From Podospora anserina (Eukaryota): a stretch of DNA of 64,000 bases. The number at the start of each line of letters is the position of its first letter. Within the stretch, counting starts at the first letter, position 1. The notes beneath the pieces are model-generated. The model worked only from the letters and a program-made list of their open reading frames with translations. It made no database searches and was not told the origin of the DNA. Shown one piece after another: positions 1 through 64,000 of this stretch. Both the position numbers and the translations under genes were made by a program. The stretch spans positions 3,720,001 to 3,784,000 of the forward strand of contig CM030335.1 of the NCBI GenBank assembly GCA_017654855.1. The letters are read 5' to 3'.

Positions 1-783
1 GCCGGGCAAGGGACGATAATACCCGAGCCGAGACCATCAGGCGTTCACTCGCTAGGAGACGCGTGGAGCATCAACAGCGCGGAGGATGTAGAGCGGGATC
101 CACAAATAGGATACATTCCCGGTGCTGGCGGCGGCGGCGGCGGTGGGAGCGGGCCGAGGAACGGACACAGCCGGAACCTGTCGGATCCGGACAGGTCATT
201 CTCCCGTGCGCGCAGCAGGAGTTTTGGGAAGAAGCCTCTGGTGAGGAGGTCGATATTCTGGGTGCTGGTGCTGCTTGTGGCTATTATCATTGCTTTGGCG
301 GGTGTGCTGGGGGCGGTGGCAACGGGGAAGATAAAAACCTCTGGCACGGCAGAGAGGTATGTTGCTTTCTTCTGCAAGAGCTGCTCATTGGTGCTAACAT
401 ATGTCAATAGCGACCCAGTGGTTCATCCTGATGATGGAGGGGGTTTCACACTGTCGACGGCCACCACCGCGTCGGGGAAGACAGTTTCGCTTTCTTGCCC
501 TTCGGCGGATGGACTTGATTACACGGTTACCGTTGATAACCAACAAAAGGTGTTTAGACGGCAGTGCGGGGCTAACTATGCTGGCGGTGATGGCGTGTTG
601 GGTTTGGTAAAGGGCGATGTGCTGAGTTTGGCGGATTGCTTGGATCGTTGCGCTAAGGAGGAGAAGTGTGCTGGTGCTGTGTTCATTCCGATGGCCAATC
701 CGGATCCCCAGTGTTGGTTGAAGGAGTTTTTGGGTGTCAAGAGAGATGGCCAGGATATGGAGAGTGGAGTTCTGTGGCAGTAA
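1..783 (+). CDS. 5'-truncated type II membrane protein with C-terminal PAN/apple-like domain
   Basis: Frame is open from position 1: Gly/Ser-rich tail, then TM helix IFWVLVLLVAIIIALAGVLGAVA. In-frame 54-nt intron at 357-410 (GTATGT..GCTAAC..ATAG). C-terminal Cys pattern CLDRCAKEEKCAGAVF...QCWLK is typical of PAN/apple domains. Confidence 0.7.
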   Translation, partial: AGQGTIIPEPRPSGVHSLGDAWSINSAEDVERDPQIGYIPGAGGGGGGGSGPRNGHSRNLSDPDRSFSRARSRSFGKKPLVRRSIFWVLVLLVAIIIALAGVLGAVATGKIKTSGTAERYVAFFCKSCSLVLTYVNSDPVVHPDDGGGFTLSTATTASGKTVSLSCPSADGLDYTVTVDNQQKVFRRQCGANYAGGDGVLGLVKGDVLSLADCLDRCAKEEKCAGAVFIPMANPDPQCWLKEFLGVKRDGQDMESGVLWQ

Positions 784-1220
784 GGTCTTGACCTTTCTGG
801 ATTGTTATAGTGGGAAGAGTGGGAGACCAAATAAAAGGAGCTTATTGCATACCCCAGGGGTCATTAGAGATACGTATTTTTGGTGGTTATGGAGTATAGT
901 GAAAGGGGACCGGGAAGAGCGTTTGGATTGAAATAATTGGGTATGGTGGGAGGACGATCTGTGAATATTGTATTTACCATGTATATATAACCAATCTACT
1001 GCTTTTAAACTGCAGATTAAAGCTCCCATCTGGGTTTCTCAAGTCTATTGGGAACGATAGATTCCGGTACCAACGGCTGGACTTCGTCTTGGCATGCAGG
1101 CACAGCCTGGCTGCCTTGGGCCACACACCATCTACGTCCATTACCTACCCCCCGAGAGAGCAGCCCAACTTCTCACTTGACAACGTCGAATATAGAAACT
1201 TCAATCGAAAGACCCGAGCG

Positions 1221-4200
1221 ATGGAGCCCGCCACTGCCGTTGGCCTCGTGGCGTCCATCATCCAGCTCATTGACATAACAATCAAGGTCAAAAACTACCT
1301 CAAAGATGTCAAAAACGCGGATGCCGAGCGGGCCAACTTTTCCAAGCATGCCTCCGCCATGGTCGCCATGTTCACAGACCCAAAATGTTTGATGGAGGAG
1401 GTGGAGCAAACAGACCCATGGTTCAGCGCGCTCAAGGGACTGGACGTGAAGGGTGGCGTTTTCAATCTTTTGAGAGAGGAAATGGAAGAGCTCGCGTTGA
1501 GGTTGGAAGTGGAAAGGGAGGGAGGATTGAAGGGAAAGCTGACCTGGAAATTAAACAAGAAAGAGATGGATGGCTTGATGAACCGGATCGAAAGGTGTAA
1601 AGGTGTTGTCTCGGTAGCACTTTTGGGCGATCACTCGTGAGTACAGGGCTTTACCAACATTGGCCCATTCCGCGTTGTCATTCATTGCTGATCTGAATCA
1701 TGCATAGGAAGCTCCTGTTGGCCATCAGCACGGATTTGGTCTGTGTAAAAGAAGGTGTAGATGGCATCAAAGAGCGCATGAACAACCTCAAGGTGGACAT
1801 GACCAATGTGAAGGATAGAGTAAAGGGCCTGACAGATAGTGCTGCAAGCCAACGATCAGGTAAGCTCTCATCCGGCGTCTTTGTTTTGTTGCTGAGTATT
1901 ACAGAGTGCCATTGTTCTAACTACCTTTTATTTCCAAACACTACAAGACGAACAAATGCAAAAGATATGCGATTGGCTCTCCCCACTCGATTTGCATCCA
2001 AACATCAGGACGCCCTAAGGCGCCTCGAACCCGGCACTGGGGAGTGGTTTCTTTCCGACGCCACGTTTAAGCTATGACTTGACGGGAACGAAAGAGTGTT
2101 GTGGTGTCCTGGGATTCGTATGTAAATCTCCGGCTTGCATTGGCCACAAGTATATATTGACCCGAAATCCAGCCGGCGCCGGGAAAACAACACTTGCGTA
2201 AGTCATCTTCCAGCGAAACGCCGACCTTATATATATCAAATATCTGACCCATGTTTAGTTCTTTGCTTATTAGCTTCCTTGAAACTTCGACTAGCGGCAC
2301 AAACACACCGATTCTATACTTGTACTGCAACTACAAGGAGCGAAGTCAGCAAAGCGTTCAAAATGTGATAGGAAGCCTGCCCAAGCAACTTATTCAACAC
2401 ACAGGCGTTATTGATGAAGACATATTGAAGTTTTCCAAGGACGAAAAACCTGTTCGACTTGAAACCATTACCAGGTTTCTACAAAACAAAGTAATGGGGT
2501 TTTCTTTAGTATACATCATCGTCGATGCGCTCGATGAGTGTGCTGATACCGAATATACCCAGAGCAGGTTAGCTTCAGACCTGCACAACTTGCCAAAGCA
2601 TGTGAAGCTTCTCTTCACATCAAGATACACCATTGGAGTAGAAAGAAGACCTGGGCCCAGTTCTAAGACTCGAGATTCGGGCTAGTGACGAAGATATCAA
2701 ACGATACATTGGAGGTCGCGTCGGAAGTGAGCATAGTCGCTTACAGAAGCATATTCGGACTGATCCAGATCTTTTGGAGGAAATCATCGATAAGGTGATG
2801 GGTAACTGCAAGGGAATGTACGCATGCACTCTCCTTTATCCGGCACATTTTGCGTAGCAAGGATGGACACTAACATGCGCGAGGCAGGTTTTTGATGGCT
2901 CAACTTCACATGAACGAGCTTACAAGGAAGCCAACCCGACGCGAGCTTCGCAAAACTCTGGATGTCTTGCCAGCAAAACTGGACGGAACCTATGATCAGG
3001 CTATGGAGCGGATCAAGAGCCAAGACGCCGGTGATGCCAGTCTTGCCCACCAAGTTCTGGGATGGATTTCAACGACACTCAGACCACTAACCATTGAGGA
3101 ATTACAGCATGCTCTGGCTGTCATGCCTGGAGATCAGGATTTGGACCCCGAAGGCCTCCACGACCCGGAACTTTTCGTTGCAATTTGTGCCGGTTTGGTG
3201 ACCCTGGAGGAAGAGAGCGGCTACGTTCGACTGGTTCACTTCACCACGCAAGAGTATTTTGAGCGCCTCCGTTCGCAACTCTTTCCCGATGCTCCTTCAA
3301 TGATCGCAACGGCATGTTTGACGTACATGATGTTTGACCCATTTGTCCAAAGATACTGCGCGGACGGAGAGGAGCTGGACCTACGTTTAGACACCTACCC
3401 TCTCTTGGCGTGTGCTGCAGACTACTGGAGAAACCACGTACAATACGAAATGGAAGCGCCAGTCAAGGAGCTGCTCTGGGAGTTTGTGGACAACATCTTG
3501 GCATTTATGACTGCCGAGCAAGCAGCGACATTGACAGGAAAGATGTCAGGCTATTCAGAGTTGGGTCATTCAACAGAGTACAGACTTTTGCCTCCAAACT
3601 GGGCCAGATTTCACGTAGTAGCTTCGATGGGACTGGTTGAGTTCGCGGCTGGCTTGCTTGAACAAGGTGCCGACGTCAACGTGCGGGGACCAGATGGCAT
3701 AACGCCTCTGTTTTCGGCCGTAGAGTGGGACAGGGAAGAGATGGTGGTGTTCTTACTGAATTCAGATGCCACTGCTTCGGTTTTCGCAAAGTCTGGGGGC
3801 AAGGACCCAATGCCGCCATTGGAGATGGCGATAAAGCTGAACAGTGAGGCAGCGGCGGAGATGTTGTTCAACGCTGAAAGGACCTGGCATCAGCATCTCC
3901 TGAACAGCGGGCTTTTCGATGCCACCGTGGATGTCAACTTGAGGTTAATGCAGGCTTGCATCGAGAGAGGAGCAGACATCAACGCGTACGTTCGCGTGGC
4001 AGAGGGATCAGTTCTTTATCACGTTGTAGGCGAGAACCGTAAAACTTGGTGGTTTTGTTGTTGGACCTCGGAGCCACCGTTTCTCCATCAGATAATAACC
4101 ACTCTGTGCTCCACGAGGCTTCAGCTAAGGGACATACAGAAATCTTGCAGATTCTGCTCGACCGAGGAGCCCTAGTCAACGTTGTTGATTGACGTGGGCA

Positions 4201-6034
4201 CTCACCTCTTCACGACGCGGCCGCTCACGGACGGCTTGAAACATGTAAAGCTCTGGTTCAAAGCGGAATTGACATCAACTTCGCATGCCGGAGGGATCAG
4301 GGTCACTACGGATGTCTAGGAGGGCAGACTGCGCTCCAAGCCGCATGCAGCAATGGACTTGCTGATATTTGCAGACTCCTACTCGACAATGGTGCCTGTC
4401 TGGGAAGCCATGCAAAGACAACCGTTGAACTGGCAGCGAAAGCAGGGGACGTTGCAATTATAGAGCTTCTACTTGAGAGCAGCGTCGACCCTTTGACAAC
4501 GGACGACGCAGTGTGCGCAGTCTTGAAGTCAGCCGCGACTGCTGGGAATATCGTAATGATCAGGGCTATGCTAGCACGCCGAGATTCGATAACACCTGAT
4601 GCAAGGGAGCAGGCGGCACGCGAGGCTGCCTCTCGAGCTGATCTCGAGATTTTGCGAGTACTATTTAGTGGCGATAACGCACAGGATAACGGAGAAAATG
4701 GCTTGCAACCGCGCATTTTGTTCAAGCACTTGGTTTGGGGCGATGAAGGCGAGATGCGGATCTGGTTGAACAGGGGAGCAGATCTCAACCATGAGGTCAA
4801 GCCAGTGTTACCACGAGATCCATATTTCCCCTCACCGAATTGTCTATTACCCGGTTGCCATGACAATGAGGAGGAGGGCGGCTACATCTCCACGATGCAT
4901 TTGGCAGTTGGACATGGAAGTCCGCAAATACTGGACCTGTTACTCGAGAACGGGGGAGATATCAACGCACGCAATTACCTCGGAGAAACCCCACTGCATT
5001 GGGCTACATACCATGAATGCCATAGTGATATGGCTTGCATGATACTATATCGTGGTGCCCTTGTGGATCCTAGGTGCCAACGAGGATTGACACCACTGCA
5101 CGTTGCAGTACTGCGTAGGAATTACCGGGGTATCGAACTACTTCTTGATGCTGGGGCAGACATCGAAGCCAAGGATCACGATGGCGATACCGCGTTCAAG
5201 ATGCTGGCTTCTTTCCGCCCCTGGCCATATCTCAATTATTCCGTACTATACGAGGGTGGGCAGTTCAAGTGGGTTGAAGGGCACATCGATGAGCCGAACG
5301 GGCTAGCCAGCAACTCCGTGGAGCTCGATATTCTTCTGAAGAGAGGTGCGAAGACTGATGTCCTTCAACGTTTGGTATCATTGCTAGAATGGCCAAATGC
5401 TGCAAACTATCAAGCTATGGAGCAAGTTTGTCGTCGATTGGCGGATGAGGGCTTCGACTTTACCCTTCCCACAAAAAAGGGAATTCCTGCAGTGTACCAT
5501 GCGGCGAAGAGTTGTCCCACAGAAGTTCTTCAAGTCATCCTACAGCAAGGTGCAAAAGTACACGAGAAGTTTAATGGACTCACGGCCCTTCATCTTGCAG
5601 CCAAAAGGTTTTCGCATGCAAAGGTTAATATCCTTCTCCAGTTTGGCGCATGTGCCGAGAGCAGAGACAGCAAGGGAAACACGGCCTTGTTCAAGGTGGT
5701 CACCAAGAGCGACCGACTTTCTTGGGGATGCAGTCCACCGAATACAGCGGAAGGAATCATTGACATGTTAGTAGCTCACGGAGCAGATTTACACACTCTC
5801 TGTGGTGCAAAGAAAGCGCCGGTGCTGCATTACGCCGCCTTCATGGGGGATTTGACCATCGTGCGCTATCTTACTTGCAAAGGCGCGCGAACTGATGTCA
5901 CCGACAGAGATGGACGGACTGCTCTGGATTGGGCAAAGGATAATAAGCAGGAGGCCATGGTGTATCTTCTTACTCGTCTAAGCAGAGACCAGCAAATACA
6001 AGTAAACAGTGATGCACAGATGGGACGATACTAG
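1221..6034 (+). pseudogene. Fungal NLR (HeLo-like/SesA N-terminus, NACHT, winged helix, ankyrin repeats), disabled
   Basis: N-terminus MEPATAVGLVASIIQLID. Spliced Walker A WCPGIPGAGKTT, Walker B YIIVDALDEC, GMFLMAQLH, VHFTTQEYF and many ANK repeats (GETPLHWA, GLTPLHVA, GRTALDWA). Introns at 1637-1707, 1860-1947, 2118-2172, 2198-2258 and 2818-2887. Lesions: frameshifts near 1992, 2643 and 4043; TGA stops at 2075 and 4190. Confidence 0.88.
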
Positions 6035-6142
6035 AAGGTATCATCTGAGTTGGGGTCAAGCGGGAGTACTGATAACATGAATTCTGGGACTAAAAGCTAG
6101 GACCTAACTAGGATTGTAGCAAAATTACCGACTATCGCTACC

Positions 6143-7350
6143 TCACTGCTTCAAACCATTTGCCAAAATATCCTCCAACTGCTCGTGACGCTTCAGCGCA
6201 TCGTCAAAGCTTACAAACGTCTTCTGTTTGCCATTCCTCTTCACCTCGTAGTAATCCTCATAAATAGCTCCAATGTTCCTTGCCTGGAGATTCAGTTCCT
6301 TCTGCCAATCTTCAAAGTCCCACTCCACCTCGTCAACCGTATCCGTCTCAAAGTCATGAACCTCGAACTTCTGAGGATCAGCGGCATTGCCAATGTGGAT
6401 GAATGTCGAGCTCGGTGCCACAACCCTAATCTCACCCTTGGTTCCCGCAATGGTCCAAACCAGAGCAGGGTCAGAAGGGAAAGGCGGGTCAACGCGAAAC
6501 TTGAAGTGCAAGCTGGCGCCCGAATCGACATAGCCGTGCACAAAGATGAGATCGGGCGTGTCGGAAGTGACAGTTTCCACCACAGTTTTGTCCTCGCCAA
6601 TGACTTTGACTTGGGGCCGCTGGATCTGCAGGAAGCCCTGTGGTGCGTCGGGGCCGGTCTTGTAATCTCCAAGGACGGATTGAACAAGATCAAACTCTGT
6701 GACAAAGTGTTAGCTATTTTCGTTTGCATGTTTCAGCAGGGGCGGGAGAACTGACGGTGCGCAAATCCAATAGTGTAGACGTATCCCCCAACCTTTCTCT
6801 CGGTAAAGTACGACAGCGAAGCCGGAATAACACCCCGCCCATCAATCCCGCCGTTAGCCCTGAGCTCCGAGCTCAAGACCTCTCCGATCCTGCCACTAGA
6901 GATGACCTCTCTGAGCTTTTTTGGTAAGGGGCCCAGAGGCCCCTGCAAACCTACGATGCCTAAGCCACCATGCTGCTTCACCGCGTCGGCCAAAGTCCTA
7001 GCTTCGATGGTGTTAGCAGCAAGAGGCCACTCAATGTAGACATCCTTGCCAGCGATGACAGAGGGAAGAGCAGTCTCGAGGTGCTTGTCGACCCGGGTGT
7101 TGGTGATGACGAGCTCAACTTCCGGGTCAGCAGCCAGGTCCTCGGGCGTACCGTATGCCTTGGTAGAAGCGGGCAGGTTGTATGCTTTGATCGCCGCGCG
7201 GGCGGCCTCGGTTGACGAGTTGAGGAGGGCAACAACTTCAAACTTGGAGCGGCCCAATGGTGAGAAGAGATACGGAAGGTGTGCACGGGAAGCCCAAGCG
7301 GTTTTGGCAGAGGCGGAGAGGCCAATGATGGCAGCTTTGATGGGGGCCAT
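6143..7350 (-). CDS. Gfo/Idh/MocA family NAD(P)-binding oxidoreductase (Gal80-like)
   Basis: Motifs AIIGLS...WASRAHLPYL, DLAADPEVELV and VYIEWPL. Intron 6697-6755 joins GFAH-QFDLVQSVLG in frame with the C-terminal ORF. Confidence 0.88.
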
Positions 7351-8100
7351 TTGGAGTGCGGTGGTAGAATGGGGTATTTTGGATAGTAGGTAATCAGTAA
7401 GGTGCCCAGATTAGGAGATCAGAGAACTGTTCGTTGATGGCGTTTGAGAAGTGAGGGTTGGAGTAAAGAGAGAAGAAGTAAGATGGATACAATGGGGTCT
7501 TGGTGGCATATTTATGGTATTTTGTGATGAAATGATGCGAATATCGTTGCATCTTGTGTGATCTTCCTCGAAGAAGGTTCCCAGGTTAGGTAGGTAGGTG
7601 GTGCAGTAATGTGGGATGTGTGTTTGTAAGCTTCCACGAAGGTGAGATTTGTCAGCCTTTAACCACCCCTATATTACATCGCACCCCACGGAGATCAAGC
7701 AGGTTACCTACCTAGCAAGCAGTGCTACTATCAAGTTACAAATCCTAGGCCAATTCTATAAGCAACACGCATAATGCAAATTGGGTGCCCAATTACCTAA
7801 CCCTAACAACACATGCTTGAGACTCGAACATTTTGAATGTCGGTTCACTCTGAACGTAACACACGGTGCATTGGACTTAATGGACAACCACTAGCATCAG
7901 TGACAGCTGTTCAGTGAGTGAAGATCAATTGTTCTCGTCATACTAAGACGAGGTTCTAGGGTATCTCCGCAGTGAAATCAGAAAGCCAAACACCAACGTC
8001 CAAATGATTGTATTTCCGCTCCTCCCTATACTGGTCCCTCCTGTTATAAGTCAATTCTATATCCAGTCCTCCATAGTTGAAGCAAAGGTGTAATCTGCGA

Positions 8101-8760
8101 TTAGCACACTCCGGCGCCTGGGGCAGGAACAAGCTTGCCAGTACCGAACTCAACGTTAAAGACAGAATCCCCTCTGAAGGGGCCGGTCGTGCCCAGGGCG
8201 TTGGGGCAAACAGGCTGGTTTCCCTCGCTGGGAGGGGGAATGGTGCACACCTCATCAAAGCCGCAGTGGCAGGCGGAGTCTTTGATATTGACAGCAGCAA
8301 AGTTGCGGGCGACCCACGATCCGGGGTCAGACAGGCATGAGCTGAGAAAGTTCATGCTGTTGGGGGCCGAGAAAGCAAGCTTGCCGCCACTATCCTTGAG
8401 AAGGTGCTTGCATTGATCGGCATCGACGAACTCAACGTCCATATCAATGCCGCCGCCCGTTTGGGGATCATCAATGGCGCTCTTGCCAAAGCCAAGATAG
8501 TTCCAGGCATCATAGGAGATGTCGTTGGCGCCGCCGGATTGGTCGATGCGTAAGAGTTCAAGAGAGCGGCCCTGATGGCTTACGCGGACACAGATGTTAT
8601 TGCAGTCGACAGCCTCGGGCCAATAGGCGACACGGTGGGTGTTGATCTTGCAACCAAGAACGCCGACCGAGGAGCTGTATTGCTCGTGAGGTGTGATGTT
8701 GCGAACTTCGGCAGCAGCGAGAGAGGCGAGCGCGAGGAAAATGGCAGAGAGAGTGAACAT
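8101..8760 (-). CDS. Small secreted cysteine-rich protein, cerato-platanin/expansin-like
   Basis: Signal peptide MFTLSAIFLALASLAAA. Conserved block YSSSVGVLGCKINTHRVAYWP..DCNNICVRVSHQGRSLELLRIDQSGGANDISYDAWNYL. About 10 Cys; no introns. Confidence 0.75.
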   Translation of the reverse strand: MFTLSAIFLALASLAAAEVRNITPHEQYSSSVGVLGCKINTHRVAYWPEAVDCNNICVRVSHQGRSLELLRIDQSGGANDISYDAWNYLGFGKSAIDDPQTGGGIDMDVEFVDADQCKHLLKDSGGKLAFSAPNSMNFLSSCLSDPGSWVARNFAAVNIKDSACHCGFDEVCTIPPPSEGNQPVCPNALGTTGPFRGDSVFNVEFGTGKLVPAPGAGVC

Positions 8761-10148
8761 TCTGACGGATGAATGATCTGATACTTGCAGAAAGAAATAA
8801 GCGAGAGTGCTGAACATGAATGGTAAGGTATGTGGTTGATGCTGATGCTGTGGCTCAGGTAGTGTGGGTTGTCAAGGTATGAGAGACAGACTTGAGACGG
8901 ACAGACGTCGCGAATATATAGCCTTGACAAGACCCTCAACTGATGCTGTCGTGGGATGCCCCATGGAACACAAAAGCAGCTGGAGTGAAGTGAATGGCGA
9001 TGTGTGTGGGGCCATATCACCAATGTGAATCGCCTCAGGGGCCAGTGGTGGCCCTTGACGATATTGGGTGTACATATTGAGGCCGGGTCAGACTTCGGAT
9101 GAAGCGCGATTTGGCATCATGAAGCTGAAATGGATCAAGCTGAAGTGGTGGGTCATGGTGAGTTCTACGAAGACCGCGAGGTTGTGGTCGTCCAAGTGGG
9201 ATGAAAGTGGTGTTCAATATTGACCAGACTGCAGCCAAAGTGGCCAATGCAGAGACTTGGTGGCCATTTCCCCACACACTTTCCGCACTTGTGTGATCTG
9301 TCAATGAGAACATGAAACGGACTGGAATGCCAAGTAAGTGGGTCGCTCCCGTCACTTGAAGGCCATCGTGAAACAGATTTGGAGTGACAATATGGGGTCG
9401 TGGCTTTGGCCGTTGGAGATGCGGCACGACACCCATTAGCGCGCCCACTAATACCCGACCAGAGGGTACTGACATGAGGCTGTGAGATGATTAGTCGCTC
9501 TATAGGGCTGAAAGACGAGCGGGAGCATGCGACGTGCCGCGGGGGAAGCACCGAGCTCGGTATCCCGATGCTCGCCTGAAATACGTCGGACGACCCACTC
9601 GGCTCCCTCGCACCTAGATGGCCAGCATTGGCCAACGTCTATCCGTCCCTTCAACATCCACCTGGCGTCCGACTCCGTGTCTTGGGTTAGTTGCTCCTCG
9701 GTGGCTCTCGGATGTCTTTCGGACACTTGAATCCTTGATGTATAGAGAAATATTACCGTTCTTTTTGACCCAACACAATTACAGCTCTATACCTTACCCG
9801 CTGTCGACGAATTACATATCCCGAAAAAACATCTACACATAGAAGCTGAGATCACATAGTAGATACTCAACACTTGATGGTGAATGGAATATGAGGAAGT
9901 GGCTGTACCGTTTAGAGATCCCAGCTGAACAGCTGGCTCGACACAACTTCGGAGCTTTGACCATACGGCGACGCTGAATCATTGGGGGCAATGACATCAC
10001 AGTGCCATTTTTCTGCTTACACATGACTCGCCTGTTATTTCTATCCCTGCCTTTTTCTGCAAGCTCACCGTTCCTACTTGTTTCGCCTCATGATTCAGCT
10101 CCGCACCCCGCCGCCTGAATGGGACCACGGACCTACAGAGCCCAGGTG

Positions 10149-10530
10149 TCATTCCAGACAGGGATGTTCTGCGGAATTCCAGAAGACATCTCCAGGATCG
10201 AGGTCTCTTTTCAGCGGCTTCAGTCTTTCAAACAGTGGTTTCCCATAGTAGAGATGCCACACCTCGTCCCTATCCAGTTCAGGGTCGATGTAGTTGAGAT
10301 AGGCGTTATACGACCGGTTCATGGCACTGGTCATGGCGTCGTTCAGTCCGTCTAGAAACTAAATACCGCGCTGGGGGAAACTCTGGTCAAGAGGTACATT
10401 GCCATCTAGCAGAATTAGATTTCTGACGTCAATGGAACACATAGATACCTTGTTGGCTATACTGCATTCCGCATTGGAACGTCTGGGTCACGAGAATATG
10501 TTCACAGACAATTACAGGTAACGTATAAAT
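10149..10530 (-). pseudogene. 3' relic of a BBE-like FAD-linked oxidase
   Basis: AYLNYIDPEL...YYGKPLFERLKPLKRDLDPGDVFWN matches the berberine-bridge C-terminal motif. In-frame TAG at 10359-10361 (FPQRGI*FLDGLND). No FAD-binding N-terminal part is visible upstream. Confidence 0.75.
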
Positions 10531-10662
10531 GCCGCCGATAGACCCTTTTTAACCTACAAAACCGGTCAACTATGATCACCTGACTTTGCAAACGCTACTC
10601 ACACTACATATTCTCTTGCCAAGCGTCCACACACCTCGAAACACACTTGGACGGCTCGCCTC

Positions 10663-11836
10663 TTGGAGATATTCCCATTGACGGTTGTCAATCAGTATGC
10701 ACTAGTCACATACACACGACTTGTGTACGGCTTTCGATTCCCCGACACCGACAAAATACCAGCTGCAGTGGACTATCTCCTGAAAGGCTTGCACAGGGTC
10801 TTCAAACGCTGGCCGTTCCTGGCCGGCCAAGTCGTGCACCCAGCCGATTCAACCACGGCTCAAGTCGTATACAGCGAGGATCTCAACAACTTCAATATCA
10901 ATGTCTTTCCTCATGAGGTTTTCTGCCATGAATTCCTGACCAAGAAAAAGTTCCCTTACACATACGAGCAGCTCCTGGACCTCGGTATTCCGCCTGCGTT
11001 GATGGAGCAAGATATTTTTTCTCTATCTCTCTCTCTCTCACCAGGCGAGAGTTGCCACCCCCTGACGCTCAAGGCTAGCTTTATTGAAGGTGGTTTGCTT
11101 CTCTGTATTGCTTCACATCACACTGTTTGTGATGGAATCAGTCTACTTCAAGTGCTCGAAACCATTCCTGGTGACTCTAAGCTGCCCGTCACATCCGAAA
11201 CCGGAAGCTGCATCAATCTTAAGAAGGACTTCAACAGCAGAGCAATCCCACCTCCACAGTCAATTCCCAGTACATCTCACCCTCATGGCCTTCAACTTCC
11301 CCCGTCAAAGCCTGTTGCTCCCTCCTCACCCGACCATCAACCCCAAACCCCTTCCAATATTGCACAAATCGCCACCGCCGCCCTCCAAAATCCGCTACAG
11401 CATCCAATCCATCACCGCCAGCACCTCCACCGATCCCACCATCACCCCCTCACTATCCAAGCACCTAGCAACTCTGTCCTCCACTCCGCCACATGACCTC
11501 GCCATAGCCCACCAAAACACAGTCCAGCAGTCAACAACCGGACTCGACTCCTCCTCCTGGAGCTTCCTCGGCGCAGACGTCCGGTTCGGTATCCTCGGGA
11601 CGGTCAACAGCCGGCCAGACTGGGCGAGGAAAACGTGGAGCGCCAACGACGGGAGCATGAACATCCTTCCGCGACGCCAGGGGAACGAACGACAGGCAGG
11701 GACAGAAGAACAAGAGGGTAAATGGGAGGTTTTGCTAGCGTTGAATGAGGGTGATATGACGTTTGTCTGCAATGAGCTGAGAGCCATCGGGCTGTTGAAA
11801 AGCTTAACATTTGGATGGCGGCACAAAGCCAAGTAG
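10663..11836 (+). pseudogene. Degenerate CoA-dependent acyltransferase (Tri101/BAHD-like transferase family)
   Basis: KRWPFLAGQV and GGLLLCIASHHTVCDG (HxxxD). The C-terminal block SSW...FG...RPDWARKTWS..DGSMNILPR...WEVLLAL lies in a different frame. No clear ATG; the middle is shortened and low-complexity. Confidence 0.7.
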
Positions 11837-12173
11837 GTACCAGTACGAACGTTCACAAAGATTGAGAGTGATAAGTAGAGTAGTAGCACAAGTTTGGTTC
11901 TAGAAAATGAACTTATGAAAGGAGAATAAAACCACCTAGATATAAACACCACCCAACACCTCGTATTCTGTAAAAATTTGCAGAAATTCCAAGTAACAAC
12001 TCCAAATACCAACTGAAATCAAGAGACTGTAAAAACAGTGGAAAAACAAAAACTGCCCGAATACCTGCCAACCTTGTCTCACCACAACGGCGTTGCCCCC
12101 TTTTCACTTAGTCAGTATCCCATCCCTTATCTTTCCCTCGTTAACATTTGCCCACGCCATCTTCAATACCTGC

Positions 12174-15100
12174 TCAAATAGTAGCGTGCACCCTCTGTCC
12201 TTTAGCCTTAGGCTTAACCATGAACTTCTTCGCCATCCTCACAATATTCACCACCTTGGCAAACGAGTTGTCGTCCTGATGGACACTAGGCACCGTCAAA
12301 ATGCTAGCTCTGTCACTCTGGTGCCCAGCCGTAGTGGTTCTCCTGTCATCGGTAGTTGAGACCACGCCAGATAGAGAAGCAACGACAGCCATGTGACCCC
12401 TCAAGGTGGCATGGTCAATCAAATCCTCCAACCTGGGCTCCGGCAGACCTTTTTGTTCCAGTAGCAATGCTACCTGCGCAAGATCAACAATGTCTCCTCC
12501 GACGGCGAAGAAAGATGTGTCCATATTAATGGTATCGTCAGTCGCTGGCAGACTCAGTACCTGGAACCAAGCCTTCTTGACCAGTGTGGAGAGGTTGTCG
12601 ATCTGGCTTTTCTTGACATGTCGCAAGCGGGATACAGCAAAAGTATCCTCGTCGTTGTCTTGTGTGGAAATATCGTTGAACGGCAACTGATGAGCGGCAC
12701 CAGAAATCTCAGTGTCCGACGGCAGTGGTGTATCAGGGTTGGCGCAAAACAATTCTGCGGCGCTGCAGAGCATGTCCAATGCGCGCTCAGCAAACTCGCG
12801 GGGAACTGGGCCGTCTTCGGCAAAGCTGAGCATCATCTCGTACATATCAGCTCCATCACTTTCCGCTCGCTGTGAGAAGATAGAGAGATCAGAAAAGTCT
12901 TCGTCGGCACCTGCTGCGCACCCCACGCGGTAGTCAACATTGCCAAGTCTCACATGAGTGCTTTGGTCGACATTTTGGTGTTGGACTGTGGTGGTGAAGT
13001 AGGTCCAGCGAGGCCAGCTGGTGCAATGGCGAACAATCTCACGGAAGCCAAGAACCTCGTGTGGCATATTCGCAACTTGCTGCTCCTGAACCTGATTAAG
13101 AACCTTCCTCGCTGTGCTGCCGGCCGTGCCAAACTTGACACGAACTGGAAGCAGATTGAGACAAGGGCCAATCATGCTCTCAACGCCGGCGACTGATGCA
13201 TTGCGGCCGCTGACAGTGTGGCCAAACACCACATCGTTGCTGGCCGAGACTTGCGCCAGGACATAGGCCCAGGCAGCCTTGACAACAGTTGCGGTGGTGA
13301 CGCGTCCCGAGTCCACAAGGGGCAAATAAGCAACCTTTTTCAGACAGGCGGTTGCTCCAGTCCCGGCTCTCCGATAGTTTGGCCCCATGCGGCGGACAAC
13401 CTCGGTCATGGATGAACCGTGAAGAAGCTTCTTCCAGTGTTGGTAATGTTCCGATGTCAAGGTGCCAGCAGATGCACGTAGATAATTTGCAAAAGATGGT
13501 GGACGCTCCACCGACTCGCCACGATACTCGGCAACAAGAACATCCAGGATCTTTGGGAAGCACACACCGTCATATTGGGCATGAGAAATCCGCAGGAGGA
13601 CTCTGTGGCGAGTGCTTTGGCGACAGCGCAGAACCGTAAACTGCACGAACTGTTCGCCGAGACGTGGTGTTGTCTCCCCATCGACGTCGAGCTCTCCTTC
13701 AAATCCACCCCGTCTCTGCATCTCCTGTGTAGCAGTATCGAGCTGATCTTCGTTCTCCACCTCCATAACGTGGAAGGCTGGTCGAACTGTCCGCAAGACT
13801 ACTTGGAGGAATCGCCCGCCCGAAGGCACGAAGACGGTCCGGAGAATATCCAGGGACTGCACCAGACGGAAGCATGCTCGTTTCAACCGGACCAAGTTGA
13901 CAAGCCCATCGCCATCCAAGTAGAAGTAGTTGAGCATCCAGCGAGATCTGAGAAGCGAGCCGGCGACTGCCAACGATTGGAAGTCGGTGGCGGGAAGAAC
14001 GTCAGACAACCCCCCTCTAAAGACACCCGTTTGAGGGACAATGTCCGTCTGAAGGAAAGCGTCAACATTGGATGCCGCCAGAAGGGAGAATCGCTCGTAT
14101 TCGTGGGTATCCTGAAGCATGGAGGCTGTCATGTTGGTGAATCCATCGGCCCCGTTTGCCGTTGACTCATCTGAAGCGTACGTATCGGCGGCGCTTGCGC
14201 TCGCAGCCATGTCATCCAGGCATGGATTTCGGAAAACGTCAGCGACTGTGAGGGCAAGCCCATGGTCCTTGGCTTCACCAACCAGCTTCATGGCCGTGAT
14301 ACTATCACCGCCAAGTTCGAAAAAGCTGTCTGGCCCGCTGATGGAATCTTGTGGAAGGTCCAACAATGCACTCCACAACGTCAGAAGTGTGGTTTTGTGC
14401 GAAGTGCTCCGTGGTCCTTGCGACGGGACAGTCTGGAAAGAGTCGGCACTGGATGATGTCCGTCCGCTGCTAGGAATGTTCTCGGGCTCCAGGTCTCCGG
14501 CAGTGGAGCGGTGTGAGATGGCCAGGTCCAGAGCGGCAACAGACTTTGCTGTCTGGGAAATGAATGCGTTGAGAATGCTGGCCATGGTTTGTGCCATTTC
14601 TTCAGCCTGCTCAGCCGTGATGTGATTAGTCCAGTACCGAAAGACCACACCCTCGCTATTTCTCGATGTGTCAACATTGACAGTGACAGCATACTGTTGA
14701 CCGTAGAGTTAGCGAAGCTCAAGATTACCAGAAGGGTTAGTAGGTGCAGCGTTGACTCACTTCACTGGGATCGTGTGCTTTTTCCATCTCGAGCCGAATT
14801 CCATCACCGCGTCCCCAATCGTTCCCGTTCCCATGGTTCTGTGTCGAGATAGAAGTGTTGTACAACGGCTTCCCGGCGAGGCCCAGCTCGTGCTGAACCC
14901 GGGCGAGAGAGCAACGCTGGAACGACACGCTCTGCAAATGCTGATCTTGAGTTGCACGGAACAAATCTTCAAGTGCTTGGGTTTCAGTGACTTGGATGCG
15001 GCAGCAGAGCATGTTGATCAGAGTCCCGACCGTTTTGTCAATCTCATCAACCGGGGCGTCGCGGTCTGCCGTCAGATACCCGAAGCAGACATCGTCGCTT

Positions 15101-18100
15101 CTGGTGTACTTTCGCAAAACAAAAGCCCATGCTGTGTGAATAATGTTTGCCAGGGTGACGTGGGCATGCTCTGACAGTTGACGCAGCTCCGAAAACCGAT
15201 CGAATGGCAGGGTCAAAGAGCCGAGTCTCCTGTCGTTGGTGCTGTCTGTGGCAGTATCCTCAATGAGCTTGGGGAAATAGCAGGGCCGGATACCCTTCAG
15301 ATATGTCATCCAATACTCGGTGTCGGCGCCGGCAGGTAGACTGCGGATGTACTGGACATATTTGCTGAACAGAGGGCCTGCACGGAGCTCGAGAGACCCA
15401 CTGTATGCAGAAGCAAGCTCTTGAAGGATGATGGCAAGGGAACCGCCATCAACAGCCGCGTGGTTGAGTTCCAGTTTGATCACAACTCGGCCGCTTGGAG
15501 TCGTGCAGATGGTCAGTTGATGTGGGAGCTGAGGTTGACGCTTGGACTTTCGGAGTTTGGCAGACGCGTGAATCGTCACTTGGCTCAGGCGGCCAAAGAC
15601 ATCTTCGTCACTGCACCTCAACAGCACAGCACCCGAGTCTGCCCTGTTGAGCACCAGCTGATCGAAAACCGCTCCCCGTCTGCTACTCTCCACAAACACG
15701 GTTCTCAGAGCAGCGTGACGGTCGACCACTTTTTGCCATGCACGCAGGAGCTTGTTAGCATCCAACCGGTGACGACAGTCAGCGTGTTTGACATCGTAGA
15801 TGCCATGGAAGAAATAGGCGTTCACATCGCGTAGCTGCCCAATCAACATGCCCTCCTGCACAGGGGTACAAGGATATATGTCTTCGACATGGGAAATAGA
15901 GTGCACTCCAAGACGTGGAAGCTCGGTCTGACTGAGCTTGTGGAGGTTACCATACGTCAGGGGGGTCAGGAGGGGATAATCGCTCAAGGTTGGCTCTGCC
16001 GGCTGTTGGACGAGAGAAGCGACCATCTTCTCGAGGCTCTGTTTGCAGAGACCAACCCAACGGCGAACATCATTGAGCTTCTGAAGGCCCTTGTCGTACA
16101 CGAAGCTGAACTGAAGCTTGTTGTTTACCACAATGGCGGAAATTTCGAACAAAGCAAGCCTTGGTGTTTGGGGTCCCACATCGGCTACTAGCCCTTCATG
16201 GTCAGCGAGGTCGACTGCCCTCACAATCGAGTCGTCTGCATCGTCGACATTCCGGACACCACCTCCAAGGTAATTGAAAAGGACCTCCATGGGTGTCGAC
16301 TTTTCTCTGTTGGCGGCAGGATCCAGCCATTTCCTGGCAAAGTACGAACGACCGTTCTCTGGGATGCTGCGTCGCATGTCCTTGGTCCTGCGCACCGTAT
16401 CTACCTCATCAACCCCGCCCGGAACATGCAAGGGACAGATCGACGTGAACCACCCGACGGTCTGAGTCAAGTCCACTTCAGAATCCGACGCTTGATCACG
16501 CCCATGGTTTTCGGTGTAGATTGTGGGTGTGACCCGGTCTTGGAAGATCATAGAGAATGCGTGGCCAATAGCTGCCACGAACAGCTCAGATGGCTCCGTT
16601 CTGAACGTCTTGTGGCAATCAGTCAAAGCCATCTTTGTGTTTCTCTCGTCGAGTGAGAATGCTCTGGTCTCCGTTGTGCCGTATGTCAGAGGGTTGCTCA
16701 CTCCCCAGTACAGGGGATCAGCTGGGACCTCTTTGAAGGGGAGGAGAGTGTCCTTGTCAAGTGATGCGGTGTTGGCAGCTTGGATGGTGCACCATTCCTT
16801 GAAGGAAAGGCGTTCGTCCTGTGGCAACGAACCCGTCTCCAAGAACTGACCAAGGTCCTGGACGATGATACGCCATGAGACCATGTCGACGCACAAATGG
16901 TGGGCAATCATGGAAATGATGGTCTCGTCTTCAGCCATGGCGTCAAAAACATCTACTCGGAACACAGGACCCCTCTCAATATCCAAGCTGTTCTGAGCCG
17001 TGGCCACGATGGCAGGAATATCACGGCGAGAATTGACCCGGTGTTGTACGAGGCAGTAGGCATTGGCCTGTATCTGATTACTTCGTTAGTATTCGAGGGC
17101 ATCACGAGACATGAGGAGGCGATCAAGGGACATACCTTTTGGACTTGTTGCTGCCAGGTACCTCTGGCCGTCTTATTGAATCGCACGCGTAGCATGCTAT
17201 GTCGTGCAACGATCGACTCGATCGCCTGCTTGATGGTGTCGGATGTGATATGCCGTGCAACATTGACAGAGAAGCTTTGGTTGAAGCGTGCGTCGCCTGA
17301 GTACTTGGTGGTAGAGCTCATGTATAAGGTCTGAATCGGTGACAGAGGGAATGGCTTGTCCTCACCGCTCTCAGCCTTGGGTCCTTGGTTGCTAGATGGC
17401 TCCGAGTGCGAGAACTTTGCGAGCTCCACAAGGTGGACGATAGATTTGGAGCGAAGAACATCCTGAATCGACAGTTTGATTTTGGCGACACGGGCACGCG
17501 AGACCACGCCCATGGCCGTAATACTGTCGCCACCAAGACTAAGGAATGCCTTGTTCAGTTTGATGCGATCTGCGGGGATGTTGAGCTCCTTGGCCCAGAT
17601 GTCTCTCAGAGTCTTGATGGGACCGGTCACCTCGATCTCTTCTTCATCCTCCCCTGCAAGCCCAAAGTCGTGCGATATCCGTTCATACGCCGCGTCATCC
17701 AGGCTCTCAACCCATCTTCCCACCTTGACTCGATCCAACTTGCCCGACACTACCACAGGCATCCTCTCAAGAACAACCCACACAGAAGGAACCATGTAGT
17801 GCGGGAGCGAGTCTCCGAGGTTGCTCCGAATGTCGGCAATGGCAGTGCGAATTCGGGCAAGACAATCAGCGGAACCCGCAACTGGGCAGCAATCTTGAGT
17901 GATGGAGACCTCGTCCCCATTCTGATTGTCGCCAGTGTTGGGATGGCTGTGAGCATCACCACCAAGGGTGAGGACGCCTACCAGTTGTCGTTTGCAAGGC
18001 CCTGCCTTGGGTTGGACCACCAATGCCAGGCTTACACGATCATCAACAGACAGGCGACTTTCAATCTCACCCAGCTCAATCCGCTGGCCGTTGACCTTGA

Positions 18101-21100
18101 CCTGGCCATCTCGGCGGCCGAAGAACTCCAGAGCACCGTCGTGTCGGTATCGAACGAGATCTCCGGTGCGATAGATACGAGTGGCGGGCATGGCTCCAGC
18201 AGCAGGGCCACGTCCCCACGCCGGACTGTCGATGAACACTTTGGCTGTCTTTTGAGGGTCATTGAGATACCCCCGAGCGAGGAGTGGACCGCTGATAGCA
18301 AGCTCACCCACAGCTCCAACTGGTGCCAGTTGATGATTGTAGTTCTCTCTAGGATCCACAACCCAGGCACGTGCTGCCCCTGTTGCGCGACCAATGATGC
18401 TTGAATCACGCTCCATTGAAACACGGGGGTTCACAACAGCCAACACTGACGCTTCGGTAGGACCGTAGCCGTTCATGAGCTCCAGACGATCAGCCCAGCG
18501 CTCGACAGTCTCGGCCAACATGGCCTCGCCGCCACACACAAGAGTCTTGAGCGTAGGGCAGACGATATCAGGGTCAAGCAAATGGGCCACTGACGGTGTG
18601 AGGAATGCCCATGTGGCGCGCAGTCTTACAATCGCCTCGCCAAGGTTATGCAGCCGCTCTTCTCCTGTAGGAACGCAGACACATCCTCCCAGCGTCAGGG
18701 GCGTAAGCACCTCCATCAGGGCGACATCAAAGGTGAGCGAGGCAAAGTGCAGAACGCGCGAGGACGACTTAATGTGGGTTGCACGGGCGTAGCCGCGAGA
18801 GCTGCAGCAGAAATCACGGTGAGCAACCGCGACACCCTTCGGACGCCCGGTGCTGCCCGATGTGAAGAGAACATAGGCCGTGTTGTCAGGGCGGGCGCCA
18901 TTCTTATTGACAAGTCCTAAGCCACCCGAAGGGAGGCCGCGGATAATGTCGCTGTCCACAAACAGGCAAGTCTTGACGAGATGCTGGAACCGGGTGGCGT
19001 ATGCAGGACTGCAGAGCAGCAACGGTGGGCTGACTGTCTCTATCATATCCTTGTGTCGAGCAGCAGGATGATCGGGATCCAGGGGCACAAATGCGCCACC
19101 ACTCATAAGAATTGCCAGCAACGTGACCACGGCCCAAGCAGACCGCTCAACACAGACTGGGACCATGGTCTCTGGGCCGACTCCAAGCTGCCTCAGACGG
19201 AACGCCAACCGAGTCGCGTGCTCCTTGACTTCGCCGTACGTGAGTTCAGCATCCCATGCACTGATTCCAACGCGGTCTGGATGTGCGGAAGCCTCTCTCA
19301 AGAAGAGACTGTGAATACACGAGTCAACGACGTGCTCGATATCTCCTTGGGCGTTGATGCGGTTCCACTTGGCAATGAGCGCCTGGTCATCGGCACTGAT
19401 GACTTGGATGCTGGCTAGAGTGGTGTTGACGCTCTTGGAGGCACTGGCAAGTGCTTGCAAAACAGACTCGAGCTGCTGCACAAGGCGCTTAGTCTGCCAG
19501 TCTGAAAGGACATCCTCGTCCGAGTGAATGGTCGCCTGGATGCCCGCATCAGAAACGGTGCATTCGAGCACAAGCGGATGTGTGAAGAAGCCTTCTGTGG
19601 AAGACCCCCCTTGAAAGTCCCAGGGGACGTCTGCAAACTCGGTGTTTTGTCGGGAAGATGGCGAGCTCTGAATCGTCAGTAGATTCTGGAAGTCACAAGC
19701 GCCCGCGCAGTCTTGGTTAAGCTTCTTGATATGCTGCAGTCCCAGATGTTGGTGAGGGGCCAACCGGCTTGTCAGCGCCTGGATGTTGCGTAGTAATTGG
19801 ACTACGGGAATATCTCGTGATAGCCGAACTCTTGTGGGGACTGTTGTGAAGGTGGGTCCTGGCATCTCCATGACGCCGGGTAGGTCGATATTGCGACCAG
19901 ACAACGTCTCACCAAAGATTACATCTTCAGTCCCAGTGTAAGCGCCGAGGGTGATGGCCCAAGCCGCCCGAATCAGGGTGGGGATTGTGATGTCTGCAAG
20001 AACCTGTGCTCGGCCGAGATTGAGCTTGCATGTCTCTGCCCGGAATTTCTTCGTCGTAGTATTCATAGATGCCACAGTTGCAGGGAGTTGCGGGAAATGT
20101 GTAACCGACGATGCGCCATCAAGGAGGTTGGTCCAGAACATCTCCGAGGCAGAAACATCGCGCTGACCCAAATACTGGATGAAACTGGCGTAGCGAGCAT
20201 GGCTATTGGGTTCGTCGGGCAAGGAGAATTTGGCTCTTTCGGACATTTGAAGTTGGTGGTAAGTCTCTTGGACTCGTTGGGCAATGAGAGGGAGACTCCA
20301 TCCATCGTAAAGAGCGTGGTGGATAGCCCAGATAAAGTGGCAAGCGTCGCCGTGCTTCACAAAAGAATACCTAGTGAGCTCGCCACCGTTTTGATGCCCC
20401 AATGCCTTGCCTCGCAAGTCAGCCTCGTCTAGGTGGCCATCTTGATGCCAGACGACAGGCTGAGGTGCGGTGACCACCTGCAGAAACCCGGAAGTGGCTG
20501 TGTGGACTATCCGAGTTCGTAGGAGATCCGTGTCGTCGATAACCTTCTGCCAAGCTGCCTTGAAGCAATCCATATCAACGTTGTGTGGAAGCTGTAGAGT
20601 ATTGACGGCCACGTATGCACCCTCTTGTTTGTTGGCAAGAGCAACAAGTCCTTCTTGCAATGGACTGCATGGGTATATGTCTTGGATCATTTGGCGGTCC
20701 ATATGGCAACGGGAAGACACCTCATGGAGAAGGGTATCGAGCTTCGTCTTGGGGCAGGGCACGAGGTCGAATGGCTGAAGTGCTTGCTGAACTGACGTTG
20801 TCGTGTTTTGTTCCCGAACACAAGCGAGTGCCATCTCGGCGAGGGTGGGCTTCTCAAATACATCCAAGATAGACAAAACCATTTTGTGGGCGCGTGCAGC
20901 GCCCACAATACGCATGGCAGTGAGGGAGTCGCCGCCAGAACCAAAGAAGCTATCGTCAAGGCTCACAGAACCACTCGGCAGCCCCAGCACGGTTTCCCAC
21001 AAACCTTGCAACTTCTTCTCAACCTCGCTGGCTGGTTCGCGGCGCTTGCTGGTGGCAGCAGCGGCAGACAACCTGTAGCCGGCCAAAAGCTCTCTGCTGA

Positions 21101-24100
21101 CATCTTCCTCGATGGCTCGACGCAGTTGTCTACGATCAAGCTTCCCTGCACTGGTCCAGGGCATTCCAGATACAGGCACAAAGAGCTGTGGGACCATATA
21201 GGCAGGAATGACGGCGATGAGGTGAGTCTTGAGGGCTTGGGCAACCTGACGGAGTGGGTCACTCATGGGGAGGAGGCAGAACCCAGCAGGTGTATCGGCA
21301 GCCTCTTCCACAACCTTGCAGCAGAAGAAGACAGCCAGTGACTTTGTTGCGGCCCGGCTGCTGGCAGGAGTGACGATATCGACAGCGAGCTGTGAGTCCG
21401 CTGGAAGGCCCGCCAAGCAGTTAGATTCGATCTCGCCAAGCTCAATGCGTCTTCCGTTCAACTTTATCTGTGTGTCCTTTCGAGACACGTAGGAGATGGA
21501 TCCGTCCGAGTTGCATCGCACGAGATCGCCGGTCTTGTAGATACCAACAGTGAGACCTGGCGGATAGGTCTGTTCGATGCCTTCAAGGACCGGGTGGCTC
21601 ATCCATTCGGGGGGTGATCGGATGAACGCCTTGTCTGTCTGCTCTTTGTTGTTGAGATAGCCTCGAGCGACCAGTCTTCCCTCAACCACAAGCTCACCAA
21701 TGGCACCCACAGGCACCAGGCGGTGGATGTTTTGGGGGTCCACAACCCAGACACGACCACCTACCGCACTGCCAATACTGGACCGATCGGCATTGCATAC
21801 GCGATGCGACTCATCGACTTTGGTGCTGGTAGTGGCCACCACTGAGCACTCTGTAGGACCGTAGGCGTTGACCAGTGCGCATTGGGTACCCCAGCGCTCA
21901 ATATGACCCGCTGCCATCGCTTCGCCTCCCGTGACAAGTGTCCTTAGGCAAGGAACACTTTCTGGCTTGACGGTGCTCGCCACTGATGGCGTGAGCAAGG
22001 TCCAGGTGATGTTCATGTCACGGATCACAGCTGCAAGATCATTGATCCTGGCCTCATCTGACGGGACACACACGCAACCGCCAACGAGCAGGCAAGAAAG
22101 TGTTTCCATGACGCTTGCATCGAATGTGTAGGAAGCAAACTGAAGGACGCGCGAGTCTGAGTGCATGAACATGGCACGAGCATGAGCGAGAGCCCCCGTA
22201 CAGAATGCTCCATGATCAATCACTGTGCCCTTTGGTTTGCCCGTCGTGCCGGATGTGAAGATGACATAGGCGGCGTTGGTTGGCCTCGCTGGGAAAGAAG
22301 TTGCCCCTGACCGCTCCTGAGAGAAAGTAGTGATGGAATCGGCATTGACGATGAGGGTCTTTGGTGCAATCTTGGCCATCTTCTCCTGATGCAGAGGGGA
22401 GCAGAGGACGATTTGAGCCCCGACATCCTGGATGAGCTGCTCGAGCCGGCCGCTTGGGTGACTGGGATCCAGATTCACAAACGCACCGCCAGCCTTGAGA
22501 ACGGCAATTTGAGCCACAACAGTCCAGGCAGATTTCTCGAAACAGAGCGGCACGAAGGTGTCTGGGCCAACATGTCCCCATTCAACGAGATGGCGGGCCA
22601 AGGCTGATGCTGCAGCCTCGAGTTCGACATAGGTGAAGGATGTATCCCACCCACAAACAGCAGGGGTGTCTAAAGGACGTCGAAGAGCGTGCTCCGATAT
22701 GATGTCGTGTACACACCGCTCCACACACGGTAGCTCATAGTTGTTCCACGACCAGATCTGGCTGAGCCCGGCTGGGCCGACCATGTCAATCTCAGCCACA
22801 GTGCAGTCATCCCCTTTATCTGTGACGATATCGCACAGAGTCTGCTGGAAGGCGTTGGCAACGTTTCTGATCTGAGCGTCCGAAATGATATTTCTCCAGT
22901 GGCTGAAGTGAACCTCGACCTTGTCGTCCGTGGCCTCGACGTTGACGGCCACAACATATTCGCTTGGGTCTTCCGAACTCACGACGCGGTACCGGAGATC
23001 GGACTGCGAAGAAGAAGACTGCGCACGGCCTCGCTTCTGGTAGGTAAAAGCCGTGTTGAAAAGGGCCGAGCCGGCGAGTCGCAGTTCATGCTGCATTTCG
23101 GCAAGGGAGCAGCTCTGGTGTGCCATGGCATCCGCGAGGTCACCCTTGATGGTGTCTAAAGCTTCAGCAATTTCGGCATCAGAGGGAATGTGGACACGAC
23201 ACACGAGCATATTGATGAAGGCGCCAACAGCATGCTCGATGTTGGCCACAGGGAGGTCTCTTCCAGATGCCAAGTAGCCAAAGAGGACATCATCCGAACC
23301 CGTGTAGGATCGCACAACCATGGCCCATACAAATTGAAGCAGTGTCGAGAGTGTGATTCCCGAGTCAGCACAGTATGTGTTGACTTCACCCATGACTTGG
23401 CGGTCAAAGCATATGATGTGAGACCCAAGTGATGGCTCTGTATGAGCGTGGCCGTCCGAGAGAGCGGGAAACAGACAAGGCTCAACGCCGTCGAGATAGT
23501 TCTTCCAGTAAGCAACGCTGTCGGCACGAGGTTGAGACTGGATGTAAGCCATGTAGTCGCGATAAAGCGGTGCAGACTTTTGGATCTTGATGGGTTTTGA
23601 ATCGTCCCCATCACCGTAAGCATCCGCCAGGTCATCGAGCAGTATTGGTATCGAAGAACCGTCGCAGATCGCATGGCTGATCTCGAGTCTGCAAAAGGTC
23701 CGTCCATTAGCCGTGTTGCAGATTATGAGGCGGTGCGATGGCTTCTTTTCGTTGTAGTCGATGCCCTGAATCTGCTCCAGACAGAAAACAATGGCCTTGT
23801 CAGCGTCTTGACCAGCGTCCTCGCAGGTCATGGTATAAACCCTGCCGGGGAACTCGCGCAATACGACCTGGTCCATCAAACCCTCATCACCGACAGTATC
23901 CACAAACACCGTCCGGAGAGTTGCGTGGCGTTGGACAACAACTTGCCAAGCATCGTGCAGCCGTTCCGGGTTGACCTCTCCCGCGGAAGACTGAACCTCA
24001 AAAACGGCGCTGTAGGCATACTTTTCTGGGTCACGAAGCTGACTCAACAACAGGCCGCGCTGCATCGGCGAACAGGGGTAGACGTCCTCAACGTTGCTGG

Positions 24101-27100
24101 GGTTGACCTCGATAGACCGCAGTCTCTCGTTGAGACTTTCCAGGCCGTAGTAGGTTAGGGGCAACAGTGGGAATGCGCTGAGAGTTTTCTCGGGTGCACG
24201 ATCCATCAATCTTTCGGCGGCCTCTCGAAGAAGACCTTGGCAGTTCTTCGCCCACGTGTTGATGGCATCCCGGCGTTTCATGTGTTTGTTGATCGAGAAC
24301 GACAGCCTCAAACGCCCTGCTGAGACAACTGCAGACACATCAATGAGTGCCAAACGGGGAACGTCTTTCCCGATATCAGATTCCGAGTTCACTGAGAGAT
24401 GATCGCAGGATTGCAGGAAGTTGTCAGTACGGCTGAGCTGCTGCATCTGCCCGAGGTAGTTGAAGGCCACTTCTACGGGCCACTGGTGACCGTACTTTTC
24501 GCGGCCTTCCGAGGTGAGCATGCGGTAAGCAAAGTATGGGCGACCCTTCTCGGGCAAACGACGTCGATAGTCTTTGATCCAGCGAATCGCGTTGACGATA
24601 TCTCCATCTATGAGAAATACAGTGAGATTAGTATGATGTCCCAAAACAGAACAGGCACATGTTGTCTTACCCAAGGAAGACTCTTCTGGCAGGTGCACTG
24701 GCGATAGAGTTGTGAACCATCCAACAGTTCTTGATAGATCAACTGTGTCATCCCCCGTCTCACGTCCGTGTCCTTCATTATAAATCGTGGGTGCACCTTG
24801 CCGGTCAGGTGTTGCGCTGCGGTATGAAACCAACAAGGCTGCAAGCAAAACGTCAACCAGCTCAGTTTGGAGGGGCTTGTGGCAATCCGGCCCAAGCAGC
24901 AGATTAGTTGTGTTTGCGTCCAACTCAACAATAGCACCCTCAACAACATCGCCTTGAACGTTCGAGGTACCAATCATTCCCCAGTACTGCAGGTCCTCGG
25001 CTGCAGGCTCGTGGTGCGGAAGCAACGAGGAGCCATTCTTTTGCGACTGGGCCTGCTCAGACTGCTTACGGCTCCATGTCTGGAAAGACAGTGACGCAGG
25101 GGCCATGATTTTCCCAGTGGCTAGGAAGTCTTCCAGGTCCTGGAGAATGATGCCCCACGAGACAACGTCGACCACGAGATGGTGGATCGTGATGAAGACG
25201 AACACATCTTTGTCGCTTTTGCCGACCGTGAGCCAGTCTGCTGCCAACAAGGGACCGTTTTGGATATCGAGCGCCTTTTGAGAATTCTGAACACGTTTCT
25301 CGATTCGACTTTGGTCGCTAATGGCGTGTGTCTTGAAGCGATATGAGCCCCTGACATCAGTTGTGATGCGCTGCCGCCAGTGTCCCGTGCCCCCGCGACG
25401 GAACCGAGCGCGGAGCATCGAATGTGTTGTGATCAAGGCCTGGATGGCACGCTCGAGATCATGAGCGGTAGCGTGTTTTGCGAGCCTCAGAAGAACACTT
25501 TGGTTGAACTGGTGGAAGTTCCGAGATCCAGCAGATGGGGCATTGCCACCCATCAGCTGTTCGAAGTACAGCTGTTGGATCGGCGATGGGTCAAAGTCGT
25601 GTTGGTCCTCGCCGTTGGCCTTCGGGCCTTGTCGTTGATGGCGAGGGGCGTCAACCTTCAGGGCGAGGTCATGGACCGATTTGCTGCTGATGATGTCCCG
25701 CACAGTGACAGTGAGGCCCAGTGATCTACAGCGAGCCATGACTTGCATTGCGGTGATGCTGTCACCTCCAAGGTGCAGGAAGGAGACATTGCGTCCAACT
25801 CTGTCTGGTGTGATATTGAGCACCTGGCTCCAGACAGACTTGAGCTTCTCTTCCACAGAAACAACATCATCCTGTGTGGCAGAGTGACCTTGGTGAACTG
25901 AGTCGACAGCAGACGAGACGGCGCGGTTGATTGTGTCCAGAGTCTCCTCGTCAATATTTTCCACAAACCGGACGACACTGGTGCGGTCAAGTTTTCCAGA
26001 CGGCAGAAGCGGTATTTCTTGAAGGACAAGCCATGTTGAAGGCACCATGTACGGTGGCAGCTTCTGTCGTAATCGGTCTTCTGATTGCTTGACGGCGTCG
26101 CACGCCTGCCTGGACGTCACCATATGGAACTTGATAGTCGGGTCCACAGCCTCCGGGGGAGCTGATCGAAGAGAGACAACAGCAACAAGTCTGTTGGCAC
26201 ATGCACCTGTTTTGGGGATAGTGACCACAGCATGTCGGATGCCATCATCAGCAGCTAGATGGTGAACAATCTCGTCCAACTCCAGGCGCTGGCCGTTGAG
26301 CTTGGCTTGAGACGAGTCCTTGCGTCCCATGTAAAACATCTCGCCAGACACATCGTCGCACACGCGAACAAGGTCTCCGGTCTTGTACATGCGGCGCGGA
26401 GAAGATGGTGGCATGTCTGGGAAGCGCAGAGACTCCGCCTTGGCCCATTGAGGATCTTCGATAAACACCTCCTTGGTCTTGACCTCGTTTCTCAAATAAC
26501 CGGTCGACAGTGTGGGACCCTCGATGAGCAGCTCACCAACGGATCCAAGTGGTGCGAGGCGATTATGGTTCTGGGGGTCAACAATCCAGCAACGACCAAT
26601 TCCTCTTCCGAGATTGGACGGGATGGCTGCGCGGTGCATGAGGGGATTCACGGTAGCCACCACGGCACACTCGCTCGGGCCGTAGGCGTTGACCAAGTTG
26701 ACCTTGTCAGCCCAGGTGTCAATATGGCTTTGCGTCATGGCCTCACCACCCAGGATCAGTGTCTTGAGGTGAGGAACATCACTGGGCTTCAGGACACGGG
26801 CAAAGGAGGGAGTGAGCAAGGTCATGGTCACTTCCATCTGTTCCATGACAGAAGCAATGTTGCCGTTGGTGCGGTCTTCCCCACGAGGAACGGCCACACT
26901 ACCACCCATGATGAGAGTGGTGAAGATCTCAACCATCGAGGCATCGAAGGTGTAAGATGCAAACTGGAGGAAGCGGAAGGGAGGGTTCATGAGCATGGCT
27001 GGCCCATGGGCAGCGGCACCTGAGCAGAAGGCGGCATGGGAAACTAAGGATAACGGGAAGAGAGCAGCGGTCAGTACGAGAGACAGCAAAGATGAAGATG

Positions 27101-30100
27101 AAAAATGAAGAAAACATACTGAGGGTGCCCTTGGGCTTGCCCGTTGTGCCCGAGGTGAAGATGACATAGGCCGGGTCGGTTGGGACAGAGACATCGTGGA
27201 GCTGAAGCTGTCCTTGATCTGATCCATCATTTCATTGTTAGCAATAATGAACGGGAAGGTGGGTGGGTGGGTAGGCAGGCGGGGTCAACTCACCAGTAAC
27301 ACTTTCCGTGGTGGCCGCGAGCAGACTCTTGACACTAGCCAGATCGGCAGGAACGATGGTGTCGACAACCTGGAGGCAGGTGCTCTCAAACTGCGGGGAG
27401 CACAGAATAAGTTTGGCGTCGCAGTCTCTTGCAATCTCCCTCATGCGCTCGACTGGGTGGGCTGGGTCCAGTGGCACAAAGGCTGCTCCTGTCCTGAGGA
27501 TGGCCAGCAGTGCAACCACGGCAAACACCGACTTCTCGAGACAGAAGGGAACGAAGCGAGTGCCATCACCACGCCCGACTCCCTTTGACGATAGCTCCCT
27601 TGCCAGCACCGCCGAGAGCGCGTCGAGATCTCCATTCGACAAGGTTCCATCCCATCCTACCACGGCTGTCGATCCGCTACCCCGCCGAATCAGTTCCTCG
27701 AGCACCATGTCATGCACGCGACGATCCACAACCGGACTCGGAGTCTGATTCCACTCCCGTACCCTTTCCTTATCTTCAGCACCCATCAGATCGATCTCCC
27801 CGATTCTTGTTGTCTGATTGTCTATCGAAGACAGTCGCTCCAGCACAGTTCCAAACTGGCCCAGCATCCGGACCACCTGCCACTCGGCCAAGATGCCAGC
27901 ATCGAAATAAGCACACAACTCGATGGTGCTGTCGTTTGAGGCACCCCCAGAGCCGACAGTGCACGTCACGTTGAGCGGATAACTAAAGAAGTCCGCACCT
28001 TGCTTCGACCCTCCGCCGGCAAGGTTGTTCCAGAGGCTATCTTCCGCCACCTCTTCAGCTGTGTCGATAACAAGGAGGTTTTGGAAGTCGCATGCAGCAG
28101 CAGCAGTTGGACTGAGTGTTCGGATCCGCTGCAGTCCGGCAAACTGGTGGGGGATGGCACCGTTCAGTTGTCTTTGGACCTCAAGCAGCATTTCTTGCAC
28201 GCTGAGCGATCGGTCGATGCGGATGCGCCTGGGAACTGATGTCAAGGTTGGGCCCACGAGGTCTTCAATGCCAGCCACAGGAACATCACGTCCGTTCAAC
28301 ACTTCACCGAATGTGACATCCTCTGACGAAGAGTAGATGGACACCACAACCGCCCATGCTGCTCGTAACAGAGACGCCATTGTCACTTCGGTCCCTTTTG
28401 GACGGGTGAACCGCACTGATCGCCGCGCTTGGCTGGTGGCTTTTACGTCGTAACCCGGGCGTGGCAGTGGAGGGAATTGCTGAGCTGTAGAACCGGAGAG
28501 AGCTTCGATCCAAAACGCATCCGAGGTGACTGTATCGCTGTTGGACAGGTATTCGACGAAGCGTGAATAGTTTGGCACTGGCGCCAGAGGGGCCTCGGGG
28601 TGGTGGTACTGATGCTCGACGCGGCCCAACAACGTTGGCAAGCTCCATCCATCATACAGAGCATGGTGAGCGGTCCATACAAAAGTCGGGGAATCGCTTT
28701 CCTCTCCCGCGATGGCGTAGCGAGACAGGATACCGCCATCGTGTGGTGGAAGGTGGCGGGAGGTTTTGGGGAGGTTATTGATGTCCTTCAGAGTGGTCCA
28801 GGAGATTGGGCTTTGAACAACAACCTGCAAGAAGCCGAGATCTTCTACAAAGACAACTCTTGTACGGAGGATGGACTCGGACGCAACGACCTTTGCCCAC
28901 GCTTGCTTGAATCGCTCCAAGTTTGTCCCGGCCGGCAGCTTGTATGCATTGACAGCAACGTATGCTCCGGGCTGTCTTTGTGAAGCTGCGACAAGGCCTG
29001 CTTGGAGTGGCGTGCAGGGGTAGATATCCTCCACGACTTCAGGACTGACCCGACATAACGAGGCTACTTGTTGGCGCAAAGCCTCAATGTCCTGCGGAGC
29101 CTTTGAAGCAATGAGGCTGAACGCCTTGGTTGGCCCGGGCAGATAATCGACAGTGCTTTCGTTGTTGACTGCCTCGTTCAACGATCCGAACTTGTGAGAC
29201 TCGCTTGTCTTCATATCCTTCGCCATTTCAGAGAGCTTTGGGGTTTGGAATATGGTGGCAACCGCGAGAACGAGACCCCTCTGTCGTGCAGCCGTTGCGA
29301 GACGCATAGCTCCGACCGAGTCACCACCGTGACGGAAGAAACTGTCGTCGGCGCCAATGGCTTCAAGATCAACATTAAGAACGGTCGACCACAGCTGCTG
29401 AAGTTCTTTTTCCATGGCGGTTTCAGGAGCCCGCCCACCACTCTTCTTCGCCCCGAGTCGGTAGGCCGTGATACCGTTGGGGTCGTCTTTGTCGAGTTTC
29501 TCGAACTGCGCCTGTGCCATGTTGCGTAGTCGTTTTCGGTCGAGTTTTCCAGAGGACGTCAGGGGCATCTTGGTGACGGGGATGAAAACAGATGGTACCA
29601 TATAAGCGGCCATCTTGGTGGAGATGGAGTCGACAATGGTCTGGGCAAGGGATCGGAAAGTGGCGGTCATGGGAAAAATAGCAATCTTTTCATCTGACTG
29701 ATCCTCCTGGGTCAGACAGATGAAGGCGCCAAGAGCCTTCTGAGATTGTCCGACTGAAATGAGCTCGACAGAGGATTGGGAGGTTTCTGGAAGGCACGCC
29801 TTCACGTGGTGTTCGATTTCGCCGAGTTCGATACGCTGCCCGTGCAGCTTGACCTGGGTATCCTTTCGACCTAAATAAATTAGCGAGCCATCCGAGTTAT
29901 ACCTGACCAAGTCTCCCGTCTTGTACATCCTCCTGGCGCCTCTCTCTGAGTGATACGGGTCCAGGGCAGCCCAGTGAGGCATCTCCACAAACACCCTCGC
30001 CGTTTCGGCGGGCATCTCGAGATAACCTCTGGCCAGGATGGGCCCCTCAATCAACAACTCGCCAGCGCAGCCAATGGGTACCAATCGATTGTGGTCGCGA

Positions 30101-33100
30101 GGGTCCACCACCCACGAAACGCTGCCAACGCTGGTGCCAATATTCGCAACATCACCATTGGCGTCAATGTGGAGACGGTGTGTCGAGTTGATGGAGCATT
30201 CACTGGGCCCGTACTGATTGTGCACAGGGATCGCGCCGCCCCAGATATTGAGAACCTCCTGTGTCAGAGCCTCCCCTCCAACAGCCATACCACGAATGCT
30301 CGGCACCTGCTCGGGCCGGAGCAATGCCGCCACGGTGGGCGTCAGATCCATAAAGTTGGCATCAAGCCTCCTGATGGCGCCCGGGAGGTCCCCGAGTCTG
30401 TCTTCTTCCGAAGGAACGCAAACGCAGCCACCATGGATGAGGTTGGTGAACATCTCTTCCAGACTGTTGTCGAAAGTGTGAGCTGCAAACTGCAGGAAAC
30501 GTGTATGTGGCCCCAAACCTAGCGCTGATCCGTGTGCGAGGGCGCTGGAGACGAGCGCTTGATGACAAAGAATTACACCCTTCGGTTTTCCGGTGCTTCC
30601 GGAAGTAAACATAACAAATGCTGCATCTTCTGGTGAGGACTCGGTGTGGTCGTCTTCGACAACAAGATCCTCGAGACTCTGCATCATCTCTGCTCCTACT
30701 GCCACCACGTACGGTACCATCGTCTCAAACATGGAGGCACGTGTCTCTGAAGCAACGACGATGATGGCACCCGCGTCAAGGACCTTGCCCTCCAATGCAT
30801 TGGCGGGGTGAGTAGCGTCGAGGGGAACAACGCCTCCGCCTGCTTTCAAGACGGCAAGCATGGCAATGACGGTCCACGATGACTTATCAAAGCAGACAGG
30901 CACCAAAACTTCTGGCCCGACACCAAAGGCTCGAAGATGCTCAGCAAGGCGATTGGCCAGAGTGTTCATTTCCTGATAGGTGAAGTCACCATCCCATCCG
31001 CGAACGGCTGGTGAATTGGGTCGAAGAGCAACTTGTTTCTCCACCATGCGGTGCACACATTCCGCTGTGTTCGGTGGCATGTTCTTGTTCCATGCCCAAA
31101 TGAGCTCCTTGCTAGTGTCGTGGACGAAATCGAGCTGCGAGATGGGCTGTTCTGCGTGCTTGACGATGTTGGCCAAAACTTGGAGGAAGGTTGCAGCCAC
31201 ATTCTGCGCCTGAGCGTCGATGACCGAGTCTGTCCAGTAGTCAATGTCAATGGCAGCCCAGCCATCATCGTCAACCTCAACATTGACCGAAATTGGATAC
31301 TCTGTAGGGTCATGGATAGCTTCGACATCCTCCCAAACAAGTGATCCTGGCTTGGTCTCGGCTGTGTGTTGGAGAAGTCGGCGATACGAGATGCACGTAT
31401 TGAACAGTGCCATCCCACCGGGAAGATGCAGTGCATGCTGAACTTCAGCCAGAGATGCCTGAGAGTATGGCATACTTTCAAGCTGCTCCTTTTGCACTGC
31501 CTCAAGAAGGCTCATCAAAGACATAGGGGCATCGTCAGATGACTCGAGTTTCACCCTCTGAGTGGCCATGTTGATGAAAGGCCCGACTGCGTCTTCCGAG
31601 CCCTCGACGTGCTCGCCGTCACGGCCGGAAACAAGATAACCGAAACAAACATCATCGGTGCCGGTATAACGGGCCAGCGTAACTGCCCATGCGGCATGGA
31701 AAGCGTTTGGCAGAGTGACTCCAGTCTCTTGGCAAAATGATCGCAAGGAGCTGAGCTCAGGGAATGAGATGCGAAGCGAACGAAGCTCCTTCTGGTGGTC
31801 CGGGATGACGAGACCATCGGTTAAAACTGGAAAGTGACAGGGCTCGGCACCTTCGAGATGATGTTTCCAGAAAGCCATGTCTTCATCCAAATCACGCTGC
31901 TGAAGGCTGAAAACAAAAGGGCTGAAGAGTGGCTTCGGGAACCCATTCAGAGTCCCTTCGTAGCTACGGCCAAGGTCGCGGAGCAAAAGGTCCATGGATG
32001 CACCATCCATCACCGTGTGGCTCATCTCCAAAACACAGATGATGCCATTGCTGGGTTCGGCGGTATGGAAGACTGAGAAGCGGTGCTGGGTGGCATTATT
32101 ATCCTGGTATTTCATGGGCTGCAGGCTTTTGGCCATTGCCAGCATCTCGTTGTCATTCAGACATTCCCGCAGCTGTATCGAAGGCTCGACATCCTTGAGC
32201 ACCACCTGGTCATAGCCGCCAGCCCGCACAGAGCTGATCGCGTCAATGAAGACGGTTCGAAGCAGCGCATGATGTTGCACAACACCCTTCCAGGCTTGCA
32301 CAAGCCTATCCGCGCTCAAGGGAAGGTCTGTATGCGGCTTGAAGCGGAGCACTCGCCGGACAGCATAGAAGTCTCCGTCTTTGGTTCGACTCATCAAGAG
32401 ACCTTGCTGGATGGGTGAGGCCGGATAGATGTCCTCGACAGCTTCCCATCCTCGACCTCCTGTCAGTCCGGGGAGGCGACTTTCCTCAAAGGTAGCAAGG
32501 TCGGCGGGCTTCAGCTCGGGGATAAGCGCAAGATCGCTAGCCGTGAGGCGATATCTGAGCGAGGAAAGGGCCCTTGTGGCATCAATCAAGGTCTGGCGAC
32601 AGGCAGCAACCCAATCGTGGATCAACGACTGGTGGAGCATATGGCGGTTCCAAGCAAAGCCGAATCGCAGAGCACCGCGCACTATGACGGCCGAGATTTC
32701 GAAGAGGGAGAATCGAAGAGCCATGTGGCCAAAGTCAGCTGTTGGGCTGCCCGGATGTGCTTCACCGGCCATGAGGGCACCCGAGGCAGGCTGGAACAAA
32801 GCACCAGCACGCTCGAGCTGCTGGTATCGACCCAGGAAGTTGAACGAGATTTCCATGTCCTTGTGATGAGTAGCCCATCGCTCACGTCCACCGTTGGTGT
32901 GGAATCGTGCCGCAAAATAGGGACGACCGTTGCCCGGCACCTTGCGCCGAGAGTCCTTGGTTTGGATAAGGGCATCCACGAAGCTGTTGGGCCGTGACAA
33001 GGCCACGGGAAATAGCGTGGTGAACCAGCCAACAGTACGAGAGATGTCAATCTCTGGTCGGGGAGGCTCACGGCCGTGTCCCTCATTAAAGATGGCTGGC

Positions 33101-36100
33101 ATGGGGCGGTCTGTGAAGACTGTGCGGAAGGACCAGAGAAGGGCTGCCAGGAGAAGCTCCACTGTCTCTGTTCGAAGAGGTGCTTGACACTGATCTGACA
33201 GCAAAAGGCCCGTTGTATTTGGATCAAGCTCGAAGCCCTCACAGGCCACATCACCGTACAAGTTTGGGCGCTCTTGCATACCCCAATACTCGAAGCGTGC
33301 TGGAGGGACCTGATCGGATCCCGGGAGCAGCTTGTTAAGATCCTTGACTTGACAGTCGCTTGCTTGAAGAGCACTCCACTTTCTGAATGGGAGGGATCTG
33401 TGGATAACGGAGGCCTTGTTGTCCAAAATCTCCTCTACCTCCTCTAGTACCACTCTCCAAGACACCAGATCAATGACTAAGTGATGTGCTGTCATGAAGA
33501 GTACCTGGTGTCCATCATCGCGACCTTGAGCTACAAACAACTCGGCTGCGATGAGTGGACCTTGACGGACATTGAGGCAACCTTGGGCGCTAGCAATGCT
33601 TGCATCGGCTTCACCAGCAATTAAGATCCTGCTATGCATGCGAAGGCGGTAAGAGCCCTCCACATCGGCGGTGATGTACTGTTGCCACTCGCCAGTCTCC
33701 GGGCTTTGTTCGAAGCGCGCCCTCAGCATGTGATGCCGATGAACTACAGTTCTGAGGGCATTCCGTACCACAGCCTCATCGAGGGGCCGCGCAAGTCGGA
33801 GGCAGAAGCTCTGATTGAAGTGCTCATCGCCCTCGGCTTGCCGGCGAGCCTGAAAGTGGTACTGCTGAATGGGTGAGAGCGGAAACCGCTTGTTGAGAGC
33901 TAGTTCCTCTTCTTTGTCTTCAGCCTCATGTCCTTCCGGCTCTGCAAGGACTCTGACACATTCGGCCAGTCGTCTCAGAGACTTGGCACGGAGTATGTCT
34001 TGCACCAACAGTCCCATGTTTGCCTTCTTGGCCTGGCTTGCACACGCCATCGCAGTGATGGAATCGCCACCAAGGCTGAGGAAGCTCCGGTTGTCGACAT
34101 CAATCTGATCAGCAGGAAGATTCAGCACCAAACTCCAGATACCACGGAGCTTGGACTCGGCGTCTGTGAGGTTGGCATCGCTAGGGGTATTGTCGGAACC
34201 CTTGCCGTCAGCATCGACAGAGTCGGTGTTGGACGCAACCTGTTGTCTGATGATAATTTGCTGGCACTGGTCGTTGGTGAGGGTTGATTCAACCCAGGTC
34301 GACACGGTCTTGCGGTCCATCTTTCGCGACGATAACATCGGAATTTCATCGACGCATAGCCAAGTGGAGGGCACCATGTAAGCTGGGAGGCGGGTGCCCA
34401 GTCGCTCACGGATGCCCTGAAGAATAGGCTCAGTCAGGGTAGAGTTCTCAGTCAGCCTCAACACTGAAGCACCAGTGGAGCTTGTGGTGGTAGACCCGAC
34501 AGAGTCCGGAAGGGAAAGAATCGCAATCAGGCGCTTGGCCAATGGCCCCTGCTTGGGCAAGAGGACTAGGGCATGCTTCACGCTTTCATCGACGGCCAGG
34601 TGGTGTTCGATCTCTCCCAGTTCGATACGTTGGCCGTGGAACTTGATCTGTGTGTCTTTGCGACCGACATAGCTCAAAGAGCCCTTGGGCGAGTTGTATC
34701 TCGCAAGGTCGCCCGTCTTGTAGAAGCGTCGACCATGCATCCAGACAAAGCTGTCCTCAGTCTTGGTCGGCTCGTTGAGATAGCCTCGAGCCAAACTCGG
34801 GCCCTCCAAGAGCAGTTCACCGACACAGCCGACAGGCACCAAACGGGTGTGGTCGGTTGGGTCGACAAGCCAGCAACGAACACCGCAAGGCATGCCAATA
34901 TCAGTGGCCTCGGTGGAAGGGCCGACGCGAGGGTTGACAACAGCAGCGACGGAGCTCTCGGCCGGACCGTAACCATTGACAAGCTCGATGTGAGACCACG
35001 TTGTGACGTGCGTAGGTGACATGGCCTCACCAGCAAGAACTAGCCTGCGAAGCTGAGGGACGGTAGCAGGGGTAAGGAAACCGACAAAGGATGGTGTCAA
35101 AACGGCATGATCAACTCGCAACCGGCTCATGGCCCCGGCGAGGTCGTTCAGCCGGTCTTGTTCGCTGGGAATGCAAACACATGCTCCAACCATGAGTGGT
35201 GTCAGGATCTCCACCAGGCTAGCATCAAATGTATGTGCTGCGAACTGCAACACTCGACAGGTGCCATCGATTCGAAGCGCCGGAGCATGAGATCTGGCAC
35301 TGGAACAGAAGGATCGGTGCTCGATAACGGTACCCTGTGGACGACTCAGTCAGTTACCAGGTATTTGTGATGCAGCGAACATCAAGCAGCAAGATGGGAG
35401 AGGAGAGATGATGTTGCTTACCTTGGGCTTGCCGGTAGAGCCAGATGTGAAGATGACATAGGCAACATTGCTGCTAGACACATTGGTCATGACAGAATGA
35501 CCAGGCTGATCAGACGGCAACTCGGGGCATTCCACAAGAGTCTGGTCATCCACAGGCAGTACTGTCTCCAGCCCCACCTGAGTAAGAGTTGGCACCAGCT
35601 GACGAGCGCAGAGGACCATGTCTGCTCCCACCGAATCACAGAGACTCCGAAGTCGCTCTACGGGATGAGAGGGGTCCAAAGGAACGAAGGCTGCACCGGC
35701 CTTCAGGACTGCAACCATGGCAATCACTGTCCATTTCTGATACACGCCAAATTAGCTACACACCTTCTCGCAAGGCTGCCGTACCGTGTCACGTAGGTAT
35801 GCAACGTACCGATTTCTCGAAGCAAAGTGGGATCAGGACTTCGGGTCCTGCGCCCAACCCAACAAGGCGTGCAGCCAGCCGACCTGACACAGCGTCAAGT
35901 TCACGATAGGTGAGCGAGCCGTCCCACGCGCAGATGGCCTCTGCATCCGGACGATCCAGCACCTGGTCGGCAATGACATGATGCACACACCGGTCCACTG
36001 GGTCGATCACCACATCGTTGTTCCACGACTGTACTTGGTCTTCGTTGGCCCGGCTCAGAACGGGCAGCGTACCTAGTGTGGCATCCAAAGGGCTCGCTAG

Positions 36101-37035
36101 GAGAGCCGATAGGATCTTGGCATAGGTGCTGGCGATGAGGTTGCCCTGTGCCATGGGCATGCCCAAGAGCGTACTGTTCCACTCTAGGAACAGATTCAAG
36201 CTTGACTCCCCGCCTTTGACAAGGAGGCGGAGCTTGTGTTGTTGTGGTTGCTGCTGCTATAGATGAGGCTGTTAACATAATCACTAGGGCTAGGTATACA
36301 AAACGGTGTTATAGGACGGGAAGACAGGGATCATGGGTTAGGGTTAGTGCCCAAGTCCAGATCATTTTGAGCAGGGTCAGGGATCTTGGCCTCGCGCTAC
36401 TGATCTGGGGTGTCTCACGAGAGAGATGTCTTGGGTGTAGTTTTGACGTGTCTCTCTAGCTTGACTTGCTATGCAGCCAAGGTCGCGATGAAGTGAGACT
36501 AGGAAAACTGACAAAGTATCTAACTTACCAGAGGCATAACACGACGCGGTGCCGAAGACCTGGGTAGGCCCCACAGCACTACGGAAGTGTCAAACAGCGG
36601 GTGATCGCCGGCACGGATCAGCTCGGCCGGGACCGGGGGCAGATGCTTGGCAAAGTCGGCCTTGGCACGTTCCACGGTCACGGAGACGGACGCGGCATCA
36701 TCAAGGCAGAACCGTGCAACGACGGGATGAGGTGTGTCACCTTGAAATCCAAACGTCACGTCGTCCTGCCCTGTGTAGCAGCGCAGGAGCACAGCCCAGG
36801 CCGTTCGGAGCACAGCACCGAGCCCGTCCCGGTCTTCGGCTCTAGACAGCTCTAGCAGCTTCTCGCGATCCTCCTGCTCGACAGGCACCCGGGTTGTCGA
36901 TGCAATTGGCTGGCGGTTGGGCGCAGTCTCGCTCTTTGCTGAGCGGCTAAAGGGCGGAAAGCGGCATGGTGCCACACCAGTCAGGTACGCGACCCAGTCC
37001 ATGTTCATGTCGGTGATGTTGCCGGTGGGGTTCAT
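12174..37035 (-). CDS. Multimodular nonribosomal peptide synthetase (about 8,028 aa; C*-A-T-E-C-A-T-C-A-T-E-C-A-T-C-A-T-E-C-T-C-T0), NPS4/NRPS4-like
   Basis: Exons 37035-36529, 36256-35810, 35736-35422, 35334-27294, 27218-27120, 27043-24671, 24607-17136, 17073-14761 and 14693-12174 join in frame (24,087 nt). Five A domains (FTSGxTGxPKG, NxYGPxE, YK/RTGDL). Six GGDS T domains plus one GGDI. Three E domains (HHLxxDxVSW, EGHGRE/ENHGRD, TVGWFT). C domains SHTVMDG, HHALYDG, SHAICDG, HHALYDG, NHAAVDG and terminal SHAQYDG. Confidence 0.95.
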
Positions 37036-39233
37036 GATGATCGAAGAATTGCGTGGATGAAGAGGAGGGAAATTCAAAGGTAGAATGAGGTACTCGGTAA
37101 AGTATCACTGAATCTTGTGGGACAAACTGTTTGTTGCTGATCACTCAAGGCTTCAGGTATTGATTTCAGTTACCATGAGTTCAGACTGCAGGTCTCACTG
37201 AACATTGATCGATCATGTCTCGGAAGGCCAAGGTGGGACCTGAGTTGAAGAAAACTACATCAGTTATAGACTGGGTATCGATTGCCTCATTTCCTCTTTT
37301 TTTTTGCGACCACCTCGTTCTCTGGCCTCTTCCAGCTCCCGCCTGCCCCCTTCACCCATTTCTCCCGCTGCCCTGTTTTTTTCTCTCGCTCTTTTGTTCT
37401 TTTTTCGACCGCGGGTGGCCGGGATCCCAACAAACCTTGGCCATAGGTAACATCTGGAAAATCTCTGGACAGGTGCTAGCTTCGCTGGAGACGCTTTTAC
37501 CATGCTTAGACCATATCCAGGAACGTCGATCAGGTTCTGTCTGTCATGGATTTGGCGGTGGTGGGCCCGGTGGAGCAAGAATGAGAAAAAAGATCCGATC
37601 ATGGAGTCATCAGATCATGCAAAGAGGATCGACAACACCCTTTCGATTTTTGGCAGGAGGAAATGGAGATCGTTGAGATGAGACGGAAAAGAGGTGGCCC
37701 AGTGGACAAGAGTGGTTAGTGCTCCACTATATATGCACTATGACTCCACTGTATAGAGTGGTTCTCGGGGTTAACGGGCCACTGACAGCACCTTGGCACT
37801 GGACCAGGGGGCGGCACACGGCCCAACCGCTGGCGACCAGGGAGAGATTCAGCACTACTTGGTGTTTGGGTGGAGTGGTGGGACGGGACAACGGCTGACA
37901 AAGTACATGTGTAGATCTGTGGGGGAAGCGGGAGATGCCGGCCAATGATGAGGTGTGGTCCAGGATCTGGCGGGCTTGGGAGCAGCGATGACAGGTCGAG
38001 GATCGCCCCGGACACAACGTTGAATATAGCCAGCCAGTTGCCAGCCGCAGAAGCGTCCACCGTACCATGGACCGGAATTCTGAGGGAGTCAGCCCCAAAG
38101 CGGAAGCTGAGCTGGGACTGGGGAACGGTTCCAACATGTCGAAGCAAGGGAGCGCTCAGGTGCTGCTGGCTGCAGTTGAGGGCGGCTGAGTGCACACCGA
38201 CCAACGCCGCTGACCTACGAGACCAGAAGCAGTGTCACCTTGAGCAAGATTGCCGGCCGTTCGCGCAATAGGGCCGGGGAGAAGGATGGGATGCAAAAGG
38301 GGGCTGCAGTGGCTGGCTAGTTGTCGTGTTTTTCCGTCTGTGCCAAGCTGCTTGGGCTCGCCTCACGGCTCAGGAGGGGGGAGCTGAGGGTTGGTTCTCA
38401 GTCTTGGGAAAAGCAGGATTTCTGCATGTAATTTGCCCTCCGGTCATCGCACGGCATAGGGGGGCGCATCCCCAGGCGGGAGCCGGCATCAACAAAACTC
38501 AGTGCCTGCATGCTCCAACCGTCCGCCAACGTCCACCGAGTAAGGGAGCCTTCTGTGCCGGCCCATGTTGCACCATGACGATGGCGTAGCATGACACTGA
38601 CGCCTGGACTGGAGGGAGGCTCAGGCACAACCAACCTAGAGTGGACTGCTTCTTTTTCTGAACGGGACGGGGCTCCGCTGGATTCAGCAACTGGGCCGGC
38701 CTGTGGGGTGACGTCTGACTTCCTAAAGCTACCATAGAGTTTTTCTATTGGGCCGATTCGGCTTCCATGTGGCTTTTTACTATGAGGGTGTGTGGAGATG
38801 GGCTGGTGTAACAAGGGGAAGTCTGTGATGCGTTGTTGGCACTAGGGGCCATGAAATTTCTTTTCGGTAGGGAAAGGGGTTTGAAAACCAAGGACGGAGA
38901 TGGCCACTACCTGCTATTTTCTCGACATGATCGACGATTCTCGATGGCCTGGTCCCGGGAACGAGGAAAAGATTTTCAACAAGATGCAAACAAAACTCGC
39001 CAAGTTCAAGCAACCATCGATGGCGGAATGGGCGAGAATTAATATGTAGCCGCTCATCTGCGAACCCAGGGCTCTGGGTGACCTCTTGTCCCCCCCGATT
39101 TTTTTTGATTCTTCTGGAACTTCGACTTCTTCTCTGTCTGGTTCCCTCATGTCGAGTTGCATGAGACACTGATCACCCGTCGGGACGACTCACTGAACAC
39201 GCGTCTCCTCAAGTCTGAACACGCGGTGCAGTC
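37036..39233. promoter_or_regulatory. Divergent promoter region shared by the NRPS and the ABC transporter
   Basis: A 2.2-kb interval between head-to-head start codons (37035 minus, 39234 plus) with no credible ORF. Confidence 0.65.
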
Positions 39234-42200
39234 ATGGATCCGCCAGCTTCCTCTCCGGTCTCGGCAGCATGCGCTCATCTTGACAACTCGTTTGGCCCTC
39301 ACGCCGGCGAGTGTCGAGGTGGATTCGACTTCACTCTATTTTTCGAAGAGACGATCCTCACAATCCTGCCCGCGGGACTCATCCTGCTCGTCTCACTTCC
39401 GAGAGTGTGGTTTATGTGGAGGAAAGCCAAGAAACTCACCAGTGGCAGTCACTTGGCAACTGTCAAAGTTGTATGTACTTTTCCCGGCCTGGCTCTCCTG
39501 TTTGTCAGCACCAGAGTACCTTTGATTCTAACAAATCATAATCTCACAGTCCACCTGGGTTGCGCTGGCTGTCCTTCAACTTGCAGCGCTGGTCCTCTGG
39601 TCAAGGCTCCCTTCCCCCGTCCGAACCCGGACCACCCTGGCCGCTGCTGCCCTCACCTTTGTTTCCTCTCTTGCCCTCTCGCTGCTGTCCTACGTTGAGC
39701 ACACTCGCAACGTACGACCGTCCTCCATCATCGGTGCCTTTCTCTTTGCTACCCTCTTGTTTGACATTGCACGGGCACGAACCTTGTGGTTACGCGACCC
39801 GTATGTTGTTTCTCTGGACGAAGACGGTGACTCGTTTGACATCAACAAGGAGAATTCCCTGGCTTACCTCGCCGTCACTGCTGTCGTGGTGAAGGGGTTC
39901 TTGCTTGTCGTTGAAGCCTTGAGCAAACGAAGGGTGCTTCGACCCGAGTTCAGGGGCTATGGCTACGGCCCCGAAGCGACAAGCGGCCTCTACAACCGGT
40001 CCTTTTTCTGGTGGCTCAATCCATTGTTTTGGAAGGGCTTCCAGAAAGGCCGGGTGTTGGATGTCGACAAGCGACGTGACCTCCCTGAGCTGGACAAGCA
40101 TCTTCAGGCCGGTTACAATTATCGGCGTTTGGGGAATGCATGGGCTGCCACTGTCTCTGGTAAGTCAGTCCCTCGACATGACCTTGCCCACAGCTGCTGA
40201 CAGTGACACACAGGCGGTGCTAAGAAGACCAAGTCACCTTATGCTTTATTGCTGACAGCATTTGGTGTCCTGAAATGGGTTGTCTTGAGCACAGTTCCTC
40301 CACGGGCTGCCCTCACAGCCCTCATGTTCTGCCAGCCATTTCTCATCAATCGCACCATCAGACTGTCACAGGAGCCCATCACCGATGAGAGCACTCAGAC
40401 TGGGTACGGCCTCATTGGGGCCTACTTCTTCGTCTATGTCGGCATTGCGGTATGTTCCTCTCATCACATCACCCCACATTGTGTACCGATGCTAACATCT
40501 CATCAATGCGTAGGTTACCATGGGACAGTACCAGCACAAGACATACCGTACCATCGCGATGGTTCGTGCAGGTCTCATCTCCATGATATATCACAAGACC
40601 AGCACTCTCAGTCTGAAGGACATTGATCCTGCTGCCTCCATGACGCTTATGAGTGCCGACATGGAGCGGATTGTGCAAGGATGGCAAACGATGCATGAGA
40701 TTTGGTCCAACTCCATTGAAGTAGGCGTTGCCATCTTTCTGTTGGAGCGGCAACTGGGCATTGCATGTGTAGTTCCCGTAGCTTTGTCAATCTGTGAGTC
40801 AACACGTGAATTTATCATTCGCAACGGTCATGCTGACAGCATATTACAGTGTCATTGCTTGGCTCCATGGTGGCTATGAACTTCATCGTCTCCCGGCAAG
40901 CCATGTGGTTGGAGGCCATTGAACGGCGTATTTCTGCCACATCAGCCATGTTATCATCCATGAAGGGCGTCAAGATGTGTGGTCTCAAGGACACATTGAT
41001 GGCCAGCATGCAGAAGCTCCGGGTGGACGAGCTTTGCATCTCCAAGCGGTTCCGTAAACTGATCATCTGGAACATGGTGTTTGGTGAGTCAACCCTGCCT
41101 TGAACCTCGCAATGCAACCAGTCGCTAACACATGACAGCCTATGTGACCCAGGTCTTTGCACCCGTTCTGACGTTTGCCATCTTTTCCGTCCGCGCACGG
41201 GATACTGGCGATAGGACGTTGGACACAGCGCGCGTCTTCACAGCGCTGTCACTGTTTGCCCTGCTCTCGGAGCCTTTGGCATCCCTTGTCATGTCCTTAG
41301 CGACGTTTCTGGGGTCCGTGGGTAGTTTCAGCCGCATTCAAAACTTCCTCCAGTCTGATGAGAGAGAAGATCCCCGAAAACAGGACCCTCACATGGTCTC
41401 GTCTGAGCACTCGCTCGATTTGGCTTTGCCAATCGTGGACATGGAGAAGCCTTCGCCCCATGCCATTTTTATCGAGAAAGGTGACTTTGGTTGGGATGCT
41501 GAAAAGTCTCCTATCCTCAGCGACATTACCTTGACTGTGCCATGGCGCCAGTTGACCATGGTGGTTGGGCCGGTTGGGTGTGGCAAGTCCACTCTGCTCC
41601 AGTCCATCTTGGGCGAGATTCCTTCACTGTCGGGCTCTGTTCACCTTGGCTCGACCAGTGTTGCCTACTGCTCTCAAGACCCTTGGCACATGAATGGCAC
41701 CATTAGAGAAGCCATTCTCGGCACCGCCAAGTATGATCCCAAATGGTACGGAAGAGTTCTCCGCGCCTGTGCTCTTGGTCGTGATCTCAAAGAGCTTCCT
41801 CACGGTGACTCCTCTCGGATAGGATCCGGTGGAATCGCTCTCTCAGGTGGCCAGAGCCAACGCATCGCCTTGGCAAGAGCGGTCTATGCCCGCCGTGAGA
41901 TTGTCATCTTGGATGATGTCCTCAGTGGTCTCGACACCTCAACCGAGAACCATGTTTTCCACAGTCTATTTGGTGTGAAAGGCATCTTCACAGAGACGAA
42001 AGCTACCGTCCTGCTTGTCTCCTCTTCGGTCAAAAGACTGCCTTACGCTGCGTATGTCGTTTGTCTTGATTCCAGCGGCACGATCAGTGCTCAAGGAACG
42101 TTTGACGAGCTCAACCACGCCGGCACTGGTTACGTGTCTACTTTCTCCCTGGCCTCTAGACCGGACTGGACTTTCAAGCCAGACGACGATCACTTCAGTG

Positions 42201-44258
42201 ATGATGATGATACCACTGATGTTGATCGTCCAAAGGAGCTGCATGAGACCGACTGTGGGACTTCGGTCTCGGGCTCTTCCAGAGAGAGGATTTCCCATTC
42301 TCACAGTCCTGAAAGGGCTGCTTCTTCCTCGTCAGAGATCCAGACAGTGAATGAAGCTGACGCAATCAACACACTGGACTCGGGGAGACAGACTGGTGAT
42401 GTGCAGATTTATACTTACTACATCAAGTCTGTGGGGCTGTGGCCGACCTTGATCTTTGTTTTGGGCATTGTTGCGTTTGTTTTTTGTATTTCGTTTCCGA
42501 GTGAGTTCCTACCTTGCTTGATCCTTTCTTGCTTTGAGGCAAACACTAACATTACCATAGCTGTCTGGGTTCAATGGTGGGCTGCAGAAAATGAGATTCG
42601 CCCCAACGATAACCTGGGATATTGGATTGGTCTTTATGCCATGTTTGGTGGTATCGCCATTGTTGGTCTCACCATTGGCTGTTGGTATGTTATCCTTGCT
42701 ATCGTCAGATTTGTCATGTGTACTGACCGGCAACAGGCAAATGATCATCAAGATGGTACCTCTGTCCGGAGAAAAGTTCCACCTGGCGCTCCTGAAGACC
42801 GTTCTGAGTGCACCCATGTCCTTCTTTGTCAAGACAGACACAGGCGTCACCATGAACCGCTTCAGCCAGGACTTGCAACTCATTGACATGGAGCTCCCCA
42901 TCGCTGCCCTCAACACATTCACCACGTTGATTCTTTGCATCGCGCAGATGGCGCTCATCGGTGTTGGCTCCATCTATGCGGCCATCTCCTTCCCCATCGT
43001 TCTCATCACACTCTATCTCGTCCAGAAGTTTTACCTTCGCACATCCCGCCAGATCCGATTGATCGATATTGAAACCAAGGCGCCATTGTACTCCTTATTT
43101 GAGGAGTCGCTCCGCGGAATTGCCACCATCCGCGCTTTCGGCTGGCAAGACGCCCTCGAGAAAAAGAATCACACCCTCCTCAACCGCTCCATGAAACCGT
43201 TCTACCTCATGTATGCCGTCCAACGCTGGCTTACTCTTGTCCTGGACCTTCTTGTTGCAGCCATCGCTGTTCTTCTCATTATCCTCGTTGTCAATCTCCG
43301 CGGTACTGTTGCCGCAGGTGGTGTTGGGCTCGCACTGCTGAATGTCATCCAGTTCAGCCAGAGCGTCAAACTTCTCGTCACATTTTGGACAACCCTTGAG
43401 ACGCAAATTGGTTCGGTAGCTCGCATCAAGAGCTTCACCAGCACCGCTGTCCCATCTGAGGACCTTCCCGGCGAAGATCAAACTCCACCACCAAACTGGC
43501 CTCAGAAGGGTGCCATTGAGATCAAGAATTTCACGGCCGCGTACAACGAGGGTGACTCAGACCCTGTACTCAAGAACATCTCTCTTTCCATCGCTGCCGG
43601 AGAAAAGGTTGCTATCTGCGGCCGAACAGGAAGCGGCAAGACCTGTCTTGTGTCTTCGCTCTTCCGCATGACCGCTACTCACGCTGGCTCCATCTGCATT
43701 GACGGGGTGGACACGTCCACGATTCCCCGTGAGGATGTCCGCCGCCGGTTGGTCGGTGTCCCGCAGCATCCTTTCCTCCTGAAAGGGTCTGTAAGACTCA
43801 ACGCCGACCCTCTTGGTCAAGCCACGGATGCACAAATACAGACTGCACTCCAAGAGGTCAAAGTCTGGGATATTGTCAGCAGATTTGGCGGACTGGATGC
43901 CGACATTGACAGCCTCAATCTTTCGCAGGGGCAGAGGCAGCTGTTCTGTCTTGCTCGTGCAATAGTGCGGCCGGGGAATATCCTTGTCTTGGACGAGGCC
44001 ACCAGTACCTTGGACGGGAAGACAGAGGAGATGGTTCAAAGGTTGATTAGGAGGAAGTTTTGCGACTACACCATCCTTGCTGTGGCGCACAGGCTGGATA
44101 CCATTATGGATTTTGACAAGGTGGTTGTGCTAGATAAGGGTAAGGTGGTCGAGTTTGATCGTCCTTGGAAGCTGGTGGAGGAGGAAGGGGAAGGGGGCAT
44201 GTTTAAGAAGCTGTGGTTGAAGAGCGTGGAGGAGGATATTGAGGATGTTCCGGAATGA
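39234..44258 (+). CDS. ABCC/MRP-type ABC transporter (about 1,534 aa)
   Basis: N-terminus DNSFGP..CRGGFDFTLFFEE. NBD1: GPVGCGKS, LSGGQ, VILDD. NBD2: GRTGSGKT, LSQGQRQ, LVLDEAT. Introns at 39471-39549, 40160-40213, 40450-40513, 40794-40849, 41084-41138, 42501-42560 and 42685-42736 all keep the frame. Confidence 0.95.
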
Positions 44259-44711
44259 AGGACACCTCGGTGACTTTGGGATGAAAAGGGGATCATTAGT
44301 TGGTGATGTTTTTCATTGGTGCAGATATTGTCTCTAGCTGTAGATACCTCGATTTGAGTTTATGAGTTTATGTAACAATGAATTTCAGTCAACATGTTAC
44401 TAGACCGAGACAGCGGATAGAGGTGGGGTCGTGTCTTGGGCTTGCCGAGACAATTCGGGAACCTGGAACAGGGGCCGGGGCCGGAGATATGGCAAATTTG
44501 GCGGGGTAATGACGGATTAAAGTGGGGGGCGGGGAGCTGGAGGGGCTGCTTATTTCGTGCTCAGCAGTGCTTGTCGAAAATAAATAGAAAGCAAGAGATC
44601 GTGATCGACGCCTGTTCAGAAACACTTGAAGCAGACACGCTCAGCCCTCCATCTCTCCTCCTGTTCCTTCGCTGCAAAAGCATCAGCTCGAATCCCCAGA
44701 ACCCCTGTACA

Positions 44712-45598
44712 ATGGCGTCCAATCCTCCCGCGAAATGCTGCACCATTGGTGTCAAGCACGAGTAAGCATCAACCCGACACAGCACAGTGCGCCATCGCTG
44801 ACCACGCGCCTATTCTTTTCAAGAGGTGAAACCACAGGCCAATCCATCAAAGTAGCCAACAAGCATGACGCCTACCTCGCGACGCCCACCGCCGACAAGG
44901 CCCACAAGGGTGCTGGCATCCTCCTTATCCCCGACGTCATCGGTATTTGGAAAAACAGCAAGTTGATCGCCGACCAGTTTGCTGCCAATGGATACTTGAC
45001 CTTGTTGATCGACGTGTTCAATGGCGACGCGCTGCCCCTGAACCGCTCAGGGCCCTTCGACTTCAACGCGTGGTTGACCAAGGGCTCTGATGGAAACAAC
45101 CCTCACACAAAGGAGGCTGTCGATCCTATTGTTGAAGATGCGATCAAGGCACTCAAGGAAGAATACGGGGTGGAGAAGCTGGGGGCTGTTGGGTATTGCT
45201 TCGGTGCCAAGGTAGACCCGCTCACTTTGTTCGAAATCATGCCAGCTGCGTGCGGAGTGCTAACACGTGGAATGCAGTATGTCGTCAGACATTACAAGGA
45301 TGGCATCAAGGTCGGTTATGCTGCCCACCCCTCGTTTGTCGAGGAGGACGAGTTGGCTGCTATTCAGGGCCCTTTCAGCATTGCTGCGGCCGAAACTGAC
45401 TCCATCTTCCCTGCCGAGAAGCGCCACAGGAGCGAGGAGATTCTGCAAAAGACCGGTCAACCGTACCAGATCAACCTCTACTCTGGCGTTGAACATGGCT
45501 TTGCTGTCAGAGGGGACCCGAACAAGAAGGTGACGAGGTATGCCAAGGAGCAGGCCTTCTTGCAGGCGGTCACCTGGTTTGACAACTACTTGCTCTAG
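44712..45598 (+). CDS. Dienelactone hydrolase family protein (about 252 aa)
   Basis: MASNPPAKCC start, GYCFG nucleophile motif, AHPS, AETD and HGFAVR. Introns at 44762-44823 and 45212-45277. Confidence 0.92.
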
Positions 45599-45852
45599 AT
45601 GAAGTCAGATTATGTTATAGCCAAAGCCTGTATGATGACCTGTCACAATACACCTTTAAGTTGTCAGCGTAAACACATCTCGGAACTAAACCGCAACTTT
45701 TGATGTATTGATAAAGTGTGATGTGGATATGTTGAAATATGTTCGATTGCTGATTGACTATTGGTTCTTTTCTTTTGCAACAGTATGGGCGGGCTGGCCT
45801 GGGACCAATTTCGGTCGGAGTATTTACCTTAGGTACCAGGTAATCCAACCCC

Positions 45853-47936
45853 TCAACGTAGTCGACCGCGGGTGTGTCGGGCAAGAATGAGAGCCAACAG
45901 AGAGACGGAATACAGAAACGAAACCAAAGCCGCAGTTATCACAGTCCCACCCGCCTTCCCACCATCCTCTCTTCGCAGTCCCACCATCATCAGATTATCT
46001 GGAAGACGCATATCATAGTCTAAAAGTCCCAGAGATGTTTGTATCATGCTGATAGGAAAGGCCGCGGAGACCGAAAAGCATATAACCCAGTATTTATGGC
46101 TTCTAGTCCAACGCCAGAGTCCCCGCCAAACACCAACACTCCTACACAGGATGACGTCCACAAAAGATATTTGACCACCTTTCAAACCGTTGTTTGTAGC
46201 ATGGTTGAGTTGGCCGTTGGCCATTTGTAACGGTGATTCAATCTCCATGATCTGAAGTTCGCGTGTGGTGGTCTCAGCAAGAAAAAGGACCGACTTCCAC
46301 TTCCTGGGCACCTTTGCCTCTGCGTTGGAAAGCAAGTTCCAGTAGGCATTAGCCCACAGTAAACAGACACTCAGAGTCCAAATCAGGAGGGTGGGCGACT
46401 ACTAGGCACAATTGAACGTAGGAGAAGCCCCATCGGTACCGCTATTTGGAATTTCGATCAGCTACATGCTGTGTAAAACAGTAAAGGACAAGGTTGACAG
46501 AATTTAGTTTCTACGTGTACTCTTCTTTTATGAAAGGTTGACATACCCCTGTAGTTGGTTGACAAGAGCCGTACTGAGCGATATAGTCCAAATTGTATAT
46601 CCGCCCGGAGACTGTAAGCTGAACCTTTTGCTTGTCCTTGAAGGAGGTTAAGTTAGTGTCGAAACTTCCCGGAAGGAGACACTGATTCCCGAAATAATAG
46701 GCCGAGATATTTAGCGGAGTTCCTTCTAAGACCTTGTCACCCCAAAATGTTGTGGAAGGCGGCGACCGCAGTACGGAATGCCCAAAAAGCGACCCATGGA
46801 AGCCATACCTTCCGACATACTCAGCGGCCGGGTCTCTGACTCTGCCTTCTTCAAAGCCTGCTTCCCCGATCATGGGACAGGCCGTTCTAAGCTGGTAGAA
46901 CATGTGGTCTAACAGGGGATCGCCTTGAACCATTTCAACCACAATAGGGGAAATAAATAATGAACGCCCGTAAAGGAATCGATGGCTCTCTTACCTACCT
47001 TTGCTGGATAACATGGTGAGAGTTCGTTGGTCTCCACTGAACATCCATGGGCACCACAAACGTTTGGTCCGATTGATCCGCTCGCCGTCATGAATAACGT
47101 ATGCAATGGGGCGAAATTCGGCAAATCGTATATAATTGCCTGTCTCTTACTCAACGACGAACGATTCGGTGCTAGCAGCGTAGCCGGTCATGGCGCTGGT
47201 AAGAGTGGGGAATGCCAAAATGAGTGTCAGTGACATGACGATGAAGGCAATAGCCACCCTTGATTGAACTATACGGTAGAAGGTCCTGTTACTGAGAAGA
47301 CGGTAGATTGCATCAATGGATGACTCCTGGCGTAAATAAATCATCCAGAATGTGGAATAGGAGACAGATCCGGTTTCAAGTGTTGATGCTATATAGTCGG
47401 ATAAAACGCGCCATAAGAGGCACGAAATCAAGAGCTGACCTAGACGCCCGACTAACCACACACGCAGTTAGGAGGCCTCACATTGCTAAATCAGCCGGTT
47501 TCGGGGGAATATTTACCAGGTCCCATGCAATATCAAGACCTTTGGCCTGAGAGAACGTAAAACTTCCTCCTCCGTATGTGATTTGAAAAAGGCCGGACTG
47601 AGACCACCAATTGTAACCTGTGCTCACAGGACTGAACGTGTCATCAGGGCGACAAGCAGTCGGGTTGGCAATCCAAGAGGCCCATAGCGGAAGGCCAATC
47701 GTGAGTGAGACTAACAACGAAAACCAGAGAAGAAACGAAAACCAGAGAAGGAACGAAAACCAGAGAAGGAACGAAGACCAGAGAAGGAACGAAGACCATA
47801 GAGCTAGACGAAGCCAGTGGCATTTAATAGTGACCTCATCAGCCTCCGGTGTTTTTGCTGAGATGCTCGACGGTGATGACACGTAAGAATTTCCAGCGAT
47901 TGCCGCCGTAGAGCAGGACCCTGCATTTGTACTCAT
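45853..47936 (-). pseudogene. Fungal-specific multi-pass membrane protein, probably disabled
   Basis: Blocks FQITYG.G.FTFSQAKGLDIAWDL, LAFPTLTSAMTGY, AYVIHDGERI, QYGSCQP and YRWGFS. In-frame TAA at 47147-47149 (FVVE*ETGNY) and an apparent +1 frameshift near 46394. Confidence 0.65.
47716..47800 (+). repeat. 18-bp tandem repeat (about 4.7 copies of AACGAARACCAGAGAAGR), coding on the minus strand for (F/S)SFLLW-type units
   Basis: Visible directly in the sequence; the minus-strand translation reads LWSSFLLWSSFLLWFSFLLWFSFLLWFSLL. Confidence 0.95.
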
Positions 47937-49050
47937 ACTCTCATGGGATAAACCACGGGGTCAACCTTTCAAAGAGGAGACATAGATAGGTATGTGAAAA
48001 TGAACCGAGCGGCGAACGGGGAACCCTTTTCCCTTTCCATGTTCGAGTCGGGGGCCGGCGTAAGACTGGCACACGTTGCCTGAGTGCAAGATGTAACATC
48101 AATAATTATCTCACCTGGAACATCGCAAGCAAAATTGCTTCTCGCATTGTTGAATCAGCGGTAACGGTATGCCCAACGTTGGACAGAGGAAAGCCACAAA
48201 TTGATGCCTGCAATGTTGTTTCAAGATTAAGGCACAGCTGAGAAGAGAAGGCAGTGTTGAAAGCGTCGATGCCTACCCTATCTACCTACCTTATTTACGT
48301 GCGGACAGCACCGATCAGCATACATGTAGGGAAGGCAGCTACGGCAGGCACCGCCACTTTTGAGATGTCGGTAGATAACACATTACATGTAAGATAGGTA
48401 GGCAAGTCACTGACCTTTGTAAGCACCAGATGTAACCTGATAACTAACCTGGAAATTGCCTGCATTGTTCGAGGCTTCGAGCCAGAGATTCAGGGTGTTG
48501 GGGCGGAAGGGACTCGACTATAGCGGCTGCAACAGACCATCGAGAGGACTTTCCCACCTTGGATCGGTGTACCATATCGGACCCTGGATCTAGTCATCAC
48601 CCACAATCATGAGCCACTGGAACTTCACGTGGAACCATTTCGCACTGATTCCTGGGATTGCGACCAGTTGGCAAACTACCTAGGGTCTTTGGCATGCAGG
48701 TGATGCCAGACCAAGTTGGGAAAAACGCGAACACTTCGCACATGAGTAAGTTCAAGAACGATTGTTGTCTCTATCTCATGATAGGTAAGGTAAGGTAACC
48801 ATGACTTGATTATTTACATCGCGTCCATTTTATGCATGGAGTAGACACTAACGCGTGCCATATGCTAGAACAAAGTATGTGTCAAGTCCCATTCACAAGC
48901 TCGGCTATCGCCAAAACCGTTTCCTCTTGTGATACATCATATGTACTAGGTAGGTCCCTTGTTTTCTGGCCGACCCAAATTTCCCGCCTTCACTGTAGCC
49001 ATCGTTGATTCCTCCGTACATGACCAAAGCATAAAAGAATGTGCATCATT

Positions 49051-50548
49051 CTAGGCTTCCGCGTCGCCAACAGCTTGCTCATCAAGCGGCTTTTGTGTCC
49101 ATACCGTTGAGCTAAGCCGAGTCAAACGTTAGCAAATCTGCAGCCAAAAGTAGAAAGTGGGTTCAAACTTACCACCCATAATAGGCATGATAGTTGGGGT
49201 TGGCCAACGCGCTCCTCATCTTGCTGCACAAAACCTGCACCTCCTCAAACTCCCACCCCAAGATCTTCACCGCAAGGTAAAGAACATACCCCTCCAGCCC
49301 TTCCAAGCAGCTCTGCTTGTTAAAGGCTCCGACCTCTTTCCACTTCTTGTCCTTTGGCCATGTCCCCAAGGGCAACTTGTAATGCTCGACGTTGAACGGC
49401 CCAGGAAAGCCTGCTTCTTTCATCCACTCGGCATTCTTGCCCTTGTCGGACACCAAAAAGGTGCGGCCGATTTTCTCACCAGCTTCGGCAAAAATCCTGT
49501 TCCAGATGGCGTAAGGATGTTTTGGATCCTCGATGGGGATGGAGCCGTCGTCGGAGGCGATGCGGATGGTGAAGTCGGTGTGCTCGAGCCAGCCGCCCGG
49601 CTTGAGGCAGCGGTAGGCTTGGCGGTAGAGTTTGGGCCAGTCTTCGATGGAGCCGATGAGGAAGCGGAGGTGAACGAGGTCGAACTTGTCAGCGGAGAAG
49701 GTCCAGTCCAAGGAGGCGTCATCAAGCTCGAAACGGCAGTTGGGGGGCGTCCATGTTGGCTGTATATTTTTTTTGGTAAGTATTTTGGTCATGAAACATG
49801 GGATATCGCATAAAGTGGTGGACACACCTGAATGGGAGAAAGATCAGTGCCGATGACTTCGGCGGCGGGAAATTGGTCCGCGCAGTCCCTTTTCATCATG
49901 TCAATATTGTGGTTCCCGAGTAGGAGGTGCAAGATAAACTTACAAGGCCCAAATACCGGTTCCGGTGCCCACGTCAAGAATAGCATCTGGGTCTTCAACT
50001 GGTGACCGGAAAAGCGAGTTGTTGTGGATCAGATACATCATGTGGTGGCTGCATGTGCGTCAGTAATAAGCCCCATTCCCTAGCGATCAGATCTGATTAA
50101 CAAGAAAAGCAGGTATAAACATACTGCAAATCCAACCCATCATTTTGCTTGTCATCATTAGGTGCCCAGTACTCGGCCTCCTTGAAATTCTGATATGTGC
50201 GTCCATGAATCTCACGGTACTGCAAGATGGAAGAGCTGAGAGACGCGGTGGAAGATTCGGCACTGAAGCAGTAAATTTTAGCAACTGGCGAATATTACCA
50301 CTCGTTGACAATTGTGGGTGGTCGTTGGACATACTATCCAAGGGCAGAGTCACCATCACCTTGAACCTCGGTTTCAAACTCGGGATCCTGGACAATTGGT
50401 CAGCTTTTAGGGAGCGAGACATTGGTAAACTCGTCACACTCACCACAATGATGGGCGCGGCCTCCTCTCCGTGCGTGCCCGCTTCGGCGGCTGCCGCCGG
50501 TGGGCTCGAAGGAGCAGCGGGCGAAGATGGCGGCTTAGAAGACCCCAT
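49051..50548 (-). CDS. LaeA-like (LLM) SAM-dependent methyltransferase
   Basis: SSILQYREIHGRTY, YWAPND, SAM motif ILDVGTGTGIWA, GTDLSPIQP, FELDD and LKPGGWLE. Six GT-AG introns reconstruct in frame; the protein ends QKPLDEQAVGDAEA*. Confidence 0.9.
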
Positions 50549-51600
50549 CTCGGCGGTAATGGCACTCCGAATCGGTTGGGAGCACAGAGGCGTATTTGTG
50601 TAATGTGAGGTGCCGGTCGGACTTTTTAGACGAGATGCGGCGATGTGGTTGTACGGCGTTGGTGTGGAGTGGGCCGGGGGACGATCAAGCCTGCGGAAGA
50701 GGCGGCGGCGCGGGCGGGAATGGCTCGGAAACGCGAACGGGACGACAGGTTGTGTAACGTGAGAAGTCGACGACGAGATGGATTGAACAGACGGCCTTTT
50801 CTCTCGCCAGCAGCGGGGTTTCGGAGCGACAGTGGGTGTGCCACAGCTTCCAGAAGGGAGGAATGATCCGTTCCGATTTCCGATAGTGTGAAGACCCCTG
50901 CCGTGACCCCCGCTGGAGTTGGTTTGTGATGTGGTGAACAATCCTTGCAGCAAGTCCGACAGGATGCGATTTGTCAGGAGGTTTCCTTTGTTCGGGACGC
51001 AAGACAAGCAGATGCAGACTACTCATGTATTGCCCAAGTCTTGTCCAATAGGATGCTTTCGCGGCCTCGACTTGCAGGTGCAGCAAACTGGTATGCGCGC
51101 AGGTAGGTATTCCTTTTGGTCCACGTGCATAATGCTACCCTGCTCAGCATGCGAAATATGTCCTGTTCTGTCGTGTCAAGACGCTTGAAGACGGGGCTCA
51201 GAACTGGCATTAAGGCTGGCTCTATTAGCAACGTTAGACTTATCATTTTCTTGCCAACACAACTGCCCTGCACCTTCTTGATGAACCTGGAACTCGAGAG
51301 CGAAAGCGGTTCTGTTGATTATCTAGACCCTGACCAATCAGAAGGCAGCGGAACGGTTCAGGGGCTCAGGGGTGGGCTTCAAGGGGCTCATGAGCGGTTG
51401 GTGTCCCCCCCCTGTGCCCATCTCCAAATGCCATTGGCCAAAATCACCAAAATGCCTGCTTTTTTTCCAGCTTTTTGGAATTGTCCACATCAAAATGGAG
51501 AATAAAATACATCCTTGTCATCATAAAGAGCTACCGTGCAACTCCCCACGCTCCCACGCTCCTCGAACCACTGATCCGCTTCGCCAACTTTCGACTGCCA

Positions 51601-53361
51601 TCATTTGGACACATGTCTAACAGGAATGAGCCGAATATTCAGCGGCTTCTTGACCCAGAGACCAAATGACTTTGCCTTCGGAAACATTTGTGACTTTTCG
51701 TCGGCCAGAGCCAAGTCAAAGTTCCAGATGAACCTTGCTAGGATGACCCGCATTTCGACGTATGCCAAACTATTGCATCGTAGTCAGAATAAGTCCCCAG
51801 GCTAGGTAAAGCTATGTAGGCGATACTTACTTTTTGCCAATGCAGTTTCGTGGGCCAACTGAAAATGGCTGCAGTGCACTGTGTCTACTCTTGTCGAACA
51901 CTATGCCTTCAAAGCTATCTCCTCCAAGCCAACGCTCGGGGATGAACTTGTCGGGCTCAGTGAAGTTGCGGGAAAGGTGGTTCACAGCCCACGGCCAGAT
52001 CTCGAGGCCGGTCTTGAATCAGTTCTTGGTTAGCTGGCTATGCGTCATATTTGTTTGCGAGCGTAGGACATGAGCTTACATTCTCTGGAATTTGCCATCC
52101 CAGAATCACGTCCCCACCTTTGGCCGCCTTGCGTGGAAGATTGGCCGGTACAGGCGGGAATAATCTCATTGCTTCGTCCAAAACGGCAAGCATATATGTC
52201 AATCTGTTGACACTGAAGAAGTTGATCTCATCTTCGCTTTTGAACTGACCTCTGACCTCCTCTGCCAGCCTTGTCTGCACGCGGTGGTATGTCGCCAGGT
52301 AATATGTTGTTGCCGACAGCGCAGTAGCCGTGGTTTCGCTTCCTGCCAGAATCAACAGCCTTGCGTTCATTGCCATCTCTTCTATTGTCAAGGGTCTTCC
52401 GTTGTTGGCCTTGGATCCGTTGGTCAGGGCCTGAACGAAGTCCGGTCTTTCAACACCAGAGTTGAGTCGCTTGACCACCTGGACGCGGGCGAATTCAGCC
52501 TGTTCATTGGTATGCTTTGCTGGGTGGTGCCAAGGGGTCAGAACCTTGACGACTCTGGAAAAACTGGGGAAAAACCAGTTCATAACCAGCAACATGGCGA
52601 ATTCCTTGACGCCCTTGAGGATGGCCGTGACCCAGGGGTGGTATGAACTGCTCTCCAAGCAACCAAATGGAGCACCGAACGACAGGTCACCAATGATATC
52701 AAAGGTTGTAAAGTTGAACCAGGCGCCCATGTCCGTAACGGCCTCTTCTCGTCCTCCCTTGGTCAATTCCTGCAGACGATCCATCAGCAGGTCGATGTAC
52801 TGCGTGATAAGGGGTTGCTGGTCCTGCATCGCTTTTGCTGAGAATCCGTGGCTCAGGATCTTACGGAAGCGGCTGTGATCCTCACGGTTCGCGCCCAAGA
52901 TGTTGTGCATCGACATCTTGTAGAAAACAGGGTCCTTTCCGTGTTCTGGTTGACCAGCCTTGCGGTGGCCTCGAATGGCATTGTAAGCGTCGGGATGTGC
53001 AAAGGAGACACGATTTGGTGCAACGCGGATGACGTCGCCGTATCTCTCGTGCAATCGGTGAATGTTACTCGACATTCGTCCTGAAAGCCATGCTCGGGTG
53101 TATGGTATCGGCGTCGCCGCCCAAAGCTTTGGACCGGGAAGAGATCGAAGAGGATGGAGGAGCAGGTTGTAGAGGACTGTAGATAATAGTATCATGATAG
53201 TCTATACCGAAAAGCATTGATCGAGTCAGAAATAGGCGCTCAGGTCAATATAAAGCAACGCGAAGTGTTGGAGAATGGAGATTTCCTACCGCCCCAGCAA
53301 GCCATGTTGGCCAAGCAATGAATGGATACGTCCCGAGAGAAATTCTGTCAAGAATTGTCAT
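51601..53361 (-). CDS. Cytochrome P450, CYP65/Tri11-like
   Basis: HPLRSLPGPKLWA, FNFTTFDIIGDLSFG, I-helix LILAGSETT, ExxR (EAMR), PERW and heme motif PFSVGPRNCIGK. Three introns. Confidence 0.9.
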
Positions 53362-54806
53362 GGTGCAGCTCGTAAAGGATGGGGTTTATTGTCAAGGTAA
53401 GTATTGGGGGAGAAAGGTGGCTCTGAGGTTCAATAAGTAAGGTAGGTGTCGCCATCACTCGCTGTAATCACCCGTTGCATAACGTGTAATGTGTTCGGGC
53501 ATAGGACGGCAGTGTTGGCATGCCACATTGTTCCTGCGGTCGGAGGAAAAGGGATTCGAAGAAGGTACAACAGACACCATCATCAGGGAACGTCAACGTC
53601 GGCGTTAACACATTTAGTCATCAGCCTCGGTGCAAGGAATTGACCGTCGAATCGATACGCCCCGTCGTATCGCCATGTTGTACACCTCCACTAGGTGTTG
53701 CTCATTGAGAGTGTGACTAGGTGCTCATTTCGACAGTTCCACAGTCATTGCGACGTGAGATGTGGGCAACATGAACATAATTCATCATCATTCACTCAAC
53801 GTTGTACTCGCGCTCAACGGTTCCATTCAGCACCGAATGATCGTCAGCGCGTCGTTAAGTTTACCACTGTCGGCAATTCGTAATACAGTAATCATCTCAG
53901 GCTCGTCTTGCCCCTACGTTGACAACCTCCAACATCGATTTCGAGCCGCGTCTGCTCGGCAACCGCTAATGTCAGGTCGCACACAAACAATATCATATGT
54001 CTGCTAGAATTATGGTCATATAAGGTAATTCTGGAAACATACTCGAATAGCGAGGTAGGTACTTGAAGTTCAGGCAGGACACCACCAAATGATTCCAATA
54101 TTTCACCTTTCGGCCTCTTCAGAGGCAACCGCAACATTCCACCGGGCAGGCTGGTAAATCATTGGAAAGTGAAAAAGGACCGCAGGTAGTGCCAAATTCA
54201 GCAGCCCAGAACCATTGCTGGTCCATCTCGATGCTTTCGGCGGGCCCTCCGAACTACACATAGATTTGTTTTCAGACACACTTCACGGTGAGCAAACCCT
54301 CCTACTATCGGGGGTGGGTTTTGCTGGAGCGTCGTACAACTAAGTAACACGTCACAGAAACTGCGCGCAATATTTGGCCTAGTACAATGATTCGCTTCAT
54401 TGCTTCCGACTGCAACCCCTCGTAGACACGTGCCATGCCAGACCTCCGAGCTGTCTCCAACAATCGATAGCTACCTACTTCAGACGACACCCATCAGCTC
54501 CCCCACCAAGCTCACCTCGCACTAAGCTGTCCTTAGTGGCGGCAAGCAAATCTGCTGCCGAGACGGGACCATGCGGGGCCTTTACCCGCTCAACTTCATC
54601 CGGGAAATCGACCTGGCCATGTTATGGTCTCGACATCCTTTGTCAGCTGGTGGGCAGCGACATGGCTGCTGGTTGTGCGAACTTCGTTATATCCTGATTG
54701 CATTTGTCCGCTGAGACACTCACCACCCACACACGACACTACCTGCCATTGGACTACCTAGTTACCACACCTCCAGTTCGCCATCGTGGGTGGGAAACTG
54801 CAAGCC

Positions 54807-56698
54807 ATGCTCGCAGACAGGCTTTTGGACAATATCATATTGGCCAAGTGCCAGTTGGCCATTGCCGACGTCGGTATTGACAATGTCGTCCTCGGGTTGT
54901 TGACCGTCGCAGTCATTGCTGTTGCAGTCGACTACGCGCACATGCTCTATCTGAGATCAAAGATGCCACCTGGGCCCTTCCCGCTACCCATTGTTGGCAA
55001 CACATTCTCGCTCCCAGACAACAAGCCATGGATCTACTTTGAGGAGCTGTCCAAGAGATACAACACACCACTTATCACATACTGGATTGGGCGGCAAGTA
55101 CCTAGGTAGCTTTCACAAACCAACAATCGAGTTGCTAACGCCCTGTTCACGCAGGAATCCCACACTTTGGATCAACGAAGCTTGGTGTGCCCATGAGATA
55201 TTTGAGAAGAAGGCTCAAATCTACACTTCAAGGCCTCGGATGATTGTTTTTGGAGAGCTAGGTTCGGGTCAGTCAAACCTGGTGACGATGCAAATTCGTA
55301 ACCAAGAGGAGCGCGAGCGATGGCGAATTCACCGCAAGCTGATGCACATTGGAGTTGGCGTGCAGTCGGTCCGGGGGTATCGCGCTATCCAGAACAATGA
55401 AAGTAAAATCATTGCCTTGGACTTTCTGAGGGAGCCCAAGGAGTACGTCAAGCACCTGGAGAGGTATGCCACGAGCGTCGTGTCTATCATTGCGTTTGGG
55501 CGAAGGGTTGCCAGCTACAATGACCCCATCATCACGGAGGTTATTGCCTTGATGCAGCTGGCAGCTGATCTCAACGTTCCCGGCAAGTCTTTCCCCATGC
55601 TGCTCGAGACGTTTCCTAGTGAGTATCCCTGTCCTGTTCAGACATGCGGAAAGCCGACTGACCAAATCAGTCCTTGCCAAGTTTCCGCGATTCATGCCGT
55701 GGTTCAAGGGACTCGGAAGCCGTAACTCAAAAGGCGGTCACTACTTCTTCTACACGCTGGCCGAGGAGGCTATCGAGCAGTACAACCAAAAGTCCCCTTC
55801 GGAACAAGCCAGCATGCCTACGCCCTATGTCAAGACTCTGTTCGAAGAAGCTGATAAGTACAAGTTGCCAGTCGCCGAGCTCTCAGGTTTGACCGGAAAC
55901 CTCTTTGGTGCCGGGGCCGACACATCCTCAAGCACACTTGTCAGCTTTATCTTGGCATGCTGCGCATTTCCAGAGACTGTGAAGAAGGCCCAGGAAGAGC
56001 TCGACCGGGTGATCGGGCCGAATCGCTCACCACACTGGGACGACTCACCAAACCTGTCTTACATCAACGCCTTTGTACGAGAAGTGCTTCGCTGGAGAAG
56101 CGTAGCTATCATTGGTGGCCAACCTCATTCGCCCACCCAAGATGACACCTACAATGGCTGGCTCATACCCAAGGGTTCCTGGATCCAAGGCAACGTCTGG
56201 GCCATTCACCATCATGAGAGAGAGTTTCCAGACCCGGACCGTTTCTACCCAGACCGATATCTGGAGGGCAATGATTACAAGCGCCCGTTCCCTAATGACA
56301 AAGGCTACATGACCTTTGGCTGGGGGAGGCGTGTGTGCAGCGGACAAGCACTCGCGGAACAGGGAACATGGATCAGTGTTGCTCGACTGTTATGGGGGTT
56401 CAACATCCGTAAAGCTCGTGACCCCACGACAGGCAAGGAGATCGATGTGGACATCTTTGCCTTCACCAACGGTCTGAACATGCGGCCCCAGCCGTTCCCC
56501 TGCGAGATCGTGCCAAGGAGCCAGGAGATCAAGGAAGCTATCGAGCGGGAGGGGCGGCAAGCGTTGCAAGATCTCAAAATCCATGACGGGGAGAGTCAAT
56601 ACAGGATGAGCACGTTCTACCAGCAACAAAAGAAAAAGGTGGCTCAGGAGCCCATCATCGATGAGAAGGGCAACGTCAGGTTTGTCAAGGTCGGGTAG
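54807..56698 (+). CDS. Cytochrome P450 (CYP64-like clan; aromatic hydroxylase-like)
   Basis: PPGPFPLPIVGN, GAGADT, EVLR, PDRF and heme motif FGWGRRVCSG. Introns at 55094-55154 (probable GC donor) and about 55619-55670. Confidence 0.93.
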
Positions 56699-57271
56699 TG
56701 ACCTCATGCAAGAAAGCACAAGGGATAATAGGGAGAGTCTAGTGAAAGAGGCAAAACTGAAACTTTATTGATACAACGCCCTTGCACACAAGTAACCACG
56801 CCAATGCCGTTGTTTGGATGTCATGACATGGTTTAAACCTTCGAACAGTTTTAGTTATCTCGAGGTACCCCCGAGACTTCTGACCACAGACTAAAACATG
56901 GTCAAAATGGCGGTTTTACGTTATAAAAAATATCACGGGATATGACCGTCGCAGCGATACATGAAATGAAGAGCATTCAAGTCGAAGCAATCGAAGGCGG
57001 TTGTGGTAGGCGAGTAACCCTAACCCTGTAATGCCCCTGAACCCCTGAGAACCGGAAAACAACACCCAGTGTACCTACTCCAACAAAGGACATGGCTTGT
57101 CAAAAAACGGCCCTGCATGTTCTGTGTTAGCGTAGGCGACGTCACGCGGGCAGTTCTCCATTCAACGCAAGCTTTTCTTTCCCTTTTTCTTTCAGCTTCA
57201 GTTTGGAGAAATCGCGGCACTGGCGACGATCGTATGGGCATGTGGCAATCCCCAAGACCTGGTCACCTGGG

Positions 57272-57294
57272 ATGCGGGGGTGTATTCCCCGCAT
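57272..57294. promoter_or_regulatory. Inverted pair of CreA/CRE-1-type sites (ATGCGGGG-N7-CCCCGCAT)
   Basis: Perfect 8-bp inverted repeat. Each arm matches SYGGRG. It lies about 490 bp upstream of the FAD monooxygenase ATG. Confidence 0.5.
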
Positions 57295-57779
57295 TCACAG
57301 TGAGCGCGTTCTCCACGGTCATGGGAAAACGCGTGACGCCCACGCCGAGAACGACTTCATACGCTTGGTTGCTGTTCAGCTGTTGGGGGCACCTATTCGG
57401 CATCTGATGTGAGGGGCACACTACCAACATGTCGGATCATGGTGTCAGCGTGGAGGCGAGGAAATCCCGATCCGGAAATCCAACAGTTCTTCGGAGGCAG
57501 ACAAGGAGAGAGGGAAACGCTGACCGGGGCCGGCACGTCAATAGCCTGATTGCCAAATTCGGGGACAACTTTATGATGAGGGTCGTGCGGTACCAGCAAA
57601 TTGCCATGCATAAGAGACTGGTCCCCATCATGTAGCAGTTGACGTTGCAGTACATCCAAGTTACAGATATAAGCCGTTGATAGACGCAACAAACCACCCA
57701 CGCACCCGTTTCATAGCCAGACTTATCACCATACCTACCTTCTCCAACCGCCAGACCAACACCACAGAGACTCACAATC

Positions 57780-59154
57780 ATGGCCCCCACGCCCACCGGC
57801 ATCAACGTGATAATTGTCGGCGCCGGCTTCGGTGGCCTTACAGCAGCAATCGAGTGCCACCGACAAGGCCACAACGTCACCATCTACGAGAACTTCCCCG
57901 CTCTCAAGACACTCGGCGACATCATCTCCTTTGGTGCCAACGGCGGGCGTATCTTTGCCCGCTGGGCCGACGGCGCCATTGCCAGAAAGCTCCGTTCCCT
58001 CTGCATCGACCTCACAGACTACGGCTTCCGCATTCACAAGTACGACACGGGTGAGGTAGTCTACCACCAACCCACCCCACCCCAGCGCGAGGAGGCGCCC
58101 GTCTTCAATGGCCACCGCGGTGAGCTGCATGAGGTGGTGTTCAACTACGCCAGGGACGAACTCGGCATCCCGATCCACCTCGGCCAACACGTCGATGAGT
58201 ACTTTGAAACAGAGGACAAGGCCGGAATCGTACTCAAGTCTGGAGAGCGGGTCGAGGCCGACATTGTCATTGGGGCTGATGGCGTCAGATCAAAGGCGAG
58301 GGAGCTTGTTCTTGGGTACGTGGACAAGCCCAAGAGCAGCGGCTATGCTGTCTGGCGGGCGTGGTTCTCTAACAAGGACATGATTGCCGACCCACGCACC
58401 AAGGAGTTTTGTGAGAATGGGGATACCTTCAACGGCTGGATCGGGCCCGACGTGCACTTCCTCTTCAGCACAATCAAGGGCGGCAAGGATTGCTGTTGGG
58501 TGCTCACCCACAAAGATGAGCACGACATCGATGAGTCGTGGTCTTTCCCGGGCAAGCTGGAAGACGTGTACAAGGTTTTGGAGGGGTGGGATCCCGTTTG
58601 CAAGGCCATCGTGGAGAAGACCCCGAGCTTGGTGGACTGGAAGTTGGTCTACCGAGACCCCCTGCCCACCTGGGTGAGCAAGCACGCGCGGATTCTGCTC
58701 TTGGGTGACGCTGCCCACCCATTCTTGCCTACCAGTGCCCAGGGAGCCACTCAAGCGATGGAGGATGGTGTCACGATTGCCGTGGCCTTGAAGCGCGGGG
58801 GGAAGGATGGTGTCCCAGCTGCAGTGAGGGCTCACCAAGAGCTCAGGTATGTTCAGCAACGTTTCGAGTCTGGATTGGGTGTTCCGCTAACATGACAACA
58901 GATATGAACGCGTTAGAGCTGTGCAAAAGACTGGCGAGTCCACTCGCGACAGATGGCACAAGACGGACTGGGAAACTGTTAAACAAAACCCGAAGAGCAT
59001 TGAGTTCCCACGAGAGGACTGGATCCATGGCTTTGACGCTGAAAAGTACGCAGAGGATAATTACGACGAGGCGATCAAGAAGCTGGCAATTAAGCAGGAG
59101 CCAGAGGAGGAAACCGCTCCGTTGGCAGCTGTGCCTCCTGCTGTAGTGGTTTAG
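57780..59154 (+). CDS. FAD-dependent aromatic monooxygenase (salicylate hydroxylase/MAK1-like, group A)
   Basis: VIIVGAGFGGL, GADGVRS (DG motif) and LLGDAAHPFLPTSAQGATQAMED (GD motif). Intron at 58847-58901. Confidence 0.93.
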
Positions 59155-59362
59155 AATTTCGTTACCTTGGGTACCTAGTCATGAAGTCCAGTCGTGGCGC
59201 TTGGGAGCATGTTTTGCTTGAGCTGTAGAGGTAGTTTCCAATATCATCCGTGTTGAACAGGATGCCTTTGTTTTATGTGAAAACCCTAGTTGAAAACGGA
59301 TATGCTCCTGGCCAACCCTCTAGCTACCTGTCAGTAATTGCATAGAGATATCTACGTACAAT

Positions 59363-60939
59363 TCACTCTTCTTCCAAGGCCATGATAACGCTCTTCACCT
59401 CCAGAAAGTTGTCCATGCTGCACAATGCACCCTCGCGCCCCTGTCCACTTCCCTTGTACCCACCAAAAGGTAGGTCATATGCAGTATTCGGGCTGGTGGT
59501 GTTGATGCCCACATATCCGCTCTCCAGCGCTTGTACGACTCTCATGGCTCTGCTGATGTCCTTGGTGAAGACCGAGGCATACAACCCAAACTCGGTATCA
59601 TTCGCCTTGGCAATGGCCTCCTTCTCGGTCTCAAAGGTGTTGATGATAACCACTGGCCCAAACACCTCTTCCTTGGTTATTTTAGCCTCCTCTGGGGTAT
59701 TCAGGAAGATGGTCGGTTCGATAAAGTATCCATTCGAGGTCTCCAACTTTCCAGACCCCCCAAGAGCGAGAGTGGCGCCCGAGTCTTTCGCCGAGTTGAT
59801 GTAAGAAAGCACATGCTTGTACTGAAGCTCATCTGCCTGGGGGCCATGATTCGTCTCTTTGTCCAAAGGGTTGCCTGACTTGACGCTCGAGCTGTAGCTA
59901 ACTTTGAACTGCTCGACGAATTTCTCGGCGATGGTTGACTGTACGTAGATGCGGGAATTGGCCATGCAAACCTGCCCAGAGTTGAACTGCATGCTCCAGC
60001 GGGTCTGGGCAACCGCCTTCTCGAGGTTTGCGTCGTCGAAGATGATGGCGGGTGACTTGCCTCCAAGCTCGAGAATGACCTTCTTGAGATTTGTTCGCGC
60101 CGCCTCCTCCTGGATGAGCTTTCCCGTACGGCTCGAGCCTGTAAAGCTCAGTGCCCTGACGTCCATGTGGCGGGACAGGATCTGACCAGAGGGGATGCCA
60201 TGACCGGAGAGAACATTGAAGACCCCCGGCGGGAAGCCTGCTTCTTTGACGAGCTTGGCGATTCGAGCAACTGCCAGAGGCGCCTTCTCCGAAGTTTTGA
60301 GAACAATAGTGTTTCCCGTTATCAGCGCTGGCGCTGACTTGGACGCAAAAAAGTGCACTGGCACATTCCACGGAATGATGAGAGCTACCACCCCGAATGG
60401 CTGGCGAAGCGTCATGGTGACATGACCAGGGGTGTTGACACTGGCCTGGCCCTGAATATGGGGCCAGGCCTCGGCGTAGTGGTCATATTGCCCGGCTGCG
60501 GATTCGGCGAAGAAGTGGGTAGAAACGGGCATCCCCATCGCCACAGCGTCCAGCTTGGCAATTTCATCTCTGTGCTCCCGGATAAGAGCGGCGAGCTTCT
60601 TTAGGTAAACAGCACGTTTTGCTGGACCCAGCGCTGACCAAGCGGGGAAGGCTGCTTTGGCTGCAGCCACCGCTCTATTGGTGTCATCTGCGGTAGCTTC
60701 AGGAACTGCGCACCGTCATCAGCTGATGTTCTCGTTAAATTGGAAAAAGTGGGCGGTTATTTACCTTCTCCTGACACTTCTCTAGTGGCGGGATTGTAAA
60801 CAGAAAATGTCTTGCCATCCGAGGCTTCAACGAGCTAAAGGTATGTCAGTGGGTGCTTCTAGGTACTTGGCAACGATGGGAATCACACCTCTCCATCTAT
60901 CAACATCCGTGGCCGGATGGGACTGGTGCTAAATGCCAT
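59363..60939 (-). CDS. NAD(P)+-dependent aldehyde dehydrogenase
   Basis: IIPWN, KTSE, FTGS, LELGGKSP, catalytic Cys in FNSGQVC, EEVFGP and PFGGYKGSG. Introns at 60706-60764 and 60835-60888; start MAFSTSPIRPRMLIDGE. Confidence 0.95.
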
Positions 60940-62319
60940 CCTGGCTTGATTCTGAGGTTATGTCACTGATACAGTGTAAAGGGGGCGGAATTCACACCAA
61001 ATTGCCGTGAGTCGTGGTAGGCAGGTAGGTACCTTAGGCAATGGTGAAAGAAAGTTTCCACAGGAATTGGCCAGAACATGAAAGTAAACTTGCGATGAAG
61101 TCTTCTTTCGGCGTTAAGTTCCACCGGCATCCATAAGCTAGTTTGATCCACGTCCCTATATCAAGATATGTTAACCCCGCAGTAACATTGTCGCCATTTT
61201 GGGAAGCTGGAACCGGGTAGCTTTATCCGGCTGATTGCAACGAAACAATAGGAAGTGTGAGAGGCGGATGGCGAGGTGACTAAGCGTTGCTGTGACATAA
61301 TACGTGATCACAAGTAGGTAGACATCTAGAGGTTATTCATTCACTACGAGGTTACGCTGTGCATTCACAAGGGTTCTCCACAGAACACTCCCTGTCGGCG
61401 GACCGCTGCTTGGAATCAGATGGTGGACAGGGAGCGTCCCGTCAGGTTGGGAAGCATTTGCGGGAATGAGGCTCCATCGGCAGGGCACCTGCCCCTGGGG
61501 CTGTGGATACCTACTTGGACTCGACATCACGACAATCTCTACCATGTTGCAATTACAGTGATTCACGCCCGACTCCCTCAAACTCGACAAAAGCATACGC
61601 GGCTTACTTTCTCTTTTTGGACCACCAAATCTCGGTCATACTCGTATACGACAGGCAGTGCGTTTAACTGGCGAGTAGAAATCATCACAACGACATCATA
61701 AACGTATGATAGTAGGATCATACGATAAGGTTGTCAACTCGACGAACCAACATTTCGTCTGATGCAGGGATATTTCATGAACCCAAGATGAGCCTTGCCT
61801 GTATTCAACGACCGATCGCTGTTGACGCCACGTGGGATTCCATCCAGCTGGGTTGCTATCTCCACTCTAGGCCAGGGTCCAAAGACGAGGCCATCCCCAA
61901 AATCCCTATCATGGACGAGCGGGCCTTGCGGGGACACTAAGAGTTGGGTCAAACGCTGGATCTTTGTGAGGCTCCATTTTTGACTGCCCAAATTCCCACC
62001 CATGGGTCCATATCTCCGGGCTCGTCACCTTCATCCTGTCGGGCTCGAGGATGCCATTTGCCGTTGGGGATTGGGGGTCCATTCGGGGGGTCGGGGCCCA
62101 TTTACCGCAGACAGCGGGCCGGAACCATTGGCCTTGGCAACAGCCCATGGGTTCATCTCCCGGGATTTGACCCCCCACCCCAGGTGCCAGTTGGGCATGC
62201 TTGTTTTTGGTCATCCTCAAGTCTTTAAAACCTTCAACTGTGCTGCTTGTTTCCACCCTCGAGGTTATATCATTGCCTGCCGTTCGCTCTGTCGCTCAAG
62301 CCAAACTGCACATCGCAAC

Positions 62320-63469
62320 ATGACCTTCCAGAAAGCTCCCAAAGGCACCATCGCCATCGAAGAGGCTGTCCTCGACCCCGCCGGCCTCAGTTGGATCTCT
62401 GCCTCGGCGCCTCTCTTCAACCCAGGACATCGCCAAACACCTCCGCACTCGCCTTCCGGCTCTCCTCCCGGTTCTCCTACCCGTCACTCTCACCTTACAT
62501 CTCTTCTCCAAGATGTCCACACTACCCGCCTTCACCAGATGGACACACATGGCGTGGAATACATGCTTCTGTCTTTAACCTCCCCCGGACCCCAAGGCGA
62601 ATCAGACCCTGCCAAAGCCGCGATCATCGCCCGTGAGGCCAATAACTGGCTTTCAGAGCAAGTGAAACTCAACCCAGCGCGTTTCGGGGGTCTCGCGTCA
62701 GTTTCCATGCACAACTCTGCTGATGCTTCAGCTGAAGCAGTTCGGGCAGTGAAGGAACTGGGATTTTTCGGTCTGATCATCAACGACTACCAGGACTCCT
62801 CACCTGGTGCTCCCAACGCGGACAAGGAAGGCAAGATCTACTACGACGGTGAAGGATTTCACGAGTTTTGGAAGACTGTTGAAGAACTGGACGTGCCAGT
62901 GTACTTGCACCCTCGATACCCGGCGGCACTGGACCTCGAGCCTGGGACCAAATGGGGAGATAGGAAGCAGATTCTCGGGGCTGCGGTTCAGTTCCATTTG
63001 GATCTGAGCACGCATGTGTACGCACTGTGTTCATCGGGCGTATTCGATCTCTTTCCACGAGTCAAGGTCGTTATTGGACACTTGGGAGAAGGGCGAGTCG
63101 TCAATATGTGTCATCTACGTGATTTCAACTGCTAACGTGACGTCCAGGATTCCCTTCAATCTTTGGAGGGCAGACCACTGGTATAACAAACCCGTGAAGA
63201 AGGCCACCCGACCGTCCAAGGAGGACTACACCTACTATTTCACCCACAACATTTCCATCACCACGTCGGGAAACTTTAACGAGCCAGGCCTCAAGTTTTG
63301 CATAGATCAAATTGGAGTGGAACGGTGTCTATTCTCAATTGATTATCCATACGACACCATTGCAGAGGCACAATACTGGTGGCACGGCGTGGACTTGCCA
63401 GCCGATCAGAAAGAGCTGGTAGCAAGGGGAAACGCCATCCGTTTGTTCAAACTGCCATTGGATCCTTGA
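62320..63469 (+). CDS. Amidohydrolase-2 family non-oxidative decarboxylase (2,3-dihydroxybenzoate/salicylate/gamma-resorcylate decarboxylase-like)
   Basis: IAIEEA, YMLLSLTSPG, YLHPR, GHLGEGIPF, TTSGNF, FSIDYPY and NAIRLFKL. GC-AG intron at 63093-63147. Confidence 0.9.
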
Positions 63470-64000
63470 TTCCTAGGTACCTGGTCGCTTGGCGGAACTC
63501 GGCTTTGGGGGTTTTCGACAACGGCTTTTGTCTTTATATTCACGATACGTCTGGTTTCTTTTCGGTTGTGTACCTTATAGGGCGATAGGATTTTGGCTTG
63601 TATTTGGTCTTTGCCATAGTACCTATGCCTTGCTTGTTTGTCTAGGTATTCTACCTTTCGGTGGTGTACGTCTGTTGGAATCTTAACCTTTTCGCTGCGA
63701 AGTGAACAACCCCACGAAGTGGAAACTGCCGGTTACCTTATCATGCCAGGCTGTCCATTTGCGGATGGGTAAAAGCAAGTTGTTAATTACCGCCTACCAC
63801 GGCTCATCTCCCGGCCCTTCACAATCAAGGTAGTAGTGCTCAATATCATGAGATTCTATCTCAGTGTCACCCTGTGCTGTAACTTGACGTCAGATTCAAC
63901 ATAGCGTCAAATTTATAAACCACCTTCAATATGTACCAGACTTCCTTTTGCCGCGTTCAGCTGTTTGAGTATATAGGGATGCCGTGTGTTGTGATACTGC

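What the first reader, a model, noticed from the sequence alone, without database searches (positions are those of the whole stretch)
54807..63469. Four-gene candidate aromatic-catabolism/detoxification cluster: P450 + FAD hydroxylase + ALDH + hydroxybenzoate decarboxylase
Seen: four adjacent intact enzymes, with ALDH and the decarboxylase divergent, and no PKS or other backbone gene next to them in the window. Known: CYP64-clan P450s can oxidise aryl-methyl groups, ALDHs make aromatic acids, amidohydrolase-2 enzymes decarboxylate ortho-hydroxybenzoates, and group A flavin monooxygenases hydroxylate phenols. Inference: together they form an 'oxidise the methyl group, then remove it as CO2' route (methylphenol to aldehyde to acid to phenol/catechol to hydroxylated ring). 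I do not recognise this set as a characterised fungal pathway. The cluster may continue past the window end.
Basis: partly seen in the sequence, partly recalled or inferred. Interest (0 to 1): 0.7.

Follow-up and report, generated by a model that had tools for sequence, protein, structure and literature searches.

The report
Composite fungal aromatic-dimer breakdown cluster
Five neighbouring genes in a Podospora-like mould appear to join two enzyme sets for breaking down plant aromatics, and one set looks like the fungal counterpart of the last two steps by which bacteria digest a lignin dimer.

Summary
The four genes are real, intact and spliced; a fifth, an upstream P450, belongs with them. 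They stay linked across several Sordariomycete orders, so this is a conserved cluster. Nothing supports the methylphenol route specifically, and an NRPS lies 18 kb away.

The ALDH and decarboxylase are orthologues of two genes of the published, uncharacterised stilbene-oxygenase (sco) 'model 1' cluster (sco, decarboxylase, ALDH, SnoaL-like gene). That SnoaL protein is PcfL-type by motifs and tree. Its closest bacterial relatives sit with the same three enzyme kinds in 34 of 59 long loci, the known beta-5 lignin-dimer route PcfL-LsdD-FerD-LigW. This genome keeps an intact SnoaL+sco pair on another contig.

Best reading: the ALDH and decarboxylase strip the ortho-formyl group left by stilbene cleavage (5-formylferulate to ferulate). 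The P450/FMO/P450 trio is a second, separately inducible, MAK1-like oxygenase module of unknown substrate. No activity is shown, and the trio may be unrelated or tied to the NRPS. A 2026 review says fungal pathways for such dimers are unreported, so this gives directly testable candidates.

The parts
51601..53361 (-).
   Evidence: Model, introns, Pfam. A 49-59% homologue lies beside the decarboxylase in 4 of 46 fungal locus groups, inside the cluster in L016/L070.
53362..54806 (.). Divergent intergenic region shared by the two P450 genes
   Evidence: Gene models. The two P450s rise together.
54807..56698 (+). Cytochrome P450, 592 aa (exons 54807-55093, 55155-55618, 55671-56698; first intron GC-AG; Pa_4_4570 by gene order)
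   Evidence: Orthologues 66-88% in Sordariomycetes. Substrate unknown.
57780..59154 (+). Group A FAD monooxygenase, 439 aa, MAK1-like subfamily (Pa_4_4560; N. crassa NCU07055)
59363..60939 (-). Aldehyde dehydrogenase, 487 aa (exons 60939-60889, 60834-60765, 60705-59363; Pa_4_4550), orthologue of the sco model-1 ALDH
   Evidence: Tree: one clade with 19 decarboxylase-linked ALDHs, UFBoot 100, apart from 12 own paralogues.
60940..62319 (.). Divergent intergenic region shared by ALDH and decarboxylase
   Evidence: Sequence. The head-to-head layout recurs in L006, L008-L017, L019-L021, L027, L029, L049 and L070.
62320..63469 (+). Amidohydrolase-2 ortho-hydroxybenzoate decarboxylase, 364 aa (GC-AG intron 63093-63147; Pa_4_4540), orthologue of the sco model-1 'dhbd'
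   Evidence: Tree (fungal clade, SH 0.998). Pocket motif. Next-best copies in this genome only 33-35%.

Best explanation
The locus is a composite catabolic cluster for plant phenolics, made of two modules. Module 1 (ALDH + decarboxylase, head to head) is the back half of the sco 'model 1' cluster and works like bacterial FerD + LigW. It oxidises an aromatic aldehyde with an ortho OH and removes the carbon as CO2, most likely 5-formylferulate to 5-carboxyferulate to ferulate. The aldehyde would come from beta-5 (phenylcoumaran) lignin or neolignan dimers. These would be opened to a stilbene by the PcfL-type SnoaL lyase and cut by the model-1-type sco, both encoded side by side on contig C6 (3183000-3186300). 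Module 2 (P450, MAK1-like FMO, second P450) was added in Sordariomycetes, is inducible on its own, and probably oxygenates related polycyclic plant phenolics. SHOWN: genes, splicing, linkage, orthology of ALDH and decarboxylase with the model-1 genes, an intact SnoaL+sco pair elsewhere in the genome, PcfL-type motifs. INFERRED: all substrates, the feeding of module 1 by the C6 pair, and any metabolic link between the two modules.
For: (1) The decarboxylase clade sits with ALDH in 21, sco in 16, SnoaL in 15, and all three in 9 of 46 fungal locus groups. This is the gene set of model 1 in bioRxiv 10.1101/343673. (2) The window ALDH and decarboxylase fall in the clades of those genes. The pocket motif G-A-[AG]-V-[QS]-F is shared across both contexts; it aligns with LigW G-A where 2,3-DHBD has G-P-P. 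(3) The fungal SnoaL hits only LdpA structures in the PDB (8ABT is in PMC9942872). Of the 59 loci of 15 kb or more among its 80 best bacterial hits, 34 also hold sco-like, ALDH and amidohydrolase genes. L210 repeats the order ligO-ligN-pcfL-ferD-ligW of N. aromaticivorans, and its decarboxylase matches PDB 4INF at E 2e-187. (4) 16 of 17 fungal SnoaL rows carry each of the PcfL-type motifs RF, WWEGG and P.WH, unlike LdpA. The PcfL-side split has UFBoot 100. (5) The C6 SnoaL is intact and keeps 6 of the 7 residues mutated in LdpA (His183 not checked); the C6 sco is in the model-1 clade (SH 0.997). (6) All five window genes and the C6 sco fall in mat+ versus fpr1- (-1.5 to -2.3, p<0.005; sco -1.82), while GH10 (+1.28), ABC (+1.87) and NRPS (-1.05) do not. 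(7) The pathway itself is shown in bacteria (PMC11323797).
Against: No activity is known for any of these proteins. No locus seen carries both FMO/P450 and sco/SnoaL (0 of 46; most contigs are short). The C6 SnoaL groups with L056/L058 (UFBoot 94), not with L024/L029, whose decarboxylases are nearer the window's, so the C6 pair may not be the original partner. Raw identity barely separates PcfL from LdpA types (47% versus 45% and 42%), and the bacterial sample was chosen by likeness to the fungal protein. The window ALDH and decarboxylase are only 33% and 31% identical to FerD-like and LigW, so they are analogues; overall the decarboxylase is nearer 2,3-DHBD (E 1e-74 versus 5e-50 and 8e-40). 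The co-expression is weak: neighbours Pa_4_4590, 4600 and Pa_5_6760 also fall (-1.4 to -1.7), and SnoaL moves only -1.32 (p 0.08). In two other sets the trio rises without ALDH and decarboxylase, once together with the NRPS. Beta-5 bonds in wheat-straw lignin were relatively resistant to P. anserina (PMC7161253). None of the 80 bacterial loci has the FMO or the P450.
Confidence: 0.43

Rival explanations
1. One linear route, close to the first reader's. After leaving sco and SnoaL, the ALDH/decarboxylase module was re-wired so that a P450 makes the ortho-hydroxy aldehyde (from an o-cresol-type methyl, salicyl alcohol or a ring-opened coumarin or benzofuran), and the FMO hydroxylates the resulting phenol.
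For: Linkage of decarboxylase, FMO and P450 across orders, with consecutive accessions in Thozetella. The five genes are kept in a new order in L016/L070. FMO/P450 and sco/SnoaL contexts never co-occur in 46 groups. All five genes move together in one data set. Module swapping is the theme of 10.1101/343673.
Against: The pocket motif is unchanged between the two contexts. The genome keeps intact model-1 SnoaL and sco. The trio is induced without the pair in 2 of 3 sets. 2 of the 4 long Sordariales-like groups (L015, L020/21) lack both the FMO and this P450 within about 10 kb upstream.
Confidence: 0.17
2. Two unrelated units kept near each other by ordinary fungal mesosynteny: the pair does aldehyde/acid catabolism and the trio does stress- or bacteria-induced detoxification.
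For: Two separate divergent promoters. Separate induction. GH10 and DLH neighbours also recur (4 and 2 groups). FMO orthologues are widespread and unlinked outside Sordariomycetes (6 of 6 unlinked comparisons are outside the class).
Against: Linkage holds beyond Sordariales and through rearrangement. There is a shared response, with a sharp edge at GH10.
Confidence: 0.13
3. Module 1 serves plant stilbene phytoalexins (ortho-hydroxylated stilbenes giving, for example, 2,4-dihydroxybenzaldehyde) or beta-1 dimers, as the 2018 paper's reading implies, and the SnoaL is not a beta-5 lyase.
For: The published interpretation. A C. globosum SCO in a partial model-1 cluster cleaves stilbenes. The identity margin between PcfL and LdpA types is small.
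Against: Free stilbenes need no lyase, and beta-1 cleavage gives vanillin, which needs no ortho-hydroxy decarboxylase. The bacterial neighbourhoods and motifs are PcfL-type.
Confidence: 0.11
4. Secondary metabolism: the P450s (above all P450b), perhaps with the FMO, tailor the product of the NRPS 18 kb away or make another metabolite.
For: Both P450s are inside the published predicted NRPS cluster. P450b, P450, FMO, NRPS and ABC all rise against Serratia. The nearest solved FMO relatives include the biosynthetic CtdE.
Against: NRPS, methyltransferase, terpene synthase, UstYa and KEP give 0 hits in 80 loci, with a positive control for NRPS, methyltransferase and ABC (reach 10 kb at most). The NRPS is not among the changed genes in the PaRid mutant and is flat. 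10-18% of the genome rises in the Serratia set.
Confidence: 0.1
5. Indole or other N-heteroaromatic catabolism (skatole to indole-3-carbaldehyde to the acid to indole, with an FMO attacking the 2,3-bond).
For: The FMO's nearest solved relatives are recalled as indole 2,3-epoxidases (7KPQ, 7CP6, 6PVF). The trio is induced by bacteria.
Against: The ancestral context of ALDH and decarboxylase is sco/SnoaL. The M. oryzae P450 orthologue is tied to indoles only by a 24% BLAST guess.
Confidence: 0.06

Closest known systems
sco gene cluster 'model 1' (Gluck-Thaler, Vijayakumar, Slot; bioRxiv 10.1101/343673): sco + dhbd + ALDH + SnoaL-like, 80 clusters, computational
   Same: The window decarboxylase and ALDH are in the clades of the model-1 genes, and the genome has model-1-type sco and SnoaL.
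   Different: sco and SnoaL are on another contig, and the pair is joined to two P450s and an FMO. The paper has 0 hits for 'p450' or 'monooxygenase', left SnoaL unassigned, and read the cluster as stilbene catabolism, though it noted the LigW2 likeness.
Beta-5 dimer pathway of Novosphingobium aromaticivorans: PcfL, LsdD, FerD, LigW (PMC11323797)
   Same: The same four enzyme kinds; a PcfL-type SnoaL; the decarboxylase shares metal ligands and the G-A pocket pair with LigW.
   Different: ALDH and decarboxylase are not orthologues (33% and 31%). The genes are split over two contigs here. There is no FMO or P450 in the bacterial loci. No fungal activity is shown.
Fungal 2,3-dihydroxybenzoate decarboxylase (PDB 7WJR, 7A19, 6M53) and salicylate/gamma-resorcylate decarboxylases
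   Same: Best PDB matches, E 1e-74 to 1e-61; E14, H197, D323, H254 and R265 are kept.
   Different: A separate clade with G-A-A-V in place of G-P-P-L at the pocket. I found no characterised member.
MAK1 maackiain hydroxylase and the 'pterocarpan hydroxylase' (PAH) cluster class (bioRxiv 10.1101/184242; PMC8120277)
   Same: Sources name orthologues of the FMO 'MAK1-like' or 'related to maackiain detoxification protein 1'. PAH models 1, 2 and 4 contain P450s.
   Different: I could not compare with MAK1 itself or see the model contents, so this locus may already be one of the 133 PAH clusters. It is not AbMak1 (497 aa, different N-terminal motif).

Membership tests
sco cluster model 1 | dhbd-clade decarboxylase | tested here: met
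   fungal clade, SH 0.998, with the sco/SnoaL-linked members
sco cluster model 1 | model-1 ALDH | tested here: met
   UFBoot 100; 59-77% versus 28-46% for own paralogues
sco cluster model 1 | sco in the same locus | tested here: not met
   sco copies are on C6 and C2, none on C5
sco cluster model 1 | SnoaL-like gene in the same locus | tested here: not met
   on C6, directly beside sco
Bacterial beta-5 pathway (PcfL/LsdD/FerD/LigW) | PcfL-type NTF2 lyase in the genome | tested here: met
   Motifs and tree. The reference is a PcfL orthologue assigned by gene order (L210), not PcfL itself.
Bacterial beta-5 pathway (PcfL/LsdD/FerD/LigW) | Stilbene dioxygenase in the genome | tested here: met
Bacterial beta-5 pathway (PcfL/LsdD/FerD/LigW) | Orthology of ALDH with FerD and of the decarboxylase with LigW | tested here: not met
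   33% and 31%; nearer fungal 2,3-DHBD
Bacterial beta-5 pathway (PcfL/LsdD/FerD/LigW) | Activity on DC-C, 5-formylferulate and 5-carboxyferulate | not testable with these tools
   Needs assays
Amidohydrolase-2 ortho-hydroxybenzoate decarboxylases | Metal ligands and catalytic residues (E, H, D; GHLGE; the Arg of the W-R motif) | tested here: met
   E14, H197, D323, H254, R265
2,3-DHBD proper (DhbA type) | G-P-P pocket motif | tested here: not met
   G-A-A-V in the window protein
PAH (MAK1) cluster class | Anchor gene homologous to MAK1 | tested here: inconclusive
PAH (MAK1) cluster class | Assignment to one of the four models | not testable with these tools
   Figure 4 and supplements of 10.1101/184242 could not be seen
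Predicted NRPS cluster Pa_4_4640 | Inside the published boundary | tested here: inconclusive
   Both P450s are listed; FMO, ALDH and decarboxylase are not
Predicted NRPS cluster Pa_4_4640 | Co-conservation with the NRPS | tested here: not met
   0 hits in 80 loci, reach 10 kb at most, with positive control
Aryl-methyl-oxidising P450s (CYP64 clan, patulin PatH/PatI type; names recalled) | CYP family membership | not tested
   No fungal reference among the PDB hits; Atlas names are automatic

The most novel reading that the evidence does not exclude
Many ascomycetes have an intracellular pathway for beta-5 (phenylcoumaran) lignin and neolignan dimers with the chemistry of bacterial PcfL-LsdD-FerD-LigW. 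It was assembled convergently from a bacterial-type lyase and dioxygenase plus a fungal ALDH and decarboxylase. The sco 'model 1' cluster is that pathway. In Podospora it is split, and its back half (this locus) has fused with an oxygenase trio that widens the range of dimers or pterocarpan-like compounds it can handle.
Probability: 0.4. Interest if true: 0.82.

Novelty: new variant of a known kind. Interest (0 to 1): 0.62.

Why it matters
A 2026 review states that specific fungal pathways for model lignin dimers, like those of bacteria, have not been reported (PMC12997858, passage). If the reading holds, soft-rot and litter ascomycetes funnel carbon-carbon-linked lignin fragments themselves. 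It would give a function to about 80 published orphan clusters and their unknown SnoaL gene. It would also be a case of convergent pathway assembly between bacteria and fungi. The test is cheap: four soluble enzymes, substrates already made for the bacterial work, and a host with gene deletion. A new decarboxylase clade and a fungal formaldehyde lyase would also be useful for lignin valorisation.

Tried and rejected
(1) Shared promoter word: a 12-mer lies upstream of both C6 genes, with a shorter variant at window 61941. It is in 0 of 38 orthologous decarboxylase promoters, and the other 5 of 7 genome matches lie at unrelated genes. Rejected.
(2) CCGG-N-CCGG sites: 8 found, 8.2 expected.
(3) CreA-like TGCGGGG: upstream of decarboxylase in 16 of 38, ALDH 10 of 14, sco 8 of 16, versus 100 of 796 background windows. 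The background includes coding DNA, so it is not used as evidence.
(4) AbMak1 as the orthologue: rejected.
(5) Two A>C differences in the RNA-like runs: read as strain alleles, since P0375 carries the matching residue at 59054.
(6) No listed run is on record as RNA; contig depth was not used to rank genes.
(7) Looking beyond 10 kb in the metagenome contigs was not possible. A Sporothrix super-cluster with both gene sets is therefore only a guess from tag spacing and from L024 being sister to the S. curviconia enzyme.
(8) Locus-tag literature searches found only expression lists and one BLAST table. My first guess of the tags (Pa_4_4520) was wrong.
(9) The journal version of Gluck-Thaler and Slot 2018 is not held.
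(10) Five look-ups in earlier findings gave nothing bearing on this locus.
(11) Atlas searches returned generic names only.
(12) Supports printed were shifted by re-rooting; the values used are from the raw tree.
(13) Rows dropped from trees: L010 and L061 (ALDH, under 200 aa), L066 (decarboxylase, 197 aa), and redundant or short SnoaL and sco rows.
No structure or complex prediction was run.


Full report
1. WHAT IS THERE. The window is G000:C5:3720001-3784000, from a fungus whose genes match Podospora anserina complex records at 99%. The four genes build without stops: P450 592 aa, FMO 439 aa, ALDH 487 aa, amidohydrolase-2 364 aa. Pfam agrees and catalytic motifs are present. Contigs of three putative RNA runs from three studies skip all six introns; the DNA-like run X16, which may be this DNA's source, does not. 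A second P450 (53361-51601, 514 aa) is divergent from the first. Public records give Pa_4_4540 for the decarboxylase and Pa_4_4560 for the FMO. Tags 4550, 4570 and 4580 follow from gene order and the annotations. An NRPS (about 12.2-37.0 kb, minus strand) and an ABC transporter lie about 18 kb upstream, so the window does hold a backbone gene.

2. THE LINKAGE IS CONSERVED. Outside the Podospora complex I could compare tags or accessions for 21 species. In 15, two or three of decarboxylase, FMO and P450 lie within 9 numbers: Thozetella (consecutive), Bombardia, Sordaria brevicollis, Cercophora LCS_1, Neurospora tetraspora, Mycothermus, Neonectria punicea, Dactylonectria macrodidyma, Ilyonectria robusta, three Sporothrix species, Ophiostoma piceae, Zalerion and Chlorociboria. 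By recalled taxonomy these span five Sordariomycete orders and one Leotiomycete. In 6 they are far apart: Delitschia, Paecilomyces, Thermoascus, Thermomyces and two Cadophora. All six are outside Sordariomycetes, and in five the P450 may be a paralogue. Most pairs were picked because they shared a contig length, so 15 of 21 is not an unbiased rate.

A metagenome scan gave the best 80 of 118 loci. They collapse to 62 groups, of which 16 distant relatives were set aside, leaving 46 fungal groups. Of these, 21 have the ALDH, 3 the FMO, 3 the P450, 2 have FMO+P450+ALDH, and 4 the second P450. L010/L011 repeat the window's four-gene order; L016/L070 keep all five genes in another order. Against a fixed set: among the 14 groups with 5 kb or more on both sides, L015 and L020/21 have the pair without the FMO or this P450.

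3. THE PAIR COMES FROM A PUBLISHED CLUSTER. In the same 46 groups, 16 have a carotenoid-oxygenase-family gene, 15 a SnoaL-like gene, 21 either, and 9 both plus ALDH; several add a fungal transcription factor and 3 a zinc ADH. None has both this set and the FMO/P450. This is 'model 1' of Gluck-Thaler et al. (bioRxiv 10.1101/343673; I read parts 1, 3, 5 and 6 of 7 and passages): sco + dhbd + ALDH + an unknown SnoaL-like gene, 80 clusters, none of whose SCOs was tested in that study. The window ALDH forms one clade with the 19 linked ALDHs in the tree (10 of them model-1; UFBoot 100; 59-77% identity versus 28-46% for 12 own paralogues). The decarboxylase lies in one fungal clade (SH 0.998) with the model-1 members, and the FMO/P450-linked state is nested in its Sordariomycete-like part. 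It is the only copy of that clade in the genome (next 35% and 33%). The other half exists here too: an intact 285-aa SnoaL gene directly upstream of an sco on C6. The sco is in the model-1 clade (62-70%, SH 0.997). By gene order these are Pa_5_6750 and Pa_5_6740.

4. THE SNOAL POINTS TO BETA-5 DIMERS. Its only PDB relatives are 8ABT, 8ABU and 8ABV, the LdpA formaldehyde lyase of PMC9942872 (passages). PMC11323797 (passages) shows that the LdpA homologue PcfL opens the phenylcoumaran ring. LsdD then cuts the stilbene to vanillin and 5-formylferulate, the ALDH FerD oxidises it, and the amidohydrolase LigW decarboxylates it to ferulate.

A scan of prokaryote genomes returned the best 80 of at least 587 relatives (50-62%). 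Of the 59 loci of 15 kb or more, 45 carry an sco-like gene, 45 an ALDH, 47 an amidohydrolase and 34 all three; none of the 80 carries the FMO or P450. L210 (Novosphingobium) has SDR, SDR, transporter, SnoaL, ALDH, decarboxylase, transporter, dioxygenase. That matches the tags ligO, ligN, pcfL, ferD and ligW tabulated in PMC12997858, and its decarboxylase matches 4INF at E 2e-187. I therefore use its SnoaL as a PcfL stand-in.

Fungal rows share its motifs (RF, WWEGG and P.WH in 16 of 17 each; DKCLY-like in 12 of 17), where LdpA has WF, FWESG, MQWQ and DYNRP. Fungal and PcfL-type sequences are split from LdpA-like ones with UFBoot 100. The sister relation to the sphingomonad clade is weak (SH 0.755) and is not recovered. 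The C6 protein keeps the equivalents of Y35, D40, Y74, H97, E143 and Y147. Caveats: identity alone barely separates the types (47% versus 45% and 42%), and the C6 SnoaL groups with L056/L058 rather than L024/L029.

5. THE DECARBOXYLASE POCKET. Metal and catalytic residues are kept (E14, H197, D323, H254, R265). Overall it is nearest 2,3-DHBD (E 1e-74; LigW 5e-50 and 8e-40). At the pocket, though, the clade has G-A-[AG]-V-[QS]-F in both gene contexts (exceptions L037, P0077). This aligns with LigW G-A where 2,3-DHBD has G-P-P. That this position makes room for a ring substituent is recalled and inferred, not shown. ALDH and decarboxylase are 33% and 31% identical to the FerD-like and LigW proteins of L210, so the four-gene set would be convergent.

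6. THE OXYGENASE TRIO. The FMO is 73-90% conserved across Pezizomycotina and often named MAK1-like. Its nearest solved relatives are CtdE, 7CP6 and 6PVF (E 2e-78 to 4e-66), ahead of decarboxylating hydroxylases. MAK1 hydroxylates maackiain (PMC8120277, passages). 133 'pterocarpan hydroxylase' clusters, three of whose four models contain P450s, were reported in bioRxiv 10.1101/184242 (passages). I could not see their contents, so this locus may be among them. It is not AbMak1 (PMC5611651; passages, section 5 and supplement 1).

Published P. anserina expression tables (supplement rows only):
(a) PMC3125171, mat+ versus fpr1-: all five genes fall (-2.28, -1.77, -1.54, -1.71, -2.02; p<0.005). GH10 is +1.28, methylase -1.40, DLH -1.53, ABC +1.87, NRPS -1.05, C6 sco -1.82, C6 SnoaL -1.32 (p 0.08), Pa_5_6760 -1.68.
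(b) PMC6709928, PaRid mutant: FMO 2.2-2.8, P450 3.3-3.8 and P450b 7-16 fold up; the pair and the NRPS are not listed.
(c) PMC4835503, Serratia: FMO 1.7, P450 2.5 and P450b 4.6-7.5 (apparently log2), with NRPS 1.9-3.5 and ABC 1.4-4.3; the pair and both C6 genes are blank. Both P450s are in that paper's NRPS cluster list.
So the locus behaves as two sub-modules, and a tie of P450b to the NRPS is not excluded. No NRPS, methyltransferase, terpene synthase, UstYa or KEP homologue occurs in the 80 loci.

7. VERDICT. Best explanation (0.43): a composite catabolic cluster whose ALDH and decarboxylase remove the ortho-formyl carbon of stilbene-cleavage products of beta-5 dimers, fed by the C6 genes, plus an inducible oxygenase trio of unknown substrate. 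Rivals: P450-fed linear route 0.17; unrelated neighbours 0.13; stilbene phytoalexins or beta-1 dimers 0.11; NRPS tailoring 0.10; indoles 0.06. Against it also stands the finding that beta-5 bonds in straw lignin were relatively resistant to P. anserina (PMC7161253, passages), although that concerns the polymer rather than free dimers.

8. NOVELTY. Half of the locus belongs to a cluster published in 2018, and the trio may be in a 2017-18 catalogue, so this is a variant of a known kind. I found no paper that links fungal model-1 clusters or fungal SnoaL proteins to PcfL chemistry. The searches were (listings; top 20 only where there were more) and the tag searches. PMC11323797 has 0 hits for 'fung', PMC12997858 says such fungal pathways are unreported, and the A. 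niger review PMC12388069 has 0 hits for 'stilbene' or '5-carboxy'. The library is open-access only, and the supplements of both bioRxiv cluster papers, which bear on this, could not be seen. Also seen without bearing: PMC8879529 (passage) and 10.1101/2024.12.09.627484 (passages). Interest 0.62.

Noticed in passing
window 12174-37035 (-) and 39532-44258 (+): Large multi-module NRPS (Pa_4_4640 by gene order) with an ABC transporter; both are induced by Serratia in a published table. Recalled as resembling the conserved NRPS4-type pair; not tested.
   Followed up: partly
L003:2725-4536 (G000:C5, about 12 kb right of the window): Signal-peptide-like ORF with four copies of a 12-residue repeat flanked by basic residues, next to a UstYa/DUF3328 gene: a likely KEP/dikaritin-type RiPP locus.
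   Followed up: no
L002:6323-7265: Terpene-synthase-like ORF (Pfam Terpene_syn_C_2) about 6 kb right of the window; absent from related loci.
   Followed up: partly
L136 (NYXK01000223.1): A contig filed in a 'Deltaproteobacteria' MAG is 99.9% identical over 10.9 kb to fungal contigs L043/L044/L046 and carries intron-bearing genes: a mis-binned fungal contig.
   Followed up: yes
L100-L101 (G000:C2:270000-277700) and L103 (G000:C6:3218000-3226000): Two further sco genes, each beside a vanillyl-alcohol-oxidase-like gene and a transcription factor (model-3 type); the C6 one lies 38 kb from the SnoaL+sco pair.
   Followed up: partly
L102:3773-6283 (G000:C1): An 837-aa, apparently secreted ORF with a SnoaL-like match; many 450-1000 aa multi-SnoaL proteins appear. 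Unexplained.
   Followed up: no
Upstream regions of L006-L071: The word CGGCAGTT, a possible Zn2Cys6 site, lies upstream of the decarboxylase in 11 of 38 and ALDH in 8 of 14 groups, versus 45 of 796 background windows; no exact copy within 700 bases of the window's genes.
   Followed up: partly
L036, L045, L048, L050: A third context for the decarboxylase clade: beside a different FAD monooxygenase, a transcription factor, a zinc ADH and a P450, without ALDH, sco or SnoaL.
   Followed up: no
window 55094-55154, 63093-63147; L097:8070-8126: Three GC-AG introns among these few genes (P450, decarboxylase, C6 SnoaL); the first two are confirmed by spliced contigs.
   Followed up: partly
window 46514-47960 (-) and L002:8461-9176: An unknown membrane-like gene between DLH and the methyltransferase has a paralogue about 8 kb right of the window; no Pfam match.
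   Followed up: no
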